From assembly GCA_012523975.1 (NCBI GenBank), contig JAAYSF010000038.1, positions 8,390 to 72,389 of the forward strand: a stretch of DNA of 64,000 bases. The letters are read 5' to 3'. Origin of the DNA: Veillonellaceae bacterium. GTDB lineage: Bacteria > Bacillota > Negativicutes > JAAYSF01. The translations under genes were made by a program, and so were the position numbers. How positions within the stretch are numbered: position 1 is the stretch's first letter; each line of letters begins with the position of its first letter. Under the pieces are notes generated by a model. That model had not been told where the DNA came from. It saw only the letters and a program-made list of their open reading frames with translations, and made no database searches. This document shows, in pieces, positions 1 to 64,000 of the stretch.

Positions 1-654
1 AAACGATTTGCGCTGCTTATAGTAATAAAAGATTAAAACAAGCAACCCGACAGCAGCGCCTGGTCCCGCCCCAAAGCTAGCGCCTGCGGCAGCATATTCC
101 AGTCCGTACGGCAGCAAGAGATAGGCGAGCGCAATCATAGTTACAACCCGGACAAATTGCTCGGCAATCTGAGAAATTGCTGTTGGCGTCATCATCTGAA
201 GACCTTGGAAATAGCCCCGGTAACTTGACAGCACGGTAACAAAGAATATAGCCGGAGCCAAGGCAGCAATAGCGTAATATGCCCGGGCATCTCGGACAAA
301 TTGATTTTCAGTCAGCCAGCCAGCCGCAAAATACAGTAAAAAGGTGAATGTAATACCAGTAATAGCCAATACGCCTAGGGAGAGACGGAAAACGCGATTA
401 GCGCCGCGATAATCAGAACGGGCAATCTTTTCAGCAACAATTATCGATATTGCCACCGGAATGCCGGCAGACGATATGCTGAGGGCCAGCAGATAAATAG
501 GATAGGCCATCTGATATAGGCCAATTCCTTCGCCGCCCAATAGGCGTGACAGTAAAATCCGGTTAACAGACCCAATTATTTTTACAATTATTCCGGCAGC
601 CGTTAAAATCAGCGCGCCTTTTAGAAATGTATCTTTGCTCACTTGGTTCATTCC
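1..654 (-). CDS. Partial (N-terminal part only) polysaccharide-biosynthesis/MOP-family flippase, SpoVB/YabM-like; 3' end lies outside the window
   Basis: Open frame from ATG at 654 (MNQVSKDTFLKGALILTAAGIIVKIIGSVNRILLSRLLGGEGIGLYQMAY...) running to the window edge. Multi-TM hydrophobic profile typical of SpoVB/YabM/MurJ-like proteins. Position next to spoVT matches the Bacillus spoVT-yabM context. Confidence 0.55.
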
Positions 655-799
655 TCTCCAAAAATTGCCCAGTCCGTCAACGCCATACTAAAATGCATTA
701 TATATTATAACAAAATATACCTGTCGATAAAACAACTTTTAGGAATTGTTGCCATAATGTAAGCTAAGCTGTACTATTATTTTCCCCAAGCGACAAAAA

Positions 800-835
800 G
801 TAGCGAACGCTGTTCGCTACTTAACCGGGAATGGG
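800..835 (-). terminator. Rho-independent terminator downstream of spoVT
   Basis: Inverted repeat agtagcgaac-gctg-ttcgctact followed by a T-run on the minus strand. Confidence 0.5.
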
Positions 836-842
836 CTATAAA

Positions 843-1412
843 TTATTGCGACATTTGCTTAGCAAGGAAACCGGCTGCCGTCTCGGCTAGCTTTACTTCG
901 GTGTCCCCCATTTGTACACCTGGCTGCTTAGAACAGATAACTACAGCTCCGATCGCGTCACCTTCAACAACAATCGGTGCAATAACTTCCGCTGAGAACT
1001 TGATAGCTTCCTCATCATCATCAACTTCAATCGGACTTGCTTTGCCGTGCTTATATTCACTAGCGTTATTGATAAGCATGGCTTTGCGATCGTCCATAAC
1101 CTTCTCGATAATCGGGCCGATTGGCTTGTTAAGAAACTCTTTCTTTGCCGCACCAGCAACAGCGACTACATTGTCACGGTCAGCAATTAGGATAATTTGA
1201 CCGATAGCTTCATAGAGTGAATCAGCATATTCCTTTGCAAAATCGCCTAACTCTCCAACTGGAGAGTATTTTTTCAAAATTACTTCGCCCTCACGGTCAA
1301 CGTATATTTCTAACGGATCACCTTCGCGAATCCTTAGTGTCCTTCTAATTTCCTTTGGTATAACTACTCTTCCTAAATCATCAATTCTTCTTACTATGCC
1401 AGTCGCTTTCAC
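843..1412 (-). CDS. spoVT: Stage V sporulation protein T (AbrB-type N-domain + GAF-like C-domain)
   Basis: N-terminus MKATGIVRRIDDLGRVVIPKEIRRTLRIREGDPLEIY is the AbrB/SpoVT swapped-hairpin signature. Length 189 aa. Sits immediately downstream of mfd, as in Bacillus. Confidence 0.85.
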   Translation of the reverse strand: MKATGIVRRIDDLGRVVIPKEIRRTLRIREGDPLEIYVDREGEVILKKYSPVGELGDFAKEYADSLYEAIGQIILIADRDNVVAVAGAAKKEFLNKPIGPIIEKVMDDRKAMLINNASEYKHGKASPIEVDDDEEAIKFSAEVIAPIVVEGDAIGAVVICSKQPGVQMGDTEVKLAETAAGFLAKQMSQ

Positions 1413-1454
1413 CAGTATCCCCCCTTTTCTACAGTATTTGACAACTTGATTTCA

Positions 1455-1489
1455 GTGATAGTATATATCCCGCAAGCTCTTTTTATTCA
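1455..1489 (-). promoter_or_regulatory. Candidate forespore sigma (sigmaG/F-like) promoter for spoVT
   Basis: Minus strand reads tGAATAa -17 nt- ATATACTA, roughly 36 nt upstream of the spoVT ATG. This resembles the GnATA ... CATAnTA consensus. Read by eye only. Confidence 0.3.
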
Positions 1490-1558
1490 TTTTTAGGGGG
1501 AAAAAACATCTAATGGGTTTTGCTGTCAAAGCAATGATTGTCTAAGAATCAAAAAGAT

Positions 1559-4500
1559 TTAAGAACTAAGTTGTTCTAATACCTCGATAATCAACTTTAA
1601 TAAGCCTTTTTGGTCAATTTTGGCCGTATTTATCCGAATACTCGAAGGCGGACCTTGGTGAATTATTATCATGCGAGGATGATTATTCCTTAACTCTATA
1701 ATTTTAGCGCCATCAACCTTGGGATTGCTGTCAAACACCAGTTCAACATATCGCGGTCGTTCAGCTATCGACAAGATTCCAAGTTTACGTGCAACATTTT
1801 TAACTTTAGCGACATTTAACAAACACAGCACTGGTTGGGGCGGATCACCAAATCTATCAATCAGTTCATCCAGCAGTTCGTCGATATGCTCATTACGCCT
1901 TATCGCTGCTATCCGCTGATATATTTCAATCTTATGCATGGCGTCGCTTATATAGTCGCCCGGAAGGTAGGCCTCCAAATTTAATTCTAAACTTGGCTCG
2001 ACCGGAGGCTCAACTTTTTTACCTGTTTTTAGCTCATGCACCGCCTCATCTAGCAGGCGGCAATACATCTCAAAGCCAACACTGACAATATGACCATGCT
2101 GCTGTGCCCCTAAAAGATTGCCAGCGCCGCGAATTTCAAGGTCACGCATGGCAATTTTAAACCCGGCCCCTAATTCGGCAAATTCCTTAATAGCTTGAAG
2201 GCGCTTTTCAGCAATTTCGGTTAGCACCTTATCCTTACGGTAGGTAAAATAAGCATAGGCCATACGGTGTGACCGGCCAACCCGGCCGCGCATCTGATAA
2301 AGCTGAGATAAGCCGAAACGGTCAGCATCGTAGACAATAATGGTATTAGCATTAGGCACGTCCAGGCCATTTTCGATAATGCTGGTACAAACCATAACAT
2401 CATAGTGATTTTCATAAAAATCAACCATCACATTTTCCAGCATTTCTTCAGGCATTTGCCCGTGTGCCGTCATTACCTTGGCATCGGGCAGCATTTCAGC
2501 AAGCTGACGCTGGATTTTGTCAATTGTTTGGACGCGATTATATACAAAATACACCTGCCCGCCGCGTTTGAGTTCCCGTTTAATAGCATCTTTGATAATA
2601 TCATCGCTATACTCAACAACATAAGTTTGAACCGGAAACCTTTCTTCCGGCGGGGTTTCAATGATACTCATGTCGCGGGCACCAACCAGCGACATATGAA
2701 GTGTCCGGGGGATGGGCGTCGCGCTTAACGTCAAGACATCAATCTTAGCGCTCCATTTCTTAAGTTTTTCCTTTTGGGCTACGCCAAACCGCTGCTCTTC
2801 ATCAACAATCAACAGTCCTAGATCCTTAAATATTATGTCAGATTGTAAAATGCGATGAGTGCCGATTAGGACGTCAACCCGCCCATCATTAACACGGGCA
2901 ATTGTTTCACGCTGTTCTTTTGCGCTCCGAAACCGGCTGACCATATCGACAACCGGCCCAAATCCGGCAAACCGCGAACTGAAAGTTTGATAATGCTGCT
3001 GCGCCAAAACCGTTGTCGGTACGAGCACAGCGACTTGCTTCCCGCTCATTACCGCTTTAAAAGCCGCCCTTATAGCAACCTCAGTTTTACCAAACCCGAC
3101 ATCGCCGCATAATAGCCGGTCCATCGGCCTTGGCTGCTCCATATCCTTTTTGATCTCGGCAAGCGCATGAAGCTGGTCAGGCGTTTCTTCAAAGGGAAAA
3201 GCATCTTCAAATTCCCGCTGCCAGGGCGTGTCTTTATTGAAAGCATAACCGGGTGTTACCTGCCGTTCGGCATAAAGCTTAATAAGTTCTTTGGCCAAAT
3301 CTGCCACCGCTGCTTTAGCCTTCGTTGTTGCTTTCAGCCAATCTGTTCCACCCATCTTGCTCAGGCGGGGCGTTTCCCCTTCCGAGCCTATATACTTCTG
3401 CAACAGATGTACTTGGTCGGTTGGAACATATAGCTTATCTTCACCGCTATAGCGTATTAAAAGATAATCTTTATTGACACCTGCGACTTCAAGCGTCTCA
3501 ACGCCAACATATTTACCGATACCGTGATTAATGTGGACAACATAGTCACCGATTTTAATATCGCGAAAGTAAGTGATTTTCTGTTCTTTAGACACTCGGA
3601 CCCGGGGTCTTTTCTTCTGTCGGCCAAAAATGTCCATTTCGGTTATAACAACAAGCTTGGCCTGCGGTAATTCAAACCCGGCTTCAATAATGCCTGTTGC
3701 AATTGTAACGCTGCCAGGCTTTATTAGATCGCCTTCGGCGGCGAAAAGCGCCCGCAGCCCCTGCTGACTTAGACTTTGTTGCAAATTTTTAGCTTTTTCA
3801 GTCGACGACATCAATATTAAAACATGGTAGCTATGATCTTGCCAGTTTTTAAGTTCGCTTTCAAGAATATCTAACTGGCGGTGAAAATGCGCTAAACTTT
3901 TAGCCGTAATTGCAATAATGTCATCAGGCTTGGTATAAGGGGTCTTCTGCAGCATCAGCGAAAGGTACATAATACCATACTGCTGGGCCGATACAGCGAT
4001 ATCGCTCCAAGAAAATGTATTCTTTTTAAGCTCTGGGTTCTCCTTGATTAAAGTAGTGATCTGCTCACGAATTCTGGTTGGTTCATCAAAAACAACCATG
4101 CCGTCAGCGGGCAGGTAGGATAAAAAGACTACCGGCTTGCCAGAGTGCTCCGGTTCTGTCAGCGGCAAAATATCAACATTATCAAGGTTGGCGCTTGAGC
4201 GCTGAGTTACGGCATCAAATTCTCGTAATGAATCTATCTCATCACCGAACAGCTCCAAGCGGACAGGCTGCGAACGATTAATCGGGAATATATCAATAAT
4301 TCCGCCCCGGACACTAAACTGGCCTAGATTATCCACACGATCAACACGCTCATAGCCGAAGGAAACCAATCGGGAAATAAGTTCCTCCGGTTTAACAGTA
4401 TCATTAAGGACTATGGTAATCCGGCTTTTTTCAAACTCTTGGCGGGGCAGCGTTTTCTGAATTACCGCATCTGTACTGGACAAAACAATTATAGGCTGAC

Positions 4501-4837
4501 CGGCTGCCAATTTCCCTAAAACCTCCATGCGACGAGCCTGCAGTTCAAGACTTTTGGCGTCAGCAGTAAAAGTTGTTATGTCTGCTGACGGAAAGTCAAA
4601 GACAGCGACTCCCGGCAATAAGGTTGCAAAGTCAATAAGGTATTTTTCAGTAGTTTGACGATTGGCGGTAACAATTATTAACGGACGCGGCTGTTGCGCA
4701 AAGGTGGCCGCCAGTATAGTTGTTTTTTGCGGACCTGTTAATCCATAGACCCAAGTCTGATGGTTTTCCTTTCTGTAATTAGCAATAACCCGCGCTGCAT
4801 TCTGGTCAGCTGCGATTATCTCAAAAAGTTTCTTCAT
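1559..4837 (-). CDS. mfd: Transcription-repair coupling factor
   Basis: 1092 aa with UvrB-homology N-terminal region, RNAP-interaction domain and a superfamily-2 helicase core (GFGKTEVA Walker A, DEEQRFG). Has the TRCF C-terminal domain. Synteny fin-mfd-spoVT. Confidence 0.95.
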   Translation of the reverse strand: MKKLFEIIAADQNAARVIANYRKENHQTWVYGLTGPQKTTILAATFAQQPRPLIIVTANRQTTEKYLIDFATLLPGVAVFDFPSADITTFTADAKSLELQARRMEVLGKLAAGQPIIVLSSTDAVIQKTLPRQEFEKSRITIVLNDTVKPEELISRLVSFGYERVDRVDNLGQFSVRGGIIDIFPINRSQPVRLELFGDEIDSLREFDAVTQRSSANLDNVDILPLTEPEHSGKPVVFLSYLPADGMVVFDEPTRIREQITTLIKENPELKKNTFSWSDIAVSAQQYGIMYLSLMLQKTPYTKPDDIIAITAKSLAHFHRQLDILESELKNWQDHSYHVLILMSSTEKAKNLQQSLSQQGLRALFAAEGDLIKPGSVTIATGIIEAGFELPQAKLVVITEMDIFGRQKKRPRVRVSKEQKITYFRDIKIGDYVVHINHGIGKYVGVETLEVAGVNKDYLLIRYSGEDKLYVPTDQVHLLQKYIGSEGETPRLSKMGGTDWLKATTKAKAAVADLAKELIKLYAERQVTPGYAFNKDTPWQREFEDAFPFEETPDQLHALAEIKKDMEQPRPMDRLLCGDVGFGKTEVAIRAAFKAVMSGKQVAVLVPTTVLAQQHYQTFSSRFAGFGPVVDMVSRFRSAKEQRETIARVNDGRVDVLIGTHRILQSDIIFKDLGLLIVDEEQRFGVAQKEKLKKWSAKIDVLTLSATPIPRTLHMSLVGARDMSIIETPPEERFPVQTYVVEYSDDIIKDAIKRELKRGGQVYFVYNRVQTIDKIQRQLAEMLPDAKVMTAHGQMPEEMLENVMVDFYENHYDVMVCTSIIENGLDVPNANTIIVYDADRFGLSQLYQMRGRVGRSHRMAYAYFTYRKDKVLTEIAEKRLQAIKEFAELGAGFKIAMRDLEIRGAGNLLGAQQHGHIVSVGFEMYCRLLDEAVHELKTGKKVEPPVEPSLELNLEAYLPGDYISDAMHKIEIYQRIAAIRRNEHIDELLDELIDRFGDPPQPVLCLLNVAKVKNVARKLGILSIAERPRYVELVFDSNPKVDGAKIIELRNNHPRMIIIHQGPPSSIRINTAKIDQKGLLKLIIEVLEQLSS

Positions 4838-4885
4838 TAGAGCACCTCATCCCAACTGGAACAAAAATATAATTGGACGGACAAA

Positions 4886-4909
4886 ATGGGCTTTAGCTGT
4901 TGCTAAAGC
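4886..4909 (-). terminator. Hairpin terminator between fin and mfd
   Basis: Perfect 10-bp stem gggctttagc/gctaaagccc with a 4-nt loop, followed on the minus strand by attttgt. Confidence 0.5.
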
Positions 4910-4943
4910 CCTAGTTAAGTTTTTCTATTAACATTACTATGCA

Positions 4944-5183
4944 TCAGTGCAATCGGTTAACACCTTTGAGAAATGAACTTTCGTTTGCAATACCCAGTGC
5001 TTCAATACAGCAGTCGCATAGTGATTTAACATACATGGCGTTATTTAATTCATCGGTTTTAATTATATCCCGGCGTTCTTCCTCAGTCAAGCAATCGAAC
5101 CCGAATCTTACCTCATCGACCTTATCGACTTCGATCATATCAATATGCGAATCGCAGTACTCACAGCTATAATATATCCTCAT
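4944..5183 (-). CDS. fin: Anti-sigma-F factor Fin (YabK family)
   Basis: 79 aa, MRIYYSCEYC ... FGFDCLTEEERRDIIK ... CDCCIEAL. Aligns well by eye with B. subtilis Fin (MAIHYYCRHCG ... LGFQHLTNEERNDMI ... CEDCQEAL). Located upstream of mfd as in Bacillus. Confidence 0.8.
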   Translation of the reverse strand: MRIYYSCEYCDSHIDMIEVDKVDEVRFGFDCLTEEERRDIIKTDELNNAMYVKSLCDCCIEALGIANESSFLKGVNRLH

Positions 5184-5186
5184 ATG

Positions 5187-5576
5187 CTACCTCCTTGTTG
5201 ATGCTTGAATGACGGTGAAATTCCACATCAGATGAGCCACTATACCGCCCGCAAGACCTAACCAAATACTGGTTGAAAGATGCAAAATTCCGACTGTCAA
5301 AAGCCCAAACAGGCTATGCCCGATTATGCTGAACGCGGCAGCTTTGCTTTTAAATTCAGCATTGCGCCAATCGTATATAGCCTCAAGCACGCCAAAAGCC
5401 GCATGAGTCGCTATAATATCTGCGCCAAGATAAAATGACAGCAGCGTTTTAGCGCTTTCTTCAACTACCGGACTTGCAGTGATTATTGTCAGATTGCCGA
5501 TATATTTCAACAATACCCGGTTTAGCAGAAAACTGAGAGACGCCATCAAACAGGCGATTATGTAAGCCATAGCCAC
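5187..5576 (-). CDS. Small (4-TM) PrsW/CPBP-type intramembrane metalloprotease-like membrane protein
   Basis: Motifs EESAK (EExxK), FSIIGH (FxxxH-like) and HLMWN (HxxxN) embedded in hydrophobic helices. At 129 aa it is much shorter than canonical PrsW. Confidence 0.45.
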   Translation of the reverse strand: MAMAYIIACLMASLSFLLNRVLLKYIGNLTIITASPVVEESAKTLLSFYLGADIIATHAAFGVLEAIYDWRNAEFKSKAAAFSIIGHSLFGLLTVGILHLSTSIWLGLAGGIVAHLMWNFTVIQASTRR

Positions 5577-5733
5577 CTCTCAAAATTGAGAATCAAGATT
5601 ATTATCACCGCCGAGCAGAGCCGTTATACATGGCAGAGTTTCATCAAAAATCAAAAAATGTTTTTGCCTTTTTCAGTAGCAGTTTGAGGCTTCCTGCATA
5701 TTATGTAAAAAGAGCCCAAAGGAGGGGGTAGAT

Positions 5734-5931
5734 ATGAGTTTTCGCAGGCCGGACTGGGAAAACCCCGTGATAGATAATCCTGACATTACTGATAGCAGCT
5801 TAACTGATTTAGAGCACGAACATCAGGTAGGATGCGCCCCGTCTGTGTGCACTCCAGAACCCGGCGTATGGACCTGGGGACCGCCGGTTCCCAGACCGTC
5901 ATTAAAGAAAGCACAAAAAGAAGAAGGTTAA
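5734..5931 (+). CDS. Small hypothetical protein (65 aa, Pro/Trp/Cys-rich C-terminal half)
   Basis: Very strong SD (AAAGGAGGGGG) 6 nt before the ATG. Followed by a hairpin at 5949-5983. No recognisable family. Confidence 0.5.
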   Translation: MSFRRPDWENPVIDNPDITDSSLTDLEHEHQVGCAPSVCTPEPGVWTWGPPVPRPSLKKAQKEEG

Positions 5932-5948
5932 CCGCCATCTCATAAGCT

Positions 5949-5983
5949 GCATTAAAAAAGAGTCTGACCCAATTAAGGTCAGA
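5949..5983 (-). terminator. Terminator of the LysM/M23 peptidase gene, possibly bidirectional
   Basis: Stem agagtctgacc/ggtcagactct. T-run on the minus strand and A-run on the plus-strand upstream side. Confidence 0.55.
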
Positions 5984-6037
5984 CTCTTACTGTCTAATGG
6001 CGTTAGTTCATATGTAGGCGAAGCTTCCTAAATCCAT

Positions 6038-6958
6038 TTATGGCAAAACGCTGCTTGGATTAATCAGCCGCCCATTCTTACGAACTTCAAAATGCAGGTG
6101 CGGCCCAGTAGAATAACCGGTATTACCCATATAGGCCACCGTCTGACCGGCCCGGACATACTGACCTGGTCCTACCGCAAACTCTGACAAGTGCCCATAC
6201 AGTGTTTCGTAGCCGTGTGAATGTTCGATGACCATTGTATAGCCATAACCGCTCAGCCAGCCGGCAGATACTACTCGCCCAGCCATGGCCGCCCTTACGG
6301 ATGTTCCAATATCATTGGCAATGTCAATGCCGGCGTGAAGTCGACCCCAGCGAGAGCCGAATGATGAAGTTAGTGAGCCGCTTGCCGGCCACAAGAATCG
6401 GGCTGGGGCACTCCGGGATACTTGGTAATCGGCACGGGCCACAACGGTTTCTGCCTTAGGCTGCGGCTTTGCCCCCGGAATAAACAGCTTTTCACCAATG
6501 CTAAGGTCTTCCGAATCCTTGCTATTGGCTGTTATAATTTTCGCAACCTCAACGCCATAAGCATTAGCAATGCTCCATAGAGTGTCGCCCATATCTGTGG
6601 TATAAATAATGCCTTTTTGCGGCAATATTGTCAGTCGTTCGCCGATTTGCAGGCAGTTTTCGTCAGTATCAGGGTTTGCGCCTCTGATTGTATCAACATC
6701 AATATTGTACTTGGCAGCAATAACCTCTAATGTTTCACCCTCACTAACGGTGTGAGTTTTTATGGCGGTAGCAGCGCTTTCGGCCTTTTCGGGCTTTTCA
6801 GCCTCGACAGAGCTATCTTCCGATGCAGACTGGACGTTTTGAGCCTCTAAAGGACGGCTCTGCTGCGGCAGCGGAGTTATAGCTACAGCAGTTACCGCTA
6901 AGACAAGCGTCGCTGCTAAAAAAAGCAATGGCTTTCTTTTGAATTTTGCTAAATTCAT
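6038..6958 (-). CDS. Secreted peptidoglycan DD-metalloendopeptidase: signal peptide + 2 LysM domains + M23 peptidase domain
   Basis: LysM repeats (HTVSEGETLEVIAAKYNIDVDTI; YTTDMGDTLWSIANAYGVEVAKI). M23 motifs HAGIDIA ... GNTGYSTGPHLHFEV. Confidence 0.9.
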   Translation of the reverse strand: MNLAKFKRKPLLFLAATLVLAVTAVAITPLPQQSRPLEAQNVQSASEDSSVEAEKPEKAESAATAIKTHTVSEGETLEVIAAKYNIDVDTIRGANPDTDENCLQIGERLTILPQKGIIYTTDMGDTLWSIANAYGVEVAKIITANSKDSEDLSIGEKLFIPGAKPQPKAETVVARADYQVSRSAPARFLWPASGSLTSSFGSRWGRLHAGIDIANDIGTSVRAAMAGRVVSAGWLSGYGYTMVIEHSHGYETLYGHLSEFAVGPGQYVRAGQTVAYMGNTGYSTGPHLHFEVRKNGRLINPSSVLP

Positions 6959-7092
6959 TGCATCTCCTCCGGTATTATTCGTAACTGCGTGGTTAGCATA
7001 AGTACTTTTTAACCAAATTATGCATAATGTGGATTAATGGAAGCTTTTCTGACAATATTGGAATTTTTATCCAAATGGAAAGCATTAAAATA

Positions 7093-7122
7093 GGGCGGGA
7101 TTCAGAGCCCGCCCTAAAAAGG
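7093..7122 (-). terminator. Terminator downstream of glpX
   Basis: Stem agggcggg/cccgccct followed on the minus strand by attttaa. Confidence 0.55.
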
Positions 7123-7143
7123 TTCAATAATAGATAAAATGGG

Positions 7144-8109
7144 CTAAGCGAGTTTAACCACGAACGGCTTACGGTCAAATTTATGGATTGCATCAACAAA
7201 TCTAACCGTGCCTGTTTTATAACGCATCACTATCGAATGTGTCCGAGCTCCGCCGCCAAAATAACGCACACCTTCAAGCATATCTGCTTGGGTGATGGCG
7301 GTGGCCACAAAAAAGACGTCTTCGCCGTGAACCATATCATCAATTTTTAAAACCTTATTGATATCGGTAATGCCCATTCTGAGGGCCCGTTGAACATCAT
7401 TGTCATCTTCCGGCCAAAGCTTGCCCTGCATATCTCCGCCCAAACATTTAAGAGCAGCCGCGGCAATTACACCCTCCGGTGCTCCACCGACACCCAGCAT
7501 CATATGTAAACCTGAGCCTTCGATACCAACACTTACAGCCGGTGAAACATCACCATCGGTGATTAGCTTGATTCGCGCCCCAGCATCGCGAACTTCCTTT
7601 ATCATTTTGGAATGGCGGTCGCGGTCAAGGATTACGACAGTTAGATCCTCAACAGCGCGATTCAGGGCCGATGCTACTGCCTTCAGGTTTTCCTTGATAG
7701 GGGCATCGATATGAATTTTTCCTGCCGCCTTTGGTCCAACAGCAATTTTATTCATATACATATCGGGGGCATGGAGTAAACCACCCCGCGGCGCAATAGC
7801 CAAAACGGCAATTGACCCCGGCCGGCCCTTAGCGACAAGATTGGTCCCCTCCAGCGGATCAACCGCAATATCTACTTCAATCCCGCCAGCCCCAACTTTT
7901 TCACCAATATAGAGCATCGGCGCTTCATCCATTTCACCTTCGCCGATTACAACAGTACCACTAATATTAACGCTGTCAAAAGCAGCCCGCATAGCATCAA
8001 CTGCCGCTTGGTCAGCTGCAATTTTGTCTCCTTTGCCCATTAAACGGCCACTGGCAATAGCGGCCGCTTCAGTAACGCGGACAAACTCAAGCGATAACTC
8101 ACGATCCAT
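7144..8109 (-). CDS. glpX: Fructose-1,6-bisphosphatase class II
   Basis: 321 aa, MDRELSLEFVRVTEAAAIASGRLMGKGDK ... typical GlpX. Adjacent to tal as in Bacillus. Confidence 0.92.
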   Translation of the reverse strand: MDRELSLEFVRVTEAAAIASGRLMGKGDKIAADQAAVDAMRAAFDSVNISGTVVIGEGEMDEAPMLYIGEKVGAGGIEVDIAVDPLEGTNLVAKGRPGSIAVLAIAPRGGLLHAPDMYMNKIAVGPKAAGKIHIDAPIKENLKAVASALNRAVEDLTVVILDRDRHSKMIKEVRDAGARIKLITDGDVSPAVSVGIEGSGLHMMLGVGGAPEGVIAAAALKCLGGDMQGKLWPEDDNDVQRALRMGITDINKVLKIDDMVHGEDVFFVATAITQADMLEGVRYFGGGARTHSIVMRYKTGTVRFVDAIHKFDRKPFVVKLA

Positions 8110-8177
8110 TTAAAATTACCTCCTGCATATCAGTAGCTTGCGCCACCTTATATACTAGCAGTATTTGCTCAATAAAA

Positions 8178-8206
8178 CAAACGGACAATATTGCCGTTTG
8201 TTAGAG
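8178..8206 (-). terminator. Terminator downstream of tal
   Basis: Stem acaaacgg/ccgtttgt followed on the minus strand by ttttattg. Confidence 0.5.
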
Positions 8207-8230
8207 GCATTTACCTAATAAGTGCCCATT

Positions 8231-8878
8231 TTAGCTCATATTGGCATTTTTCCAGTCCTCAAGAAAACGCTTGATTCCTGCGTCAGTAAGAGGATGGTTA
8301 AGCATCGTTGTAATAACTTTATACGGCACAGTCGCAATATGAGCGCCAGCCAAAGCAGCCTTAGTAACATGCATCGGATGGCGAATACTTGCCGCAATGA
8401 TTTCGGTATCAATACCATGGATAGCAAAAATATCAGCAATCACCCTGATAAGCTCCATGCCGTCTTCACTGATGTCGTCCAGACGGCCAATAAACGGGCT
8501 GACAAAAGTTGCTCCTGCTCTGGCTGCCAACAAAGCTTGGTTCGCAGAAAAAACTAAGGTAACATTAGTTTTTATTCCCTCTGCGCTTAACGCCCTTACT
8601 GTTTTTAGCCCCTCAGCGTTCATAGGCACTTTGATTACGACATTATCAGCAATTTTAGCCAGTTCTCGGGCTTCGGGAATCATATCAGCCGATGTTGTCG
8701 AAACTACCTCCGCACTAATTGGTCCGTCAATTAGGGCGGCAATCTCTTTGATAACCGTTTTTATTTCGCGCTTTTCCTTGGCAATCAGTGAAGGATTGGT
8801 CGTTACACCTGCTACTATTCCCAGAGATGCTGCCTCCCCGATCTCTGAAATATTAGCAGTGTCAATAAAAAATTTCAT
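8231..8878 (-). CDS. tal: Transaldolase (short Tal/fructose-6-phosphate aldolase type, 215 aa)
   Basis: [35 protein letters not shown] ... Catalytic Lys context present. Size class matches B. subtilis YwjH. Confidence 0.9.
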
Positions 8879-8898
8879 TTTCCTCCTCCTAACCGATA

Positions 8899-9543
8899 TT
8901 ATTGCTTTTGGTGGGAACGGCGCTCGGCAATAAGTTCAATGACTTCAAGCGAGTTTATCAGGGCTAAATCCTGTTCACGCCGGGCGTCAATAATTTTATG
9001 TCCGCCGCAATGAATACATCTTAACGCAATGCCATCGGGCAGAAGGTTAATCTCGACAGCACTGCTGCCGCAACGGCAGAAAATTCCACCACGCTCAGCA
9101 ATATCATGGACCCTGTTCAGTATCTCCAACATAAGCGACGGATTCTCAATATATTCACCATAATCATCAAAATCCATTTCATGAATAATGCTATCAAACT
9201 CACGCTTATGGTCAGCAATCGTTTTTTCAATAACGTTCCGCTTCCCAATGAAGCCCAATTCAAGGTTTTCCTGAGCACAATAAATTTTGTCAAAATTAGT
9301 ATGCCAGAATTCTTTCTTGTTTAGACGTATTATGTGATTTGTCTGACAAAGCAAGCAAGGGATATTGAGCAGATATTGGTGCCGGCAAGCGGTAAGCGTT
9401 GCCTGAATTTGGCCGCAGCTGCAGCTAAGATCCAGCCGCATCGAACTTTTCATTGCAAACCGCGAAATATCATGATTCTGAATTTTGCCGCATCGAGGAC
9501 AATAAAGCGCCAATGTGGCAACCGTACCAATGATCATTTTCAA
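8899..9543 (-). CDS. Cys-rich hypothetical protein (multiple CxxC/CxC pairs; probable Zn-binding)
   Basis: 214 aa with CPRCG, CSCG, CLLC, CRCG, CIHCG. Immediately downstream of spo0F. No family recognised. Confidence 0.5.
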
Positions 9544-9636
9544 TCCCCCTTTCTGCCTAATCTTTTCGCCAAAGAGGAAAAAAATCCTGCATGCAAAATT
9601 GAAGCATCCGCTGGTTTAACCCGCGGATGCTAAAAA

Positions 9637-10038
9637 TTATCCTATTCTCAATTGACGTGATACTTCGGTGCCGGCAATCTGCTGGCTGACCATCTGACAC
9701 AAATTAATTATGTCGAAAGGCTTGGTAATATAAGTGTACGCTCCAAGCTGCTGAGCTTGGTTAACAAGTTCCAATTCACCATAGGCAGTCATCATGATAA
9801 CTCGGTCGGCTTTACCAATCCGCTTTAGTTCCCGCAGCGTTTCAATTCCATCCATACCAGGCATTTTCATGTCCATTAGCACTAAATCCGGATTAGTGTC
9901 CTTGACTTGCTGCACGCCTTCGTAACCATTTGCGGCGGTAAATACAGTATAGCCTTCTTCAGCTAAAACTTCGACTAATAACCGCCTAATACCAGGTTGA
10001 TCGTCAATTACTAAAACTTTTGAATTAGCATTAGCCAT
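9637..10038 (-). CDS. spo0F: Sporulation phosphorelay single-domain response regulator Spo0F
   Basis: 133 aa. Near-colinear with B. subtilis Spo0F: VLVIDDQPGIRRLL ... DLVLMDMKMPGMDGIE ... IMMTAYGEL ... KPFDI. Confidence 0.85.
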   Translation of the reverse strand: MANANSKVLVIDDQPGIRRLLVEVLAEEGYTVFTAANGYEGVQQVKDTNPDLVLMDMKMPGMDGIETLRELKRIGKADRVIMMTAYGELELVNQAQQLGAYTYITKPFDIINLCQMVSQQIAGTEVSRQLRIG

Positions 10039-10079
10039 CCTTTGATCACCTTATTTCTCAATTTACTGTCCTAGTACAT

Positions 10080-10115
10080 GTTTATTCGCACTCAATGACA
10101 AATATCCTCCTATAA
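10080..10115 (-). promoter_or_regulatory. Candidate sigmaH-type promoter with an embedded Spo0A-box-like TTTGTCATT upstream of spo0F
   Basis: Minus strand reads AGGAGGATA -14 nt- CGAATAA, about 45-75 nt upstream of the ATG. The real SD, AAGGTGAT, lies further downstream. Confidence 0.35.
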
Positions 10116-10184
10116 TTTGGTAAGAACGTATTATTTTCAAAATTTTGGGCGATTTTTTTAGAATATCTTACTAAAACTTATTTT

Positions 10185-12521
10185 TTACCGCCCAAAACCA
10201 ATCTTATCCACCAACCAAAACAGCATATTGTTATGATAAATTCTCATTGTATACTTTGCCTGTGCATCATCGACAGTAAATTCGATGTCGTTATAAGGGG
10301 TCGGCAGCGCCCATGTCGAATAAATTTGTTCACCGTTTTTCAAGATGCTGATTCGGTAAGCATCGTCACGGTAATAAAGCGGATACTTGACTGATACATT
10401 ATGCCGGTGGTTTTGATCAATGACAATATCCCGTCCAAGAATATTAATGGCATACTCGCTAATCCAATTGCCGGATTTTAAACATTCTCCGTATACAGCT
10501 GTTAGTTTAGGCGTGTAATAGTCCAGATATGCTGCCACCAGCTCGGTCGCTGTCCCAAAAACCAGCTGCCCCGAATCAGCATAAGCTGCTTTTAAATAAG
10601 CTAAATGGTCATTAATAGCATCAAACTGCCCGCCTTGCAGACTTTTCCAATCACCTTGCCCCATAATGAACATAGCATGAGTAAAGCCAACAATCGCATG
10701 AACGCCTGGCTGGACTTGGCCATCAACGGTAAAGTAGGCCATACCTTGATCAGCTTTGCTATTCATGACGGCTGCTGTCTGGTTATCATAGCAGATAAAC
10801 GCGCGCGGCGTCGGTTTAAATTCAACAACGCCAAGTTGCTGCAAATCTGTTGCCCTGGTATTGATATCATCCGGGGCCGCAAAGTAAATTTCCTGACCGT
10901 AGTCGGCCGACGTTACTCCGCCGGCATTGCCATCAGCGTCGCTAGAACCCCATAAACCCGTTTTTCTAAAGGCTGCAGTACTTTTTAACTCGTCCTCACT
11001 GCCATTGCCAAAATCAAATGACCCGGCTCTGGCTGTCAGGATTTGACCTTGCCTTGAAGCGCTGGCAAGCCGATCCAAAATTCGCTGATAGGAATAAAGC
11101 ATTCCTACCCGGCTGGTATGATCATTGAAATCACCCTCATCAGCAGTCGAGTGTGCCCAGCCATGCTTTAAATGATTTGCCCACAGCCCGTCCACAGCCG
11201 GGTTATACGATAACACATTACCTGGTAAATAAGGATCATAATCAGAATGTAAATGAATGCCGTATTCATGTCCTCGCTCACTTTGGTGGCGTACTGATTG
11301 TTCGATAGCCGTTACGGCTTTCTGCCAATTGTCATCTTTAGACTGTGATGCCGCCCACTCGGCTGCTTTGACTGCCGGCCAGGCAATATAGTGGGTCCAC
11401 TTAGCTCCATGAAGTTCAGCAATCCTGTTAAGCTTTTCGGCTTTATGCACAAGTTGGACGATATACTCTTCAGAGTCTAGCCAACCGTTTTTATTGCCCC
11501 AGTCAACTGGATAACCAGCCGAATCAATCGGCTCCAAATCTTCGGTCATAACATAAAAGACTTTACCGGGCCGCAGGTCAGTAATATCTATTTTGACAAT
11601 TGCAGCAGTTTTTACGTTATTAATAGCAAAGCCAACTTGCCACGGTTTGTTTAAGTTGACACTGTTTGCTCGCTGAGCGCTGACTTGCCAGATCAGTTCC
11701 CGGCTCTCATTCGGCTGTAATATCTCAATAGCCTTTACGGCGTTTGACGTAGTGACACCAAAGCCATATGGTTCAAGCAGCATAACTTCGATATTATGGA
11801 CAGCTGCTTTATTATCGTTATGAACTACCGCCCTTATCTCAATCTTGTCACCCACATTGGCAGCAATTTGAGGTTCAGCCGGCATGATTTTTACCGACTT
11901 TTCTTTATCGTGCCCTACAGCAAATTCTTTAATTAAGGCATGCTGCCCCTGACCAACCTCGACACTTAAGCGATACTTACCGACATTTCCCGAGTGCTGC
12001 GCAGTAAACTGCTCGGTAAATATATCAGTAATATTATAAACCGCCTGCATCCAGTCACCTTTATAGTTAGTATTTGAGCGGATGTCAATCCATTTGACTG
12101 TACTCGAATTAGCAGGCAATTGTCCGGTTACCACCCAGCCGACCGTCGAAATAATCTTGCCTTGACTATCTACCGAGCTGATTTTGAGGCGGCCGGTCCC
12201 CTGAGTCGATAAAAACTGCAGATGAAATTTGGCCAAAGCGTTCGGTCCCGCCGCGCCTTCAACGGAATACTCTAAGCTTCCGCTTCCACCGGCAGCAAGT
12301 TCCAGCATCGTCCCACTGTTCCACTTATCACCAGACAACACACGATAGGTATTGCCCTCACCCTGTTGGATAAGATTGCCGTGAACCTTCCAAGCAGTCA
12401 GTTTGTCCTCTTCATTAGGCCGCAGCCCGGCTACAGGTTCCGAAGCTGGAAGTGTTCCGCAGCCGGCCAGCGCTGCAAGTATTAGCAGCAATAGTAAAAA
12501 TACAATCATTCGGTATCTCAT
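10185..12521 (-). CDS. Large lipoprotein of unknown function (~779 aa mature)
   Basis: Start taken at MRYRMIVFLLLLLILAALAGCG (SD GTGGAG), giving signal peptide plus lipobox LAGC. The six-frame-track start at 12560 is a GTG with no SD. No catalytic motif recognised. Confidence 0.6.
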   Translation of the reverse strand: MRYRMIVFLLLLLILAALAGCGTLPASEPVAGLRPNEEDKLTAWKVHGNLIQQGEGNTYRVLSGDKWNSGTMLELAAGGSGSLEYSVEGAAGPNALAKFHLQFLSTQGTGRLKISSVDSQGKIISTVGWVVTGQLPANSSTVKWIDIRSNTNYKGDWMQAVYNITDIFTEQFTAQHSGNVGKYRLSVEVGQGQHALIKEFAVGHDKEKSVKIMPAEPQIAANVGDKIEIRAVVHNDNKAAVHNIEVMLLEPYGFGVTTSNAVKAIEILQPNESRELIWQVSAQRANSVNLNKPWQVGFAINNVKTAAIVKIDITDLRPGKVFYVMTEDLEPIDSAGYPVDWGNKNGWLDSEEYIVQLVHKAEKLNRIAELHGAKWTHYIAWPAVKAAEWAASQSKDDNWQKAVTAIEQSVRHQSERGHEYGIHLHSDYDPYLPGNVLSYNPAVDGLWANHLKHGWAHSTADEGDFNDHTSRVGMLYSYQRILDRLASASRQGQILTARAGSFDFGNGSEDELKSTAAFRKTGLWGSSDADGNAGGVTSADYGQEIYFAAPDDINTRATDLQQLGVVEFKPTPRAFICYDNQTAAVMNSKADQGMAYFTVDGQVQPGVHAIVGFTHAMFIMGQGDWKSLQGGQFDAINDHLAYLKAAYADSGQLVFGTATELVAAYLDYYTPKLTAVYGECLKSGNWISEYAINILGRDIVIDQNHRHNVSVKYPLYYRDDAYRISILKNGEQIYSTWALPTPYNDIEFTVDDAQAKYTMRIYHNNMLFWLVDKIGFGR

Positions 12522-12639
12522 ATCATACTCCACTTTTTTGTTGTATGTGTCGCGAGACACTTAAACGAACGGCTGAACAGCATCAGACCCCCAAAGCGTC
12601 TTTATGGCGAATTACAAACCCCGCCCTGCGGGACTCCTC

Positions 12640-13230
12640 TCAAGCGGGGAATGGCATTTTGATGAAAGCTGTTCCCATGAAGATCGTTACTGCCGTTATG
12701 ACCGCAAAGATGGCTAGCGGCGGCGCCAGCAGTACCAGCAATGCTTTAGCTGTGGACAGCTCATGCGCCTCTTTCAAGGCCGCAACATCAAGATACAGCA
12801 CCCAACCAGCAATTATCAGCCCGGTCATCCCCATAACAAGCGGCCTGCCTCCGGCTGGCATAAGCGCTGCTACCACCCATAATGGAACTATGAAAATTCG
12901 CGGCAGATGGGCAAAGCCAAGGGCGGCTAACAACCCTACTGCTGTGCCCTTACCGCCCGCCATCTCGGCAATTAGGTGCCACAGCGCAGCACCCATAATC
13001 CACGCAGCGACACTCCCAACCAACTGCAAAATAACAAAAACTCCGAAAGCATGCTGCATCCCGGCCGTCTTTAACCCGAAATAAACAGCCCAGACTGGAA
13101 TAATAACACTAAGCAAAACAACAGCTAACGCTTGACCTAGCTGTTTGTCGGCGGCGATTTGCCGCATTGCGGTACGCGGCTGAAATAGCACATCATATAA
13201 TGTTTCAAAAAATGATCCCATTTCCTCCAC
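12640..13230 (-). CDS. Polytopic membrane protein, Yip1-domain-like
   Basis: 196 aa. Hydrophilic N-terminus (FFETLYDVLFQPRTAMRQI) followed by 5 TM helices. Assignment by architecture only. Confidence 0.45.
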   Translation of the reverse strand: MEEMGSFFETLYDVLFQPRTAMRQIAADKQLGQALAVVLLSVIIPVWAVYFGLKTAGMQHAFGVFVILQLVGSVAAWIMGAALWHLIAEMAGGKGTAVGLLAALGFAHLPRIFIVPLWVVAALMPAGGRPLVMGMTGLIIAGWVLYLDVAALKEAHELSTAKALLVLLAPPLAIFAVITAVTIFMGTAFIKMPFPA

Positions 13231-14163
13231 CTACCACTTTTCTGGCATGGCCAGCGGCGCCATTATCGGCATGCCTTCATTTATTTGTTTAAACAGCAAT
13301 TTATCAAAATGTATCTGCTCATTAGCACCTAGCAAGACAGCTAGCGGACTAACTCGGCCGTACTCCTTTATTTCCGGTTTGCCCTTAATTCCGGCGAGCT
13401 TGGCTGTCCCATCGATTGCGTCATACATGTTGCCAAGTTCGTCAACCAGACCTAACTCTTTTGCTTGATTACCGGTATAAATCCGGCCGTCAGCAAGCTG
13501 GCGGACGCGCACCGGATCCATTTTGCGGCCTTCGGCAACAACGGCTACAAACTGGTTATACATATCGTCGACCATGGTTTGAATAATTTCTCGTTCTTCA
13601 TCTGTCATCTGCCGTTCAGGTGACAATATGTCTTTATGTTCTCCGCTTTTTATTTTTTCTTGTCTAATGCCAATTTTCTTATAAAGCTCTTCCCAATTAG
13701 AATACGGCATATAGACACCTATACTACCGGTCAGAGTTGCGGGATTAGCATATATTTTGTCAGAGCAGGCAGCCAGCCAGTATCCGCCGGAAGCAGCGAC
13801 ATCACCCATCGATGCAACAACAATTTTTCCCGCTGCCCGCAGTTTTTTAATTTCTTCACCTACTTCCTGTGACGCCGGTGCACTGCCGCCCGGACTGTTA
13901 ATGCGCAGCAAAACAGCTTTAATACTTTGATCATCCCGAGCCTCATGCAATTGTTTAATAACAAGGTCAGTACCGCCATACTCCCTAAGCAGACTGCTTT
14001 GTCCACGACCGCCCATTATTACACCTTCAACGTAAATAACAGCAATTTTACCCTGCCCGGCTGCCACATTCCGATTCCTAACCATGGGCGCAACAAATGC
14101 TACCGCTACCATAGAAAAAAGGACCACCGCCGCAATTGCCAGCACTACTGTGCGTTTGAACAT
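13231..14163 (-). CDS. sppA: Signal peptide peptidase SppA (S49 family, 36K type)
   Basis: N-terminal TM anchor. S49 core GGSAPASQEVGEEIKKLRAAGKIVVASMGDVAASGGYWLAACSDKIYANPATLTGSIGV. Confidence 0.9.
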   Translation of the reverse strand: MFKRTVVLAIAAVVLFSMVAVAFVAPMVRNRNVAAGQGKIAVIYVEGVIMGGRGQSSLLREYGGTDLVIKQLHEARDDQSIKAVLLRINSPGGSAPASQEVGEEIKKLRAAGKIVVASMGDVAASGGYWLAACSDKIYANPATLTGSIGVYMPYSNWEELYKKIGIRQEKIKSGEHKDILSPERQMTDEEREIIQTMVDDMYNQFVAVVAEGRKMDPVRVRQLADGRIYTGNQAKELGLVDELGNMYDAIDGTAKLAGIKGKPEIKEYGRVSPLAVLLGANEQIHFDKLLFKQINEGMPIMAPLAMPEKW

Positions 14164-14227
14164 TATATACCTCCCTTAATTAAAGCCTGTTCCTAAACTT
14201 CGCCTGCTACACATTTGGGAACAGCTT

Positions 14228-14268
14228 TGGCTTCAAAAAAATAAAGCCGCCGGATAGTCCGACGGCTT
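14228..14268 (-). terminator. Terminator of pyrG
   Basis: Stem aagccgccgga/tccgacggctt followed on the minus strand by ttttttt. Confidence 0.6.
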
Positions 14269-14274
14269 TGCCCA

Positions 14275-16039
<1,765 letters not shown>

Positions 16040-16046
16040 GGCAGAT

Positions 16047-17711
16047 TTACATTTTATCAGGGGCATCAATACCCAAAATACCAAGAGCATGACGAATAGT
16101 GTTCTGGACAGCCTCAACTAGGGCCAGTCGCGCAATTTGCAGCTCAGATTCCACACCGATTATCCGGCACTGATTATAGAAAGTGTGGAATAATCCGGCG
16201 AGTTCATGTACATAGCGGGCAATACGATGCGGAGCCCGCTCCCGGGCAGCGGCCGATACTTCGTCAGGATAACTGCCCATTTTTTTAATTAAGTCTATTT
16301 CACTTTCTTCAACAAGCATATTAAGCTTAGCATTTGCATGGCCCTTGTAGTTTACACCGGCTTCAGCAGCCTGGCGGAAGATGCTGGAAATCCGGGCATG
16401 CGCATATTGGATGTAATAAACCGGATTTTCATTTGAATGCGATTTAGCAAGATTAAGGTCAAAATCAAGCTGACTATCAATTGAGCGCATTATAAAGAAG
16501 AACCGCGCGGCATCGCGCCCAACTTCCTCAATAAGCTCAGATAAAGTAACGCTCTGACCGGTCCGTTTTGACATCTTAACAAGCTCACCGTCACGATACA
16601 GGCTCACCATCTGCAAAATCAACACTTCTAAGCTATCGGCAGGATATCCCATGGCGGCAATGGCGGCTTTTACCCGGCATATATAGCCATGATGGTCGGC
16701 ACCCCAAATATTAATCAGTTTATTAAACCCACGCTGTAGTTTATCACGATGATAAGCAATATCGGCAGCCAAATAAGTTGGCACGCCATTGTCCCTAATG
16801 ACTACACGATCTTTGTCATCGCCGTATGCTGTGGCCTTAAGCCATAAAGCCCCGTCTTTTTCATACATATTGCCATTGGCTTTAAGCGTCTCGCAGGTTT
16901 CATCAATAGCGCCGCTTTGATGCAGGGTACGTTCGCTAAACCATACATCAAATTCGACATTGAATGCAGCAAGGTCTTCTTTGAGCGCTGCAAGTTTTTC
17001 CTGCAATGCCAGTTCTTTAAATAAGGCTAGACGGTCCTGCTCAGGCATATCGAGATATTTTGAGCCGTCTTTGTCAATTAAGCGCCGGGCAGTGTCGATA
17101 ATATCTTGGCCATGATAGCCGTCCTCGGGAAACTCTACCATTTGACCTAACAGCTCAAGATAGCGGGCGTTGACCGATGCTGCCAGATTATCAATTTGAT
17201 TGCCAGCATCATTTATGTAGTATTCGCTTTCAACATCATAGCCCGCGGCTTTTAATAAATTAGCCAGCGCACTGCCTACCGCTGCCCCCCGGCCATGCCC
17301 AACATGGAGAGGTCCAGTAGGATTGGCGCTGACAAATTCGACTTGAATGCGTTCGCCTTGTCCGGCCTTAGTATTGCCATATTCTTTTCCCTCGGCAAGA
17401 ATACTTTCAAGTTTTTCATACAGCCACTCAGGCTTTAAGTAAAAATTAATAAATCCCGGTCCGGCGATAACAGCCTTGTCCAACCAGCTAGCTTTAAGCC
17501 GTTCCACAAGAGCGGTTGCAATAGCACGAGGATTGGTTCGAGCCGCCCGCGCTGCCTGCATGGCAAAATTGGTCGCAAAATCGCCAAACTCTTTCTGGGG
17601 CGGCACTTCGAGAATAATTTCCGGCATCTCGCTTAAAGTAATAACTCCGTCACTTATGGCCTGCTCTACAGCCTGCCGAACCGCCTCCTTAACTAATTCC
17701 TTAATGTCCAA
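16047..17711 (-). CDS. argS: Arginine--tRNA ligase
   Basis: 554 aa with class-I HIGH (PTGPLHVGHGR) and KMSK (VKMSKRTG) motifs. DALR anticodon-binding C-terminus. Confidence 0.95.
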   Translation of the reverse strand: MDIKELVKEAVRQAVEQAISDGVITLSEMPEIILEVPPQKEFGDFATNFAMQAARAARTNPRAIATALVERLKASWLDKAVIAGPGFINFYLKPEWLYEKLESILAEGKEYGNTKAGQGERIQVEFVSANPTGPLHVGHGRGAAVGSALANLLKAAGYDVESEYYINDAGNQIDNLAASVNARYLELLGQMVEFPEDGYHGQDIIDTARRLIDKDGSKYLDMPEQDRLALFKELALQEKLAALKEDLAAFNVEFDVWFSERTLHQSGAIDETCETLKANGNMYEKDGALWLKATAYGDDKDRVVIRDNGVPTYLAADIAYHRDKLQRGFNKLINIWGADHHGYICRVKAAIAAMGYPADSLEVLILQMVSLYRDGELVKMSKRTGQSVTLSELIEEVGRDAARFFFIMRSIDSQLDFDLNLAKSHSNENPVYYIQYAHARISSIFRQAAEAGVNYKGHANAKLNMLVEESEIDLIKKMGSYPDEVSAAARERAPHRIARYVHELAGLFHTFYNQCRIIGVESELQIARLALVEAVQNTIRHALGILGIDAPDKM

Positions 17712-18138
17712 AGTTTTGTCCCTCCTGAATGGTTATCGATAAAACATTCTCGCTTTGCCATTGTCCGTCCACTTCTAGATCATAAGCAATATCAATCGCC
17801 CCTGAGGCTACTCTAAAGTCGGCCTTGATTTGACGGGTTAAGATAGAAAGCTCCATATTGCCATAAGGCGTAGCATATGTACTGCTTGTCCTATCTCCGA
17901 GCCGAAACACCTGCCGCTGCTCTACATTGCCCGTACGGGCCAGAATAATATGGTCAGAATAAACCTTCAGCAAAGTAGTTGTCTGAAAGCCTTCTCTACT
18001 AAGCGGTTCATCAATATAAGTAAGATAGTGAACGCCATTTTTTAAATAGTAACGTCCCAAGACCGTTGTTTCGATGCAAGTTTCCTCACCATAAATATCT
18101 TTTTGCACACCAATAATCTTTACTACAACATTATCCAT
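17701..18138 (-). CDS. DUF1934 (YwiB-like) beta-barrel protein, co-transcribed with argS
   Basis: 145 aa. Overlaps the argS start by 11 nt. The ywiB-argS arrangement is conserved in Bacilli. Confidence 0.65.
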   Translation of the reverse strand: MDNVVVKIIGVQKDIYGEETCIETTVLGRYYLKNGVHYLTYIDEPLSREGFQTTTLLKVYSDHIILARTGNVEQRQVFRLGDRTSSTYATPYGNMELSILTRQIKADFRVASGAIDIAYDLEVDGQWQSENVLSITIQEGQNFGH

Positions 18139-18326
18139 AATATATCACCTTTCAACAACGAATATATTATAACCTACTCGGAAAGGCTTGCCAACTTTTT
18201 AAGTGAAAAGGTTTTCTTTAGTCAAAAACCAAGCGCCGCTTGTCCAATATGGGACAAACGGCACTGTCGCGTCATTTTTCCATTGTTAGTATATGCAAAT
18301 AGATGCAAAAAACTCAAATAAACAAC

Positions 18327-19199
18327 TTACTTGCTGTCTTTTTGATAAAGGTTAACTAACTCGCTAGTCGAAACTTGGACTGACTCTACCATTTGAATAA
18401 TATCCTGCATAGCGCGAGCTTGCTCAGCTGAAATCGAAGCAGATTGGTTAATGCCCTCAATTACTTTTTGAATTGCATCTTGAATTTCTTGCAGAATTTT
18501 ATTGATATTTTCAGTTGCGTCAGCACTGTTTTGGGCCAATTTTTGCATTTCCTGGGCAACAACTGCAAAACCGCGGCCATGCACGCCGGCGCGGGCAGCC
18601 TCAATGGAAGCGTTAAGACTCAAAAGCTTGGTCTGAGTAGCAATGCCCCGGCTCATATCCAGAATCTTTCCGGTGTCTTTCACTTTTCTCACAGCTTCGT
18701 GTGATACTTTTACTACACCGTCAGTGGTTGCCGCCAACTCTTGCGACGAGGCCGAAATTTCTTCTACCGCAGCCGCCGCTTGGTGGACATTGTTCGAAAC
18801 AAGCGCAACCACTTGTTCAACAGCTATTCGTTGATAATCTTCCTTCACCCGGGCCGATACGACGGCTGCACCTACTTGCGTAAGCGGTCTAACAATTTCA
18901 ATAGGACCAGTAATGCCAAATGTACCGATCCGTTCGCCGTCAGCTTCAATCAGGCAGCTGAAACCCTCTTTAACATTAGGGTTTTGCGCGGCCTCCTCCG
19001 GCGTCACTGTATAATCGTCCATAAGTCCCTGAACAATCTTTTGCGCTCCTGCATGCTTAGTGCCAACCCGTACTCCGCCTAAACAGTCGGCAATTACTGT
19101 TCCCGTATCATCACAGATAATCATATTATAACCGGTTTTACCTTTAATAAATTGGACAAGTTCACCTGCAAGCGCGCTGGGAATCTTGTAATTAGCCAT
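18327..19199 (-). CDS. Soluble chemoreceptor-like protein: Diacid_rec (CdaR-type sugar-diacid recognition) N-domain + short MCP signalling domain (copy 1)
   Basis: No TM segment. N-terminal [30 protein letters not shown] ... [13 protein letters not shown] resembles the CdaR N-terminal domain. C-terminal [34 protein letters not shown] is the MCP signature. Confidence 0.75.
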
Positions 19200-19244
19200 A
19201 TTCTAACCCCTCTTTGTTCTGTGGATTTAAGCTAAGATATATTG

Positions 19245-20117
19245 CTATTTGGATTCTTTCTCAAAAATAGCTACTAAATTGCTTGTCGATGTTTGAACAG
19301 ACTCGACCATCTGAATAATATCCTGCATCGCATGGGCCTGTTCGCTTGAAATAGATGCCGTCTGATGAATGCCTTCAATGACCTTTTGAATTGCCAGTTG
19401 AATTTCATTAAGAATATTATTGATGTTTTCAGTTGCGTCGGCACTGTTTTGCGCAAGTTTCTGCATTTCTTGGGCAACTACAGCAAAGCCCCGGCCGTGT
19501 ATACCGGCGCGGGCGGCCTCAATTGAGGCATTTAAACTCAAAAGTTTCGTTTGGGTCGCAATCCCGCGGCTCATATCAAGAATTTTCTCGGTATCTTTAA
19601 CTTTCTTGACAGAATCCTCCGAAAGCTTAACTACACTATCGGTAGTGGACGCTAATTCTTCGGAGGACGCTGAAATTTCTTCAACAGCAGCTGCCGCTTG
19701 GTGCACATTGGTAGAAACATTAGAAACCACTTGCTCTACAGCCTGCCGTTGATAATCTTCCTTGACTCGGGCCGCAACAACGGCGGCGCCCACTTGGCTG
19801 AGTGGTTTAACAATATCAATCGGACCGCCGATTCCAAATGATCCAATCCGTTCGCCGTCAGCCTCAATCAAACAGTTGTAGCCTTCTTTAACGTTAGGGT
19901 TCTGTGCTTCCTCTTCAGCCGTTACAGCATAATAATCGGTAAGACCCTGGACAATTTTTTGAGCCCCAGCATGCGTAGTACCAACTCGAGCTCCGCCTAC
20001 ACAATCTGCAATTATCGTTCCATTCTCATTGCAGATAATCATGTTGTAACCAGTTTTACCTTTGATAAATTGCACAAGTTCACTTGCAAGCTCAGTGGGA
20101 ATGCTGTAGCTAGCCAT
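19245..20117 (-). CDS. Soluble chemoreceptor-like protein: Diacid_rec + MCP signalling domain (copy 2, tandem paralog)
   Basis: 290 aa, about 85% aa identity to copy 1 and collinear. Same domain order. Confidence 0.75.
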   Translation of the reverse strand: MASYSIPTELASELVQFIKGKTGYNMIICNENGTIIADCVGGARVGTTHAGAQKIVQGLTDYYAVTAEEEAQNPNVKEGYNCLIEADGERIGSFGIGGPIDIVKPLSQVGAAVVAARVKEDYQRQAVEQVVSNVSTNVHQAAAAVEEISASSEELASTTDSVVKLSEDSVKKVKDTEKILDMSRGIATQTKLLSLNASIEAARAGIHGRGFAVVAQEMQKLAQNSADATENINNILNEIQLAIQKVIEGIHQTASISSEQAHAMQDIIQMVESVQTSTSNLVAIFEKESK

Positions 20118-20324
20118 GTCCTACACCTCTCTCTGTAATAATTTTATGAGCGTTAGCAACCTACGAAGACTCTTGTAGGCCGCTCTAGATAATTTGTTAT
20201 CGAGATTCCGCCTAATCCTTTTCCTTTTTTATACATCTTTCCACAAAGCCACTAGAAATCCTGCATTATGGACAATGTTTTTTCATTTTTCACGTCTTTT
20301 TCCAGAATATAACTATACTAAAAA

Positions 20325-20358
20325 AAGCCGTAGCGCCGCTGCTCTGGAGCAGCGGCGC
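20325..20358 (-). terminator. Terminator (second of two) downstream of the 20457-20954 gene
   Basis: 11-bp perfect stem gcgccgctgct/agcagcggcgc followed on the minus strand by tacggcttttttt. Confidence 0.5.
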
Positions 20359-20407
20359 CTAATCGGGATGAAGCGCCGTTGGGCTGCCTCTCCCATTATA
20401 ATAATAT

Positions 20408-20445
20408 GCAAAAAACGCGGATTTCTTGCTTGCCCGCGTTAAAAT
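20408..20445 (-). terminator. Terminator immediately downstream of the 20457-20954 gene
   Basis: Stem aacgcgggcaag/cttgcccgcgtt-like hairpin followed on the minus strand by ttttttg. Confidence 0.5.
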
Positions 20446-20456
20446 AAACTGAAAAA

Positions 20457-20954
20457 TTAGTAACCAATAATTAGCAAACTCTTGATAAAGCTGAACAGAT
20501 GCTCAATATTACATAACCGTTTGATTGTATTATCATAGAAATCCATCTTCGTTTGCTGTCCCTGTCTGATAACGGGAACCAAGAGGACACCATGTGTTAT
20601 AACAGGTGACTCGGCAAACTTGCAGATATTCTTCCAGATATTATTTATTTCACCTTTTTCTACTTCGACGGCAATTTGCAGTTCCGGGTGAAAAAAGTCT
20701 ATCTCAAAGTTCAAGCCGCGTTTAAACAAATTTTCATATTTACGATTTGTGACTGAGTGGAGGAATCCCAACTTTTCCATATCTGCGGCGATCGCCTTCT
20801 CGGCCTCGATACTTTTACGAAAGGGAGTATTGCGAATTTCAACCAGAGCCTCACTATTACTGACAACGATCTGACAGAGCGGCGACTCGTGCGGATTTTC
20901 CGCCAGCCGATACAGATATCGGCGCGGCGGATATTCTTGCTTGGCTGACTGCAT
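20457..20954 (-). CDS. Hypothetical protein with a possible PD-(D/E)xK nuclease-fold motif
   Basis: Start set at MQSAKQEY (SD AGGAGG 9 nt upstream), giving 166 aa. Motif EIDFFHPELQIAVEVEKGE has D ... ExK spacing. No family identified. Confidence 0.45.
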   Translation of the reverse strand: MQSAKQEYPPRRYLYRLAENPHESPLCQIVVSNSEALVEIRNTPFRKSIEAEKAIAADMEKLGFLHSVTNRKYENLFKRGLNFEIDFFHPELQIAVEVEKGEINNIWKNICKFAESPVITHGVLLVPVIRQGQQTKMDFYDNTIKRLCNIEHLFSFIKSLLIIGY

Positions 20955-21025
20955 TATTATCAACCTCCTGACAGAAAAACGAAGGGTAACAAAGTAATGG
21001 TTGGTGCTCTGCGCCCTTCGTGCAT

Positions 21026-22048
21026 CTAATCCCAAAGTTTAGTTATTACAACACCGGGGTAATAGTGGGTAATCATTTCCGCAGCGGTCTTACCATGCTG
21101 CGCATCAGCATAGGCTCCCCACTGGCATAAACCAACGCCATTTCCCCAGCCCCTTCCTTTAAAAGTAAAATTTCTGCCATCATAAGTCATCTCAGTAATT
21201 AATGTTGATTTAAGCCGATCATAACCAATACGTTTGCGAAACTCGGAACCATAAATTTTTGTATTGCCAACGCCGATATATAAAATCCGGCCTGATGGCC
21301 CCCGTTCTAGGATTGTTATATTACGGGGGTCGCCTTTATAACCTATTGCGGCTGCCACCTGATTCCCCGGTATCTTGACCGTCCAGTTGCACTGCTCAGC
21401 CGGTGCAAACTCGAAACAATTATCGGCTATCGGCTGAAAATAGGGCGTTGGGTGTTGGATTTCGGTTGGAAAACTTTCTTCTTTAGTAGCTCCGACCTGC
21501 GCGTTGCAGGAACTATAAATGGCATTAACCAGCGTACCGTTATAGAGGATTATTTGTCCCCGGGTTTTTCTAACAGCCTCACGGACCTTATCATTTACTT
21601 TTTCTGGAGCATAAGCCTGCAGTTCTTCTTTCGAGGTGCTTACGTCGGTACCGTGCAATCTTCTGATTGTTCCGGCTTCAATAGCGCTGATTGTAAGGGT
21701 GCGCGAGGCGATAGCCTGGGCAGCCAAAGCCTCAAGTGGCCAATCCGGGAACATTTCTTTGGCAATTACGCCTTCAAGATATTTTTCCAGCGGCATGCTT
21801 TCAATCGTGCCTCTGTCGTACCTATATACCGAAACAACTGGCTCAGTCTTATATTTCCCAGTATCAAACTTGGGTACGCCCGGCATGGGGTCAGCCGGAG
21901 CTGGTGCCGGCGCCGGAGTGCTAGGGGCCGGCGGGGTCTCAGGAGGCTGCTTAGGGGCAGGAGAACGCAATAGACTGTATGCTCCCGTAGCAATTGCGAT
22001 AATTAGAATTATAATTATTGCGGCATTTAAATTGCGACTTTTTTGCAT
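21026..22048 (-). CDS. spoIID: Stage II sporulation protein D (SpoIID/LytB-domain lytic transglycosylase/amidase enhancer)
   Basis: N-terminal TM plus Pro-rich linker. SpoIID/LytB domain (NGTLVNAIYSSCNAQVGATKE ... GRGWGNGVGLCQWGAYADA). Confidence 0.85.
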   Translation of the reverse strand: MQKSRNLNAAIIIILIIAIATGAYSLLRSPAPKQPPETPPAPSTPAPAPAPADPMPGVPKFDTGKYKTEPVVSVYRYDRGTIESMPLEKYLEGVIAKEMFPDWPLEALAAQAIASRTLTISAIEAGTIRRLHGTDVSTSKEELQAYAPEKVNDKVREAVRKTRGQIILYNGTLVNAIYSSCNAQVGATKEESFPTEIQHPTPYFQPIADNCFEFAPAEQCNWTVKIPGNQVAAAIGYKGDPRNITILERGPSGRILYIGVGNTKIYGSEFRKRIGYDRLKSTLITEMTYDGRNFTFKGRGWGNGVGLCQWGAYADAQHGKTAAEMITHYYPGVVITKLWD

Positions 22049-22091
22049 TCTCCCACCTCAGTCTTAGTATGCATGAAATTTTAGGTTGTAT

Positions 22092-22925
22092 TCACTGTGG
22101 TGGCAGCGCGAATAAATCAACTGTCAGCTCTTTTCCGGAAACAAAAGCTCTGATAATAAGAGTTTGCCTTGTATTATTAATAAATCGCAAATCTTTATCG
22201 GTATATGTCGTAGCATCACGATTGGGCGGTACATAATCGACTGGCTGCGAATGCGGATGGCGTTCAGTTATGATCAGTCCCATAGCTAAGGCCGCATTAT
22301 ACAGCGTAGATGAGACTTGGCACATGCCGCCACCGATACCTTGCTCATGCCGCCCGTCATCGGCGAAAACTGTTGCCTCTTTAAAACCGCGTTCAGCAGT
22401 CGGCTCACCGGAGACTTTATTAAAGGAAAACTCGCTGCCGGAATCAATTACGCTATTATTAATCAGTTTGGCCGTCAATTTAATATTGTGCATCCGGTTA
22501 GGCTGGCCATCTAGGATAGGCGTTGTATAACTCCCCGCCTTATTGGCGGCATTTAAACTCTCAGTAGTAATGTACGGCAAAATATCCTGATAGACTGATG
22601 AAATATGACTGTAGGGCGGCGCCGACATAACTTGTGCTATTACTGCACCGGTATTAAGCCGCCGGCCTTTGCGGCTTTGAGATATTCCTCCATTTTCATC
22701 AAACCCGGCGTTTATCGGAGCGATATAGCTTTCAGCCGCGGTTTTGGCTAGGAGAGCCTCTAGCTCGGTTAAAGACAGATTACCAATAGCCGTTCCGTTC
22801 AGTGTTACCCCTTCTTGAACCTTCGGTGGTTCCGGCTTAGGAGCTGGTTTATTTAAACTGCAACCAGTTAATGCTAAGACCATACCTAACAGGACAACTA
22901 CCATAATCTTTTGCAAAAAATTCAC
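22092..22925 (-). CDS. VanW-family lipoprotein
   Basis: Lipobox LALTGC. VanW signature GGGMCQVSSTLYNAALAMG. Confidence 0.75.
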   Translation of the reverse strand: MNFLQKIMVVVLLGMVLALTGCSLNKPAPKPEPPKVQEGVTLNGTAIGNLSLTELEALLAKTAAESYIAPINAGFDENGGISQSRKGRRLNTGAVIAQVMSAPPYSHISSVYQDILPYITTESLNAANKAGSYTTPILDGQPNRMHNIKLTAKLINNSVIDSGSEFSFNKVSGEPTAERGFKEATVFADDGRHEQGIGGGMCQVSSTLYNAALAMGLIITERHPHSQPVDYVPPNRDATTYTDKDLRFINNTRQTLIIRAFVSGKELTVDLFALPPQ

Positions 22926-23027
22926 CCTCGCTTATTATTCGAAACCGACTGCCTTTTTACTCACTTTTCGCCACGCAGCTTAATACTATGATACTGGCTT
23001 TTTAGCAAGCCGAAAGGAAGTGAAATA

Positions 23028-24527
23028 GTGAGCACACTATTCGAATTAATCGAAAAGGCTTCAGGCATTACCTGCGATTCACGCCAAGTCAAACCCGGAG
23101 ATATTTTTTTTGCTTTAAAAGGTCGCCTGACGGACGGGAATCAATACGTTCAAGAGGCTGTACGGCACGGGGCGATAGCCATTGTAACCGACCAGCCACC
23201 GCCCCCTCTCAGCATTCCGGTCATAGTTACGGCCAATGCCCGTAAGACTCTGGCTGAAGCATCAGCCCGGTTTTATAATCAGCCATCACGTGACCTTTCC
23301 GTAATCGGCGTAACCGGAACAAATGGCAAGACAACTATAACCTATATGCTTGAGCAAATCCTCAGCCATGCAGGCTTAAAATGCGGCCTGATCGGTACCG
23401 TAAAGGTGAACACCGGCCAGCAGTCGTTTCCCAGCCGTCTGACTACGCCTGATGCTATCAGCCTCCATAACTATCTGGCCCAAATGCGGGCAAACGGTGT
23501 CACCCATGTCCCCATGGAAGTTTCTGCCCAGGGCGTAGAAATGCACCGAGTCGACACGCTCCAATTTTCTTGCGGTATCCTAGCCAACATTAGCCCCGAC
23601 CACCTTGATTTTCACGGCGATTTTGACAGTTATTTTGCCGCCAAAAAGGCGTTTATTAATCTGTTAGGTAAAGATACTCCGCTTATTATAAACATAGGCG
23701 ACCCCTGCTGCCGGACGATTGCCTCCGGGTTTGACGGCAGACTTATTACAGCCGGTGTCAATACCAAAGCCGATATCACCGCAAGCGCAATCAGCACCCA
23801 TGCTTACACCAGCCGGTTTGAACTCAGTTTTGGCGAACTCGTAACAGTTACCGGACAAAGGTTAGCCCCTACACGCATCACCGTTAATCTGTCGGTACCA
23901 GGCCTTCATAATATTGAGAATGCTTTATTGGCTGCTGCCGCCGCTATTATTCATGGTGTTCCTGTTTCCTCGATTGCAGCAGCCCTCGCTAGTTTTCGCT
24001 GCGTCGAACGACGCATGAATATTTTTCATTTAAACGCCAGGACGGTAATTGATGACACTGCGCTTAATCCTGCCAGCATTAGCGCCGTGCTTAATTCACT
24101 GCCGACCTTTCGCTGCCGCCGGCTATTTGTTGTAAATGCCATTCGCGGCAACCGCGGCGCCGCCATTAATCAGGCAAATGCAAAAGTGTTGGCAGACTAC
24201 CAGAAAAAGCTGGGTTTTTCACTGGCGATTACAGCAAGTGTTGGCAGCGTCAACAGTAGCGACGCCGTCCAATTTGACGAGAAAGCTGCTTTCATTAAAA
24301 CGCTTAATCATTCACAAGTTGAGTATACATATTTTTCCAGTCTTGAATCAGCAATATCATCAGCTTTAACTCAGAGCAGACCGAATGATCTTCTGGCGCT
24401 GCTTGGCGCGCAAGGCATGGACGCCGGCCGGGATATTTTAACCGCGCTTACTGCATCGTCTTCACCTCAACCTCACGCCTTGTACTCGGATGCCCTAACT
24501 GCCCACAAATTGGCCAGCGCACTTTAA
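23028..24527 (+). CDS. Mur-ligase family protein, MurE-like (UDP-MurNAc-dipeptide--diamino acid ligase paralog)
   Basis: GTG start with SD AAAGGAAG. N-domain ITCDSRQVKPGDIFFALKG, P-loop GVTGTNGKTT, central Mur ligase domain. C-terminal domain diverged (NAIRGNRG instead of the canonical GGxxDRD/DNPR region). Confidence 0.7.
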   Translation: MSTLFELIEKASGITCDSRQVKPGDIFFALKGRLTDGNQYVQEAVRHGAIAIVTDQPPPPLSIPVIVTANARKTLAEASARFYNQPSRDLSVIGVTGTNGKTTITYMLEQILSHAGLKCGLIGTVKVNTGQQSFPSRLTTPDAISLHNYLAQMRANGVTHVPMEVSAQGVEMHRVDTLQFSCGILANISPDHLDFHGDFDSYFAAKKAFINLLGKDTPLIINIGDPCCRTIASGFDGRLITAGVNTKADITASAISTHAYTSRFELSFGELVTVTGQRLAPTRITVNLSVPGLHNIENALLAAAAAIIHGVPVSSIAAALASFRCVERRMNIFHLNARTVIDDTALNPASISAVLNSLPTFRCRRLFVVNAIRGNRGAAINQANAKVLADYQKKLGFSLAITASVGSVNSSDAVQFDEKAAFIKTLNHSQVEYTYFSSLESAISSALTQSRPNDLLALLGAQGMDAGRDILTALTASSSPQPHALYSDALTAHKLASAL

Positions 24528-24661
24528 CTTTTGCTGAAAATGTAATCATAAAATGTCTAAATTAGAAAACCCGGCCTAGCGCCGAGCTTCAGCGAAAGCG
24601 CAAGCCAGGGGCTTGCGCTTATGTCGCGAGAATTTATAGTTAGAAATTCTGGTAGACTAAA

Positions 24662-24700
24662 AAAAATCGCAGCCAGGTACGGCTGCGATTTTCAGCTTAT
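24662..24700. terminator. Bidirectional terminator between the MurE-like gene (+) and the LarA-like gene (-)
   Basis: aaaaaaaa-atcgcagcc-aggtac-ggctgcgat-tttcagcttatttt: stem flanked by an A-run and a T-run. Confidence 0.6.
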
Positions 24701-25959
24701 TTTACATATGGAATAGTCAGCGGTCCTAGTGGCAGAACAGCTACTCTTGCATTCGGGCCATACTTATCCATGAGCTGTTTCAAAGTATCTTCTATATCTT
24801 CTACATGATTTAGCATAGCTTGTTTAACGGTTTCTTTATCAAGTGACGAATACAAATAGCAATCAGCTTTTAATTGAATCATCGCCTGCTTTTGCGCTTC
24901 CCATTGGTCGAATAACCGATAAGACGGTTCGTTAATCATATCGAGGAGTTCTTGCGGCGTTTTTCTTGCTTTAAGAATATCCGCGTAGTTACCATGGTTC
25001 GGCAAGCCATCTGAACATTCCGAAACTGCAATTATCGCACCGCCCTGCTTGACAATTTCAGCACCGGCGCTCATTCCTTTAACAGTCTGATACAGATTTT
25101 GGTCAAGCGGATAGCCTGAGTTTGTTGTAATGACAATATCAAATGGCTCATCGACTGCATACATAGCATGTTTCTTAACAAATTCACAACCAATGCGATG
25201 AGCTTCAATTACATCGCCAGCAAATACATCGGTAATTTCTTTGTCGCCATTTAAAGTGACATTGAGCATAAACTGCGGCTTGGCCATCAGGCAGTTTTGG
25301 GTAGCAGCATTCTGCAGAATATTCCCGGCGATAGTCCCCCAAGTACTGTTAGGATCACCAATCATTTGCGCATTGTGGAAGTCAAGAATAGTCTCAATAC
25401 TGCATATACCAGGGCAGATGCCTTTGGGGCCGCCTGAGAATCCGGCAAAGAAGTGCGGCTCAATGAAACCGGTTACAATTTTGAAATCACATTCTACGTA
25501 AGTTTTATTTAGGTATACTTTTGAACCATAACTATTAGTGCCTACATAAGACAGCTCGTCCGGATTAAATGCATCGCTTTGAACGATTTTTACGGTATTA
25601 ACTATATCTTCACCTAACATCTGAATTAATTCTTCACGAGTGTTCGCCCGGTGACTGCCTAATCCGTTGATGACGACAAAGTTTTCCCGCGGCACATGAG
25701 AAAGTTCTTCCATAATCCATGGTACCAATTTATGACTCGGAGTAGGACGAGTCAGGTCGGCAATTACAATACCGACTGTGTCGGTCGCCTTGACCATTTC
25801 CTTGAGCGGTCGGGTGCCAAAAGGATTTCGCATTGCCTTGATTACTGCCGCTTTTTCATCAGCCAAACCGTCTAAATGACGAGGCTCGATTACTTCTGCA
25901 TTATCCGGCACATTAACTACAACATGCCCCTTACCATACGCTAACTTAACCTGTTTCAT
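24697..25959 (-). CDS. LarA-family (lactate racemase-like, nickel-pincer cofactor dependent) alpha-hydroxy-acid racemase/epimerase homolog
   Basis: Start set at MKQVKLAYGKGH (SD GAGGTGAT). Collinear with L. plantarum LarA, including LTRPTPSH and GFIEPHFFAGFSGG. Confidence 0.8.
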   Translation of the reverse strand: MKQVKLAYGKGHVVVNVPDNAEVIEPRHLDGLADEKAAVIKAMRNPFGTRPLKEMVKATDTVGIVIADLTRPTPSHKLVPWIMEELSHVPRENFVVINGLGSHRANTREELIQMLGEDIVNTVKIVQSDAFNPDELSYVGTNSYGSKVYLNKTYVECDFKIVTGFIEPHFFAGFSGGPKGICPGICSIETILDFHNAQMIGDPNSTWGTIAGNILQNAATQNCLMAKPQFMLNVTLNGDKEITDVFAGDVIEAHRIGCEFVKKHAMYAVDEPFDIVITTNSGYPLDQNLYQTVKGMSAGAEIVKQGGAIIAVSECSDGLPNHGNYADILKARKTPQELLDMINEPSYRLFDQWEAQKQAMIQLKADCYLYSSLDKETVKQAMLNHVEDIEDTLKQLMDKYGPNARVAVLPLGPLTIPYVK

Positions 25960-26077
25960 GATTATCACCTCTGAAATTTTTCCAAACACGATACTTATTA
26001 TATTATTTTGATTATTAGCGCGAATATTCCTTCCGATTTCCAATTGTGAAAAAAAGACTTTAGTTGTAACTATTTTT

Positions 26078-27109
26078 TTAAGATTGCTTTAATTTACGGT
26101 CTTGTTCTTGATCTCTAATGGTCACCACATACTTCTTAACAAACTTAACTGGGTTATATGAAAGCTTAGACTTACGCAAACCTTCCAGCCCCATGTCTTC
26201 TTCGCGGTTAATATAACGCATTTTAGACCAAGCATGTTTTACAAACTGCTGGTTAATTGCGGGGTATATGCCGCGAATATCAGCATTAGCCTTTTCGACA
26301 TGAATAACTGCAGTATCGGCATTAAGCTGTTCCCCAAAGGTAAACGCTTCGACAGTGCCGTTAATCATGATAACACCGCCGGTAAGGTCTAAGTATTCCT
26401 GGTTGGTAAGCGCTTCAATTATCGCGTTTTTTTCATAATCAATCAGCTCATTTTTAATCGTATCGGTCTTCTTCTCAAACCAATCGGCGGCGGTGGCAAC
26501 ACATTGTCCGACTAACTCAGCAGATAAGGGCAGATAAACAAAGTTGCTGTACACTTTTTTAAAATTATTGAAATGATTCTTTTTACTATGGAACTTGCGG
26601 CCTTTAAGATTTATTAAATCCTGGGCGCTATAAATATAATCATAATTATCCCGATCTTCGTGGAACTTGAAAAACCCTGGTCTGAGTTTTTCAAACTGAA
26701 GGGCAGCTCCGCTCTCTATTCCGCTAATGATAAACGGTAGGTTATTTTGTTTGAAATAATCCTCCCATATCGTAATGGCCTTCCCTAATTCAGCCTCCGG
26801 ACCAAACGGCTGCAGTGCAAATTGTTCCTTGCCCCAAGCTGCTCTTATTAATAAAAAGCCTGCCTCAGTACACCACTCTATGTTAAAGGCATGACGCCAC
26901 ATAAAGAGGTTCGTAAAATTAAAATGCGCATTCTCATAGCGGCGTGCGCGAAAAAAGCTATCAAAAACTGGTTTATCGTCTAATTTAATTGGCTGAAAAT
27001 TAATAATAACCCCTCCTATCGGCGCAAATAACGCACCGTACCATTCTATTATATTACACACAATTCGCAAAAGGTACAGTATAAATACAAAATTCACCAA
27101 TTTCGACAT
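26078..27109 (-). CDS. DUF2156 / LPG-synthase-C-like domain protein (MprF C-terminal-like, GNAT-fold)
   Basis: Family-typical opening FQPIKLDDKPVFDSFFRARRYENAHFNFTNLFMWRHAFNIEW. The 5' end is uncertain: ATG at 27109 lacks an SD, while a strong AGGAGGGG sits internally near 27000. Confidence 0.55.
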   Translation of the reverse strand: MSKLVNFVFILYLLRIVCNIIEWYGALFAPIGGVIINFQPIKLDDKPVFDSFFRARRYENAHFNFTNLFMWRHAFNIEWCTEAGFLLIRAAWGKEQFALQPFGPEAELGKAITIWEDYFKQNNLPFIISGIESGAALQFEKLRPGFFKFHEDRDNYDYIYSAQDLINLKGRKFHSKKNHFNNFKKVYSNFVYLPLSAELVGQCVATAADWFEKKTDTIKNELIDYEKNAIIEALTNQEYLDLTGGVIMINGTVEAFTFGEQLNADTAVIHVEKANADIRGIYPAINQQFVKHAWSKMRYINREEDMGLEGLRKSKLSYNPVKFVKKYVVTIRDQEQDRKLKQS

Positions 27110-27145
27110 TACGATTATAATTTGGCAGGACTTTCCTAATCTTTA

Positions 27146-27153
27146 TTGTATAA
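27146..27153 (+). promoter_or_regulatory. Extended -10 element (TGTATAAT) upstream of the PocR-kinase operon
   Basis: TGn-TATAAT 60 nt upstream of the TTG start. -35 weak. Confidence 0.35.
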
Positions 27154-27213
27154 TTATATTCAGAATAGTTATGTAGTTCGGAATTGTTGACAACATTCAT
27201 AGGAGGTCGCAAA

Positions 27214-28656
27214 TTGGACAAATTCGATGGTCTAGAGAATATTACCTTGCTTGATCTTATAGCCATTGAAGAGCTACAGGAAATCCAGGATGTCTATGCC
27301 GAAGCACTGGGGATAGCGACGATAATCACCGATCTGGACGGACATCCCATAACCCAGCCGAGCAACTTTTCTAAAGTCTGCAACATGGTACGGGCTACAG
27401 AAAAAGGCTTAGAAAACTGTATGTATTCCGGCAAAGTTATGGGAGCGAAAGCTCATCAATTACTTGTGCCAACCTATCAGAAGTGCCTTAGCTGCGGCTT
27501 CATTGATGCTAGCGCACCTATCACTGTAGACAACAAGCATATCGCCAATTGGGTAGTTGGGCAAATAAACTCAGGTGAAGTCGACGCCGATCATCTTCGG
27601 GCTTACGCTCTGGAAATCGGGGCAGACCCTGACGGATTGGCCAACGCGCTGGACCAAACCCGCGATATGCCGCTGCCGCGTTTCGAAAAGATTCTTCGTT
27701 TATTGTGGCTGCTAGCCCAAAAAATTTCTGCCATGGCCTACAATAATCTGCTTTTATCGCGTGATAACTTGATGCTTAGCCAAGCTGAACGTGAAATTAA
27801 GCAGCTCAATCAGGCTCTTGAAAGTCGTGTATTGGAGTTTGAAGCCGCTAACTCAGATTTACAGCAAACGCTTGCCAAACTCCAAGAAACTCAGGAGCAT
27901 CTTATTCAGCAGGAAAAATTGGCCTCATTAGGCAGTCTGGTTGCCGGCATTGCTCATGAGATAAATACTCCTATCGGTTCAGGTGTAACGGCAGCCTCAT
28001 ATTTGGAACAGGAAACCAATGCCATTGTTAAACAGTTCAAAGCCAATGCATTAAGACGATCCGAACTGGATAGCTATCTTGCTGCTTCTAATGAAGCGAT
28101 AAAAATTATTCTCATAAACCTGAGGAGAGCCTCAGAGCTAATATCCAGTTTTAAAAAAGTAGCGATAGACCGCTCCAGTGATGCCAAACAATTCTTCAAT
28201 ATCAAGAAATACATTGGGGCAGTAATTTTAAGTTTACGACCCCAGCTAAAAAAAGCCAACCACCATATTATTGTCAAATGCGATGATTATATCAACTTAA
28301 ACAGCTATCCTGGTGACTTTTCCCATATTATCACAAACCTAATTATAAATACACTTGTTCACGCTTATCCGTCAGGAAATCAGGGAACCATCACAATTGA
28401 TGTAAGCCACCAAAATGATAAGCTAACACTTATTTATTCAGATGACGGCATCGGCATTCCCGAAAACCACTTACCTAAAATTTTTGAGCCTTTTTTTACA
28501 ACTCGTCGAGGCAATGGCGGTACCGGATTAGGGCTTAATATTATTTACAATATTGTCACCCAAAACCTTAAAGGATCAATAAGCTGCACTAGCCGGCCAA
28601 ATCAAGGAACAAGCTTTACTATAACAATTCCAACCGAAAATGGAGGTACCTTATGA
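27214..28656 (+). CDS. Cytoplasmic sensor histidine kinase with N-terminal PocR sensory domain
   Basis: TTG start 7 nt after AGGAGG. PocR-like domain (conserved Cys pattern KVCNMV ... ENCMYSG ... CLSCGFID), coiled-coil, HisKA (LVAGIAHEINTPIG) and HATPase_c. Confidence 0.85.
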   Translation: MDKFDGLENITLLDLIAIEELQEIQDVYAEALGIATIITDLDGHPITQPSNFSKVCNMVRATEKGLENCMYSGKVMGAKAHQLLVPTYQKCLSCGFIDASAPITVDNKHIANWVVGQINSGEVDADHLRAYALEIGADPDGLANALDQTRDMPLPRFEKILRLLWLLAQKISAMAYNNLLLSRDNLMLSQAEREIKQLNQALESRVLEFEAANSDLQQTLAKLQETQEHLIQQEKLASLGSLVAGIAHEINTPIGSGVTAASYLEQETNAIVKQFKANALRRSELDSYLAASNEAIKIILINLRRASELISSFKKVAIDRSSDAKQFFNIKKYIGAVILSLRPQLKKANHHIIVKCDDYINLNSYPGDFSHIITNLIINTLVHAYPSGNQGTITIDVSHQNDKLTLIYSDDGIGIPENHLPKIFEPFFTTRRGNGGTGLGLNIIYNIVTQNLKGSISCTSRPNQGTSFTITIPTENGGTL

Positions 28657-30224
28657 ACAACCTGGAGGAGGCAGTCGAAGCCGACCAGTCTAATGACTTA
28701 CTTCAATGGGCTGAAGAAACAGAAAGTTTCCAGCCGCAAACAGATAGTTTCTGGAAGATTATGATTATTGATGATGACGAAGCTGTCCATAGTGTTACCA
28801 AATTAGCCCTTCGTCATTTTGTCTTTGAGGGAAAGAAGCTTGAATTTATCAGCGGTTACTCGGCAGCTCAAGCGCGCGATCTTATTGTGAAACATCCCGA
28901 TACTGCCATTCTTCTGCTTGATGTCGTAATGGAAGACGACGATGCTGGTTTAAAAGTGGCGCGCTATATTCGCGAAGAATTAAATAACTCGTTTGTAAGG
29001 ATTATACTTCGGACTGGCCAAGCAGGTCAGGCTCCTGAGGAAAAAGTAATTCTCGAGTATGATATTAATGATTATAAAGAAAAAACCGAACTTACCGCCC
29101 GTAAGCTTTTCACAACGGTAATAGCCGCCCTGCGGGCCTACCGGGATATAATAACAATTGATGCTAACCGCCAGGGCTTGGAAAAAATTATCGAAGCCTC
29201 GGCATCAATCTTTAAAGTTCAATCAATGACCAAATTTGTATCAGGAGTTCTTAGACAACTTGTTTCTATTCTTGGCCTGAATAAGAATTCTTTATACTGC
29301 CAAACTTCCGGTTTTGCTGCAACGAATACCGGCGGCGATTTTCGAATTATGGCTGCAACCGGTGATTTTGAAAAACATATCAACGAAAAAATCGAAACTG
29401 TTTTGCCTCAGGATATTTTAAACGAACTCAATACCGTTTTTACCGCTAAAGAAAGCATGCATTTCGGCAATCGGTTTTTGGGCTATTACCATAGTAATTC
29501 CGGCTCAGAAAGCATTATATATCTTGAAGGACTGCAAACCTTAAACAAAATTCAGAAAGACCTTGTAGTTGTCTTCTTTAATAACGTAAGTACCGCCTTT
29601 GATAACCTTTATCTAAATGAGCAACTGGCTAACGACCAGATGGAAATGCTCTTTACTTTGGGAGAAATGGCCGAAAATCGCTCGCATGAAACCGGCCTCC
29701 ATATAAAAAGAGTAGCTCGTTATTCCCGGCTGTTTGCGCTTAAATACGGTTTAAACGAAGATGAAGCTTCCCGGCTACAGTTAGCTTCATCAATGCATGA
29801 TATCGGTAAACTGGCTATCGAGGATAAAATCCTCAAAAAGCCGGGTCAGCTTACGCTTGAAGAATTTGCTGTAATCAAACGCCATTCGCTCATTGGCTAC
29901 CAAATTCTTAGCAGTTCCAACCGGCCGCTTTTAAAAACGGCAGCCATCATAGCCCTTCAACATCATGAAAAATTTGACGGCACCGGGTATCCTAATAATC
30001 TTTGCGGTGAAAATATCCATATTTATGGGCGAATAACTGCTATTGCCGATGTTTTAGACGCCCTCAGCAGCGACCGGGTTTACCGTCCTGCCTGGCAGAT
30101 TGATAAAGTATTACTATATATTAAAGAACAAAGCGGTAAACATTTTGATCCGCAATTGGTTGATATACTATTTAAAAACCTGGATGAATTCCTTGCAATT
30201 ATGAATGAAACAAGCGAGGACTAA
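28653..30224 (+). CDS. Response regulator with REC domain + middle (GAF-like) region + HD-GYP c-di-GMP phosphodiesterase domain
   Basis: ATGA overlap with the kinase gene. REC (MIIDDDEAV ... LLLDVVME). HD-GYP (HDIGKLAI ... HHEKFDGTGYPNNL). Confidence 0.85.
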   Translation: MNNLEEAVEADQSNDLLQWAEETESFQPQTDSFWKIMIIDDDEAVHSVTKLALRHFVFEGKKLEFISGYSAAQARDLIVKHPDTAILLLDVVMEDDDAGLKVARYIREELNNSFVRIILRTGQAGQAPEEKVILEYDINDYKEKTELTARKLFTTVIAALRAYRDIITIDANRQGLEKIIEASASIFKVQSMTKFVSGVLRQLVSILGLNKNSLYCQTSGFAATNTGGDFRIMAATGDFEKHINEKIETVLPQDILNELNTVFTAKESMHFGNRFLGYYHSNSGSESIIYLEGLQTLNKIQKDLVVVFFNNVSTAFDNLYLNEQLANDQMEMLFTLGEMAENRSHETGLHIKRVARYSRLFALKYGLNEDEASRLQLASSMHDIGKLAIEDKILKKPGQLTLEEFAVIKRHSLIGYQILSSSNRPLLKTAAIIALQHHEKFDGTGYPNNLCGENIHIYGRITAIADVLDALSSDRVYRPAWQIDKVLLYIKEQSGKHFDPQLVDILFKNLDEFLAIMNETSED

Positions 30225-30337
30225 CAGAGCCTCCGGTCCAATATCATGATTTAGAACGATATTTAAATAATTGTCAAGGGACGCTATTTGATACGGACTA
30301 TATTTTAATACCTGACAGAAATGAGTTAAAAAAAATA

Positions 30338-30811
30338 ATGCTTGAAAAACCTTTTGAGATGGATGAGATTGTTGTCGATAATCTTCTTAAAACATATAAC
30401 AATTCTCGTATCTACTATGCGATAGAGTATGTTAAAAACATGAAAAATGTAAATCATTATCCGTCTTATTTGTATAGGAGCATTGAGAGAAATTATGGCC
30501 AACAATGGGCAGATGCTCAATTTTCAAAAAGTAAGAAAAAACGAGAGGCAAAAGAAAAGGCCGCAGAGATTGAAAGAAAATTACGTGAAGATTTAGATAA
30601 AGAAATTGATCTGATTAATAGTAAATCAGATCCAGCTGCATTTCTTGAATTATATAAGTCAAGAAAACAAACGGCTGCTGTTAAACACGCTGAGGCTCCG
30701 ACTAAATCTTTTGTACCGACAAAAGAGATGTTATTGGAAATGTTGTCCTTAACAAAAGACGGTCCGGCTAAAGATAGATTAATTGAAACATATGGCTATT
30801 TACTTAAATAG
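30338..30811 (+). CDS. Hypothetical protein (157 aa; charged/KE-rich C-terminal half)
   Basis: ORF at the island border. No recognisable domain. Confidence 0.5.
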   Translation: MLEKPFEMDEIVVDNLLKTYNNSRIYYAIEYVKNMKNVNHYPSYLYRSIERNYGQQWADAQFSKSKKKREAKEKAAEIERKLREDLDKEIDLINSKSDPAAFLELYKSRKQTAAVKHAEAPTKSFVPTKEMLLEMLSLTKDGPAKDRLIETYGYLLK

Positions 30812-30895
30812 CAAAAAAAGAAAGAAAAAGACTACCGTTTTGTGTTAATAGATTTAAAATAACACAGAATGGTAGTCTTTCTTTTTTACTTTTTT

Positions 30896-31393
30896 TTAAG
30901 CTTTAATATTTGCTTTGCGTTTCTTGGCACAGCTTGGACATCTTGTGCCTTTATATAAGAAGTTTTTTACGAACACGTTCCAGACCTTACCGCAGGTAAC
31001 ATGTTTAATATTTATCCGGCGGGAAAGAGGACAGTATTCACCGGCTATCTCATATTCGCCATTGGTTAATTTAGGAATTCTTTCTCTTAACTGTTCTGTA
31101 TCTAAAGGGATAGCGCCCCGGCCGAAGCATTTAGGACAACGATTACCTTTAACGAGAAAATTATGAGGAAATACTGGCCACTCGTGGCCACAGGTAACAT
31201 GTTTCATATTAACGCGATTATTAATACCACGATATGTTCCTGTTACGATATAATCGGTCCCAACAGCTTCCAAGACCTTAGCCTCGAATGACTGCTGAGT
31301 GTCTTTAAGAGCGCGAAAGTGACGATAATTTTTGCGGTGTTTTAAGCGACGAATCGCGAGTTCTTCTCTTTCGAGATCATCAATGATTGACAT
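30896..31393 (-). CDS. Protein made of 2 tandem copies of a ~55-aa His/Cys zinc-ribbon-like module (short paralog)
   Basis: Modules ...YIVTGTYRGINNRVNMKHVTCGHEWPVFPHNFLVKGNRCPKC and ...YEIAGEYCPLSRRINIKHVTCGKVWNVFVKNFLYKGTRCPSC. SD AAGGAAGG. Loosely resembles DUF4379/PF14311-type zinc-ribbon repeats (from memory). Confidence 0.55.
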   Translation of the reverse strand: MSIIDDLEREELAIRRLKHRKNYRHFRALKDTQQSFEAKVLEAVGTDYIVTGTYRGINNRVNMKHVTCGHEWPVFPHNFLVKGNRCPKCFGRGAIPLDTEQLRERIPKLTNGEYEIAGEYCPLSRRINIKHVTCGKVWNVFVKNFLYKGTRCPSCAKKRKANIKA

Positions 31394-31479
31394 GGTTATG
31401 AATCTACCTTCCTTGCTTTATTAATAAGTGATATAATAAATAAAATAATTGCTGAGAGAAGAGAGGGTGGGGTACATTT

Positions 31480-31659
31480 ATGGGACATGCTAATAATAAA
31501 GAAAAATCTAAGCACCCTGGTAATGCTACCACAGATGAAAAACGTAAAGACGGATCTACGAGTATGCCGCCGGTTCGTTCCGCTCGTTGTGGAGATGACA
31601 AACTTATCATAGTTTTTAATGAGAAATTAGTAGAACATCTCATGTTAATGAAAAAATAG
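31480..31659 (+). CDS. Small basic hypothetical protein (59 aa), divergent from the 2-module gene
   Basis: MGHANNKEKSKHPGNATTDEKRKDGSTSMPPVRSARCGDDKLIIVFNEKLVEHLMLMKK. SD GAGGGTGGGG. Coding-like composition. Preferred over the low-complexity antisense ORF 31404-31643. Confidence 0.3.
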   Translation: MGHANNKEKSKHPGNATTDEKRKDGSTSMPPVRSARCGDDKLIIVFNEKLVEHLMLMKK

Positions 31660-31690
31660 TACGTTGCTATTTTAGCAACAGTAAATATTT

Positions 31691-31730
31691 AACCCCTGAC
31701 ATTATCGTATATTACGGTAGGTCAGGGGTT
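31691..31730. terminator. Perfect 10-bp inverted repeat (aacccctgac ... gtcaggggtt) with a 20-nt loop between convergent island genes
   Basis: Lies downstream of both the plus-strand small ORF and the minus-strand 3-module gene. No U-tract, so the function is uncertain: it could be a terminator or a protein-binding site. Confidence 0.4.
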
Positions 31731-31751
31731 CTTTGCACCCTCACGATTGTT

Positions 31752-32414
31752 TTATTTCGTGGGGGATTTTTTATTTATTGCGGTATTTATTTCCGCTTTT
31801 TCTTTCTTCTTATTTTCAGCGCAGATTGGGCACACCGGATTACTACTAACTAGTGTATTGCCCTTTACTAAGTATTGATGATCGCAGTTATTATCGAGAA
31901 CAACAATATCATCGGAGTAACCGTGACTTAATTCATTGCTAATTATAGTAAAACGATCACTGTGTTTATTTTTGACTCTAATCTTCAAGTCTTCAAGAGT
32001 TGCTTTCCCGCGATTGCATCGAGGACACCTATTGCGTTTTTTACCGACAAAAAATGTTGGCCGTATCATCCATTCTCTTCCACATATGTTGTGCCTCATT
32101 AAAATAGGGGTGTCCCCATCTACGTATTCTCCAAGAACTGAATACTCATTGCCGACTTGATTCAATACTTTCTCTTTAAAAATATCTGCTTCCAAAACTT
32201 TATTTCTTGAATTACATTTAGGACATCTATTTCCGATATTGACAAAGTTAGAAGCTATGACTTCATATTCGTGACCACAAGTGTTGTGTCGCATCAGAAT
32301 TTTTTTATAAGATTTAACATAATCACCAAGGACAGTATATTCGTTACCGACTAACTCATAAACTCTTTTTTTAAAAGATTCTGTCGTATATTTATTTGGT
32401 CTTACTTTTGCCAT
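31752..32414 (-). CDS. Protein made of 3 tandem copies of the same His/Cys zinc-ribbon-like module (long paralog)
   Basis: Modules FKKRVYELVGNEYTVLGDYV ... RHNTCGHEYEVIASNFVNIGNRCPKCNS, FKEKVLNQVGNEYSVLGEYV ... RHNICGREWMIRPTFFVGKKRNRCPRCNR, and a third copy ... CDHQY ... CPICAE. Confidence 0.55.
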   Translation of the reverse strand: MAKVRPNKYTTESFKKRVYELVGNEYTVLGDYVKSYKKILMRHNTCGHEYEVIASNFVNIGNRCPKCNSRNKVLEADIFKEKVLNQVGNEYSVLGEYVDGDTPILMRHNICGREWMIRPTFFVGKKRNRCPRCNRGKATLEDLKIRVKNKHSDRFTIISNELSHGYSDDIVVLDNNCDHQYLVKGNTLVSSNPVCPICAENKKKEKAEINTAINKKSPTK

Positions 32415-32585
32415 ATTGTGAAGACTCCATTTCTCGCTGTTTGAAAGACATATTACGGAGCGAGAATAGGTGTTTTCACATTTTTTTATTATAAATAAAA
32501 ATTTTTATTATATATTTTTTAACCTAGTCGTTTCAAAGTTTTTTTATTTATAAATGAAAATGTCTCAGATCGTCTCGGTATGTAT

Positions 32586-32614
32586 TTGACTTTATTCATG
32601 ATTGTAAGTAAAAC
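32586..32614 (+). promoter_or_regulatory. Candidate sigmaA promoter TTGACT -17- TAAAAC for the 32687 gene
   Basis: Hexamers with ideal spacing 73 nt upstream of the ATG. Confidence 0.4.
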
Positions 32615-32686
32615 TTTTAGCCCCCGGGTATCACTCAACGCAAAACAAATTATGGTCACGCGGACCTTAAACGTAGGAGAATAATT

Positions 32687-33025
32687 ATGACTATTGCACA
32701 AATCAAAACTAAAGCTTTTCATCTTAAAAAGGCAGGTATTGTAGTTATTGAATTAATTGATGATCATGGCATAGAGGTATCATGCTTAATTAATAACACT
32801 AAACGTGTTATTGGTTATATCAAAGCTGAAGACAAGATTCAAGAAATGTTAGTATTGGCTGCTAATACTGTAGTGTCAGCTACTGGTACACAAACTGTTG
32901 TATGCACAGATGTATATAACAGAATGTTTAAGATGGTAAATCATCGCTTAGAAGATGATGCTATCTTTATGGATGTGCTTAAAAATGATGAATATAAAAT
33001 TCATAGCAATGCCTTTAATTGTTAA
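32687..33025 (+). CDS. Hypothetical protein (112 aa)
   Basis: SD GGAG 8 nt upstream. No recognisable family. Confidence 0.5.
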   Translation: MTIAQIKTKAFHLKKAGIVVIELIDDHGIEVSCLINNTKRVIGYIKAEDKIQEMLVLAANTVVSATGTQTVVCTDVYNRMFKMVNHRLEDDAIFMDVLKNDEYKIHSNAFNC

Positions 33026-33193
33026 GTCTTATGTGCACAAAAGATAAAAGAACAATACAAACTAGATGTCCTAAGCACGACAGTAATAAACTGCTTATTT
33101 TTTTATGCTCTGCTTCTGTAGCTATGTACTATCTAGGTATGGCTGCAGTATGGAGTGCATAAGCACTACTAAAAAAAGGGAAGGAGGTCAACT

Positions 33194-33322
33194 ATGAATA
33201 AAAGAAAAACCGCCACTGTAGCAGCAGTGACGGTCATCCTTGTAATTCTAATTGTGTTGCTGTCTCTACACGGCACAGTTAGTATTACAATCTCCAATGT
33301 ATCTGTCTATATAGGCAGATAG
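33194..33322 (+). CDS. Small single-TM peptide (42 aa): basic N-terminus + hydrophobic helix
   Basis: MNKRKTATVAAVTVILVILIVLLSLHGTVSITISNVSVYIGR. Strong SD GGGAAGGAGG. Own terminator at 33330-33372. Confidence 0.45.
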   Translation: MNKRKTATVAAVTVILVILIVLLSLHGTVSITISNVSVYIGR

Positions 33323-33329
33323 GCTGGAG

Positions 33330-33372
33330 CGTCTTGGAGGCGGACGTTAAACGCCTCTTTTCTTTTATTCTA
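33330..33372 (+). terminator. Terminator after the 42-aa peptide gene
   Basis: Stem ggaggcg/cgcctc followed by ttttctttt. Confidence 0.5.
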
Positions 33373-33410
33373 ATCTGCTAAAAATTAAAAGTCAAATTTT
33401 AAAGGAGAGA

Positions 33411-33647
33411 TTGATTATGAATAACTTAGCTATTAACACCACTTCTAAAAAGGTTACTGTTTCTACTGAAAAAGGATTTAAGCTTCCTGGATCTGATAAG
33501 CGTTGGAAGCTAAGAAAAGACGCCCCTGTAAAGATCACGCTAGCAGTAGCCGCTGCCGGCGTTCTTTTATTAGGAGCGTCTCTTCCTGATTGTGATGTCA
33601 CTAGCATCACTACTGGTCCAGTTACCTGGAATCCGCTTGGTAGATAA
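33411..33647 (+). CDS. Hypothetical small protein (78 aa) with one hydrophobic segment
   Basis: SD AAAGGAGAG. Sequence MIMNNLAINTTSKKV ... ITLAVAAAGVLLLGASLPDC ... Confidence 0.45.
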   Translation: MIMNNLAINTTSKKVTVSTEKGFKLPGSDKRWKLRKDAPVKITLAVAAAGVLLLGASLPDCDVTSITTGPVTWNPLGR

Positions 33648-33802
33648 GAGCAACTTCAGTCTCTATTATACCATGTCCTGACATCACGGACAATAAACAA
33701 AAGATGCCGATGCGCCTAGATATAGGTAGCTGTGTAACTCAGCTTTAAAGCATCGTGTCGGCAATCAAACCGATGAAAATACATATAAGGAGCTGTCGTG
33801 CT

Positions 33803-33940
33803 ATGAGTAACAAGAAAGAAAAGTTAGAACGTGCCCGTCAAGTAGTACGGGAAGCCCAAGAGTTAGTTATCAAGTTCAAAGACTTAGATAAGAAAGCAGT
33901 TAAATTGCTCGTGAAGTACAAGCAACGATCTAATGATTAA
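33803..33940 (+). CDS. Small charged helical protein (45 aa; alternative upstream starts would give up to 61 aa)
   Basis: MSNKKEKLERARQVVREAQELVIKFKDLDKKAVKLLVKYKQRSND. AAGGAG sits 11 nt upstream of this ATG. Confidence 0.35.
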   Translation: MSNKKEKLERARQVVREAQELVIKFKDLDKKAVKLLVKYKQRSND

Positions 33941-34085
33941 GCATTGTCACGATCTGGCCAAGCCAATGAACTTGTAATACTAAGTGGCAGCCAAAGGTAG
34001 TAGATAGATCTATTTTTAATAAGTAGATTTAAAACATGCAAACATCAGCGATTGTGGTATAATAATAATTAAGGAGTTGATCTTG

Positions 34086-34400
34086 ATGGAAGAATTATTA
34101 AAAAAAATCATTCAACGTCTTGATAAGATGGAAGCACGGTTTGACGAAGTTAACACACGATTTGACAAAGTTAACACACGATTTGACGAAATCGAAGAGA
34201 ATATGGCGACAAGGGCAGACATTGTTCGCCTTGAGAATAAGATGGACATGCATTTTGGTGCTTTGTATGATGCTAGAGAGGTTCAAGCAGATGTGAACGA
34301 TCAAGTTCGTGATAGCCTGAATAGAATAGAAAAAAGATTAGATCGCGTTTCATTGCGGACCAATCATAATAGTGCAATAGTTGAGAAAATAGCAAAATAA
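34086..34400 (+). CDS. Coiled-coil hypothetical protein (104 aa) containing a duplicated heptad-like peptide
   Basis: MEELLKKIIQRLDKMEARFDEVNTRFDKVNTRFDEIEENMATRADIVRLENKMDMHF ... AAGGAG 9 nt upstream. Terminator follows. Confidence 0.5.
   Translation: MEELLKKIIQRLDKMEARFDEVNTRFDKVNTRFDEIEENMATRADIVRLENKMDMHFGALYDAREVQADVNDQVRDSLNRIEKRLDRVSLRTNHNSAIVEKIAK
34149..34190 (+). repeat. Tandem 21-nt direct repeat inside the coiled-coil gene (gttaacacacgatttgacaaa / gttaacacacgatttgacgaa)
   Basis: Seen directly in the sequence. Encodes VNTRFDK-VNTRFDE. Confidence 0.8.
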
Positions 34401-34415
34401 TTAATTTCTTATTTT

Positions 34416-34458
34416 AAGATCACGATTAAGTTCGTGGTCTTTTTTATTTTTTGTCCTT
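34416..34458 (+). terminator. Terminator after the coiled-coil gene
   Basis: Stem aagatcacga/tcgtggtctt followed by ttttttatttttt. Confidence 0.55.
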
Positions 34459-34566
34459 TGCATGGGACGTTAAAGAGCATGCATTGATGGCCTGTAGGGA
34501 TGGCTAAAGTATCCTATAAATAATAAGAGACACCTGCTGCCAACAGGTGTCAAAAGGAGAATAATT

Positions 34567-35319
34567 ATGACCAACACAGTCAACAACAATTCTCAAGTAC
34601 AGGATATCAAAGAAAGAGCTTCTCGTCAAGCCAAAGCTCGTAAACTTTGGATGGCACGCGCTGCTAAACAAGGTAAAGTGTATACTACCAAAAGAATGCG
34701 TCGGGATCGCAAGGTAAGCACTATCTTAGAGCGGGCAACTTACGCAGGCAAGAAGATGGAACTGGTTTATTCGTCGATTATGATCGATTCCAAAACCGAT
34801 TACAAAACTAAAGAGACTACTGTTACTGTAGTTTTCGGGGAGAGCAAGATGCCCCGGAATCGCATGGTAGAAAAGTTCGGTGAGGAACTCGCGTCCGCTA
34901 CCGATGTTAAATTTGTTCGTGGAACATTGAGAGATGGTGTCTTCACCGGTGACGAAACTTTCGTTGTTCACAAAGCAAGTAATACCAGCATGCCTACAAC
35001 TAAACTGTTCTCTGTTCAGTTTGGCGAGAATGCCGAGTATCTTGCTAATATGATAATTGGCGATGGTATCTGGTATCGCTTGTTTGGTAAGAAACCAATT
35101 ATGATTTCCCGTGTTAAATACGGTAATGAAGAACTTTGGCTTGACGTATTAACTGGCAGACCTGCCGATAGACAAGATTATCAAGTGTCTTCATCAAATG
35201 GTTGGAGACATCTGAAGTTCTACTGCGCATCTCCATCTAATGTTCGTCTTACTACTTGCCTCATGATGGACGTTGCTGACGCCAAACAGACCGGAGGCTC
35301 ACACTTATTACCAACCTAA
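34567..35319 (+). CDS. Hypothetical protein (250 aa), basic N-terminal ~60 aa
   Basis: SD AAAAGGAGAA. Last gene of the island. Ends 10 nt from the purL stop (convergent). Confidence 0.5.
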   Translation: MTNTVNNNSQVQDIKERASRQAKARKLWMARAAKQGKVYTTKRMRRDRKVSTILERATYAGKKMELVYSSIMIDSKTDYKTKETTVTVVFGESKMPRNRMVEKFGEELASATDVKFVRGTLRDGVFTGDETFVVHKASNTSMPTTKLFSVQFGENAEYLANMIIGDGIWYRLFGKKPIMISRVKYGNEELWLDVLTGRPADRQDYQVSSSNGWRHLKFYCASPSNVRLTTCLMMDVADAKQTGGSHLLPT

Positions 35320-35328
35320 CTATTCATT

Positions 35329-38300
35329 CTAGCCAAAATATTTTACACCGGCCGCAAATAACTGCTGATCCTTACAACCCGGTACGTTTTTGGCAACATT
35401 AGCGCCAATCCGTTCAGAGTGGCCCATTTTACCTAAAATTCTGCCGTCAGGACTGGTTATTGCCTCAATCGCGCACATAGAGCCATTGGCATTATACTCA
35501 ACATCATTGCTCGGGTTGCCATCAAGGTCAACATATTGAGCGGCAATTTGTCCGTTTCTGCTTAGCTGTTCAATAAGCTCAGCATCGGCCACAAATCGTC
35601 CCTCGCCATGCGAAAGAGCTATTGTATGAATATCACCAACATCTACATTGCTAAGCCAAGGCGAAAGATTTGATACTATTTTAGTCTGAGCCATGCATGA
35701 TATGTGACGGCCAATCTTGTTATAGGTAAGAGTAGGGCTTTGACTTGAAAGATCGACAATTTCACCGTAAGGAACCAAACCAAGCTTGATGAGAGCCTGG
35801 AATCCGTTGCAAATCCCCAGCATCAGACCGTCCCGCTGTTTAAGCAGGTTGTCAATAGCCTCTTTAATTCGTGGGTTTCTAAACATGGTTGCAATAAACT
35901 TGCCGGAACCATCAGGTTCATCACCGGCACTAAACCCGCCCGGCAGCATAACAATCTGGGCTTGATTTATCTCGGCGGTGATCTTCTCGACAGATTCTTC
36001 AACGGCGCTTGCCGTTAAATTGCGCACAACCAGGGTGCTGACAGCCGCCCCAGCCTGTTCAAAGGCTTTTGCTGAATCATATTCGCAGTTTGTACCGGGG
36101 AAAACCGGGATGAATACCCGCGGCCTGGCGCATTTTATAGAAGACTTACTTGGTTGTGAGCGATAGTATGGCTTATAAGCCGGCTGCGGAACAACTTTTT
36201 CAGTTTGAGTCGGAAAAATTTTTTCAAGCGGCTGCTGCCAAGCAGCCAGCGCATCATCTAAGCTTATCGTACAATTATTTATTAATATGACCGGTTCAGA
36301 TTGAGTTGTTCCAAGCAGGGTGTACTCAATGTCACCCAGCGTCTGGCCCAGGTCGATTTCTTGGCCAAGCTCAAGAATAATTGAGCCGTAATCAGCACTG
36401 AATAATTTATCGCAGGCAACGTCCTCTGCAAATTTCATGCCGATTCTATTGCCGAAACTCATCTTACTTACCGCAGCTGCAATACCGCCAGTCTTAACGG
36501 TGTGAGCGGCCAAAACCTTGCCCGCAGCAATCAGTTCGAAAATTTTGGCATAACCCAGCGACAGTTTATCAAAATTAGGCAGTTCATACTCGTCGCGTTC
36601 AAGCGGTATTAGCACAACCCTGCTGTCCGCTTTTTTAAATTCCGGTGAAATAATATGTTTGGCATTTGCTGTTGCTACAGCAAATGCTACCAGTGTAGGC
36701 GGCACATTCAGGTCCATAAAGGTTCCGGACATGCTGTCTTTACCGCCAATTGCCGGAATCCCCAGCTGCCGCTGAGCATGTAAAGCTCCCAACAAGGCGC
36801 CGAACGGCTTACCCCATTTCCTTTTATCCTGACCGAGCTTTTCAAAATATTCCTGGAGCGTCAAGCGAATTTTATGATAATCGCCGCCCATTGCCACAAC
36901 CTTGGCCGCCGCCTCGACTACCGCATACACCGCACCATGGAAAGGGCTCCAGGTTGTTAATTTAGGATCGTACCCGTGGGTCATAATAGTAGCAGTAGTC
37001 GTTTCGCCCTTTAATACCGGAACCTTTGCCGCCATCCCCTCAGCCGGTGTTAATTGATGCTTGCCGCCGAACGGCATAATTACCGTGCCAGCTCCAATGC
37101 TGCTATCAAACCGCTCAATTAAGCCTTTTTGACTGCAAACATTAATATCCCGGAGATTAGCCAGCCAGGCTTTTTGCAGATCGTTGCCGTCAGCGAGTAT
37201 TTCAGGGTTAACGCGGGAAAAGAAATTAGCAGTCGGTTCAGGCGCCGTTACATAGACGTCAGTTTGCTGTTTTACACCATTGGTATTGAGAAATTCACGG
37301 CTTAAATCAACAATATTTTTGTTGCGCCACATCATCTTAAGGCGTGGCTCAGCTGTAACCTCAGCGACAACTGTTGCCTCAAGATTTTCATCATCGGCTA
37401 AACTAATAAATCTTGCGACATTTTCAGCGGCAACGACAACTGACATTCGCTCCTGTGACTCCGAAATTGCTAGCTCCGTGCCGTCCAAACCTTCATATTT
37501 TTTTGGTATAACATCTAAATTTATTGCCACGCCATCGGTGAGTTCACCGATTGATACCGAGACACCGCCGGCCCCGAAATCGTTACAGCGTTTGATCATT
37601 CTGCTTGCTTCAGGGTTGCGGAACAGCCGCTGAATTTTCCGCTCAGTGGGCGGGTTGCCTTTTTGGACCTCTGAACCGCAGGATGCCAGCGATTCTTCAG
37701 TATGCTCTTTCGAAGAACCAGTTGCACCGCCGCAGCCATCCCGCCCTGTCCGACCGCCAACTAAGATTACAACATCTCCGGCTGCCGGCGCTTCCCTCAC
37801 GACATTGGTCCGAGGCGCCGCAGCTACAACTGCTCCAATTTCCATGCGTTTGGCAATATAGCCTTCGTCATAGATCTCCGTAACATGTCCAGTGGCCAAA
37901 CCAATTTGATTACCGTATGAACTATAACCGGAGGCAGCACCGATGGTTATCTTCCGCTGTGGCAGTTTGCCGGGCAAGGTATCTTCAACCTTGCGGCGCG
38001 GATCGCCACTGCCGGTAATCCGCATGGCCTGATAAACATACGACCGACCTGACAGCGGATCGCGAATACAGCCGCCAAGGCAGGTAGCTGCCCCGCCAAA
38101 TGGTTCAATCTCGGTAGGATGATTATGAGTTTCATTTTTAAACATTATCAGCCATTCTTCACCATGACCGTCGATATCCACATCAACAACAATGCTGCAG
38201 GCGTTTATTTCATCAGACTCATCCAAATCACCCAGCTTGCCCTGTTTCTTTAGTTCTTTCATGCCGATTACAGCAATATCCATCAAGCAAATATCTTTGT

Positions 38301-39105
38301 GATGGGACGTGTAAATTTCGCGGCGAATATCGAGATATTCCTCATAAACCCGCTTGACCGGCTTAGTAAAATGCCCTTGTGCAACTTCGACATTGTTGAT
38401 AACAGTATTAAAGGTGGTATGACGGCAATGATCCGACCAATAAGTATCAATTACGCGAATTTCAGTAATTGTCGGATCACGTTTTTCAGTCTCTTTAAAG
38501 TACTGCTGACAAAATTCAAAGTCGGCAAAACTCATGGCAAGGCTGAGGTCAGCATACAGCACCTTCAATTGATCAGTGGTTTTGTCGATAAATCCAGTTA
38601 ATACTTCAACATTATCCGGAATCTCATGGCTTATCTCAAGGGTTGCCGGTTTAGCCAAAGCCGCCTCCCTTGCCTCGACAGGGTTGATACAGTAATTCTT
38701 AATCTTAATAATCTCCTGCTCGCTCATTACGCCGTACAGAATTATCACTTTTGCCGAGATGACATTCGGCCGGTCTTTTTGAGTAAGGATCTGGATACAC
38801 TGAGCTGCTGAATCTGCCCGTTGGTCGTACTGACCGGGTAAATACTCAATAGCAAAGATGGCTGCATACTTGTCCACAGGCAGTTCTTCATCGTATACAT
38901 TATCAACTGGGGGTTCAGCAAAAATGATATTACGGGCCTTATTATATTCCTCATTATCAAGACCGGCCACGTCATAGCGGTTTACAATCCGAACGCCGGT
39001 CAATCCTGCTATGCCAAGATTTTCTTTGAGATCAGCATATAAACTGCGAGCTTCAACATCAAACCCAGCTTTCTTTTCCACAAAAATGCGTCTAATAGTT
39101 TGCAT
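35329..39105 (-). CDS. purL: Phosphoribosylformylglycinamidine synthase, single-chain large form
   Basis: 1258 aa covering the PurS-like N-terminus, FGAM synthetase domains and C-terminal type-I glutaminase (GICNGFQAL ... HSERIG). Confidence 0.95.
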   Translation of the reverse strand: MQTIRRIFVEKKAGFDVEARSLYADLKENLGIAGLTGVRIVNRYDVAGLDNEEYNKARNIIFAEPPVDNVYDEELPVDKYAAIFAIEYLPGQYDQRADSAAQCIQILTQKDRPNVISAKVIILYGVMSEQEIIKIKNYCINPVEAREAALAKPATLEISHEIPDNVEVLTGFIDKTTDQLKVLYADLSLAMSFADFEFCQQYFKETEKRDPTITEIRVIDTYWSDHCRHTTFNTVINNVEVAQGHFTKPVKRVYEEYLDIRREIYTSHHKDICLMDIAVIGMKELKKQGKLGDLDESDEINACSIVVDVDIDGHGEEWLIMFKNETHNHPTEIEPFGGAATCLGGCIRDPLSGRSYVYQAMRITGSGDPRRKVEDTLPGKLPQRKITIGAASGYSSYGNQIGLATGHVTEIYDEGYIAKRMEIGAVVAAAPRTNVVREAPAAGDVVILVGGRTGRDGCGGATGSSKEHTEESLASCGSEVQKGNPPTERKIQRLFRNPEASRMIKRCNDFGAGGVSVSIGELTDGVAINLDVIPKKYEGLDGTELAISESQERMSVVVAAENVARFISLADDENLEATVVAEVTAEPRLKMMWRNKNIVDLSREFLNTNGVKQQTDVYVTAPEPTANFFSRVNPEILADGNDLQKAWLANLRDINVCSQKGLIERFDSSIGAGTVIMPFGGKHQLTPAEGMAAKVPVLKGETTTATIMTHGYDPKLTTWSPFHGAVYAVVEAAAKVVAMGGDYHKIRLTLQEYFEKLGQDKRKWGKPFGALLGALHAQRQLGIPAIGGKDSMSGTFMDLNVPPTLVAFAVATANAKHIISPEFKKADSRVVLIPLERDEYELPNFDKLSLGYAKIFELIAAGKVLAAHTVKTGGIAAAVSKMSFGNRIGMKFAEDVACDKLFSADYGSIILELGQEIDLGQTLGDIEYTLLGTTQSEPVILINNCTISLDDALAAWQQPLEKIFPTQTEKVVPQPAYKPYYRSQPSKSSIKCARPRVFIPVFPGTNCEYDSAKAFEQAGAAVSTLVVRNLTASAVEESVEKITAEINQAQIVMLPGGFSAGDEPDGSGKFIATMFRNPRIKEAIDNLLKQRDGLMLGICNGFQALIKLGLVPYGEIVDLSSQSPTLTYNKIGRHISCMAQTKIVSNLSPWLSNVDVGDIHTIALSHGEGRFVADAELIEQLSRNGQIAAQYVDLDGNPSNDVEYNANGSMCAIEAITSPDGRILGKMGHSERIGANVAKNVPGCKDQQLFAAGVKYFG

Positions 39106-39205
39106 ATCACGGGCCTCCTCGATAGCGTCTTTTCTTTCATTTTAGTATAATAGCATTAATAATGACAATTAATAATACTAATGTCACACATAAGAGGTGC
39201 TTATA

Positions 39206-40102
39206 ATGGATGTAAATTTCGAATTATACAAGGTTTTTTATTATGTTGCCGCCAAATTAAGCTTTTCCGACGCTGCCGCTAAGCTTTATATCTCCCAGTC
39301 AGCGGTTAGTCAATCCATCAAGCTGTTAGAGGAACAATTAGATACCAAACTCTTTATGCGCAATACTAAGCAGGTCAAGCTCACACCTGACGGTGAGCTT
39401 TTATATAAGCATGTCGAACAAGCCTTTAACTTTATTAAAACCGGTGAACGCAATTTGCAAGAGGTCCATTCGCTGGAACGCGGAGAAATTAGAATCGGAG
39501 CCAGCGATACCATCTGCCGCCACTACCTTTTACCTTATCTCAGACGCTATAACCAGCTTTATCCGCAAGTAAAAATCAGCATTACTAACCGGCCGTCCTC
39601 AAAATGCGCAGAACTGCTGCTAAAAGGACGCATTGATATTAGCATCGCCAATATTCCGGCCGTTAAACCCTCGAAAGGGCTAAATATTATTGAGCTTATC
39701 ACAATCAACGACGTCTTTATCGCTGGTCCAGCTTATAAGCATTTGCAGAACAGCGAACTGTCACTTCAGGATATTACCGAATACCCAATATTAGCGCTTG
39801 AACCACACTCGGTAACACGGTCATATCTCGATAAGTTGTTTGAGCAAAATGAACTTCACATTACGCCGGAATTTGAATTAGGCAGTGTTGATCTGTTATT
39901 GGACTTAGTAAAAATCGGGTTAGGCATCTCGTTTGTCAGTAAGGAATTCATCCAAAAAGAACTGGCATTGGGTGAGATATTTATCCTTAAAGTCAACGCA
40001 GCCATTATGCCGCGCCGCTTAGGGATCCTAACTCTCAAACACATGCCAGTTCCTATTGCCGCTCAAAAATTTATTGAATTATTGCAAAACCAAATCCTTT
40101 AA
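39206..40102 (+). CDS. LysR-family transcriptional regulator
   Basis: Start taken at [45 protein letters not shown] (HTH). LysR substrate-binding domain follows. Divergent from purL. Confidence 0.85.
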
Positions 40103-40884
40103 ACCCTAGGTATATTGCGACCGCTGAATATTTCAGCCATCTCCTTTTTCAGCCGCTGTTTGATTTTCTTTTTATCACTAGGGGTTAAATCGCGTTGTTC
40201 AGTGCCGAACAGATAATTATCGAGATCAAACTCTTTCAGGATCATTTTAGTGTGGAAGATATTTTCCTGATACATGTTAACATCGATCATGTGATAGAGC
40301 TCGCGAGTCCGTTGGGCAATAAAATTTTGAATAGAGTTTATTTTGTGATCAATAAAAAACTTGCGGCCCTTTACATCACGGGTAAAGCCGCGCACCCGAT
40401 AGTCAGCAATTACAATATCGGAGCAAAAACTATTAATTAAAAAATTAAGCGCCTTTAACGGCGAAATTTCACCACAGGTTGATACATCTATATCAGCCCG
40501 AAAAGTACTGATACCTTTATAAGGATGACTTTCCGGATAGGTATGGACAGTAATGTGGCTCTTGTCAAGATGAGCAACTACGGCGTCAGAACAGGGCTCA
40601 ATACCCTCTTCTGAAATGAGCATAGTAACACTGGCCCCCTGTGGCTCGTAATCCTGTTTTGCAATGTTGAGGATGTTTGCGCCGATCATGTGCGCAACTT
40701 CCTCAAGTATCCCCGTTAGGCGATCGGCGTCGTACTCTTCATCGATATATTCGATGTATTCCTTACGATGCTGCGGTGTAATTGCGTAACAAATGTCATA
40801 CATATTAAAGCTCAGCGTCTTTGTCAAATTATTAAAACCATAGAGTTTTAGTTTGTCAATTTGTTTTATTTCCATCGGGTTCAC
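40099..40884 (-). CDS. speD: S-adenosylmethionine decarboxylase proenzyme, E. coli type (class 1B)
   Basis: Nearly collinear with E. coli SpeD: [24 protein letters not shown] ... [27 protein letters not shown] ... [17 protein letters not shown] ... [12 protein letters not shown]. Confidence 0.9.
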
Positions 40885-41085
40885 CTTACTTATCTAAATC
40901 TTTTGGTAGAGTTCTCAACTTAATATTATTACTATAGTAATAAATGTTATTCTACAATGATTGACATTTACCTGCAACATGAAAATAGGTAAGAGCTGGC
41001 TAGATAAAAAAGGTTTTTGGTGGAAAACGTCGAAAATTTTTACAGTTATTGATTGTAATATCCTTGTTTAAATGGCGGAGGAATT

Positions 41086-42180
41086 ATGCAAAAGATGTCT
41101 TTAGCCAACCTTCGGCCGGGAATGGTTGTTGGACGGCATATTTATGGCAGCGATGGTCGCCTGCTACTAAACACTGGAACGGTTTTGACTGAAGCCTTTA
41201 TTAACCGGTTAAAAAAAAATGGCTTAGGCTCAATTTATATAAAAAACAGCTACCTTGATGATATCGAAATACCTGAGATTATCCAAGAAGAGACAAGAAA
41301 AAAAGCAGTCTCGCTTATGCAAAAATCCTTTGATGACCTCAAGTCAACTGCCTCCATCAAGATTGAGCAGTTTGAACAAGCTGCCAAAAGTATCGTTGAT
41401 GAGGTTATAACAAATCGCCAGGCGCTGGTACACCTTACTGATATTAGAACATACGATAACTATACTTTTGGACACTCAGTGAATGTTTGCATTCTTTCAA
41501 CAGTAACCGGGCTGCAGTTAGGCTACAGCAAGTCAAAGCTGCAAACTCTAGCGCTAGGTGCGCTCCTGCATGATGTCGGCAAAGCCTTCGTGCCACTTGA
41601 AATTCTAAATAAGCCTAGCCATCTAACCGATGATGAGATGGCGGTAATGCGCAAACATACCGAAACAGGTTTTAATGTTTTGCGCAAACAAATTGAGCAA
41701 ATTCCGCTCCTTGCCGCCCATGTAGCTTTTCAGCATCACGAGAAGCAAAATGGCAGCGGCTATCCCCGTGGTCTAGACGGCGATCACATTCATGAATTTG
41801 CCAAAATCGTCTCAATCGCAGACGTTTATGACGCTGTAACAGCTGACCGCCCCTACCGCAGCTGCATGCCGGCCCATGATGCCTATGAGCTTGTCGTTGC
41901 CCTGTCGGATATCCATTTTGACCCTGATATTTTGACAACCTTCCTCGGTAATATTGCTCTATATCCGATTGGCAGTTTTATTGCCCTTAATTCCGGTGAA
42001 ATTGGGGTTGTCACCAATGTTATCTCGAAACTTCCCACCCGGCCGATTGTTAAGGTCATAACCGATACTGATTGTAAATTGCTTGCCCAGCCTTACGAGT
42101 TAGATCTCACCGCCGAACTGACGATTGTCGTTGATTCGGTTTTGTCAGAAAAAGATCTCGTAGATTTGAAACTGGTATAA
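41086..42180 (+). CDS. HD-GYP domain c-di-GMP phosphodiesterase with N-terminal uncharacterised domain
   Basis: HDVGKAFVP ... HHEKQNGSGYPRGL (HD plus GYP motifs). Confidence 0.85.
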   Translation: MQKMSLANLRPGMVVGRHIYGSDGRLLLNTGTVLTEAFINRLKKNGLGSIYIKNSYLDDIEIPEIIQEETRKKAVSLMQKSFDDLKSTASIKIEQFEQAAKSIVDEVITNRQALVHLTDIRTYDNYTFGHSVNVCILSTVTGLQLGYSKSKLQTLALGALLHDVGKAFVPLEILNKPSHLTDDEMAVMRKHTETGFNVLRKQIEQIPLLAAHVAFQHHEKQNGSGYPRGLDGDHIHEFAKIVSIADVYDAVTADRPYRSCMPAHDAYELVVALSDIHFDPDILTTFLGNIALYPIGSFIALNSGEIGVVTNVISKLPTRPIVKVITDTDCKLLAQPYELDLTAELTIVVDSVLSEKDLVDLKLV

Positions 42181-42339
42181 AAATATTCCTGCAGTACAGT
42201 AGGCTACAGCACTAGTTATTACCATTCAGAATATTGCAGCTTTACCGCTCGTTAAGCTTGAATTAATTTATCGGCTGTGCTAACATAATATTAGCTTAAT
42301 ATTAAAAGGCAATGATAGGGAAAATACATGAATTAGTCT

Positions 42340-42540
42340 TTCTTCAGAGAGCCGGGTAAGGTGCAAGCCGGCGGGAGGTTATCGTGTAGGCCGCCTTGGA
42401 GCCGCCAGCTGAAAACACGCATTTGCATGTTATAAGCTGAGCCGCAGCCTAGCGTTAATAGGAAGAGTGAGCCGTCGAGGCTAATTTAGGTGGTACCGCG
42501 GGTTTTTGTCCCGTCCTTTTCAAAGGACGGGACTTTTTAT
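42340..42540 (+). promoter_or_regulatory. T-box riboswitch leader (tRNA-sensing antitermination) upstream of the Lrp/AsnC-aminotransferase operon
   Basis: Canonical T-box sequence AATTTAGGTGGTACCGCGG at 42483-42501. It overlaps the 5' arm of the terminator gtcccgtcc-ttttcaaa-ggacgggac-ttttt (42508-42538). AGAGAG stem-I element at 42346. Confidence 0.75.
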
Positions 42541-42567
42541 TTCGATTAATTTAAAGGAGGGTGTTAA

Positions 42568-43047
42568 ATGAAAGAACTACTAGAACTTTTGGAACAAAAT
42601 CATACTTTAACTACAAAACAGCTTGCTGCAATTTTGGGCAAGCCCGAAGAAGAGATAGTCGCCTCCATCAAGCAGCTCGAAGACGACAAAATAATTGTTA
42701 AGTATCAAACTATTATTAACTGGGAAAAAGCAGGTGCCAATATCGTCACTGCCCTCATCGAAGTCCGTATCACGCCGCAGCGTGAAGTAGGCTTTGATGC
42801 CATAGCCGAACGCATTTACAGATTCCCCGAAGTTCGCAGCTTGTATCTAATGTCTGGAACCTACGATTTACAGGTAATAGTCGAAGGCAGCACCCTCAAA
42901 GAGGTGGCTGAATTTGTTTCGACTAAACTGGCGACAATCGAAGGAGTTGTCAGCACTACCTCCAATTTCATGTTGAAGAAGTATAAAGAAGACGGAGTTA
43001 TCATTGAAGATAAAGAAGAAGATCGCAGATTGGTGGTGTCACCATGA
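42568..43047 (+). CDS. Lrp/AsnC-family transcriptional regulator (AlaR-like)
   Basis: 159 aa. HTH_AsnC N-terminus (LTTKQLAAILGKPEEEIVASIKQLEDDKII). RAM/AsnC_trans C-domain. Confidence 0.8.
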   Translation: MKELLELLEQNHTLTTKQLAAILGKPEEEIVASIKQLEDDKIIVKYQTIINWEKAGANIVTALIEVRITPQREVGFDAIAERIYRFPEVRSLYLMSGTYDLQVIVEGSTLKEVAEFVSTKLATIEGVVSTTSNFMLKKYKEDGVIIEDKEEDRRLVVSP

Positions 43048-44210
43048 GCTTCAGTGATAAAATAGCGCCAACAGTAGCAGCAATGCCGACATCGGGCATT
43101 AGACGGTTTTTTGATATCGTTGCCGAAATGAAAGGCGTTGTATCACTGGGAGTAGGCGAACCCGATTTTGTTACCCCTTGGCACATTCGCGAAAGCTGTG
43201 TTTATGGCCTTCAGCGCGGTTATACCGCATATACATCAAACTACGGCCTGCTTGAACTAAGACAGGAAATCGCCAAGCTTTTTAAAAATCAATATAATGT
43301 AAGCTATGATCCGCGGCAAGAAATACTGGTTACAGTCGGCGTCAGTCAGGCTCTTGATTTGGCGATGCGCGCTATTCTTGCTCCGGGGGAAGAAGTACTA
43401 ATTCCCGAGCCTTGTTATGTATCGTATAAAGCTTGTGTCACTTTAGCGGGCGGCACACCAGTACCCGTCCCAACTTATATTGAAAATGAATTCAGAGTCA
43501 CTGTTGAACAGTTGGAAAAGCTCGTCAGTCCTAGAACCAAAGCATTATTAATCGGATATCCTAGTAATCCGACCGGGGCGATCCTAACCCGTACAGAGCT
43601 TGAGGCAATTGCCGACTTTGCTGTCAGACATGATCTTATTGTTATCTCTGACGAAATTTACGGTGATCTCACATATGAGGGGGATCATATATGTTTTTCC
43701 AGCTTGCCGGGAATGCGTGACCGCACTATCCTGCTTAACGGTTTCTCCAAAGCATATGCCATGACCGGCTGGCGAATCGGCTATGCTCTATCAAACCCGG
43801 ATTTTATCGGTGCTATGACCAAGATTCATCAATACACAATGTTATGCGCTCCTGTAACGGCCCAAATTGCCGCTATTGAGGCCCTGCAAAACGGCGAAAG
43901 AAGCATGAAAAAGATGGTAGCCGAATACAATAGCCGCCGCCGCCTGATGCTTGAAGGCTTCCGTGGTATGGGACTGACCTGTTTCGAACCCAAAGGCGCC
44001 TTCTACATCTTCCCCAGTATTAAAAGCACCGGGCTTTCCTCACTTGAGTTCGCCGAACAGTTATTAAAAGACCAAAAAGTAGCTCTTGTCCCTGGCAATG
44101 CCTTTGGCGATTGCGGCGAAGGCTATGTCCGCTGCTCCTATGCCACCTCAACCGCCAACCTCCTCGAAGCCCTCGAACGCATTGAGAAATTTGTAAAGAA
44201 GCATCTATAA
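43044..44210 (+). CDS. Class-I pyridoxal-phosphate aminotransferase (alanine/aspartate aminotransferase, AlaT-like)
   Basis: 388 aa. GIRRFFDIVAEMKGVVSLGVGEPDF ... PLP-Lys context FSKAYAMTGWRIGYA. ATGA overlap with the regulator gene. Confidence 0.8.
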   Translation: MSFSDKIAPTVAAMPTSGIRRFFDIVAEMKGVVSLGVGEPDFVTPWHIRESCVYGLQRGYTAYTSNYGLLELRQEIAKLFKNQYNVSYDPRQEILVTVGVSQALDLAMRAILAPGEEVLIPEPCYVSYKACVTLAGGTPVPVPTYIENEFRVTVEQLEKLVSPRTKALLIGYPSNPTGAILTRTELEAIADFAVRHDLIVISDEIYGDLTYEGDHICFSSLPGMRDRTILLNGFSKAYAMTGWRIGYALSNPDFIGAMTKIHQYTMLCAPVTAQIAAIEALQNGERSMKKMVAEYNSRRRLMLEGFRGMGLTCFEPKGAFYIFPSIKSTGLSSLEFAEQLLKDQKVALVPGNAFGDCGEGYVRCSYATSTANLLEALERIEKFVKKHL

Positions 44211-44474
44211 ACCGCTCAGCCGTGCTTTTTTCTTGATAAAAAAGCACCAAAAAATCAAGGACCTATCCTACAGCGGCTTCCGTAATGTTCCGTAAGAGTA
44301 TGACCGGGGTAACGCTTAAAAGGCCGGTTCGTTTAATCGATCCCCGTACTCCGTATCTTTCGGCCCATTATGGAAAAAACCGTTCCGAGGTTTTTGGAAG
44401 AGGGCCTGGCCTTTTTGGTTACCTTTTTTAGGCAATGCCAAAAAGTAACAACTACCTCATAGGCTAAGTAAATA

Positions 44475-44505
44475 CCTCCATTTAAAAAGGCGCCCATATT
44501 GTGGG
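44475..44505 (-). terminator. Terminator of lctP
   Basis: Stem ggcgccca/tgggcgcc followed on the minus strand by tttttaaa. Confidence 0.55.
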
Positions 44506-44525
44506 CGCCTTCTATGTTTTAACCT

Positions 44526-46151
44526 TTAGGGAATCAAGCCTGGGAATACGAACTGATAGAGGTATACTAACACGCCAAGGAAGAGTGCATACGGGATTGC
44601 AAACTTGATAGTCTTGCGCATGATTACACCTTCCTTACCCATCAGACCAACAGCGGTAGCCGCGATAACGATACTTTGCGGGGAAATCATTTTACCTGCC
44701 GAAGCGCCGGCGTTGCCAGCTGAAGCCATCAGAACATCAGATAAGCCAAGACCTTGAGCAGTCAGTGTTTGCAGGTTGCCGAACAGCGCATTGGCTGAAG
44801 TGTTACTGCCGGTGACAAATACCCCAAGGGCACCAATCGCCGGGCTGAGGAACGGCATGACTTCCTTATCAATTGCCGCTACAAGGCTTTTCGACATTAC
44901 AGCAATCATCGACGGCTGCGCCGCCCCACTAGCAGTTGCCCAAACGACAGCTTTAGATTTAAGATCAATGATCGGCAGAGTCAGGTTCATAACCTCAGAG
45001 ATCGACAGAATACAGGCTACAGTTATGAAGGCTGGCACCATTTGTTTGAAAGTGATACCAATTTGTTTGGTAAAATCGCTGAACCGGATACCCATGAATT
45101 GGAATGCAATCAGACCTGCGATAATTGTAATGGTACCAGGGCTTTGCAGCCAAGTGAAGGCATAAACCTTATTCGGGTTGTAGATTTGCGCCTTAATCAG
45201 CATCCACTCGGTACCGGCAACTTTTCCGGCAAAGATTGGTTTAGTTCCGGGCAGGTTAACTGCGATAACCAGAAGGGCTAACAGGATATATGGAAGCCAG
45301 GATAAGCCCAGCTCTTTAAAATTGAGGGTATGGGCACTGCCGGTTGCAGCAGCACTTTCACCAGGGAAGAGCCAAACTTCAGTTTCTTTACGGGTATAGA
45401 GATAGAAGCCAAGTACGCCTAAGCAAACGAGCGCACCTAAAATACTGGCAAGGGTTGCACCAAGCAGGTTAGCAACCAGGAACTCTACGATTGAAAAGCT
45501 CAAACCGGTAATAAGGATAGCCGGCATAATACCTTTCATGCCTTTAACGCCTGACATTACAAAGACAGTGGCGAAAGTCATGATGAAGGCCATTATCGGC
45601 ATTAAACGACCGGTCATTTGCGACAGTTTCATGAAGTCAAGCTGAGTTGTTAGCGCCAGTGTATCAGTCGGAATAGCCAGTGAACCAAACGGAACCGGTC
45701 CGGTATTGGCCACCAAACATACCAACGCTGCCATCAGCGGATCATAACCAAGGCCTACTAAGATACTGGCCGGAATTGCAACAGGCGATCCGAAACCGCA
45801 AATACCTTCGAGGAAAGCGCTGAATCCGTAGCCTATTAACAGAGCTTGCGCCCGACGGTCAATGGTAATCGAGGACATTGCATTCTGCATCTTGTCCATC
45901 CAGCCGGTAGCTTTAAGAACATTGTAAACAATAATTGCCCCAAAAGGGATATACATTATCGGGAATATACCGGTAATTGCACCTTGCAGCGCTGCTAACA
46001 ACGTTACCTGCGCGGGGAATCCAAAATAAAAAATAGCAATTAAAACTGTTACTAACCATGCAACCGGTGCTACTTTCACCGCTGGTTTCATTAAAACAGG
46101 AAGACCAATCAAAAATACGATTAAGGGTATTGCAGCAAATAAAGCATCCAA
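44526..46151 (-). CDS. lctP: L-lactate permease (LctP family)
   Basis: TTG start 6 nt after GGAGGGG. 541 aa, about 14 TM. LFAAIPLIVFLIGLPVLMK ... typical of LctP. Confidence 0.88.
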   Translation of the reverse strand: MDALFAAIPLIVFLIGLPVLMKPAVKVAPVAWLVTVLIAIFYFGFPAQVTLLAALQGAITGIFPIMYIPFGAIIVYNVLKATGWMDKMQNAMSSITIDRRAQALLIGYGFSAFLEGICGFGSPVAIPASILVGLGYDPLMAALVCLVANTGPVPFGSLAIPTDTLALTTQLDFMKLSQMTGRLMPIMAFIMTFATVFVMSGVKGMKGIMPAILITGLSFSIVEFLVANLLGATLASILGALVCLGVLGFYLYTRKETEVWLFPGESAAATGSAHTLNFKELGLSWLPYILLALLVIAVNLPGTKPIFAGKVAGTEWMLIKAQIYNPNKVYAFTWLQSPGTITIIAGLIAFQFMGIRFSDFTKQIGITFKQMVPAFITVACILSISEVMNLTLPIIDLKSKAVVWATASGAAQPSMIAVMSKSLVAAIDKEVMPFLSPAIGALGVFVTGSNTSANALFGNLQTLTAQGLGLSDVLMASAGNAGASAGKMISPQSIVIAATAVGLMGKEGVIMRKTIKFAIPYALFLGVLVYLYQFVFPGLIP

Positions 46152-46526
46152 ACCTGTCCCCTCCTCTGGAATATCTTATTTTTTTAATCGGCTTAACCTC
46201 GGAGTTCTTTCATCACCTCCTTTAATATCCTAGAATGTTCCAAGGAAGCCGCAAACGTCATTTATCACATTTCGCCAAATTACCATACTTTATAGCAATA
46301 TTGTTTATTTTTTCACAGTACATAATTATCCGACAATTCCAAAATGTCCTCCCTTACACTTATGTCAATTATTCATACCATTTATAGTTAAATATAATAT
46401 ATTGCCAGGAAGGAATCGATAGGTATTGATGAAATCTAGCGTTGTGAGCATTTAGGAGCACGAACTCAGGTATAAGGCTGCGCTAAGAGTAAAATATTTC
46501 CTGGATTATTTGAAAGATTTCAATAA

Positions 46527-46562
46527 GCAAACGACTTGGCCTGCGCCAAGTCGTTTGCTTAT
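46527..46562 (-). terminator. Terminator of the thioesterase gene
   Basis: 14-bp stem gcaaacgacttggc/gccaagtcgtttgc. Confidence 0.55.
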
Positions 46563-46572
46563 TTCACACTTA

Positions 46573-46995
46573 TTAATTTTTAAAGGATTTTGCCTTCTCA
46601 TAGAGTTCTATTTCCTCTGCTGAAACCGGATCAACGATTAAGCCATGCGGCGTAGCCTTGCCGCTCTCATCGACATGTATGAAGGTCAGAAAGCCATCCA
46701 CAACAAATTCATCAGTTTGAGCCATTGTTACCTTAACATAGGATATCAGACTTGTTCGGCCGGCATATACAACCCTGCTCTCATACTTAAGGAGGCTTCC
46801 TTTCTTAACCGGTCTGGTAAAAGTCATACCATGAATTTTTAAGCATACTGTGCTTTCAGTCGATGTTAAGCTAGAGGCAGCGACAAATCCGGCTTCTACC
46901 AGCCATTCCGCGCCTCTTCCCGCATACAGTGTACCATGATGATTAAGGTCGGCTCCCTTTACCAAATGGTGAATAATAAATGATTTAACCTCCAT
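46573..46995 (-). CDS. Hotdog-fold acyl-CoA thioesterase
   Basis: 140 aa. Hotdog/4HBT-like pattern (HHLVKGADLNHHGTLYAGRGAEWLVEAGF). Confidence 0.65.
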   Translation of the reverse strand: MEVKSFIIHHLVKGADLNHHGTLYAGRGAEWLVEAGFVAASSLTSTESTVCLKIHGMTFTRPVKKGSLLKYESRVVYAGRTSLISYVKVTMAQTDEFVVDGFLTFIHVDESGKATPHGLIVDPVSAEEIELYEKAKSFKN

Positions 46996-47011
46996 ATGTA
47001 TCTCCTTATCC

Positions 47012-47431
47012 TTAGTAAACCCCTTTGGAGTTTAAAAACTCGCTGTATTTTTTATCAGTATGCAAAATGTGTTTTTCAATCCAATTGACAGCAAACATTA
47101 TAACATCCAGCAGAATCTGTTTTTCATTCTTATCAAGGTCCTGTTTACTAACCTGGATTATCTTATTAACGAAGCCGCCATGTTCCAGTTTGTGAAGCTT
47201 GGTTTCCTGGTCGTCATAACCGTACTGCGCCAATAATTTCTCCTCATAGCCGAAATGATACACCGTATAATCACGCAATTCTCCAAAAATCCTGTTTATT
47301 TCATCATAATAATCATATCCATCTTTAGCTTTAGCTATGTCATATAATTGCCCGGCTAATTCAAACAGTCGTTTATGCTGCTTATCAATCTCAGCAATGT
47401 TTAGATTATATTCCGGTTTCCAGTCAAACAT
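47012..47431 (-). CDS. Bacteriohemerythrin (hemerythrin-like metal-binding protein)
   Basis: 139 aa. FDWKPEYNLNIAEIDKQHKRLFEL ... plus H/E/D iron ligands in four helices. Confidence 0.8.
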   Translation of the reverse strand: MFDWKPEYNLNIAEIDKQHKRLFELAGQLYDIAKAKDGYDYYDEINRIFGELRDYTVYHFGYEEKLLAQYGYDDQETKLHKLEHGGFVNKIIQVSKQDLDKNEKQILLDVIMFAVNWIEKHILHTDKKYSEFLNSKGVY

Positions 47432-47608
47432 ACATTCATCCCCTTACTGCAGCTACCAGTTTATGATAGCCGTATGTATACAATATTCGTGCTTACTGCT
47501 TTCGCTAAATATAGATATATTCCTGCAAGAGAAGTCCCATTTAATAGAAAAAACCGAGAATGCCGCGCAATGTCTATATAACCTGCGCGGCAACTCTCGG
47601 TGTAATTA

Positions 47609-48994
47609 TTACATAGTCATTCGCTCAATTATAGTACGAGCAGCATATACTCCGCTGGCGCTCGCCTGCGACAGTCCGCGCGTTACGCCGGCGCCATCGC
47701 CGATGGCGAACATATTTGGAATTGCGGTTTCCAGTTTGTTACTGAGCTTGAGGCGTGAACTATAAAACTTAACTTCAACACCATACAGCAAAGTATCATC
47801 ATTGGCCATGCCCGGAGCAATCTTATTAAGGGCATAGATCATCTCAATAATATTATCCAGATGACGCTTAGGCAGCACCAGACTCAAATCGCCGGGCGTA
47901 GCTTTTAAGGTAGGTTTAGTAAAGCTTTGGGCCATGCGATGCTCATTCGTACGGCGTCCCTTAATTAAATCGCCGAAGCGCTGCACCAGTACGCCACCGC
48001 CTAACATGTTGGAGAAAGAGGCAATCCGTTTGCCATATTGATGCGGTTCGTTAAATGGTTCAGTAAATCTATTGCTCACCAATAGCGCAAAATTAGTATT
48101 TTTGCTGTGGAGCTTCTCATCACGATAGCTATGACCATTGACGGTAATAATCCCATCAGTATTCTCGGCAACTACATAGCCCTTGGGATTCATGCAGAAG
48201 GTTCGAACAAGATCACCATATTGTTTAGTACGATAAACTAGCTTAGCTTCATAAACTTCATCAGTTATATGCTTAAAAACGTCGGCCGGTATCTCGACCC
48301 TTACTCCGACGTCCACCTGATTATTAAAAAGCTGCAGACCTAATTCACGACACTGGCCAGCAAACCATTCCGAGCCGGCCCGTCCAGGCGCGGCAATCAG
48401 ATAGCTGCAGACAACCGCTTCCTTGACCCCCTCAAAGTCTAAGGAAAATTCGTTGTCACCAATATTTATTTTGGTAACACGCTGGTTATAAACCATTGTT
48501 ACTTTTTCTTTTAAGTGCTCATAAATATGCTTCATGATGGTTAGATTGTTTTCCGTTCCTAAATGGCGAACCTTAGCCTCAAGAAGATGAAGGTCATAAG
48601 CAAGCGCCTGTCGGGACAAACCGTGGTTCTTGCTGCTGAATACCTCCGAGGGCGCGCCATACTGCATATTTATTTTATCAACATAGTCTATTAAATCCAA
48701 GACTTCATTATCCGAAAGATATTCATTAAGCCAACCGCCATATTCAGTAGTAAAATTATACTTGCCGTCCGAAAAGGCTCCTGCGCCGCCAAAACCACGC
48801 ATAATGCTGCAGGGATGGCATTTTATACATTGAGCAACTTTCTTTTCGGCGATTGGGCACCTGCGGGTGTGAATATCACGTCCCTCTTCAATTAGAATAA
48901 TGCTGGCATTTGGCTGTTTAGCCGCAAGTTCATACGCAGCAAAAATACCTGCCGGCCCACCACCGATAATAGCTACGTCATACTTTTTATTCAT
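47609..48994 (-). CDS. FAD-dependent oxidoreductase (COG2509-like NAD(FAD)-utilising dehydrogenase)
   Basis: Start set at MNKKYDVAIIGGGPAGIFAAYELA (Rossmann GxGxxG; SD AAAGGGTG). Cys cluster CPIAEKKVAQCIKCHPC. Confidence 0.7.
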   Translation of the reverse strand: MNKKYDVAIIGGGPAGIFAAYELAAKQPNASIILIEEGRDIHTRRCPIAEKKVAQCIKCHPCSIMRGFGGAGAFSDGKYNFTTEYGGWLNEYLSDNEVLDLIDYVDKINMQYGAPSEVFSSKNHGLSRQALAYDLHLLEAKVRHLGTENNLTIMKHIYEHLKEKVTMVYNQRVTKINIGDNEFSLDFEGVKEAVVCSYLIAAPGRAGSEWFAGQCRELGLQLFNNQVDVGVRVEIPADVFKHITDEVYEAKLVYRTKQYGDLVRTFCMNPKGYVVAENTDGIITVNGHSYRDEKLHSKNTNFALLVSNRFTEPFNEPHQYGKRIASFSNMLGGGVLVQRFGDLIKGRRTNEHRMAQSFTKPTLKATPGDLSLVLPKRHLDNIIEMIYALNKIAPGMANDDTLLYGVEVKFYSSRLKLSNKLETAIPNMFAIGDGAGVTRGLSQASASGVYAARTIIERMTM

Positions 48995-49164
48995 CCTGGC
49001 AACACCCTTTCGTGAAACATTATTAGAAAAAATCAAAGCCAAGCGACATTATACTTCATTTCTCTTAGTATGTATATAGCTAAAAATAGGATATTCTAGT
49101 ATTATGGTAAGAAGTTTTATAAATACTACATAGTGAAAACCACTTACCGGAGGATTAAGTATCA

Positions 49165-50067
49165 ATGGATATCCATCATTTGGTATACTTTATTGAAGTT
49201 GCCCGCCATCGTAACTTTACCAAGGCTGCTCAAGCATTGCATATTTCGCAGCCGTCAATTAGCAAAATGATTAAGGTACTCGAAGAAGAACTCGGAGTTC
49301 GGTTATTTTCCCGGACCACCCGCCAGATCGAACTTACTGATGCCGGCAGAGCAGTGCTTCACGAAGCCCAGCACATTATAAATTCATTTCAGAATCTAAA
49401 ATCAGAGCTGTCTGATGTAATGCAGCTTAAAACAGGCAACATTCTGTTCGGTTTGCCACCAATGATCGGCGCCAGTTTCTTTTCGAAAATTATCGGCAAA
49501 TTTAACCAACAATACCCCGGCATTACCATTAAACTTATTGAAGTCGGCTCAAGGCAAGTAGAATACGGCATCGAGGATGGAAGCCTCGATATCGGTGTCG
49601 TAGCTCTGCCTATTGTTAAAGAAGATGCTTTCGAAATGCTTTCTTTTGTCAAAGAACCGTTAATGGTTATCACGCCTAATGATCATCGTTTAGCTGCCAA
49701 AGCAAAAGTTAGTCTCGTCGAATTAAAAGATGAGCCGCTTGCTTTTTACCGCGAAGACTTCTCTCTCCATGACACCATAATCGAACGCTGCAGCGAGCGC
49801 GGCTTCTATCCCAAAACTATCTGCGAAAGTTCGCAGTGGGACTTTATTGCGGAAATGGTCGCTGCTAAGCTTGGCGTGGCTTTGTTGCCGACAACCATCT
49901 GCCGCGATCTTGACCCTAAGCGTATAAAAAGCATTCCCCTTGTTGACCCAATTATATACTGGGATTTGGCGATTATTTGGAAGAAGGATAAATATATCCC
50001 GTTTGCTGTTAAGGAATGGATCAAGTTCACTAGTTCGCTGCTTGGCATTAACTATAAAATAAATTGA
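49165..50067 (+). CDS. LysR-family transcriptional regulator
   Basis: MDIHHLVYFIEVARHRNFTKAAQALHISQPSISKMIKVLEEELGVRLF HTH plus LysR substrate-binding domain. Confidence 0.85.
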   Translation: MDIHHLVYFIEVARHRNFTKAAQALHISQPSISKMIKVLEEELGVRLFSRTTRQIELTDAGRAVLHEAQHIINSFQNLKSELSDVMQLKTGNILFGLPPMIGASFFSKIIGKFNQQYPGITIKLIEVGSRQVEYGIEDGSLDIGVVALPIVKEDAFEMLSFVKEPLMVITPNDHRLAAKAKVSLVELKDEPLAFYREDFSLHDTIIERCSERGFYPKTICESSQWDFIAEMVAAKLGVALLPTTICRDLDPKRIKSIPLVDPIIYWDLAIIWKKDKYIPFAVKEWIKFTSSLLGINYKIN

Positions 50068-50100
50068 GGGAATATTGGACTGCTGAAATTCTGAATAGTA

Positions 50101-50137
50101 AAAATCCGGGGGCCTTACGGCCTCCGGATTTTTTAGA
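50101..50137. terminator. Bidirectional terminator between the LysR gene (+) and PFOR (-)
   Basis: aaaaa-tccgggggcc-ttac-ggcctccgga-tttttt. Confidence 0.6.
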
Positions 50138-50143
50138 TCAAAT

Positions 50144-53770
<3,627 letters not shown>

Positions 53771-54012
53771 TTATCTGCCGTTGTCACTCTTGTTCCCTGA
53801 ACCTTGTCCAATTAATGTAAAATACCACTTGGATTCAGGCATAGATTAGACTCGACATTAACATTATTATTATATAATATACACCGTATGTCCCAGTATG
53901 TAAATATCTTTTCCGACATTTACCATCATTTCTTCGGTAAATTAAGTGAAAAAATATACATTCTCTCGATTCAGAAAATTACCAATTTTGCTTGAATAAT
54001 CCTATTTTGATG

Positions 54013-54300
54013 TTATGCTTTCGGCTTATTTTTCCTGGGGACAGCCGTCAGTATCACCTGCTTGCCTTCCTGCTTAACCTTGATATTATAATCGACAATA
54101 CCTTCCTTGTATAGCTTGACTTTTAGTTCCAACAAAGCCTTACCAACCGTCTGCGTGAGTTCAGGTGTAAGGAAGCCGCTTTCATAACCCGGCTTAACAG
54201 CAGGTGCTTGTCGAAGCTCGTTTTTTTCTTCCTTTTGAGTTTCCTTTTCCCATTTTGTCATCATATCAGAATCGCTAAGATTTTTTGGGATCTTGGCCAT
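54013..54300 (-). CDS. Hypothetical protein (95 aa, Lys/Glu-rich)
   Basis: ORF with coding-like composition between PFOR and dapL. No family recognised. Confidence 0.4.
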   Translation of the reverse strand: MAKIPKNLSDSDMMTKWEKETQKEEKNELRQAPAVKPGYESGFLTPELTQTVGKALLELKVKLYKEGIVDYNIKVKQEGKQVILTAVPRKNKPKA

Positions 54301-54459
54301 CTGTAATTCCCCCCTACATTTTATTTATTTTAGTATTAAAAAAATAAAATTACAAGTTCAGGTTATGAAAAACATGATAACTACTACCATTTTTACCCAA
54401 TAAGTAATATAATTTAAATTATACTACCTTAGTTAGTGATAGAGAGGAGCAACACTACT

Positions 54460-55695
54460 ATGGCCTTAATTAATGAACATTATCTTAAATTGCCTGGCAG
54501 CTATTTATTTGCGGAAATCGGCCGCCGGGTAGCTAAGTTTAAAGATGAAAACCCTGAGGCAAACATTATCCGCCTTGGAATCGGCGATGTTACCAGACCG
54601 CTGCCGCCGGCTGCAATCGAAGGCATGCATAAGGCGGTCGATGAAATGGCCGACGAAAAAACCTTCCGCGGCTACGGTCCTGAACAAGGCTATGATTTCC
54701 TCATTCAGAAAATCATTGGTACCGACTATGCTCCCCGCGGCATTTCGTTAGATGTTGACGAGGTTTTTATCAGCGACGGTTCAAAAAGTGATGTCGGAAA
54801 TATTCAGGAAATCTTCGGACTTAATAATACTGTTGCCATAACCGACCCGGTATACCCAGTCTACCTTGACACCAATGTAATGGCCGGTCGTACAGGCGAA
54901 CTTCAGCAGGATGGCCGGTTCGGCAAGGTGATTTACCTTGTCTGCAATGCCGAAAATAGCTTTAAACCTGCCCTCCCGACAGAACGGGCTGACCTAATTT
55001 ATCTTTGTGTACCAAATAATCCGACCGGTACCACTTTGACCAGAGATGAGCTCAAAGCATGGGTTGACTACGCTAAAGCTAATAAATCAGTAATTCTTTA
55101 TGACGCTGCTTATGAGGCATATATCAGAGAAGACAGTGTTCCTCATAGTATTTACGAGGTAGATGGCGCCAAAGACGTTGCCATCGAATTCCGGTCTTTT
55201 TCAAAAAATGCCGGTTTTACCGGAACACGTTGCGCCTTTACCGTTGTGCCAAAAACAGTAATGGGCTATACGGCAGACGGGAAACAAATCCCGCTTAATA
55301 AGTTATGGAACAGAAGACAAACTACCAAGTTCAACGGCGTTCCTTACATAATTCAAAAAGGAGCTGAGGCCATTTATTCGGCAGCCGGCCAGCAGCAAAT
55401 CAAAGCTTTGGTCGACTACTACATGGAAAATGCCCGCATCATTCGTGAAGGCTTGGCTAGCGCCGGCCTAGAAGCCTTCGGCGGTGTCAATGCCCCTTAT
55501 ATTTGGCTCAAAACGCCTAATAACATGGATTCCTGGGCCTTCTTTGATAAACTGCTCACCAACGTTCATATTGTCGGCACACCCGGCACCGGTTTTGGCC
55601 CAGCGGGTGCAGGCTATTTCCGGTTAACTGCGTTTGGCAGTAAAGAAAACACCTTGGAGGCAATTGAAAGAATCAAGACAAAATTAAGCATTTAA
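54460..55695 (+). CDS. dapL: LL-diaminopimelate aminotransferase
   Basis: Start set at [27 protein letters not shown] (SD AGAGAGGAG). DapL-type N-terminus and [13 protein letters not shown]. 411 aa. Confidence 0.88.
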
Positions 55696-55698
55696 AAG

Positions 55699-55752
55699 AT
55701 AAACTCCTAGCAACCTGGCTGCAAAAGCCCGATTAACTAGGAGTTTTTTTAT
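55699..55752 (+). terminator. Terminator of dapL
   Basis: Stem aaactcctag/ctaggagttt followed by tttttt. Confidence 0.55.
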
Positions 55753-55764
55753 TTGCCGGCAGAA

Positions 55765-56322
55765 CTATTGCTGGACATTGTACATGCCTTTACTTTGCAT
55801 GTAATTAAAAATCTTTTCACCATGCTGCTGTTCTTCTTTTTGAATATGATTCAAAGCTTGGCGTACTTGAGCATTGGTAAACTCGAAAATTGCAGTATCA
55901 TATCCACTCGAAACATACTTTTCGGTCATCAGCATATCATTGCACAGCGTGGCATCGCCTTGACTGCTGGTGCCATAACCAGGAAACGAAGCTTGATTCT
56001 GCATGCTGCTTGCCGACTGAGAATTATTTTGCGCGCTGCTCGATGCCGAGGACTGCGCGCTGCTCTGCATAGAGCTTTGCTGATTTTGACCGCTTTGTTG
56101 ACCTTGCTGCCCCTGGGACATGCTAGGCACTTGACCGCTGGAAATTTGGTTTAAAGTATCCAAGTGCGTCTGTTCCTGCTGAGCAAGTTGGCTAAATAAT
56201 TGCTTTAATTGCGGGTCTTGAGCTTGGCTAGCATAGCTCTGATATTTTTGGATACAGATTTGCTCATGGTTTTTTTGGTCAGCTAATAGCATTTTCTCTT
56301 TCTGGCTAAAATTTAATGGCAC
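55765..56322 (-). CDS. Spore coat protein F (CotF)-like protein with Gln/Ser-rich low-complexity linker
   Basis: GTG start 8 nt after GCAGGAGGTG. Coat_F-like halves (EQICIQKYQSYASQAQDPQLKQLFSQLAQQEQTHLDTL; LCNDMLMTEKYVSSGYDTAIFEFTNAQVRQALNHIQKEEQQHGEKIFNYM) flank a Q/S-rich repeat. Confidence 0.65.
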   Translation of the reverse strand: MPLNFSQKEKMLLADQKNHEQICIQKYQSYASQAQDPQLKQLFSQLAQQEQTHLDTLNQISSGQVPSMSQGQQGQQSGQNQQSSMQSSAQSSASSSAQNNSQSASSMQNQASFPGYGTSSQGDATLCNDMLMTEKYVSSGYDTAIFEFTNAQVRQALNHIQKEEQQHGEKIFNYMQSKGMYNVQQ

Positions 56323-56388
56323 AGAAAAACACCTCCTGCTAGTATTTTGCACAAACAGGAGGTGTCATATTCCAGAATTGTATCTTTT

Positions 56389-57294
56389 CTACTTAGCTTG
56401 GGCTGCCATTACGGCCAATGCAATAGAATTGAGTTTTGCCTCAGCTGAATCTGATCGCGAGGTCACAATAACCGGCGCTTTAGCGCCTACGATAATACCA
56501 GTCAGATTTCCTTTGGCGAAATAGGTTATTGATTTATACAGAACATTGCCGGATACCAGTTCGGGCACCATTAAAATATCAGCCCGCCCTGCTACCTGAC
56601 TCTTTATCCCTTTATGTTCAGCCGCCTCCACGCTGACGGCATTATCTAGCGCTAACGGCCCGTCTATGATGCAACCTTTTAACTGCCCACGCTCTGCCAT
56701 CTTGGAAAGCGCCGCCGCATCAACACAAGCCGGCATATCACTATTAACTACTTCAACAGCAGCCAAACAAGCTACCTTAGGACATTCCACGCCAATTGCA
56801 TGGGCTACGCTAACAGCATTCTGAACAATTTGCGCCTTTTGCAGCAAATCAGGAGTAACATTCATAGCCGCATCGGTAATAATAATCAGCCGATCAAAAC
56901 CAGGTATCTCGGCCACAGCTACATGAGATAAAATGTTTTTTCCGGCTCGCAGCCCGACTTCCTTATTGAGCACCGCTCTCAGCATATCGGCCGTAGCAAC
57001 AAGCCCCTTCATAACGGCCTGAGCCTGCCCTGAGCTGACTAACTGCACAGCCTTTAAAGCAGCTTTGGCGGTATCAGGTTCATCAATAATTTCAAAACAA
57101 TTAATATCTATATTCATTTTCGACGCAATAGTTTCAATCTTAGTTTTACTGCCGACTAGAACCGCCTCGGCAATGCCTCGTTCTTTGGCTTCGACCACAG
57201 CATCCAGCACATGCTCATCTTCGGCCGCCGCCACAGCAATTCTGCAGGCAGGCACTTTCTTGGCGGCCTCGATTATTTCCGCAAAGCTTTTCAC
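56389..57294 (-). CDS. ptb: Phosphate acyltransferase of the Pta/Ptb family (phosphate butyryltransferase-like)
   Basis: 301 aa. Collinear with Ptb/Pta C-terminal catalytic domain architecture. Confidence 0.8.
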   Translation of the reverse strand: MKSFAEIIEAAKKVPACRIAVAAAEDEHVLDAVVEAKERGIAEAVLVGSKTKIETIASKMNIDINCFEIIDEPDTAKAALKAVQLVSSGQAQAVMKGLVATADMLRAVLNKEVGLRAGKNILSHVAVAEIPGFDRLIIITDAAMNVTPDLLQKAQIVQNAVSVAHAIGVECPKVACLAAVEVVNSDMPACVDAAALSKMAERGQLKGCIIDGPLALDNAVSVEAAEHKGIKSQVAGRADILMVPELVSGNVLYKSITYFAKGNLTGIIVGAKAPVIVTSRSDSAEAKLNSIALAVMAAQAK

Positions 57295-57403
57295 ACAATT
57301 ACCTCCCCCAATTATAGTGGTTGCTTTAACGGTTTGGTTTTTCTATTTTTAGCTATGATAACCCTGCAAAAATTGCGCTGCCGTAAAAAAATGTTAACGT
57401 TTT

Positions 57404-58408
57404 TTACATTTCAAGAGCCACCGCATGGGCAATGCAAGGAATAGACTCCTTTTGCTGATAAGAAGTGGTGCTATGCAAACTGCCGGTTCCAACTAGTAAT
57501 ATCTTCTTTAATTTTGCTTTTAACATAGCAGGATACAGGTACCCGCAAAATACTATACCAGAGCTGGCGCAACCGCTAGCTCCGGCATGGGCATCCTGCT
57601 CTTCGCGATAAATCATGCAGCCGCAATCTTCGTAGTTTTGCGATAAGTCCAACCCTTTATCTTGGAGCAGCTGAATAACAAGAGTTTTTCCAACTACCCC
57701 CAAGTCGCCGGTATAAATCATATCATAGTAAGATGGCTGCCTGCCCGTATCCTGGAAATGCTGCCATAGTGTATCTGCGGCCGCCGGAGCCATTGCCGGT
57801 CCCATTGAATTTGGATCTTTTACCCCCATATCAACGACTTTGCCGACTGTTGCTGCCACAACCCGTGGTCCTGTCCCTTCCACAGACAATACTGCCGCGC
57901 CCGAACCGGTTACAGTCCACTGTGCAGAAGGAGGCCGCTGCACCCCAAGCTCAGTTGGAAAACGATATTGCCGTTCGGCAGCATCGTGATGACTGGAAAC
58001 GGCAATTGCAACCTTACTCCCATATTCACCATCCAAAATCATCGAGCCAATCACTATACTTTCCGCTAAAGTCGAACATGCCCCATACAGTCCGAGAAAA
58101 GGCCGGCCTAAGCTTCGCATGGCAAAATGAGCAGATATTAATTGATTAAGCAGATCTCCGGCCAACATATAGTCGATGTCATCTAAAGTACTATTATCCT
58201 TTTCAACCGCTTTTTTAATAGCCCATTCCATCATCGATGACTCACATTTTTCCCAACTACCCTTACCGTTGATATTATCCTTCATTATCATATCAAAATA
58301 CTCACCTAAAAACCCTTCACCTTCCATAGGACCGACTATTGTTGCGGTGCTTGTTATATAAGGCGGTGCGGCGAACATTATGCTTTGTTTGCCTTGCTTT
58401 TTCTTCAC
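57404..58408 (-). CDS. spoVAD: Stage V sporulation protein AD (thiolase-fold, DPA-binding)
   Basis: 334 aa. MFAAPPYITSTATIVGPMEGEGFLGEYFD ... SpoVAD family pattern. Confidence 0.8.
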   Translation of the reverse strand: MKKKQGKQSIMFAAPPYITSTATIVGPMEGEGFLGEYFDMIMKDNINGKGSWEKCESSMMEWAIKKAVEKDNSTLDDIDYMLAGDLLNQLISAHFAMRSLGRPFLGLYGACSTLAESIVIGSMILDGEYGSKVAIAVSSHHDAAERQYRFPTELGVQRPPSAQWTVTGSGAAVLSVEGTGPRVVAATVGKVVDMGVKDPNSMGPAMAPAAADTLWQHFQDTGRQPSYYDMIYTGDLGVVGKTLVIQLLQDKGLDLSQNYEDCGCMIYREEQDAHAGASGCASSGIVFCGYLYPAMLKAKLKKILLVGTGSLHSTTSYQQKESIPCIAHAVALEM

Positions 58409-58786
58409 GGATCGTTGCCCCCTACGTTAACTTATTGTTAACCCAAAGAAACCGCATAGTCTTTTGGCGGTTCTTATTTATTATTACGCGTCCGCGAAAA
58501 ATAATACCAAGCTTCATGGCATGCTCTGCGCTTTTGTGTAGCAGCTTCCGGTTAAAGAACATAAGATATAACAGGAGGCGAATGTTATGCGTTACAAACA
58601 GCCACTAATTTTAAATTATATAAAAAAGCCTGTGCCAATTTACGAAGACTATAGCTACCTGTATTTTTACCCACCCTATGCCTACTATAAACATTGGAAA
58701 AGCTTTAAATGTCTATGGTGCAAACACAACCTTTATAATCGCCGCCCTTAATTGTCGTTAAAGAACTGGGATCGAGGTTGTATTCC

Positions 58787-59020
58787 TCACGAATCAGTGG
58801 TAATTATCACGACCTCATTATTAATAATGAGTGACTTAACTAATTGCTGAATATCAGGGGCTAAGCCTAAGTCGTCATTTACATTATTCTGAACTGTTGA
58901 AATATATAAATCGGCTAACCCGGCCGGTATAACAAGGATTGGAATAGGCGCTGTCAAATTACCTAAGTTACTCAGAGTTATAACTTCTACTATATTTCGC
59001 ACACCTGGAGCTAACGGCAT
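58787..59020 (-). CDS. Small spore-associated protein, possibly GerPA/GerPF-like (tentative)
   Basis: 77 aa starting MPLAPGVRNIV ... Loosely GerP-like. Weak assignment. Confidence 0.3.
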   Translation of the reverse strand: MPLAPGVRNIVEVITLSNLGNLTAPIPILVIPAGLADLYISTVQNNVNDDLGLAPDIQQLVKSLIINNEVVIITTDS

Positions 59021-59284
59021 TGAAACCCCCTCCTATTTATATACCCTCAGTATATTCCGGGCAGTTTCTTCAGGTGCTAAACAAGGCCAATACCAGAAAA
59101 AGCCGGTTAAAAGCCGGCTTTTTCTATTGTATAATCCTGATTCTTGGCCATACAAAGCTTCAAAGACATTGGTATTCGCTGAAAAGTCAGCCAATTCCAA
59201 CGATAAACACTTATTGCAGTAATCGCGTATCAACTGTATAATTTCAACATATGATAATAATTTTACAGCAAGGGAGTTAAAACA

Positions 59285-60766
59285 ATGCAGCACATTAATT
59301 TGGGAGTCATTACAGCATTTACAGTCTATTTAGGCGCAATGATGCTGATTGGAGTTTATTTCTACAACAGGACCAAAAATATGTCGGAGTACATACTTGG
59401 GGGGCGGAAGCTTAATGCCTGGGTTACATCGATGAGCGCCGAAGCGTCGGATATGAGCGGATGGATGCTGATGGGCTTACCGGGCTACGCTTATCTCGCA
59501 GGATTGGAAGCCGGTTGGATTGCGCTTGGGCTAATTCTCGGCACATGGGCTAACTGGCAGTTTATTTCCACACGGCTGCGAAAGTATACTCAGATTGCTA
59601 ATGATTCACTTACCATGCCCGACTATTTTCAAAACCGATTTCGGGATAATTCACAGGTTCTCCGCGTAATATCAGCTGTTTTTATTCTTATCTTCTTCTT
59701 AATTTATACCTCTTCGGGCTTTGTCGCCAGCGGCAAACTATTTAATACTGTATTTGGCCTTCCTTATACTACTTCGTTGATTCTCGGCGCCTTCGTCGTG
59801 GTATTCTACACCTTTCTCGGCGGCTTTATGGCCGTGTGTTGGACTGATTTTGTCCAAGGCACTATGATGTTCTTTGCCGTATTACTCGTGCCAATCACTG
59901 CCATGCAGTTCACCGGCGGGGCTGCGACTACCTACGCAGCGCTTACTGCGCTTAATACCGAACTTTTTAACCCCTTCACTTCGGTAGATGGAAAACCACT
60001 GTCGCTTATTGCTATTGTCTCATTAATGGCGTGGGGCTTGGGTTACTTCGGCCAACCTCATATCTTGGTACGATTTATGGCCGTAAATTCCACAGCTGAA
60101 TTAAAAAAAGCAACTCGCATAGCTATGACTTGGGTTATTCTCTCACTGTCCGCTGCGGTCGCTATCGGTATGATTGGAAGGGTCTTCCTTACTACCCCGC
60201 TTGTCGGCTCAGCTACAGAAACTGTATTTTTGGTCATGACCAACCAACTTTTCTCCTCCTTCGTTGCCGGACTAATTCTTTCAGCCGTACTGGCAGCTAT
60301 CATGAGTACAGCCTCTTCCCAACTCCTCGTTACTGCGTCGGCCATCTCACAAGATTTTTACAAAGCAATCCTTCGCAAGAATGCTAGTCAGCAAGAACTG
60401 GTATGGGTAAGTCGCCTGACCGTTGTCGGTGCCTCGATAATCGCTATTATCCTTGGACTTAACCCCAATAACCTAATTCTTGATATGGTTGCCTATGCCT
60501 GGGCAGGCTTTGGCGCCGCCTTCGGCCCAGCACTCGTTATGTCATTGTTTTGGAAACGCATGACTAGAAACGGCGCCTTAGTCGGCATTATCGTCGGCGG
60601 GGTTACCGTTCTGGTGTGGAAACAGTTTGCATGGTTTGGTCTTTACGAAATTGTGCCCGGGTTCTTCCTGTCAGTTTTAGCAATTTATATTGTCAGCATG
60701 ATGGATAAACCGCCTGCCAAAGAGATTACCGAGGAATTTGAAGCGGTTAACGTAAGCAAAATATAA
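59285..60766 (+). CDS. putP: Sodium:proline symporter (SSS family)
   Basis: 493 aa, 13 TM. SSS family N-terminus and GGRKLNAWVTSMSAEASDMSGWMLMGLPG. Confidence 0.88.
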   Translation: MQHINLGVITAFTVYLGAMMLIGVYFYNRTKNMSEYILGGRKLNAWVTSMSAEASDMSGWMLMGLPGYAYLAGLEAGWIALGLILGTWANWQFISTRLRKYTQIANDSLTMPDYFQNRFRDNSQVLRVISAVFILIFFLIYTSSGFVASGKLFNTVFGLPYTTSLILGAFVVVFYTFLGGFMAVCWTDFVQGTMMFFAVLLVPITAMQFTGGAATTYAALTALNTELFNPFTSVDGKPLSLIAIVSLMAWGLGYFGQPHILVRFMAVNSTAELKKATRIAMTWVILSLSAAVAIGMIGRVFLTTPLVGSATETVFLVMTNQLFSSFVAGLILSAVLAAIMSTASSQLLVTASAISQDFYKAILRKNASQQELVWVSRLTVVGASIIAIILGLNPNNLILDMVAYAWAGFGAAFGPALVMSLFWKRMTRNGALVGIIVGGVTVLVWKQFAWFGLYEIVPGFFLSVLAIYIVSMMDKPPAKEITEEFEAVNVSKI

Positions 60767-60793
60767 CATTCAGCTAAGCTTGAATTTATCTTC

Positions 60794-60827
60794 AGATTGC
60801 CTCGCATCGCGTGGCAATCTTTTTTCT
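60794..60827 (+). terminator. Terminator of putP
   Basis: Stem gattgcc/ggcaatc followed by ttttttct. Confidence 0.6.
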
Positions 60828-60920
60828 GTCTCGCCGTAGATATTGACAAATTAATGAATTAATATAAAAATAATATAGGAAAGAGGTATTTCCATTTTTA
60901 ACCAAAAGGAGTGGGTTAGA

Positions 60921-61817
60921 TTGAAAAAATTATTCGTAGTACTGCTCTCAGTCATAATGATGGTTATTGTCGGCGGTTGCGGTTCGCAGACAACAAAAGC
61001 TCCTGCCACTAAGGACAATTCGATTAAAATCGGCGGTTCAAGCACAATGGCTCCGGTTATCGCCAAATGCGCGGACGATTTTACCGAGAAGTTTCATACC
61101 TGGAAAAAAGTCAACGACAGGCTGCCCGATGAACCAATCGTAATATTCGTGGCCACCGGCGGCTCAGGCTTTGGTGTCAAATCAGCTATGAATAATACCG
61201 TTGATATGGGTTTAGTTTCGCGGGATGTCAAAGAGGCGGAAAAAGCGAAACTTACCAATCATACGCTTTATACGCTAGGCTATGATGCGCTGACCATTGC
61301 GGTAAATCCGCAAAACCCTGTTCTTACAGTAAAACCCGATATTACTAATGATGAAATTAAAAAGATTTTCTCCGGTGAGATCAAGACTTGGAATCAACTT
61401 GATCCAAACCTGCCTAATCGGCCGATTGTTTTGGCAATTCGGGATTTAGGCGGCGGTGCCAGCCAAGTGTTTGACGAACTTATCATGAAAGGCACTCCTA
61501 TAGCTAAGGAGGCCGTCCAGCTTCCTTCAATGGGCGCCTTGGCCGGTAAGGTCATGGATAATGCCGACGCTATTGGTTATGTATCGGTTGGTCTTGTTGA
61601 GCAAAACAAAGGTAAAATTGGCGTATTATCAGTCGAAGGAATTCAGCCTACTACCGAAAACATTGCCAGCGGCAAGTACAAAATTGCCCGACCGCTTATT
61701 GTCATCGCTAAAGCTACCCCAGATGATCGCGAACAGCAGTTTCTAAATTACCTACAATCAGAAAAGGGCGTAAAAGCTCTGTCCAGCATGGGCTTTGTAC
61801 CGGTTCAAGCCAAATAA
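60921..61817 (+). CDS. pstS: Phosphate ABC transporter substrate-binding lipoprotein
   Basis: TTG start after AAAAGGAG. Lipobox VGGCGS. IKIGGSSTMAPV PstS-family motif. Confidence 0.85.
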   Translation: MKKLFVVLLSVIMMVIVGGCGSQTTKAPATKDNSIKIGGSSTMAPVIAKCADDFTEKFHTWKKVNDRLPDEPIVIFVATGGSGFGVKSAMNNTVDMGLVSRDVKEAEKAKLTNHTLYTLGYDALTIAVNPQNPVLTVKPDITNDEIKKIFSGEIKTWNQLDPNLPNRPIVLAIRDLGGGASQVFDELIMKGTPIAKEAVQLPSMGALAGKVMDNADAIGYVSVGLVEQNKGKIGVLSVEGIQPTTENIASGKYKIARPLIVIAKATPDDREQQFLNYLQSEKGVKALSSMGFVPVQAK

Positions 61818-61880
61818 CTTTTTAATTTTACGCTAACTAAGGGTAGTTGCCTGCAACTACCCTACAATTTTATTCTTAGG

Positions 61881-62777
61881 ATGATATTTATGCACTTCAT
61901 CAGCAAAAACGCTGATAGCGTTATAACGCTTGCCAGCGCAGCTATCGCCGCCGCTATGGCCTTACTGCTTCTAACAATTTTTACATTTATTGCTCAGGAG
62001 AGTCTGCCTGCCTGGCAACAAGGCGTCTTAGCAATACTGACCGGCAGTGAATGGCAACCCCTTGCCGAACCGCCGCAGTTAGGGCTCTTAATTATGCTTG
62101 CCAGTACACTGTGGTCGGCGCTTGGAGCAATGCTCATCGCTGCTCCGCTTGGTGTATGCTGCGCTATTTTTCTCGCCGAATTTGCCCCAGACTGGCTCAC
62201 TGCAATTATCAAGCCCGTGCTTACTATGCTGACAGGTATTCCGTCGGTAGTCTACGGCTTTTTAGGAGCAGCTGTACTCGTAAGATTCTTCGAGATCAAA
62301 CGCCTGTTAGCGAGCGGCGAGTCCTTATTTTGCGCCTCCCTGGTCCTGGCAATAATGGTTATTCCCTATATTGTCACCGGCTGTTATTCAGCGCTTCGCT
62401 CAATACCGGCTGAATACCGAATTGCAGTACTATCCATGGGTATCTCCAAGCCTTATGCAGCTATCCATGTACTGCTGCCCATGGCTAGAAAAAGCATGAT
62501 AAGCGCAATAAGTTTGGCTTTTGGCCGGGCAGCCGGCGAAACAATGGCTGTGCTCATGTTGGCCGGTAATACCCTTCTTTTACCAACATCATGGTTCGCC
62601 AAGGGTGAACCCCTGTCAGCCCTTATTGCCCTTGAGCTAGGAAGCGCCACTGTCGGCAGCCCCCAATATCATGGCTTATTTGCGGCCGGCCTGGTACTGC
62701 TCGCTTTTATATCAGTAATAAACCTGACGATTTATTTTAGCAGCCGGGACAGCAGAAACGTGGCCAGACTCAAATGA
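61881..62777 (+). CDS. pstC: Phosphate ABC transporter permease PstC
   Basis: 6-TM permease with EAA-type loop. 5' end uncertain (ATG 61881 or 61893). Confidence 0.8.
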   Translation: MIFMHFISKNADSVITLASAAIAAAMALLLLTIFTFIAQESLPAWQQGVLAILTGSEWQPLAEPPQLGLLIMLASTLWSALGAMLIAAPLGVCCAIFLAEFAPDWLTAIIKPVLTMLTGIPSVVYGFLGAAVLVRFFEIKRLLASGESLFCASLVLAIMVIPYIVTGCYSALRSIPAEYRIAVLSMGISKPYAAIHVLLPMARKSMISAISLAFGRAAGETMAVLMLAGNTLLLPTSWFAKGEPLSALIALELGSATVGSPQYHGLFAAGLVLLAFISVINLTIYFSSRDSRNVARLK

Positions 62778-63613
62778 GTTTACGCACTATCATTGATAAG
62801 TTATGGCTTATGCTGTTTTGGCTGTCTGGGCTGTTAGTGCTGGCTGTCCTGCTTGCCATAATCGCGTTTCTTGTTGTTAAAGGCGGACCGGCAATTAGCT
62901 GGGAATTTCTCACCGCCTCGCCAAAAGGCCTCTTTCTCGGTGTTGAAGGTGGCATTTGGCCGGCTATCAAAGGAACAGCTGCCCTTGTTCTCATAGCGGT
63001 AATAAGTTCAGCTTTCCCGGCTCTTTTTACAGCCCTCTATCTTGCAGAATATGCCGGCGGCTCCAAATTATCATATATCATTATGCTAGCAACTCAGTGC
63101 ATGATCGGCATTCCTTCGATTCTCACCGGTTTGTTTGGCTACGCCTTGTTTGTTGTATATCTCGGCTTTGGAACATCATTGCTGGCTGGAGGCTTAACAC
63201 TAGGCATAATGGTATATCCCACCTTAGTAGTACTGATGCGCAACGCTCTCAATGAAGTATCTGACGATTACCGGATAGCCGGCTTAGCTCTTGGTGTATC
63301 GCGCTGGTATATAATCCGCAGGATTATTCTGCCGAAGGCCGCACCAGGCCTAATTAGTGCCGTTCTTCTGGCTATGGGTTATGCGGCTGGCGCCACTGCT
63401 CCTATTATGGTGACAGCAACTGTAATAATAGCTAAGGGCTCGCTTGCCTTGTTTGACCCAGTAATGGCTCTGCCTTATCATCTCTATATTATGTTTAGCC
63501 AGCATGTCTCATTAGAAAATGCCTATGGCACCGCTCTGGTGCTAGTATTTATGCTGATTGTAATAAACACCGTTGCCCTTTGCCTGCAGCGCCGCCGGAA
63601 GGAGACTTCTTAA
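62774..63613 (+). CDS. pstA: Phosphate ABC transporter permease PstA
   Basis: ATGA overlap with pstC. 6-TM permease. Confidence 0.85.
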   Translation: MSLRTIIDKLWLMLFWLSGLLVLAVLLAIIAFLVVKGGPAISWEFLTASPKGLFLGVEGGIWPAIKGTAALVLIAVISSAFPALFTALYLAEYAGGSKLSYIIMLATQCMIGIPSILTGLFGYALFVVYLGFGTSLLAGGLTLGIMVYPTLVVLMRNALNEVSDDYRIAGLALGVSRWYIIRRIILPKAAPGLISAVLLAMGYAAGATAPIMVTATVIIAKGSLALFDPVMALPYHLYIMFSQHVSLENAYGTALVLVFMLIVINTVALCLQRRRKETS

Positions 63614-64000
63614 ATGAAAATAAATGTTGACAATTTAAACGTTTGGTATGGTACCAGTCAAATTTTGCATAATATCAATTTGACCTTTAAAAGTAATACA
63701 ATTTCAGCTATCATTGGTCCGTCTGGGTGTGGAAAAACCACCCTATTGCGTGCTATTAACCGCACAGCAGAATTGTACCCGAAGTTTTCCAGCTCCGGTG
63801 AAGTCTATATCAAAAGCACCCCTTTATATGATAAGATTGATGCGGCTGAGGTTCGCCGATTAATCGGAATGGTGTTTCAAGAACCTGTTATTCTACCGTT
63901 CAGTATTAAAGAAAATGTACTGTTCGGCCCACGTTATTATGGTGTGAATAATAAAAGCGAGCTTAATGGCTTAACTGAAAAGCTCCTGAGACAGGTAGGG
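63614..64000 (+). CDS. pstB: Phosphate ABC transporter ATP-binding protein PstB (N-terminal 129 aa; truncated by window end)
   Basis: Walker A GPSGCGKTT. Characteristic PstB N-terminus MKINVDNLNVWYG. Confidence 0.85.
   Translation, partial: MKINVDNLNVWYGTSQILHNINLTFKSNTISAIIGPSGCGKTTLLRAINRTAELYPKFSSSGEVYIKSTPLYDKIDAAEVRRLIGMVFQEPVILPFSIKENVLFGPRYYGVNNKSELNGLTEKLLRQVG

Follow-up and report, generated by a model that had tools for sequence, protein, structure and literature searches.

Two adjacent genes for small receptor-like proteins raise the question of what these proteins sense, through which machinery they signal, and how old the pair is. The genes lie in a 64-kb stretch of DNA, referred to here as the window, and are termed copy 2 (the 5' gene) and copy 1 (the 3' gene). 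The initial annotation described them as two head-to-tail reading frames of 290 aa that fuse a CdaR-like recognition domain to an MCP signaling domain and lack transmembrane (TM) and HAMP segments. Both frames were recovered at exact coordinates (Table 1), and the description of the proteins is borne out by the analyses that follow.

Domain architecture and transcription unit

Pfam places Diacid_rec (PF05651) at residues 8-123/129 with 68.6 and 74.7 bits (gathering score 23.6) and MCPsignal (PF00015) at residues ~161-287 with 92.6 and 94.0 bits (gathering score 34.6) in the two proteins. HAMP has no Pfam match in either copy, and the Kyte-Doolittle peak over 19 residues is 1.1-1.2 in both; therefore, neither copy contains a TM segment. 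The AF2 model of the full-length protein (pLDDT 88.5) consists of an alpha/beta domain at residues 1-99 followed by an unbroken helix at residues 100-289. The soluble Diacid_rec and MCPsignal pair is thus a real feature, far beyond chance. BLASTP aligns the two proteins without gaps at 237/290 identical residues (82%) and 91% positives, so that the close paralogy first noted holds while the identity is slightly lower than the ~85% then given.

Table 1. Coordinates of the features at the receptor locus, numbered from the first nucleotide of the window
Feature	Position	Strand	Description
Intrinsic-terminator-like hairpin	20332..20359	(-)	12-bp stem with 9 GC pairs, T-run; ends the upstream Halo_RE-like gene
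Weak sigma-70-like promoter candidate, 5' of copy 2	20265..20293	(-)	GTGAAA-17-CATAAT, 9/12; tentative
Copy 2 (5' gene)	19245..20117	(-)	290 aa, ATG start, NCBI NLP41519.1; soluble Diacid_rec + MCPsignal receptor
Copy 2 sensor region, residues 1-125	19743..20117	(-)	Diacid_rec alpha/beta GAF/PAS/Cache-like domain and start of the exit helix
Copy 2 predicted methylation motifs, residues 142-158	19644..19694	(-)	Two overlapping consensus matches, 7 residues apart: E146-E147, E153-E154
Copy 2 hairpin tip, residues 186-225	19443..19562	(-)	Near-invariant in the family; turn at G205/I206
Intergenic spacer, 45 bp	19200..19244	(-)	AGAGGGG RBS, 7 nt 5' of the start codon of copy 1
Copy 1 (3' gene)	18327..19199	(-)	290 aa, ATG start, NCBI NLP41518.1 = P0005; A-type
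Copy 1 sensor region, residues 1-125	18825..19199	(-)	Diacid_rec; 79% identical to the copy 2 sensor
Copy 1 predicted methylation motifs, residues 142-158	18726..18776	(-)	Same two matches; second pair is Q153-E154
Copy 1 hairpin tip, residues 186-225	18525..18644	(-)	Part of the wider region 171-240, 92.9% identical between the copies
Intrinsic-terminator-like hairpin	18232..18265	(-)	14-bp stem, T-run, 62 nt past the copy 1 stop; closes the two-gene unit
Near-consensus promoter for DUF1934-argS	18166-18194		TTGGCA-17-TATAAT; after the hairpin at 18232..18265

The hairpin upstream of copy 2 shields the receptor operon from upstream transcription. Since the 45-bp spacer carries an RBS and no terminator, copy 2 and copy 1 form one bicistronic unit between two terminators. 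A sigma-28-like element, GAAA-N15-CTCGATAA, is situated ~76 nt 5' of copy 2, and a sigma-28/SigD promoter was considered for this gene. The candidate was dropped because the element is imperfect, the strict pattern has a single match in the window (1.0 expected), which is located elsewhere than copy 2, and nothing comparable is present upstream of the orthologs at loci L005, L006, L007 and L095. The Rfam search (E<=1) revealed no RNA element at the receptor locus.

The AF2 model of the N-domain alone (pLDDT 91, pTM 0.82) fits an alpha/beta fold of the PAS/GAF/Cache type whose sheet has five strands, predicted in copy 2 at residues 26-29, 34-38, 62-65, 79-86 and 89-97. Its fold neighbors in Foldseek (TM-score 0.5-0.63) are the GAF domains of CodY and SpoVT and the PAS/Cache-like sensors CitA, DcuS and WalK. 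Because the top fold matches are GAF and not Cache, the placement of Diacid_rec in the Cache clan rests on the survey of the Cache superfamily by Upadhyay et al. 2016 (PMC4822843). Comparison of the window sensors with the N-domain of genuine CdaR regulators gives 27-28% identity (E ~1e-9), the value for E. coli CdaR being only 19-27%, and the motifs R..H-x-GA and G..GI.G are common to the two kinds of sensor. The resemblance to CdaR claimed initially thus survives alignment, and the two domains are homologous. Eight sensor residues are invariant in the family, namely D38, R44, G46, H49, G79, G92, G98 and P105 in copy 2 numbering, and E78 is nearly so. PDB sequence and structure comparison revealed no ligand-bound Diacid_rec structure.

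The name given by JGI, "sugar diacid utilization regulator", would make the two proteins CdaR-type transcriptional regulators of sugar-diacid use, in keeping with the presence of Diacid_rec. E. coli CdaR (SdaR) indeed carries the homologous N-terminal sensor, but its output is HTH_30 acting via a GGDEF_2-like domain. Neither domain is present in either copy (E<=1), in which an MCP hairpin takes up the last 165 residues, whereas the genuine CdaR proteins encoded beside family members carry all three domains in ~390 aa. This identity is refuted by the domain content, and we assign it practically no probability.

The consensus for MCP methylation is [ASTG][ASTG]xx[EQ][EQ]xx[ASTG][ASTG]. Predicted motifs of this type, identified by motif match only, are situated on the N-arm of the hairpin and are near-invariant in the family alignment. 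In the predicted structure, a sensor of ~100 residues is shown with its last helix running unbroken into an antiparallel coiled-coil hairpin with a canonical tip. Superposition of the full-length model onto the Tsr hairpin (1qu7) gives 1.6 A over 171 residues, and the PDB sequence matches of the window proteins are TM1143, Tsr and Tm14. Residues 171-240 around the tip are 92.9% identical between the copies, and the tip residues (…LNAxIEAARAG..GRGFAVVA…) are invariant across 23 family members. We also note that the tip region of canonical MCPs is the contact site for CheA and CheW. The C-arm comprises residues 206-290 (85 residues, ~12 heptads) and is paired with an N-arm starting from ~residue 122. 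With about 12 heptads per arm, the hairpin would fall in the 24H length class, an assignment made by our own residue count and not by class-specific HMMs. Published work places receptors of the 24H class in F1 and other motility systems (PMC11253619), and in other species the short 24H receptors stand out as outliers without an explanation (PMC7534058).

Age of the duplication and origin of copy 2

The initial annotation took the pair for a recent duplication, possibly diversifying in ligand specificity. The genes are adjacent and of equal length, the proteins are 82% identical with no indels, and 21/53 of the substitutions between the copies fall in the sensor core, all of which agree with that reading. 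The synonymous sites and the phylogeny, however, refute it. Between the copies, pS is 0.65, dS is ~1.5 and the nucleotide identity is 76.7%. A relative has the same tandem pair, its copies sharing 57-82% identity with those of the window depending on the domain, and copy 1 and copy 2 appear as sisters in only 5.5% of bootstraps of the sensor tree and 0.5% of the signaling tree. For these reasons the duplication is not recent; it is old, and synonymous sites are near saturation.

The notion of diversifying specificity fares no better. A dN/dS comparison, proposed along with it and run here, gives an omega of 0.075 (about 0.08) overall, 0.054 for the signaling half and 0.10 for the sensor, which corresponds to purifying and not diversifying selection. 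This purifying selection acts strongly on both copies. The invariant sensor residues are all alike in copy 1 and copy 2, and the window sensors are 79% identical to each other as opposed to ~57-65% between A-type and B-type sensors in relatives. Recent duplication followed by diversification is accordingly a highly improbable account of the pair.

The two halves of copy 2 differ in their affinities. Its sensor clusters with the A-type clade (97.5% bootstrap), and its signaling half clusters with the B-type second copies of relatives (92% bootstrap). Those second copies carry a divergent B-type sensor, in contrast to the A-type sensor carried by copy 2 in the window. Copy 2 is therefore a mosaic of an A-type sensor and a B-type signaling half. 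Sliding nucleotide identity between the copies ranges from 68 to 86%. The dS of the sensor (1.15) is lower than that of the signaling half (2.08), a difference that is not significant alone and agrees with domain-level exchange. Recent whole-gene gene conversion as the source of the 82% identity is ruled out by the high dS gene-wide, and the sequence comparisons support only an older, domain-level exchange between the copies.

Relatives, gene neighborhood and candidate ligands

The fusion of Diacid_rec to an MCP hairpin is less rare than was first implied. The survey of Upadhyay et al. already contains 30 Diacid_rec-MCP proteins, and of the 112 nearest clusters at 50% identity, 68 have a representative with this architecture. 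Among these nearest clusters the sensor also occurs on histidine kinases and GGDEF proteins, while HTH_30 accompanies it in only 2 of the 112; therefore, the MCP-type sensors make up a branch of their own. NCBI names NLP41518.1 and NLP41519.1 "chemotaxis protein", and the window proteins are already-annotated members of a large known family. In line with the accompanying remark on experimental work, a full-text literature search found no experimental characterization of the architecture.

The Diacid_rec-MCP proteins of Sporomusa, Pelosinus, Dendrosporobacter and Anaeromusa, labeled "methyl-accepting chemotaxis protein" by NCBI, resemble those of the window in possessing both Pfam domains, a length of ~285-290 aa and no TM segment. 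The full-length identity of the window proteins to the catalogued members is 44-84%. Sporomusa and Dendrosporobacter have one gene of the same architecture at the orthologous position, in contrast to the window clade with its tandem pair and mosaic copy 2. The family-alignment pattern GRGF[AS]VVAxE was also matched against contigs; the matches are mostly generic MCPs, and the informative ones are a Pelosinus paralog (L014) and a short soluble MCP whose N-domain has no assignment (L015).

Among characterized receptors, the best whole-protein PDB match of the full-length model is 9a72_A (Foldseek E 1e-10, TM-score 0.56-0.57, 298 aligned columns). Entry 9a72 is an integrative model of YfmS with CheW, and YfmS of B. 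subtilis, a Firmicute, is an orphan soluble chemoreceptor of 286 aa. By fold and size, the two systems share a small N-terminal alpha/beta sensor, a short hairpin and the absence of TM segments; in contrast, the structural alignment gives only 19% identity, and 9a72 is absent from the PDB sequence-search matches of the window proteins. V. cholerae VC1406 and VCA0864, T. maritima Tm14 and HemAT are likewise cytoplasmic, with the sensor joined directly to the bundle without HAMP, and the 24H members among soluble chemoreceptors have a short bundle as in the window proteins. These soluble receptors carry PAS (VC1406, VCA0864), globin or no sensor, as opposed to Diacid_rec.

The receptor position between spoIID and DUF1934-argS-pyrG is kept in Sporomusa, Dendrosporobacter and the window clade (Sporomusa-type Negativicutes), and in the window clade the receptors are surrounded by housekeeping and sporulation genes. 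The 64-kb window contains no che or flagellar genes, and none occurs within 10 kb of the receptor gene in any syntenic relative; a cheR gene is found ~6 kb from the receptor gene at locus L012, in a distant family member only. The literature on Sporomusa relatives yielded no useful information on their che genes. Because che genes are missing nearby, coupling to CheA and CheW in the window organism is predicted from sequence conservation only. A nearby single-domain response regulator at 9637-10038 was considered as CheY and rejected on account of its conserved position beside TAL and glpX and the lack of an NCBIfam CheY match above cut-off. We take this position to match the neighborhood of spo0F in B. 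subtilis.

It is common for MCP genes to lie apart from che operons. The neighborhood could nevertheless reflect a Che-like pathway whose output is not motility but, for example, sporulation, germination, another developmental process or gene expression, or else an action independent of CheA. The position kept among sporulation and housekeeping genes, the distance from che genes and the lack of a conserved sigma-28 promoter are in line with such an output. Against it, the tip matches motility-type MCPs, and YfmS, the closest architectural analogue, is one of the chemotaxis receptors of B. subtilis and has been modeled on CheW from in-cell crosslinks. Moreover, the neighbors are separated by terminators, and synteny alone does not imply co-function. 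We consider this alternative as a whole unlikely.

Gene neighborhood also bears on the ligand. In one subclade of the family, the receptor gene adjoins genes for glycerate kinase and a divergent CdaR (L012/L013, L094) or for hydroxypyruvate isomerase and tartronate-semialdehyde reductase (L096), and the glycerate-pathway enzymes at these loci all pass NCBIfam cut-offs. The loci are not independent subfamilies; their sensors are 67-69% identical, so they represent one subclade, 38-43% (~40%) identical to the window sensors. The neighborhood of this subclade suggests glycerate-type ligands. Other subfamilies have unrelated neighbors, namely TauE genes, a sugar ABC transporter or an OmpA/LexA neighborhood. 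The effectors of CdaR are glucarate, galactarate and glycerate (PMC4551912), and mutations altering CdaR specificity map to the diacid domain (bioRxiv 10.1101/2024.05.15.594374). By analogy, the putative ligand of the window sensor is probably a hydroxy-carboxylate, with D-glycerate or a close relative as the leading candidate.

Alternatively, the two proteins could be ligand-independent components of an array, structural or adaptor receptors whose N-domain serves only for dimerization. The family has no known ligand, which together with the outlier status of 24H receptors elsewhere (PMC7534058) would fit. The sensor nevertheless evolves under purifying selection (omega 0.10), and its polar residues D38, R44 and H49 and the near-invariant E78 are partly common to the ligand-responsive CdaR. 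The occurrence of the same domain on histidine kinases and GGDEF proteins is as expected of a signal-input module, and one subclade tracks glycerate-pathway genes. A ligand-independent role is for these reasons very unlikely.

Proposed mode of action and significance

The explanation that we favor, and regard as reasonably probable as a whole, is that the locus encodes paralogous cytoplasmic Diacid_rec-MCP chemoreceptors, expressed from a bicistronic unit, that sense a metabolite and descend from an old duplication with gene conversion. The protein would dimerize, and a small cytoplasmic metabolite would bind to the sensor through R44, H49, G79 and the G..GI.G residues common to CdaR. The resulting conformational change may pass along the helix to the hairpin tip, which, through CheW, would alter CheA kinase activity and thereby flagellar behavior. 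Adaptation would be achieved by CheR/CheB-type methylation at the motif-predicted EE/QE pairs, and the net outcome would be taxis reporting the internal metabolic state. After the old duplication, gene conversion between the tandem copies may have reshuffled the sensor and signaling halves.

A more far-reaching version, which we offer as quite unlikely in its entirety, would make the pair a vertically inherited, position-kept core sensor of spore-forming Negativicutes that reports a cytoplasmic three-carbon hydroxy-acid, e.g., glycerate, to achieve metabolism-dependent taxis. The 24-heptad receptor may then assemble into a separate cytoplasmic array or join the membrane array by tip-first insertion; the membrane receptors are presumably of a longer class. 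The tandem paralogs may heterodimerize, with recurrent gene conversion keeping them compatible.

The result for the window itself is ordinary, as two already-annotated family members are involved. Few cytoplasmic chemoreceptors have a known ligand, and for Diacid_rec domains there is neither a solved structure nor direct proof of a ligand. The Diacid_rec-MCP family is large and comprises no fewer than 68 clusters (50% identity), its proteins are compact, soluble and easily expressed, and the glycerate-pathway neighborhood of one subclade provides a concrete shortlist of ligands. If ligand binding were shown, hundreds of receptors would be annotated and effector sensing by CdaR would be clarified.

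Architecture of the receptors and their signalling domain

The two open reading frames at 18327-20117 lie exactly where the initial annotation had placed them, and their products (NCBI entries NLP41518.1 and NLP41519.1, both named "chemotaxis protein") align at 82% identity with zero gaps. The Pfam scan places Diacid_rec (PF05651), the sensor domain found in CdaR, at residues 8-123/129 (68.6 and 74.7 bits in the two copies; gathering score 23.6) and the signalling domain MCPsignal (PF00015) at about residues 161-287 (92.6 and 94.0 bits; gathering score 34.6), and reports no HAMP domain in either copy. Since the maximum 19-residue hydropathy is only 1.1-1.2 in both, the receptors lack a membrane segment, and the soluble architecture initially proposed holds. 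The genes are real, intact and under selection, and represent two members of a large, database-annotated Diacid_rec-MCP family.

Residues 1-135 were modelled confidently by AlphaFold2 (pLDDT 91.3, pTM 0.82; 23 family sequences as input). The chain runs in the order helix, two strands, helix, strand, helix, two strands, and residue 100 begins a long exit helix. Among solved structures, the closest folds are the GAF domains of CodY and SpoVT, together with PAS/Cache-like sensors from WalK, CitA, DcuS and DctB (TM 0.5-0.63, identity 10-18%); neither the fold search nor the sequence search found a solved Diacid_rec structure. That is in keeping with the literature, where Diacid_rec is placed in the Cache clan and counted among that clan's two mainly intracellular families (PMC4822843).

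In the full-length model (pLDDT 88.5), the exit helix runs unbroken into the signalling domain, which superposes on the Tsr hairpin with 1.6 Å across 171 residues and turns at G205/I206. The C-arm comprises 85 residues, or ~12 heptads, and the corresponding N-arm starts near residue 122; the modelled domain is accordingly assigned to the 24-heptad (24H) class by manual heptad count. 24H receptors have been assigned to F1, F3, F5, F6 and F7 systems (PMC11253619), and those of V. cholerae are still unexplained outliers (PMC7534058). The hairpin tip (residues 186-225) is near-invariant across the family, and the N-arm contains two overlapping methylation-consensus matches, E146E147 and E153E154, with Q153E154 replacing the second pair in copy 1. 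Over the whole protein, the closest structural counterpart is the integrative B. subtilis YfmS-CheW model 9a72 (E 1e-10, TM 0.56-0.57). YfmS, a 286-aa soluble orphan chemoreceptor, resembles the window receptors in size and build, a precedent indicating that such a receptor can belong to a Firmicute chemotaxis system. The invariant tip, together with the methylation motifs and strong purifying selection, leads us to infer that the receptors would couple to CheA/CheW in the window organism.

Age of the duplication and composition of copy 2

The pair had been regarded as a recent duplication, which the gene comparison contradicts. Nucleotide identity is merely 76.7%, and the proportion of synonymous differences reaches 0.65 (dS ~1.5), close to saturation; over the whole gene dN is 0.115 and omega 0.075, and taken separately the sensor has an omega of 0.10 and the signalling half one of 0.054. 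A tandem pair occupies the same locus in L005, a relative from another sample, and Dendrosporobacter and Sporomusa possess one receptor gene there. Bootstrapped NJ trees assign the copy 2 sensor to the "A-type" clade, which also contains copy 1 and its orthologs (97.5%); the signalling half of copy 2 clusters with relatives' upstream "B-type" copies (92%). The window copies come out as sisters in only 5.5% of replicates for the sensor and 0.5% for the signalling half. Because synonymous sites are near-saturated, the pair recurs in L005 and the tree placements are split, the duplication is old and copy 2 a mosaic of A-type sensor and B-type signalling half. Past gene conversion, in which the B-type sensor of copy 2 was replaced by an A-type one, is the most economical explanation.

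We also note that in L005 (9108-10867) the upstream B-type copy, P0022, combines a B-type sensor with a signalling half nearer the A-type copies, the reverse of the mosaic in copy 2. The opposite mosaics suggest repeated gene conversion, with different tracts in different lineages. Diversification of ligand specificity, raised in the initial annotation, finds no support, as the invariant sensor residues are all the same in both copies; the direction of divergence implied there was wrong.

Distribution of the family and chromosomal setting

The rarity of the architecture had been overestimated: a large protein search returned >120 full-length relatives (~285-290 aa) with both domains from Sporomusa, Pelosinus, Dendrosporobacter, Anaeromusa and Veillonellaceae MAGs. 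Their existing database names are "methyl-accepting chemotaxis protein" or "sugar diacid utilization regulator", and an earlier survey by Upadhyay et al. put the number of such proteins in 2012 data at 30 (PMC4822843). A sensor-only profile matched 1,887 clusters (50% identity) at E<=1e-3 and 410 at E<=1e-10. The Pfam scan covered 112 of the best-scoring clusters among the 1,887; Diacid_rec was present in 112/112 and MCPsignal in 68/112, alongside 23 histidine kinases, 9 GGDEF proteins and only 2 with the CdaR-type HTH_30. As initially stated, the fusion lacks experimental characterisation: full-text literature searches found no work on it, and so far as they show the family is experimentally untouched.

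The cluster representative P0121 (575 aa) carries two Diacid_rec and two MCPsignal stretches, i.e. two receptors fused in tandem, whether by natural fusion or through a frameshift or assembly artefact. A second Diacid_rec-MCP subfamily (289 aa, 35% identical) is encoded downstream of a sugar ABC transporter in a Pelosinus MAG (L014, JARBUM010000003, 9968-10837), and Desulfosporosinus sp. HMP52 (L015, 9632-10540) encodes a short soluble MCP (<=302 aa) whose N-domain matches no Pfam family.

The receptor gene lies upstream of DUF1934-argS-pyrG in the window clade, Dendrosporobacter, Sporomusa and a 52%-identical relative (L095), and downstream of spoIID in all of these except L095. No che gene occurs within 10 kb of it in these four, and genes for Che proteins, glycerate kinase and CdaR are absent from the whole 64-kb window. 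With hairpins at both ends, and a spacer that has an RBS and no terminator, the pair forms a separate bicistronic unit (Table). Rfam reported no RNA elements at the locus, and a sigma-28-type promoter was searched for and is unsupported.

Table. Features of the receptor locus and of the rest of the window
Feature	Position	Strand	Remarks
SpoVT	843-1412
Mfd	1559-4837
Single-domain response regulator	9637-10038	-	adjoins transaldolase and glpX
791-aa ORF	10185-12560	-	zero Pfam matches
DUF1934-argS promoter	beyond hairpin 18232-18265		near-consensus
Second terminator-like hairpin	18232-18265		strong; after copy 1
Copy 1 (downstream)	18327..19199	-	290 aa, ATG start
Spacer between receptor genes			45 bp
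Copy 2 (upstream)	19245..20117	-	290 aa, ATG start
Terminator-like hairpin	20332-20359		strong; after upstream Halo_RE-like gene
Halo_RE-like gene	20457-21035	-	between spoIID and receptor pair
LarA-like lactate racemase	24697-26043
PocR-sensor histidine kinase + response-regulator-DUF3369-HD protein	27184-30224
Low-GC region	~30000-34000		GC 0.36 vs 0.44-0.47 elsewhere
T-box leader	42303-42521	+	RF00230, 103 bits (gathering score 93)
AsnC/Lrp-type regulator + class I/II aminotransferase	42568-43047, 43044-44210		directly 3' of T-box leader
L-lactate permease	44526-46151
SpoVAD	57404-58408

The Halo_RE-like gene is named from a precomputed annotation (PF26497 on a 165-aa product); its 192-aa ORF has no match in Pfam (E<=1e-3) or NCBIfam (E<=1e-5) scans, and the gene is found in the window clade and Dendrosporobacter and missing from Sporomusa.

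The source of the window is a spore-forming Negativicute. The cargo of the T-box leader is unusual, aminoacyl-tRNA synthetase or transporter genes being the usual one. The low-GC region, where GC skew flips sign, probably represents an inserted islet; some of its small ORFs encode CapR-homology and treble-clef zinc-finger (DUF4379) domains, and other ORFs there lack a Pfam match. The 791-aa ORF appears to encode a conserved protein of unknown function, with Pfam-less ORFs of 764-778 aa at the equivalent position in three relatives (L001, L005, L095), after a Yip1 gene and before a single-domain response regulator. The window's own response regulator has no specific NCBIfam call over cut-off; its neighbourhood mirrors that of B. 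subtilis spo0F, making it more likely Spo0F-like than CheY.

Clues to the ligand

The proposed likeness of the N-domain to that of CdaR is upheld, since the sensors of adjacent CdaR and MCP proteins are 27-28% identical and have the R44/H49/G79/G..GI.G residues in common. The effectors of E. coli CdaR are glycerate, glucarate and galactarate (PMC4551912), and diacid-domain mutations underlie a glycerate biosensor evolved from CdaR (bioRxiv 10.1101/2024.05.15.594374). The genes of the family proteins P0117 and P0114 are located directly 3' of glycerate kinase, itself divergent from a genuine CdaR regulator; in locus L094 the upstream region additionally encodes GntP and DcuC transporters and an enolase-superfamily protein. 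The P0123 gene is located directly 3' of hydroxypyruvate isomerase and tartronate-semialdehyde reductase. The glycerate kinase and these neighbouring enzymes, all above NCBIfam cut-offs, produce or consume D-glycerate. The three linked proteins form one subclade, 67-69% identical mutually and merely 38-43% to the window sensors, and other Diacid_rec-MCP subfamilies occur in unrelated gene contexts; glycerate is therefore a lead, and not a conclusion, as a possible ligand of the window proteins.

The present analysis adds a 24H and YfmS-like framing of the window receptors, an old duplication with domain-level conversion, a conserved chromosomal position across Sporomusa-type Negativicutes, and a testable shortlist of glycerate-type ligands.

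Follow-up and report, generated by a model that had tools for sequence, protein, structure and literature searches.

Lactate racemases of the LarA family, represented by L. plantarum LarA1 (PDB 5HUQ) and the T. thermosaccharolyticum enzyme (PDB 2YJG), allow anaerobes to use L-lactate via D-specific dehydrogenases (PMC8914356). In L. plantarum, larA is clustered with larBCE, larR and an aquaglyceroporin gene. The DUF2156 domain (PF09924) occurs as the C-terminal domain of the aminoacyl-phosphatidylglycerol synthase MprF, which also carries an N-terminal flippase/membrane domain, and in stand-alone tandem-GNAT proteins such as BT_3689 (PDB 2HQY) and H. pylori HPB8_1270. The 2HQY structure holds acetyl-CoA, and the H. 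pylori homolog has been implicated in lysine acetylation (PMC10700544). Response regulators of the order REC-DUF3369-HD-GYP constitute the RpfY family, in which V. cholerae VCA0210 is an active phosphodiesterase (bioRxiv 10.1101/2021.11.05.467447); D. vulgaris DVU0722 is of the same type. The PocR domain is found in Salmonella PocR, a regulator responsive to 1,2-propanediol, where its partner is an AraC-type DNA-binding domain.

Relatives of all these proteins are encoded side by side in a 64-kb stretch of DNA (hereafter the window), whose host would be an uncultured spore-forming member of the Negativicutes, a Sporomusales-like MAG from anaerobic digesters. The initial annotation placed four genes at 24697-30224, and the Pfam and NCBIfam matches agree with the domains that it assigned to them; all four ORFs are real and intact-looking, and all are ordinary members of known families. 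It also regarded them as a single acquired functional unit, a claim that our comparison of about 110 related loci contradicts. Instead, we consider it rather probable (roughly 0.7) that larA, the DUF2156 gene and the kinase/regulator pair are three units that function independently and became juxtaposed in a particular lineage.

The arrangement of the genes already speaks for separate units. They form two divergent transcription units: larA and the DUF2156 gene lie on the minus strand, the other two genes on the plus strand. Of the operon proposed earlier, only the latter pair stands: the kinase gene (27214-28656) and the regulator gene (28653-30224) overlap by 4 bp and are translationally coupled. 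A divergent promoter region (27110-27213) separates the DUF2156 gene from the kinase gene and would extend as far as about 27008 with a downstream start of DUF2156. Promoter-like sites were found here on the plus strand (27093-27121 and 27122-27149) and on the minus strand (27106-27078 and 27070-27043), and six genomes share a TGGCAGGA...TATTGT block 5' of the kinase gene. At the other end, larA converges with a murE-like ligase gene, and the two are separated by a bidirectional intrinsic terminator (24662-24693; a T-run after a 14-bp stem that includes 6 GC pairs, seen on both strands). The AT-rich spacer of 118 bp upstream of larA (25960-26077, minus strand) contains a promoter-like site at 26050-26023, and a block 5' of the larA ATG is kept in three related loci (L091-L093). 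These features suggest that larA is served by a promoter region of its own and ends in a strong terminator. The 118-bp spacer of this genome showed no terminator, and read-through co-transcription from DUF2156 into larA is therefore possible. Spacers of 80-350 bp and the GC-rich terminator present at this place in the related locus L093 nevertheless point to separate transcription.

The racemase gene (24697-25959, minus strand) likely begins at ATG 25959, which is preceded by the ribosome binding site GAGGTG; the resulting protein of 420 aa agrees with the public call. It contains the Lar_N and LarA_C domains (Pfam E 1.1e-65 and 2.5e-31), which give it the two-domain fold of LarA1 and 2YJG, and it scores 531 bits with the NCBIfam equivalog Ni_dep_LarA (NF033504, cut-off 460). 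The runner-up NCBIfam family, malate racemase, reached 370 bits, which is under its cut-off of 500. Identity to LarA1 is only 37%, and in phmmer comparisons the protein is approximately equidistant (244-253 bits) from lactate racemase, the malate racemase Mar2 and a broad-spectrum LarA. The earlier statement that it retains the NPN-binding and catalytic signatures proved correct, since the LarA1 residues on which catalysis, cofactor binding and lactate specificity depend are all kept (R75, H108, H174, F175, F176, K184, H200, Q295, K298, W358 and E359). The alignment to 2YJG likewise preserves both catalytic histidines (His108 and His174), the tether Lys184, the nickel ligand His200 and the phosphate contact Arg75. 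Positions 175, 176, 358 and 359 read F, F, W and E in the window protein, and F, F, W and E/Q at these positions are the signature of the LAR group (PMC11770544). The gene is thus predicted to encode an active racemase that depends on the nickel-pincer nucleotide and acts on lactate or on very short 2-hydroxy acids.

It was also correctly noted earlier that larB, larC and larE are absent nearby: none was detected in the window or in the 10 kb past each of its ends (84 kb in total). Their absence extends to every related locus fetched, and it might be taken to mean that the genome lacks the NPN pathway and that LarA is an inactive orphan, either decaying or moonlighting. We regard this as highly improbable. 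This LarA type is as a rule encoded away from larBCE, which lie within 10 kb of it in none of 19 metagenome loci and at no genome locus; the gene is an orphan in the sense originally meant, although this is no oddity. In contrast to larA of L. plantarum, it is not grouped with larR or an aquaglyceroporin gene either. Several LarA homologs are moreover typical of the Negativicutes, whose genomes contain two or more (PMC11770544). The dN/dS ratio of larA (0.02-0.03) indicates strong purifying selection, and no protein of the neighbourhood is more conserved than LarA, which is 88-94% identical to its relatives, compared with 75-87% for PurL. Because its key residues are complete and purifying selection is strong, the protein is probably active despite the lack of larBCE within 84 kb. 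Purifying selection also argues, indirectly, that the NPN cofactor is available to LarA; it would be supplied by larBCE genes at an inferred location elsewhere in the genome.

The neighbouring ORF (26078-27109, minus strand; 343 aa) encodes a DUF2156 protein of the LPG_synthase_C fold (PF09924, E 1.3e-54). Since its homologs have about 300 aa, the true protein is probably shorter than the ORF, with about 309 aa and a start near 27007; a ribosome binding site (GGAGGGG) lies directly 5' of the conserved INFQ motif. No transmembrane segment was found in this short form. The initial annotation described the protein as similar to the C-terminal part of MprF, and PF09924 is indeed common to both. 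The window protein nevertheless lacks the membrane domain of MprF and is far nearer the soluble 2HQY group: the family profile matches BT_3689 with an E value of 2.7e-86 (positions 3-299 of 300), and, like BT_3689 and HPB8_1270, it is soluble and about 300 aa long. An MprF-type aminoacyl-lipid synthase was ruled out on the same grounds, i.e. the presence of PF09924 alone, the size of the homologs and the TM-free short form. As the closest solved relative binds acetyl-CoA, an acetyl/acyl-CoA transferase appears more likely than an aminoacyl-tRNA transferase. We infer the use of acetyl-CoA by the window protein from the 2HQY ligand and the acetylation phenotype in H. pylori.

The kinase gene likely starts at TTG 27214 (ribosome binding site GGAGG) and would encode a cytoplasmic protein of 480 aa, in which no transmembrane segment was detected (maximum KD(19) 1.11). 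A PocR domain, matched over its full length (E 1.4e-42), is here fused to a histidine kinase (HATPase_c, E 1.7e-25) instead of the AraC-type domain of Salmonella PocR. The Pfam HisKA model did not score on the protein; its translation contains an H-box (AHEINTP) and N, G1 and G2 boxes (NLIINTLVHA, DDGIGIP and GTGLGL), and its DHp and CA domains match the structures of ZraS, VicK and KinB. The regulator (523 aa) has the domain order of the RpfY type, with a GAF-like DUF3369 domain (E 1.6e-51) and an HD_5 domain (E 2.9e-30). Its HD-GYP part matches PmGH (PDB 4MCW, E 1.2e-57), with complete MHDIGK and HHEKFDGTGYP motifs. The receiver domain is diverged (26.3 bits in Pfam, under the cut-off of 30.2) and displays acidic residues (DDDE at 40-43), D90, T121 and the lysine of DYKEK. 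The system differs from known RpfY types in its partner, a soluble PocR kinase of a single Negativicutes subclade: full-length orthologues form only about 21 clusters, all from Negativicutes, and their contigs also carry DUF2156. Given that the H-box, the receiver aspartate and the HD-GYP motifs are intact, signalling from the kinase into c-di-GMP hydrolysis is plausible.

A more far-reaching proposal had been made for these proteins, namely that they constitute one horizontally acquired module, in which the PocR kinase would respond to a 2-hydroxy acid that LarA interconverts and would change c-di-GMP through the HD-GYP regulator. The four genes are indeed adjacent both in the window and in eight related loci (L008, L088, L089, L091-L093, L095 and L096), all four are slightly below the mean GC content of the window, and lctP is present in the same window (44526-46151). 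A second HD-GYP gene, reported at 41.1 kb, was also found (41086-42180, with intact HD, HHE and GYP motifs). However, nothing at this locus supports a link between 2-hydroxy-acid sensing and c-di-GMP. No connection of the PocR sensor with hydroxy acids emerged, it has no solved or characterised relative, and there are no pdu, cob or eut genes near the kinase gene. A domain search revealed no DNA-binding domain in the regulator, and its adjacency to larA therefore carries no implication of larA control. Together with the location of the genes on two strands, this makes a single module very unlikely.

Composition and divergence argue in the same direction. The GC content of the region is lower, as stated earlier, yet only mildly so (0.412; 0.40-0.43 for the four genes versus 0.455 +/- 0.030 for 40 other genes), and this does not delimit a distinct module: the z values are only -0.9 to -1.9 for GC and -1.0 to -1.8 for GC3, and the range overlaps that of core genes, e.g. 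speD (0.406) and DUF1934 (0.413). The true compositional outlier is the adjacent segment 30225-35328 (GC 0.368, GC3 as low as 0.21, z -3 to -7), a strain-specific phage-like remnant next to the regulator gene. The dS of larA (1.12) is not below that of purL (0.84), and the values for all four genes are comparable to purL; their dN/dS ratios are 0.02-0.10. Conserved synteny with housekeeping flanks and purL-like dS thus argue against recent transfer of larA and suggest that the neighbourhood was inherited vertically with those flanks.

The comparison of related loci shows how the juxtaposition may have arisen. The genome scan covered 87 loci (80 genome loci and, in 7 copies, the contig of the window itself). 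DUF2156 was present at 80 of the 80 genome loci, with purL upstream in 24/87 and argS downstream in 16/87, LarA was nearby at only five of the 80, and the two-component system at only one. Judged from this distribution, DUF2156 is a core gene of the Negativicutes, fixed between purL and argS, and it keeps this position in genomes with neither LarA nor the two-component system. The two-component system, by its kinase orthologues, is confined to a small Dendrosporobacter-like subclade; larA adjoins DUF2156 in some lineages only. The order in loci with the two-component system is purL-(SNF)-RR<HK<>DUF2156>LarA. The cluster was seen only where the purL...argS synteny is conserved, and any of its components can occur without the others: L090 contains the two-component system and DUF2156 without LarA, seven loci (L011, L023, L097-L100 and L102) have DUF2156 and LarA without the two-component system, and this LarA type occurs in unrelated contexts in L101, L103, L104, L108 and L111. 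The slots on the two sides of DUF2156 are variable. In L089 an ABC-F gene is inserted between DUF2156 and the kinase gene, and the purL-DUF2156 slot of Anaerospora carries genes for PAS-SpoIIE, FliK-like and PHP proteins, one of each.

A narrower association, between DUF2156 and LarA, has also to be considered; the acyltransferase might, for example, use an acyl donor or acceptor derived from lactate, as in D-lactyl transfer onto proteins, lipids or precursors of the cell wall, for which LarA would provide the correct isomer. The two genes are co-directional neighbours in 16 or more related loci, which belong to several genera (Pelosinus, Dendrosporobacter, uncultured relatives and the window's own clade), the spacer between them is terminator-free in the window, and cell-wall genes (murE-like, vanW and spoIID) lie next door. 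In related genomes exactly the same slot is filled by a second LarA type, which shares 57% identity with LarA1 and only 38% with the type of the window. Even across this swap, LarA adjoins DUF2156 in nine of ten two-component loci. Such co-retention could hint at selection keeping the genes together, but recombination together with conserved flanks accounts for it just as well. We consider a functional pair very unlikely: LarA is not adjacent at 75 of the 80 genome loci (including those of Sporomusa, Pectinatus, Selenomonas, Veillonella and Megasphaera), the same LarA type is found elsewhere without DUF2156, three unrelated genes intervene in Anaerospora, the solved DUF2156 homolog has acetyl-CoA as its ligand, and the spacers suggest separate transcription.

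To conclude, in the juxtaposition of independent units favoured here, the two-component system would have been inserted into the variable purL-DUF2156 slot in a progenitor of the small subclade. DUF2156, itself a predicted soluble tandem-GNAT acyltransferase of the Negativicutes core genome, is flanked on its far side by another variable slot, which larA would fill. The cytoplasmic PocR kinase would sense a small intracellular ligand and phosphorylate the coupled regulator, whose HD-GYP domain would then hydrolyse c-di-GMP. The output of this system would be enzymatic and global rather than transcriptional control of its neighbours. LarA, for its part, would probably enable this anaerobe to use both isomers of lactate.

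The four genes of the region 24697-30224 are organised in two divergent units. The minus strand carries larA (ORF 24697-26043), whose product contains Lar_N and LarA_C domains and scores 531 bits on the NCBI lactate-racemase equivalog model (cut-off 460 bits), and a gene for a protein with a DUF2156/LPG_synthase_C domain (ORF 26078-27109). The plus strand encodes a histidine kinase with PocR and HATPase_c domains (ORF 27184-28656) and a REC-DUF3369-HD_5 response regulator (ORF 28653-30224); these two genes overlap by 4 bp and are translationally coupled. At the 3' end of larA lies a strong terminator (24662-24693), which acts on both strands and is shared with a convergent murE-like ligase gene. 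The strands, the overlap and the terminator define two divergent units rather than one operon, and the four-gene operon proposed in the initial annotation has to be abandoned.

Three of the start sites could be refined. The start of larA is placed at ATG 25959 on the minus strand (RBS GAGGTG; 420 aa, in agreement with public gene calls) and that of the kinase gene at TTG 27214 on the plus strand (RBS GGAGG; 480 aa). The DUF2156 ORF is annotated as 343 aa, whereas all of its homologs have about 300 aa. Its roughly 35 additional N-terminal residues (27007-27109) are hydrophobic and unconserved, with promoter-like hexamers within this stretch, and a strong GGAGGGG ribosome-binding site lies directly 5' of the conserved INFQ motif; the codons after this site, where conservation within the family begins, read GTT ATT ATT AAT. 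The start was apparently mis-called: the true one is probably located near 27007, and the initiation codon is possibly non-ATG, with ATT as a candidate.

Besides ENA sample ERZ773357, where it is 215.8 kb long with 25x coverage, several further metagenomes contain the window contig. The flanks of the window consist of housekeeping and sporulation genes (mfd, spoVT, glpX, pyrG, argS, spoIID, purL, PFOR, spoVAD, pst), and related genomes also have the tandem pair of 290-aa soluble chemoreceptor-like proteins encoded at 18327-19199 and 19245-20117, in each of which an MCP signalling domain is joined to a Diacid_rec domain (sugar-diacid recognition, CdaR-type). A scan of one genome per species with a DUF2156 alignment yielded 80 loci (L008-L087), which were then searched by tblastn with the window proteins; they come from Sporomusa, Pectinatus, Selenomonas, Veillonella, Megasphaera, Acidaminococcus and others. 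Wherever the flanks were visible, the order was purL, DUF2156, a variable segment, an optional murE-like gene, vanW and spoIID, and then DUF1934 and argS; in Pectinatus and others DUF2156 directly adjoins DUF1934-argS. A LarA gene was found nearby in only 5 of the 80 loci and the kinase/regulator pair in just one, which, given the constant order around DUF2156, marks the latter as a positionally fixed core gene and not as cargo.

The kinase is far more restricted. In a protein search, full-length orthologues of the kinase amounted to only about 21 clusters (43-100% identity); every one is from Negativicutes, and their contigs also carry DUF2156 orthologues. In Dendrosporobacter sp. (L088), L089 and L008, purL is followed by an SNF-family transporter gene, the regulator and kinase genes, and then, divergently, DUF2156 and larA (the L008 contig stops inside the regulator gene, which leaves its SNF-purL side out of view). 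In the closer relatives L091, L092, L093 and L096 this order recurs, with a HAMP-HD-GYP gene separating larA from the murE-like gene. This additional gene is convergent with larA (L091 1697-3079, L092 6072-7436, L093 5948-7315, L096 11339-12697) and is missing both in L095 and in the window (equivalent stretch 24528-24696); Anaerospora has a shorter HD-GYP gene at the equivalent position (L020 14484-15374), and the surroundings of this locus in these genomes are very rich in HD-GYP genes. Among the remaining variants, L089 has an ABC-F gene inserted between the kinase gene and DUF2156, and L090, whose kinase is 43% identical, retains the regulator, the kinase and the divergent DUF2156 gene without LarA. 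The purL-DUF2156 slot of Anaerospora is occupied instead by genes for PAS-SpoIIE, FliK-like and PHP proteins. These different slot genes, together with nine contexts of the two-component system, indicate that the pair entered a variable slot in an ancestor of one subclade and has been inherited since.

The four genes had been described as a lower-GC module that looks like a single acquired unit. The genes are indeed mildly low (GC 0.40-0.43, z -0.9 to -1.9; GC3 z -1.0 to -1.8, against a window GC of 0.440 and a mean of 0.455 ± 0.030 for 40 genes taken from neither the region nor the adjacent island), but this consistently low-side signal is weak and overlaps core genes such as speD, DUF1934 and a LysR gene. 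The true compositional anomaly adjoins them at 30225-35328, so that the flagged signal lies one step to its left. This segment has a GC content of 0.368, with single ORFs down to 0.31 and GC3 as low as 0.21 (GC3 z -3.4 to -7.2), and no related locus contains a homolog of any of its ORFs. In L088, L089, L091-L093, L095 and L096 the same regulator-purL slot holds the SNF-family transporter gene. We conclude that 30225-35328 is a strain-specific low-GC island, composed of truly foreign DNA. Two of its ORFs (30896-31393 and 31752-32414) encode repeated treble-clef zinc ribbons matching the non-catalytic parts of phage HNH endonucleases (phrog_559, phrog_681), and a third (34077-34400) encodes an XhlA-like coiled-coil protein; within the latter there is a 21-bp tandem duplication (34135-34176, 90% identical) giving the repeated heptad-like TRFDKVN/TRFDEIE. 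No tRNA genes and no convincing flanking direct repeats were found at the island edges. Between convergent ORFs, at 30813-30894, there is a long hairpin whose 35-nt arms, 80% complementary, enclose a loop of 12 nt. Its weak miRNA-like Rfam matches (mir-3688, 36 bits versus a gathering score of 84) notwithstanding, it is most likely a bidirectional terminator and not an RNA gene.

The history of larA is not that of a newly arrived gene. The slot after DUF2156 holds two types of LarA, which are 38% identical to each other. The 424-aa type (57% identical to Lactobacillus plantarum LarA1) is present in L008, L011, L088 and L089, and the 420-aa type (37% identical to LarA1) in the window, L091-L093, L095-L100, L102 and Pelosinus (L023); in Anaerospora the latter type lies three genes away from DUF2156. 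The exchange looks like replacement in situ by a paralogue, which may have proceeded by recombination in the conserved flanks. No protein of the neighbourhood is better conserved than the window LarA, which shares 94, 93 and 88% identity with its counterparts in L091, L092 and L093 (PurL: 87, 79 and 75%). With a dN/dS of 0.02-0.03 and a dS (1.1) not below that of purL (0.84), this conservation argues for vertical inheritance under strong constraint, and neither for recent transfer nor for decay.

Both types exceed the equivalog cut-off and retain R75, H108, H174, K184 and H200 as well as the substrate contacts Q295 and K298 (LarA1 numbering). All defining residues are thus present, and the NPN-binding and catalytic signatures recognised in the initial annotation are confirmed. 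Moreover, both carry F175, F176, W358 and E359, the specificity signature of the LAR group, for which we used a published residue criterion (PMC11770544). In other genomes the window's LarA type is found beside genes for a KdgT-family permease and a PrpR-type sigma-54 activator (L103) or near Etf genes (L111), contexts in keeping with a role in the catabolism of an organic acid. Anaerobes that use lactate can, with a lactate racemase, consume the L-isomer by way of D-specific dehydrogenases (PMC8914356). Also present in the window are lctP and the genes for PFOR and a phosphotransacylase.

The cofactor genes were sought with LarB, LarC1, LarC2 and LarE of the plasmid-borne L. plantarum lar operon. 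By tblastn there was no significant match to larB, larC or larE in the window, in 93 related loci or in 19 metagenome LarA loci, and Pfam searches found none in the 10 kb past each window end. The sole LarE candidate, a 56-residue fragment in L025 (E 9e-5), was taken as a chance match. The separation of larA from larBCE, correctly noted before, is therefore normal for this LarA type, and this "orphan" state gives no ground to assume inactivity. Negativicutes are reported to average two or more LarA homologs per genome (PMC11770544).

The DUF2156 protein had been likened to the C-terminal part of MprF, with aminoacyl- or acyl-transferase activity. The fold assignment stands, but unlike MprF the window protein has no membrane domain (the short form has 0 transmembrane segments) and is nearer to BT_3689 of Bacteroides (PDB 2HQY), which the family profile matches end to end (E 2.7e-86). 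Every major family of the Negativicutes has a soluble 2HQY-like protein, 41-54% identical to the window copy (L008-L087), and a dN/dS of 0.035 shows that the gene is functional. Since 2HQY was crystallised with acetyl-CoA, and lysine acetylation of RNase J in Helicobacter pylori depends in part on the homolog HPB8_1270 (PMC10700544), an acyl-CoA-dependent transferase is more likely than an aminoacyl-tRNA-dependent one.

A coiled-coil linker joins the N-terminal PocR domain of the kinase to the part that bears the H-box (AHEINTP) and the ATPase boxes N, G1 and G2. The protein lacks a hydrophobic segment (maximum KD(19) = 1.11), which, with this domain make-up, identifies it as a predicted cytoplasmic sensor of a small molecule produced in or entering the cell. 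A sequence search for structures and a search for characterised kinases returned no solved PocR domain and no characterised PocR kinase as a clue to the ligand. The receiver of the regulator is diverged yet complete (acidic pocket, D90, T121 and the conserved K) and is followed by a GAF-like DUF3369 domain. The motifs MHDIGK and HHEKFDGTGYP are intact in the HD-GYP domain of the regulator, which matches that of PmGH, an active phosphodiesterase (4MCW; E 1.2e-57). This REC-DUF3369-HD-GYP architecture is identical to that described for the RpfY family, in which Vibrio cholerae VCA0210 hydrolyses c-di-GMP and cGAMP, and Desulfovibrio vulgaris DVU0722 requires activation (bioRxiv 10.1101/2021.11.05.467447). 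With these domains, motifs and the coupling of the two genes in place, ligand binding would lead to kinase autophosphorylation, phosphotransfer and c-di-GMP hydrolysis. As the output of the regulator is enzymatic, its adjacency to larA and DUF2156 carries no implication that it regulates them. The second HD-GYP gene reported near 41.1 kb is present at 41086-42180; it encodes a 364-aa protein with intact HD, HHE and GYP motifs and no receiver domain. Its syntenic position downstream of a speD-like gene in L089 and L092 indicates a resident, not an acquired, gene.

Several candidate links among the genes were considered. A riboswitch or another RNA element in the larA leader or the divergent region was rejected: Rfam over 22-36 kb (E<=1) gave no family at either place, and its only matches were spurious miRNA-like ones at a terminator hairpin (30.81-30.90 kb). 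In relatives, larA and the kinase gene are both preceded by a conserved GCAGGAWT block. The window shows no enrichment of this block (4 occurrences against 1.75 expected; 13 of 100 shuffles reach 4); the block occurs upstream of unrelated genes as well, and has an exact match at neither the larA nor the kinase site of the window. It was thus rejected as a common operator and is best read as a generic promoter element. A GC-rich terminator separates larA and DUF2156 in L093; the window lacks one between these genes, so read-through is possible there. A cell-wall link through the murE-like, vanW and spoIID genes was also dismissed, as these stay in place in genomes that have no LarA, their transcription is convergent or divergent, and in relatives the HAMP-HD-GYP gene comes between them and larA.

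The sole observation that keeps a functional link alive is the retention of LarA next to DUF2156 in 9 of the 10 loci with the two-component system, across the LarA type swap. A real module could explain why the divergent arrangement persisted through about 40-60% protein divergence and the change to a 38%-identical paralogue: the PocR kinase would sense the status of lactate or a short 2-hydroxy acid, or a lactate-derived acyl modification made by the DUF2156 protein, and bring about a fall in c-di-GMP. We regard this as very improbable. Both LarA types also occupy the slot in relatives devoid of the two-component system (L011, L023), so recombination through the conserved flanks accounts for the retention without invoking function. 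The components do occur apart (L090 without LarA; L011 and L023 without the kinase/regulator pair), which speaks against the single functional unit envisaged in the initial annotation.

To conclude, the earlier observation was real but over-interpreted. The region comprises three ordinary units, juxtaposed by descent within a small Sporomusales-like subclade: judged from their sequences, an intact LarA of the LAR group, a soluble DUF2156 acyltransferase of the core gene set, and a predicted PocR-kinase/RpfY pair feeding c-di-GMP turnover. Each gene is a member of a described family and their grouping is explained by common ancestry, so the significance of this result is mainly corrective, and annotations should present the apparent module neither as an operon nor as an island. 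Dendrosporobacter sp. GCA_036763085.1, a cultured relative with the same layout as the window, may serve as a test system for the ligand of the PocR kinase. The positional fixity of the soluble DUF2156 acyltransferase and its conservation across the Negativicutes are, in themselves, modestly worth knowing.

Follow-up and report, generated by a model that had tools for sequence, protein, structure and literature searches.

What is the AT-rich block of small genes that separates a response-regulator gene from purL, and where did it come from? The window, the whole 64-kb stretch of DNA analysed here, contains such a block of 5.1 kb. The first-pass annotation described it as an AT-rich island of ten genes and considered its content to be defence/anti-defence or phage-remnant cargo, or alternatively a cluster of small sporulation proteins.

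Composition and gene content of the island

The island and its two neighbours are as follows.

28653-30224: REC-DUF3369-HD-GYP response regulator (RR), left flank of the island
30225-35328, no strand: the whole AT-rich island, from the RR stop to the purL stop
35329-39105, minus strand: purL, fused FGAM synthase of 1258 aa, right flank of the island

The GC content is 36.8% in the island versus 44.0% in the whole window. The lowest-GC 5.1-kb stretch in the 64 kb starts at 30101 and has 36.5% GC, while all such stretches have a mean of 43.9% (sd 2.4). In 500-nt windows, GC dips to 0.31-0.39 across 30.0-33.5 kb and 33.75-34.5 kb. Coding sequences (37.8% inside versus 45.6% outside) and non-coding sequences (34.3% versus 39.0%) are both AT-richer in the island, so the drop is not merely due to extra intergenic DNA. 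GC3 is 0.21-0.36 for ORF1-5, ORF7, and ORF9, versus 0.436 ± 0.033 in 44 flanking genes (z -2.5 to -6.8). The island is compositionally foreign, and windowed GC, coding GC, and GC3 statistics all confirm the AT-rich 5.1-kb block. The reported drop from ~45-50% in the flanks to ~30-38% inside is correct for a sharp AT-rich block, but the histidine kinase (HK) and RR genes of the left flank have only 40-42% GC. ORF10 has 43.4% GC and a host-like GC3 of 0.41, and the right end of the island is not AT-rich. The composition of the island is therefore heterogeneous.

All ten ORFs of 42-250 aa exist as first described, and public assemblies annotate them as genes. Their strand order from ORF1 to ORF10 is + - + - + + + + + +.

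30338-30811, plus strand: ORF1, 157 aa, all-helical orphan, GC3 0.26
30813-30894, no strand: long bidirectional terminator hairpin between the convergent ORF1 and ORF2, 35-nt arms, 80% complementary
30896-31393, minus strand: ORF2, 165 aa, two CapR/DUF4379 Zn-finger repeats, without a nuclease domain
31480-31659, plus strand: ORF3, 59 aa, basic orphan, called in public assemblies
31752-32414, minus strand: ORF4, 220 aa, three CapR/DUF4379/DUF723-type Zn-finger repeats, without a nuclease domain
32687-33025, plus strand: ORF5, 112 aa, orphan, the most AT-rich gene, GC3 0.21
33165-33372, plus strand: ORF6 transcript unit, with a 42-aa membrane peptide (33194-33322) and its own terminator (33337-33370)
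33198-33395, minus strand: candidate antisense RNA to ORF6, promoter-like sequence at 33395-33367, terminator-like hairpin at 33235-33208
33417-33647, plus strand: ORF7, 76 aa, one hydrophobic segment, called gene
33803-33940, plus strand: ORF8, 45 aa, basic helical peptide, called gene
34086-34400, plus strand: ORF9, 104 aa, coiled-coil protein, matching phrog_5553 over its full length (E 1e-6)
34416-34441: terminator after ORF9
34567-35319, plus strand: ORF10, 250 aa, apparently what is left of a ~1150-aa gene truncated at its 3' end

The lengths of ORF7, ORF8, and ORF9 (76, 45, and 104 aa) follow the public gene callers, which place their starts slightly later. No relative was found for six or seven of the ORFs, and the phage-family match of ORF9 is weak. 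The sole match of ORF1 among 5.8 billion proteins is itself, with no phage match and no family match, and its AF2 model is helical with low confidence. ORF1 starts 113 nt past the RR stop without an intervening terminator and thus may be co-transcribed with RR. The hairpin between ORF1 and ORF2 has a fold z of about -5 to -6, and its Rfam search gave nothing but spurious miRNA-type hairpin matches. ORF3 has no homologue and no family match; hairpins lie 3' of it at 31662-31680 and 31693-31728. ORF5 has no family match and no phage match, and its translation-initiation region is the same as that of ORF10 over 17 identical nucleotides. ORF7 has no Pfam match beyond a sub-threshold one to DUF6893, and ORF8 has no family match. 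ORF9 also matches XhlA and HSBP1, both below threshold, and contains a 21-nt tandem repeat at 34135-34176.

The island contains 11 terminator-like sites, versus 4.4 ± 2.3 in shuffled sequences. Most ORFs keep strong Shine-Dalgarno sequences and terminators, and no frameshift or internal stop is present in the island ORFs, the truncation of ORF10 aside. Decay is therefore not demonstrated for ORFs other than ORF10.

Genes for mobility are missing, as originally noted. Domain searches found no integrase, recombinase, or transposase domain, and no tRNA is present anywhere in the 64-kb window. No direct repeats beyond chance flank the island. With neither a recombinase, a tRNA target, nor att direct repeats, the island was rejected as a prophage or integrative element. 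Nor can it be called plasmid-derived from genes of its own, as no replication initiator or partition gene is found in the 64-kb window; Rep3 and ParA are seen only on a related contig (L174, below).

The RR-purL junction in relatives

In a syntenic relative (L054/L092), purL and RR are 80% and 82% identical to those of the window, and all flanking genes are kept on both sides. Its RR-purL junction is 1.76 kb long and contains one gene of normal GC, coding for a 457-aa Na+-symporter-like transporter. None of the ten island ORFs is at the junction of this relative, which is the sole syntenic one among the matches listed. Closer relatives carrying the island may exist; the matches listed omitted even the window's own species. 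The expectation that the same ten genes would not be found at this junction in relatives is thus borne out by the one syntenic relative examined. Atypical composition combined with absence from a syntenic relative, here a single one, characterizes a horizontally acquired island. The island is identical in 13 metagenome contigs, all at least 99.87% identical, and its conservation is confined to one near-clonal population.

These data bear on the sporulation alternative, in which the ORFs code for small proteins native to a spore-forming Negativicutes lineage and specific to sporulation or stress, and are AT-rich merely as short, weakly expressed genes. The lineage probably sporulates, because a SpoIID gene is located 8 kb from the island, and short lineage-specific genes are frequently AT-rich. 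Still, the genes are missing from the syntenic relative, the coding GC of the island is 8 points under that of neighbouring genes, and three ORFs are related only to phage or plasmid-like DNA. In Pfam and NCBIfam, none of the ten ORFs matched a sporulation family, whether SASP, coat, or other. Such an origin is hardly credible.

Zn-finger proteins and a candidate type I toxin

ORF2 and ORF4 belong to the CapR/DUF4379 treble-clef domain based on the Pfam gathering score. ORF2 scores 38.9 bits for CapR (cutoff 24.2) and 29.5 bits for DUF4379 (cutoff 24.5), and ORF4 scores 28.3 bits for DUF4379 (cutoff 24.5). The repeats are ~65 aa long and in tandem. Five carry the metal-ligand pairs H-x2-C ... 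C-P-x-C, with D replacing H in the third repeat of ORF4, and the pairs are separated by the distance expected for a CapR/DUF4379 repeat, about 20-26 residues. The two proteins are just 38% identical to each other, which indicates no recent duplication.

The relatives of ORF4 are longer. Its 150 homologues are mostly 310-385 aa with four repeats, and the full-length ones that were read (e.g., P0005, P0012, P0018, P0030, P0055, and P0056) have a C-terminal Vsr-like nuclease domain, which carries the Pfam label DUF2726 in about 17 of 120 homologues listed. ORF4 matches phrog_559 with an E-value of 4e-36, and the matches of ORF2 to phrog_559/681, annotated as "endonuclease", span the DNA-binding part only. 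No nuclease remnant was detected in the window by tblastn with six full-length homologues and their C-terminal 125 residues. Both proteins end after the repeats and were rejected as homing endonucleases of the Vsr/DUF2726, HNH, or T5orf172 type; the missing catalytic domain makes homing impossible.

The Zn-finger family is seen in 349 phage records, where its members bear the annotation of homing endonuclease (HNH, Vsr, or Hef-like), and the closest ORF4 homologues are on phage-like contigs. The Vsr/HNH homing endonucleases of Staphylococcus, Enterococcus, Lactococcus, and Bacillus phages, including the "Hef-like" ones of AR9/PBS1, are free-standing or intron-associated, and their genes often occur several per genome, in tandem. 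Their DNA-binding module is 35-41% identical over ~90% of ORF4; unlike them, ORF2 and ORF4 miss the catalytic domain. CapR/DUF723 repeats are DNA-binding modules in homing endonucleases (PMC10448857). Judging from their sequences, ORF2 and ORF4 appear to be nuclease-less CapR-type Zn-finger DNA-binding proteins of homing-endonuclease lineage.

A nuclease-free CapR domain of the Vibrio cholerae PLE satellite acts as a repressor (PMC8096241). CapR likewise has no nuclease domain and belongs to the same Zn-finger family as ORF2 and ORF4. The relatives of CapR are tied to T5orf172/GIY-YIG enzymes of vibriophages, whereas those of ORF4 are from Firmicutes phages and mostly have a C-terminal DUF2726/Vsr-like domain or are annotated as HNH. 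By analogy with CapR, ORF2 and ORF4 might be repressors.

ORF6 is of a different kind. Its RNA has a minimum free energy of -77.7 kcal/mol (z -7.3), with 0 of 200 shuffles equally stable, and is the most structured 200-nt window across 28-38 kb. A 12-bp long-range helix pairs codons 2-5 with the U-run after the terminator. On the minus strand, the fold has a z of -6.4, and the candidate antisense RNA has a promoter-like sequence matching the sigma-70 consensus at 10 of 12 positions and an 11-bp hairpin with a T-run.

Type I toxin genes are expected to encode a small hydrophobic peptide on a structured mRNA, as ORF6 does. Type I modules (hok/sok, fst/RNAII, txpA/ratA, bsrG/SR4, and aapA/isoA) are from plasmids and prophages. 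ORF6 resembles them in its peptide of ~40 aa, which has a basic N-terminus and a single hydrophobic helix, in its compact and highly structured mRNA with 5'-3' long-range pairing beside the start codon, and in its putative convergent antisense transcript and mobile-element-derived setting. It differs from them in that it matches no known toxin family and no Rfam antitoxin RNA. Predicted structure and consensus motifs make ORF6 a candidate type I toxin.

Could these genes form an active defence/anti-defence islet, whose small proteins act jointly against phages or host immunity? An AT-rich, mobile-derived block of small orphan genes that each have a promoter and a terminator is typical of such cargo, CapR-type proteins interfere with phage gene expression (PMC8096241), and the island is fixed and intact in 13 of the 13 contigs examined. 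However, PADLOC-DB 2.0 gave no credible match, the best being coiled-coil noise for ORF9 (E >= 5e-4), with E > 0.01 for the others. None of the ORFs codes for an identifiable effector, such as a nuclease, NTPase, protease, TIR, or Sir2 protein, and the largest gene of the island is a truncated stump. The limitation of the island to one near-clonal population leaves no co-occurrence comparison. The proposed defence function is therefore distinctly improbable.

ORF10, its full-length relatives, and the origin of the island

An exhaustive HMMER search of 1.84 billion representatives revealed only two true relatives of ORF10: P0134 (1154 aa, E 9e-29) and P0136 (1132 aa, E 1e-7). Both align to ORF10 via their first ~215 residues only. 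The homologous part of ORF10 is residues 40-243 (34684-35295), corresponding to residues 14-216 of P0134. Only 7 codons follow before the stop, which is 9 bp away from that of purL. The rest of the ~1150-aa gene is absent from the 64-kb window. The match to only the N-terminal fifth and the stop at the right edge of the island indicate that ORF10 is apparently 3'-truncated.

YonO of the Bacillus prophage SPbeta is a single-chain two-barrel RNA polymerase (PMC5467207, PMC2919709). Two-barrel polymerases have eight invariants: D, R, and K in barrel 1, and R-x-P and D-x-D-x-D in barrel 2 (PMC2919709). P0134 and P0136 have, in this order, the motifs D-G ... R-x4-K ... R-x-P ... D-[YF]-D-x-D. In hhalign, all eight can be aligned with invariant residues of the YonO family (D249/G250, R266/K271, R492/P494, and D535/D537/D539), at an E-value of 0.27 that is not significant. 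P0134 matches the YonO family profile phrog_8308 (E 8e-5) and P0136 does not; neither has a match in PDB by sequence. ORF10 itself was rejected as a YonO-like polymerase. It ends before the first candidate invariant, D277 of P0134, and so is not a polymerase, whatever its family.

P0134 is encoded on L174, a 62-kb Rep3/ParA contig. The gene order there is Rep3, ParA, a 176-aa protein gene, a Zn-finger gene (minus strand), six small ORFs (plus strand), and the 1154-aa gene (plus strand). The Zn-finger protein of L174 (142 aa, two repeats) has the same layout as ORF2 and is 48% identical to it (134 bits, E 7e-40). This is the best ORF2 match among all those retrieved; the retrieved ORF4 homologues score no more than 111 bits with ORF2, and 30 IMG/VR loci are at most 40% identical to it. 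In both the island and L174, ~3.2 kb separate the Zn-finger gene from the large gene, with the same order and orientation. At the position analogous to ORF6, L174 has a 40-codon ORF in an equally structured RNA (z -7.1). No similarity to the Rep3/ParA of L174 was found for ORF1, and reading it as a rep fragment is not supported.

The link between the island and L174 consists of two gene families only (ORF2/ORF4 and ORF10). Zn-finger genes of this kind are promiscuous and selfish, and chance could have placed them beside the large gene twice. L174 has 48% GC versus 31-38% for most of the island. This mismatch, together with the host-like GC3 of ORF10, suggests that the island may be a mosaic, assembled in more than one acquisition.

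Alternatively, the RR-purL junction might be a variable hotspot where unrelated small genes, free-standing homing-endonuclease-derived ones and fast-evolving or de novo orphans, were gathered piecemeal, with ORF10 a separately captured fragment. The 3' flank of purL differs in every relative examined: besides the transporter gene of L054, Propionispira has a potABCD-like ABC transporter there, and in Propionispora the flank holds an integrase, a tRNA-like sequence, and prophage genes. The contrast in GC3 between ORF1-5 and ORF10, the divergence of ORF2 from ORF4, and the abundance of ORFs without relatives are also consistent with piecemeal gathering. Yet this would leave to chance that ORF2-like and ORF10-like genes are together in L174 in conserved order, orientation, and spacing, that the Zn-finger gene there is the closest ORF2 relative retrieved, and that an ORF of ~40 codons in highly structured RNA lies between both genes in either place. 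We consider a hotspot rather unlikely.

Probably, the island was left by a plasmid-like or phage-plasmid-like element: a lineage-specific fragment, immobile today, that lodged between RR and purL and was cut down by deletion. It is most likely a common sort of genomic scar and not a new system. The phage-remnant reading of the first-pass annotation is right in that the content is of mobile-element type (phage-borne Zn-fingers, ORF10 as a truncated copy of a gene known otherwise from a Rep3/ParA element, and the phage-family match of ORF9), but a plasmid or phage-plasmid remnant fits better. Its general picture of a foreign block with mobile-element-type content is retained, and the defence and sporulation roles are not. 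Like decayed mobile elements (prophage or plasmid remnants, "genomic islets"), the island has a foreign composition, a lineage-specific presence in synteny, mostly orphan small genes, and a truncated large gene at its edge, without integrase or att sites. It differs from such remnants in general in its source. The L174-type element (Rep3/ParA plus a ~1150-aa orphan) has no match in INPHARED phages, PLSDB plasmids, or IMG/VR, and this source element type, represented by L174, is itself undescribed.

Probably, a larger element that carried the large gene at full length, along with genes for replication and partition, integrated or recombined into the junction, and one or more deletions then removed the remainder. 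The right-hand deletion would have reached the 3' end of purL and perhaps also took the transporter gene seen in the relative. ORF10 would be a non-catalytic stump, and the remaining small ORFs were probably accessory genes of the element. ORF2 and ORF4, if functional at all, are probably sequence-specific DNA binders, repressor-like as CapR. ORF6 and the candidate antisense RNA, if functional at all, probably constitute a type I toxin-antitoxin addiction module, and such a module, if real, would explain the retention and fixation of the fragment.

Composition and setting of the island

The island lies at 30225-35328 of the window, between the gene for a REC-DUF3369-HD-GYP response regulator (RR) and a 1258-aa purL. 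The source is an uncultured Negativicutes annotated as 'Veillonellaceae bacterium' (locus tags GX348_04910-04950). The AT-rich block of 5.1 kb reported in the first-pass annotation is real: GC content is 36.8% here and 44.0% over the 64-kb window, and in the windowed GC profile the 5.1-kb window with the lowest GC of all begins at 30101. The described drop holds inside the island, but the left flank has 40-42% GC, not 45-50%, and the ORF10 end is host-like (43.4% GC, GC3 0.41). Coding GC is 37.8% within the island and 45.6% outside, and non-coding GC is 34.3% and 39.0%, respectively; thus the dip is not merely extra intergenic DNA. GC3 of ORF1-5, 7 and 9 is 0.21-0.36, compared with 0.436 +/- 0.033 for 44 neighbouring genes. 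The composition of the island is foreign.

All ten ORFs are called as genes in public assemblies. Their strands, from ORF1 to ORF10, are + - + - + + + + + +. Terminator-like hairpins are enriched (11, against 4.4 +/- 2.3 in shuffles), and a bidirectional hairpin with 35-nt arms separates ORF1 from ORF2. As had been noted, there is no integrase or transposase: the island ORFs contain no recombinase or transposase domain and no other mobility or replication gene. No tRNA was found within the window, and no direct repeat flanks the island. The 17-nt translation-initiation region AGGAGAATAATTATGAC is identical ahead of ORF5 (32675-32691) and ORF10 (34555-34571), 1.9 kb apart. This identity is unlikely to arise by chance in 7.5 kb, and could come from common origin or recombination.

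The locus is present in 13 contigs from different samples at 99.87-100% identity, with the island intact in each; it is thus fixed in a near-clonal population. No contig differs by more than 11 SNPs. Two synonymous changes and one non-synonymous change fall in ORF10, too few for dN/dS.

Among the matches listed, which do not cover the window's own species so that closer relatives may exist, the sole syntenic relative is a Negativicutes MAG, recovered twice (L054 and L092). Identity to the window is 80% for its purL and 82% for its response regulator. All flanking genes are kept: SpoIID, VanW, Mur ligase, LarA, LPG synthase, HK and RR to one side of the junction, and purL, LysR, AdoMetDC and an HD protein to the other. 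None of the ten island ORFs is present at its RR-purL junction. The junction is 1.76 kb with a single gene of normal GC (L054:8363-9736) for a 457-aa transporter, which looks like a Na+-dependent symporter. The transporter gene is absent across the whole 64-kb window, and tblastn and blastn detect no leftover of it in the island. The proposal of horizontally acquired, phage-remnant-like cargo finds partial support, and can be made more precise as a fragment of a decayed plasmid-like or phage-plasmid-like element.

Among more distant relatives, Propionispira has an ABC transporter in the purL 3' flank. Since the flank differs among L054/L092, Propionispira and Propionispora, it is generally variable. 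In a further Negativicutes genome, that of a Propionispora sp. (L012:14012-16420), insertion has likewise taken place there: a tRNA-like sequence, read from an ORF translation, is directly downstream of purL and is adjoined by a 421-aa tyrosine-recombinase-like integrase gene and high-GC prophage-like genes. In the window, the stops of ORF10 and purL are convergent and 9 bp apart (35317-35331), with no terminator hairpin between them. Therefore, purL seems to have lost its native 3' flank. The transcripts of ORF10 and purL would overlap or read into one another.

Zinc-finger proteins without a nuclease domain

ORF2 (165 aa) contains two repeats of ~65 residues, and ORF4 (220 aa) contains three. 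Both pass the Pfam thresholds for CapR and/or DUF4379, and every repeat has the metal-ligand pattern H/D-x2-C ... C-P-x-C. The PHROG families that they hit, 'HNH endonuclease' and 'endonuclease', are matched in their DNA-binding portion. Relatives were found by tblastn in 349 phage records, chiefly of Staphylococcus, Enterococcus, Streptococcus, Lactococcus and Bacillus phages, where their annotation is HNH, Vsr-type or 'Hef-like' homing endonuclease and a single genome often has several. Whole-island blastn against phages gives a sole match, 100 nt inside ORF4.

ORF4 has 150 database homologues, most of them 310-385 aa long with four repeats. A C-terminal Vsr-like nuclease domain of ~110 aa is seen in six of the eight homologue sequences read, and about 17 of 120 listed homologues bear the Pfam label DUF2726 for it. 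This domain is missing from both ORF2 and ORF4. A decayed nuclease domain was also sought downstream of either ORF, and no remnant is detectable. ORF2 and ORF4 are only 38% identical to each other, which excludes a recent duplication. The nearest homologues of ORF4 are located in phage-like contigs. Such genes accumulate in large phage genomes: one of these contigs, of 260 kb and with a T4-type portal (L207), carries five CapR/DUF723-type Zn-finger repeat genes (L207:7287-12987, 224-649 aa), four of them consecutive.

CapR/DUF723-type Zn-finger repeats are modular DNA-binding parts of phage T5orf172 endonucleases (PMC10448857). A direct precedent is CapR, encoded by the PLE satellite of V. cholerae: it is a nuclease-free derivative of this homing-endonuclease DNA-binding domain and represses a phage capsid operon (PMC8096241). 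ORF2 and ORF4 likewise lack the nuclease and belong to the same homing-endonuclease DNA-binding lineage. It can be proposed that they act today as CapR-like DNA binders. They add two more cases of homing-endonuclease DNA-binding modules without their nuclease, and should not be annotated as endonucleases.

ORF10, its large relatives and the Rep3/ParA contig

In the word-indexed search, ORF10 finds itself alone. Exhaustive HMMER against 1.84 billion representatives reveals two proteins of ~1150 aa, P0134 (1154 aa, E 9e-29) and P0136 (1132 aa, E 1e-7). The 774-aa P0135 also comes up, as a false positive; it is an ankyrin-repeat protein matched over a short low-complexity stretch. P0134 and P0136 align with ORF10 through their first ~215 residues only, and continue for ~900 residues further. 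The homology covers residues 40-243 of ORF10. Seven codons without similarity come next, and the gene then stops, 9 bp away from the stop of purL, which is on the other strand. On these grounds ORF10 is seen as truncated. It resembles the 5' fifth of a large gene, severed exactly at the right edge of the island; no other part of a P0134-type gene is present in the window. ORF10 should not be annotated as a complete gene. The tblastn alignment of ORF10 continues weakly past the stop into the last purL codons (SHLLPT*LFILAKIF against ERILESLTLGASKIF, p about 0.002-0.007). This could be a microhomology deletion junction, but the alignment is too weak for such a claim.

The P0134 gene (L174:10001-13465) is on a 62-kb contig, ERR12379741_51066, of which 23.5 kb was read (L174:1-23465). 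Along it come the genes for a Rep3 initiator and ParA, a 176-aa gene, a CapR/DUF4379 gene of 142 aa on the other strand, six small ORFs, and then P0134. Many small same-strand ORFs follow, dozens of them orphan, including a Phage_pRha/ANT antirepressor. Judged from these 23.5 kb, the L174 type would be either a plasmid or a phage-plasmid. Neither P0134 nor L174-type DNA is matched in INPHARED phages, PLSDB plasmids or IMG/VR.

The 142-aa protein is the best match of ORF2 among the sequences compared (134 bits, 48% identity, E 7e-40); the ORF4 homologues compared reach at most 111 bits. It has the same two-repeat layout, and the repeat ends are near-identical. At 30 IMG/VR loci, identity to ORF2 is at most 40%, and no other island gene is present. 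The 48% identity across two elements argues that nuclease-less Zn-finger proteins of this sort have a function of their own.

The island shares its gene order with the Rep3/ParA contig. In both, the Zn-finger gene is ~3.2 kb upstream of the large gene and points away from it, and the gap is filled by small plus-strand ORFs. No L174 counterpart of any further island ORF was detected. The island probably originates from an L174-related plasmid-like or phage-plasmid-like element, which was inserted between RR and purL and of which deletion then left a 5.1-kb internal fragment. The genes would have arrived as parts of a single element, and deletion would have truncated ORF10. As the main alternative, the genes could have accumulated piecemeal at a variable junction. 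The island is heterogeneous in composition, and just two gene families tie it to L174, which speaks for piecemeal accumulation; we regard this alternative as rather unlikely. With an origin from one L174-related element, the odd AT-rich block in this genome is explained as a mobile-element scar. Current understanding is not overturned. On this reading the island is a cryptic remnant of a mobile element, which is a known kind, and its homing-endonuclease DNA-binding proteins are domesticated. The greater interest is in the source element and its large protein, both outside the window.

P0134 weakly matches phrog_8308, with E 8e-5. YonO of SPbeta matches the same family at full length with E 0, which identifies phrog_8308 as the YonO family. 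P0134 and P0136 (L175:393-3791) have in common, in order, D277-G, R312-x4-K317, R521-x-P523 and D586-x-D588-x-D590, that is, the pattern D-G / R-x4-K / R-x-P / D-[YF]-D-x-D. These residues are placed by hhalign on the YonO-family invariants D249-G250, R266/K271, R492/P494 and D535/D537/D539. Two-barrel RNA polymerases have this eight-residue pattern as their signature (PMC2919709, PMC5467207). The profile-profile comparison of P0134/P0136 with YonO does not reach significance (E 0.27), and sequence searches of the PDB with the large protein returned nothing. The P0134-type family consists of three clusters only among 1.84 billion representative proteins. The ~1150-aa orphan proteins are candidate YonO-like polymerases, which would be highly divergent and encoded on a Rep3/ParA element. 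Whichever family they belong to, ORF10 stops before the first of the eight residues. L174, with Rep3/ParA and the ~1150-aa protein, offers a way into a type of element that is very rare. The yonO polymerase gene is itself a homing-endonuclease target; in several SPbeta-like phages (H36-H40), yonO is annotated in two pieces with a gene between them, a GIY-YIG nuclease in one phage.

ORF6 and the orphan ORFs

ORF6 is in the most structured 200 nt of 28-38 kb (z -7.2 to -7.3), and the following features are predicted here.

33165-33372, plus strand: ORF6 RNA, encoding a 42-aa peptide with a basic N-terminus and one hydrophobic helix
33198-33395, minus strand: candidate antisense RNA, fold z -6.4

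The predicted ORF6 transcript contains four hairpins, enclosed by a 12-bp helix that pairs codons 2-5 with the post-terminator U-run. The opposite strand brackets ORF6 with a sigma-70-like promoter matching at 10/12 positions (33395-33367) and a hairpin with a T-run (33235-33208). At the analogous position of the Rep3/ParA contig (L174:8150-8370), a 40-codon ORF lies in equally structured RNA (z -7.1). ORF6 has no match in protein or RNA family searches. Its anatomy is similar to that of type I toxin-antitoxin loci of plasmids and prophages, and by this analogy ORF6 is a candidate for such a locus; it might instead be a structured non-coding RNA. As an addiction module, it might have favoured retention of the island.

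More speculatively, the island could be the footprint of an undescribed Rep3/ParA plasmid-like or phage-plasmid family, with the ~1150-aa protein as its hallmark; this protein would be a single-chain two-barrel RNA polymerase of YonO type that has diverged extremely far. The retained pieces would then be modules that still function, not debris: nuclease-free CapR-like binders, a type I toxin-like structured RNA or peptide, and the N-terminal stump. We consider this possible but tentative.

For ORF1, 3, 5, 6, 7 and 8, none of the four libraries gives a family match, and their clusters at 90% identity contain members from this population only. ORF1, ORF5, ORF9 and ORF10 have no match in IMG/VR. 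In INPHARED phages, ORF1, ORF5 and ORF10 have none and ORF9 has just two marginal ones (E 0.03). Whole-island blastn against PLSDB gives no match. PADLOC returned nothing credible, and the suggested defence or anti-defence cargo is not borne out; an active islet of this kind, with no positive support, is improbable. Native sporulation proteins, the other alternative raised from the sequence, are likewise unsupported and very improbable.

ORF1 was considered as the 3' end of a rep gene, from what we took to be a motif of initiator C-termini. This was dropped: BLASTP against the L174 Rep3 and its 176-aa neighbour was nil, as was PDB. Single-sequence AlphaFold2 models of ORF10 (pLDDT 45) and ORF1 (pLDDT 53) are both too poor for a fold search.

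ORF9 is a coiled-coil protein with a full-length match to phrog_5553, a phage family of unknown function (E 1e-6); XhlA-like matches are sub-threshold. It contains a 21-nt tandem duplication (34135-34176), 90% identical and in perfect register, which encodes the repeated heptads RFDEVNT/RFDKVNT.

Follow-up and report, generated by a model that had tools for sequence, protein, structure and literature searches.

What is a tRNA-sensing RNA doing in front of the gene for a transcriptional regulator, which tRNA does it sense, and does it still control the genes that follow it? These questions are raised by a locus in a 64-kb stretch of DNA from a Negativicutes lineage (hereafter, the window, by which we mean the whole stretch that was analysed), where a sequence-only reading had placed a T-box upstream of an operon made of an Lrp-family regulator and an aminotransferase. 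We argue that the locus is a classical transcriptional T-box for tRNA-Ala that gates a two-gene operon of the alaR-alaT type—an Lrp/AsnC regulator followed by a class-I aminotransferase—and we would put the probability of that reading at about 0.88.

A full-length T-box leader and its competing helices

The element proves to be a transcriptional T-box of full length, and its placement ahead of the Lrp-aminotransferase operon is borne out. When the whole window was scanned with cmscan against the 4227 families of Rfam 15, a single family matched at its gathering threshold: the T-box leader, RF00230, on the forward strand, with 103.2 bits (gathering score, 93), an E value of 1.1e-21, and an alignment that runs over the full model, from position 1 to position 219. 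The same alignment delimited Stem I and an alanine specifier, as the sequence-only reading had proposed that a search with RF00230 might do (Table 1). That reading had started the element at 42340, a position that falls within Stem I, 37 nt after the true start of the leader at 42303. The T-box sequence that it quoted, AATTTAGGTGGTACCGCGG, sits at 42483-42501. Weak Rfam matches over the leader (L10 leader and anti-hemB; E values of 0.08-0.27) are noise from the terminator.

Table 1. Features of the T-box leader and the operon behind it, in window coordinates
Feature	Positions	Strand	Basis
Putative sigma-70-type promoter: TTGAAT (42258-42263), 17-nt spacer, extended -10 TGc-TAACAT (TAACAT, 42281-42286)	42258-42286	+	Read from sequence
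T-box leader RF00230, full length	42303-42521	+	cmscan, recovered in a second scan
Stem I: K-turn, specifier loop, AG bulge, distal loop	42309-42402	+	cmscan alignment to consensus structure
Specifier codon GCC (Ala), followed by purine G at 42393	42390-42392	+	Specifier position of cmscan alignment
Antiterminator, containing core AGGUGGUACCGCG (42488-42500) and acceptor-pairing UGGU (42491-42494)	42487-42518	+	cmscan alignment
Intrinsic terminator: hairpin (42508-42533) and U-tract TTTTTATTTC (42534-42543)	42508-42543	+	Terminator scan
Ribosome-binding site AAAGGAGG, 7 nt before ATG	42553-42560	+	Read from sequence
Lrp/AsnC-family regulator gene, alaR-like, 159 aa	42568-43047	+	ORF; Pfam
Class-I PLP aminotransferase gene, alaT-like, 388 aa	43044-44210	+	ORF; Pfam

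The sequence and structural features by which a T-box is recognised are present here: a score above the gathering score, the elements of Stem I, a specifier followed by a purine, a UGGN core, and two mutually exclusive helices with a U-tract. Within Stem I, the K-turn (AAUGAU/GGA), the AG bulge (AGAGA, 42346-42350), and the distal loop (GGUGCAA) fit the consensus; the specifier loop of the window differs from it in the S-turn, AAAAUA/UAG versus AGUA/GAA in the cmscan alignment. Stem II, the IIA/B region with its CGUUA, and Stem III were all placed by that alignment. The T-box had also been said to overlap a terminator. The hairpin, which has 11 pairs (7 of them G-C), and the U-tract TTTTTATTTC that follows it are indeed there, but the overlap lies in the 3' strand of the antiterminator (42510-42518), the very segment that doubles as the 5' arm of the terminator, and not in the conserved core (42488-42500).

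The two helices that compete for this shared segment are far from evenly matched. The terminator folds with -20.3 kcal/mol (z = -6.5 versus shuffles, with none of 200 shuffles folding as well), the antiterminator folded alone with -8.2 kcal/mol, and the default state should therefore be "off," as it is in characterised T-boxes.

Does selection act on both of these structures? Both are kept by compensatory change, and both are under purifying and compensatory selection, as can be seen in an alignment of 29 leaders (the T-box leaders of relatives together with that of the window, 28 of which align at the specifier column). Pairing across these leaders reaches 95.8% in the antiterminator (45-67% with the partners slid against each other) and 92.1% in the terminator (40-57% when slid), with 7 of the 11 terminator pairs changed on both sides. 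None of 500 shuffles reached the observed percentage paired or the covariation score of the antiterminator, and none of 500 reached any of the five measures for the terminator. The distal helix of Stem I (columns 131-135 with 149-153) shows compensatory changes in five of five pairs. RNAalifold found both sides changed in 20 of its 32 predicted pairs; one helix that it proposed, columns 121-123 with 301-303, is not a T-box element and was disregarded. Of the 20 T-box loci that were scanned, 12 exceed the Rfam gathering score, with 95-137 bits, and the remaining eight, a subgroup in which Stem I is divergent, still match over the full length, with 61-73 bits (E values of 1e-11 to 1e-14).

Alanine as the probable amino acid sensed and made

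The specifier in the window, which the sequence-only reading had left unassigned, is GCC, an alanine codon, and its meaning is held across the alignable leaders. In the 28 orthologous leaders that can be aligned at this column, it is GCC in 15 and GCT in 13, and the base that follows it is always a purine (A in 20, G in 8). A third position that varies between two alanine codons alone is what one would expect from selection on meaning. The acceptor-pairing tetramer tells the same story from the other end of the tRNA, for it is TGGT (UGGU) in every leader of the alignment. The pairing partner of UGGU is a discriminator of A73, as in tRNA-Ala; in bacterial tRNA-Gly, that base is U73, and in tRNA-Ser, G73. 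The invariant tetramer thus fits the A73 of tRNA-Ala. No tRNA genes were found within the 64-kb window, and those that lie just 3' of the aminotransferase in some relative loci are for Pro and Arg, not Ala.

Could the specifier instead be one base out of register, so that the leader senses a tRNA other than tRNA-Ala? Specifiers at -1 and +1 do occur, according to TBDB (PMC7778990), and the neighbouring registers do spell codons that one might consider: GGC (Gly) at -1 and CCG (Pro) at +1 in the window and, at -1, AGC (Ser) in 25 of the 28 leaders. We give this idea almost no credence. The canonical register—codon, one purine, then helix—is the only one that keeps a single meaning, being GCC or GCU throughout the 28 leaders, whereas the shifted registers are mixtures (AGC, GGC, TGC, or CGC at -1; CCA, CTG, CTA, or CCG at +1), and a UGGU that suits the A73 of tRNA-Ala suits neither the U73 of tRNA-Gly nor the G73 of tRNA-Ser. 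The leader is, then, most probably an alanine T-box.

A GCC specifier fits an alanine-forming aminotransferase downstream, and it is fair to ask what the proteins themselves have to say. The upstream gene encodes an Lrp/AsnC protein by Pfam (PF01037 AsnC_trans_reg, 5.8e-16, together with HTH_24), and no NCBIfam equivalog matched it at its cutoff. The downstream protein is a class-I aminotransferase (Pfam PF00155, 5.6e-76), and a "Veillonellaceae bacterium" MAG encodes a protein of 100% identity to it. Its best NCBIfam model is NF005816/PRK07682, which we take to be the model representing YugH/AlaT, at 575 bits against a cutoff of 620. The alanine-transaminase equivalogs are not approached (260 bits of 534 for NF006230 and 225 of 647 for NF006033), and the closest solved structures, Pyrococcus aromatic/aspartate aminotransferases, are not decisive on substrate. 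One homologue of 78% identity is labelled "putative aminotransferase YugH" and others patA; among the homologues at large, the source names YugH, patA, and aspartate or aromatic aminotransferase conflict.

One might, therefore, accept an alanine-specific T-box and still suppose that alanine is only one substrate or product of the enzyme, which would then be a broad-specificity, aspartate, aromatic, or N-acetyl-LL-diaminopimelate (PatA-like) aminotransferase. The score below the NF005816 cutoff, the 425 bits obtained with the PatA-type model NF005817, the aromatic/aspartate type of the nearest structures, and the quarrelling names all lean that way, and protein-level evidence for an alanine transaminase is weaker than the evidence of the alanine specifier. 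We nonetheless consider this supposition unlikely: NF005816 outscores NF005817 by 150 bits, the make-up of the gene pair is the same as that of Bacillus subtilis alaR-alaT, and an upstream specifier of this kind is the type of evidence by which amino-acid specificity has been assigned to genes under T-box control (Wels et al. 2008, PMC2494555). In B. subtilis, the main transaminase that forms alanine is AlaT (YugH), and a null mutant is auxotrophic for alanine (bioRxiv 10.1101/562850); yugG is alaR, of the Lrp family (PMC2885750). Given the role of B. subtilis AlaT, the Lrp-family neighbour alaR, and the alanine specifier, the window enzyme is probably alanine forming, most likely making alanine from pyruvate. 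In other words, the specifier supplies functional evidence that an inconsistently annotated aminotransferase is linked to alanine in Negativicutes.

A conserved operon with a patchy leader

How widely is this arrangement shared, and how much does the operon depend on its leader? A homologue search with the window aminotransferase listed Negativicutes alone, and our sample comprises 80 loci that encode close relatives of the enzyme and are labelled as Negativicutes or relatives. The gene pair is conserved without exception, with an Lrp homologue directly upstream of the aminotransferase in 80 of 80 loci. The leader is another matter. A T-box core is present in 28 of the loci, 75-130 nt before the Lrp start (434 nt in L008), and is absent from 52, among them two (L010 and L038) on contigs whose upstream sequence is too short for absence to be judged; an Rfam scan of 20 core-less loci found no T-boxes. 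With 52 of 80 loci lacking the core, the leader is evidently dispensable. Farther out, the more distant representatives of the aminotransferase come from scattered lineages and none reaches the NF005816 cutoff; the four Thermoanaerobacterales/Tepidanaerobacter loci (L081-L084) have neither an Lrp gene nor a T-box, and two gut-metagenome loci (L085 and L086) have the Lrp-aminotransferase pair and no T-box.

Some loci have kept only part of the leader. In L065, a deletion spans the specifier region. Six Selenomonas-type loci (L019, L020, L022, L023, L025, and L073) retain a hairpin only, one that matches the terminator of a relative's T-box, with a promoter ~25 nt upstream and an interrupted U-tract; these look like terminator-only relics from which the sensing domain was deleted. 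T-boxes have been described as gained and lost semi-independently of the genes that they control (Wels et al. 2008, PMC2494555). A patchy leader, terminator relics included, fits that description and makes a tidy example of it.

Such losses invite the suspicion that the operon in the window, too, is largely independent of its T-box, driven by a second promoter past the terminator or fronted by a leader that is itself a decaying relic. The suspicion draws on the missing cores, on the loci with a terminator-like relic alone, on the deletion in L065, and on promoter-like hexamers that are present within the coding region. We think it very improbable all the same. The window leader has each of its elements intact and exceeds the Rfam gathering score, its helices are under the purifying and compensatory selection described above, and a promoter scan found no promoter-like site between the terminator and the Lrp ATG (42534-42567), the interval in which the sequence-only reading had allowed that an additional promoter might make the operon independent of the element. 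With no such site in that interval, the Lrp-aminotransferase operon lies downstream of the T-box. Over 42000-44600, the scan returned 7 sites versus the 4.5 +/- 2.3 expected, all of them within genes or on the opposite strand, and one of these (43036-43063) would start transcripts past the ATG of the aminotransferase.

The candidate promoter upstream of the leader scores 8/12, which is under the threshold of the scanner. The same TTGAAT-17-TGcTAACAT arrangement also occurs in the closest relative, L001, and a block of sequence upstream of the -35 is common to the window and L001 only; in the other T-box loci, without exception, a -35/-10 pair can be recognised ~25-35 nt upstream of Stem I. At the other end of the leader, the Lrp gene starts close downstream of the terminator, as had been claimed, with 34 nt between the hairpin and the start at 42568. 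The terminator hairpin does not include the ribosome-binding site, so that control is at transcription and not by sequestration of that site. The Lrp stop and the aminotransferase start overlap in ATGA.

A proposed switch and its known relatives

How would the parts work together? Transcription would start ~10-15 nt upstream of Stem I, and by default, the nascent leader would form the terminator (42508-42533), so that RNA polymerase would stop short of the Lrp gene. Under alanine shortage, uncharged tRNA-Ala would dock on Stem I, where its anticodon would pair with the GCC specifier (a GGC anticodon would pair exactly), and its free 3' ACCA end would pair with UGGU in the T-box bulge. The tRNA so bound would stabilise the weaker antiterminator, consuming the 5' arm of the terminator and allowing both genes to be transcribed. 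Charged tRNA-Ala would be unable to stabilise the antiterminator, and the terminator would form. The aminotransferase, most likely by converting pyruvate to alanine, would then restore tRNA charging and close the loop. We draw the switching step by uncharged tRNA-Ala from the membership of this leader in the T-box family.

It is plausible, as the sequence-only reading proposed, that tRNA sensing is layered onto Lrp regulation. One can go further and imagine a true two-input circuit, in which tRNA-Ala charging would gate both the enzyme and its alanine-sensing regulator, the regulator would act at the promoter upstream of the leader, and the RNA input would have been lost repeatedly and recently in Negativicutes, as the 52 loci without a core, some with a hairpin and weakened U-tract alone, might suggest. 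We offer this picture tentatively and would bet against it. If it were true, the clade would be a natural series for the dismantling of a riboswitch from an operon that stays under protein control. The literature that we searched yielded no description of AlaR function.

Is any of this new? The sequence-only reading had called the placement of a regulator and an aminotransferase under a T-box less common than the usual arrangements, which is fair as a matter of frequency, but the arrangement itself is already catalogued. In the RegPrecise reconstruction of Sun et al. (2013, PMC3766115, Additional file 2), alaRT belongs to the Ala T-box regulon ("alaS; alaRT") in five Clostridium genomes: C. 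cellulolyticum H10, C. novyi NT, C. butyricum 5521, C. beijerinckii NCIMB 8052, and C. tetani E88. The likeness to the window, an Ala-specific T-box directly before an operon of regulator and transaminase, is one that the published list itself supports, and the Clostridium assignment is purely a computational prediction (PMC3766115). The difference is one of lineage, as Negativicutes are absent from the nine taxonomic groups of that table. What we add, then, is the Negativicutes lineage, which carries a regulon catalogued in Clostridium into a further class of Firmicutes, and the patchy distribution of the leader. Beyond annotation, the significance is slight, and specialists will not be surprised.

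Three further comparisons help to place the locus. B. subtilis alaR-alaT (yugG-yugH) likewise pairs an Lrp-family regulator gene with a class-I aminotransferase gene, but the Ala T-box regulon of that species consists of alaS only (PMC3766115), so that alaRT there is without a T-box. The alaS T-box, the common Ala T-box of Firmicutes, belongs to the same RNA family and has the same amino-acid specificity; the usual specifier of Ala T-boxes is GCU (Wels et al. 2008, PMC2494555), the codon that we find in 13 leaders next to the 15 with GCC. It differs in controlling a tRNA synthetase and not a biosynthetic enzyme with its regulator. A precedent for a T-box that controls a regulatory protein, and thereby feeds tRNA charging into a second layer of regulation, is the Trp T-box of rtpA-ycbK in B. 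subtilis (PMC3766115, Additional file 2), although the amino acid there is a different one and the regulator, anti-TRAP, is a TRAP-inhibiting protein and not a DNA-binding protein of the Lrp family.

Divergent and apparently reduced leaders

Among the loci that encode close relatives of the aminotransferase, we find a subgroup of Ala T-boxes that lack the AGUA/GAA S-turn consensus in Stem I (L007, L008, L009, L011, L012, L014, L016 and L017). These leaders are nonetheless full length, and it is because they score only 61-73 bits, versus an Rfam gathering score of 93, that standard annotation would overlook them.

At six other loci (L019, L020, L022, L023, L025 and L073), the T-box is absent and what has been kept is a hairpin, GTCCTCGTCC...GGACGAGGAC, that lies 60-80 nt 5' of the Lrp start, has a predicted folding energy of -17 to -21 kcal/mol and matches in sequence the T-box terminator of a relative, L028. 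A -10 box lies ~25 nt upstream of this hairpin, and the U-tract is interrupted. These leaders look like T-boxes reduced by deletion to the terminator alone.

The leader of L065, in which the T-box core and terminator are present, is missing ~36 nt, a gap that takes out the base of Stem I together with the specifier loop's 3' strand. Either this is a broken T-box, which would terminate constitutively, or the gap is an error of MAG assembly.

At L008, ~300 additional bases separate the T-box terminator from the Lrp start. Within them, a 13-nt sequence recurs as a perfect inverted repeat (GAGATGCTGAATC / GATTCAGCATCTC, 178 nt between the arms), which points to the insertion of a small mobile element.

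Sequences flanking the operon

Upstream of the leader, a block (..TTCAGAATATT..) that lies 5' of the putative -35 and spans it is conserved at 74%, only in the window and its closest relative, L001. This block may be an operator for the Lrp protein, or it may simply reflect recent common ancestry.

Downstream of the aminotransferase, an ORF-free spacer of 315 nt separates its stop codon from a convergent gene for lactate permease, and a high degree of structure is predicted for this spacer; we found no conservation of it among related loci and no Rfam matches. The hairpin within it is probably the terminator of the lactate permease gene.

Positions of features
Feature	Locus	Position
Divergent Stem I leader, example	L017	2229-2444
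Terminator-only hairpin, example	L022	~2430-2470
Leader gap	L065	~2330-2370 (columns 165-220 of leader alignment A1)
Region with additional bases	L008	2160-2520
Upstream block	window	42208-42286
Upstream block	L001	731-808
ORF-free spacer	window	44211-44525
Hairpin in spacer	window	44487-44511
AsnC-aminotransferase pair	L085	1989-3679
AsnC-aminotransferase pair	L086	2022-3673
Purine-type aptamer	L083	3845-3914
c-di-GMP-I aptamer	L081	4811-4896

More distant loci

Two gut metagenome loci, L085 and L086, carry further AsnC-aminotransferase pairs (enzyme 51-53% identical), each followed by a GHMP-kinase-family gene. No T-box was found at either, and the 488-nt gap 5' of the L085 regulator gene held no recognised RNA family. 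Unrelated riboswitches also turned up: a purine-type aptamer 5' of purS in L083 (at 52.6 bits, short of the family's gathering score, 60) and, on a Thermoanaerobacterium contig, a c-di-GMP-I aptamer 5' of a CheW gene.
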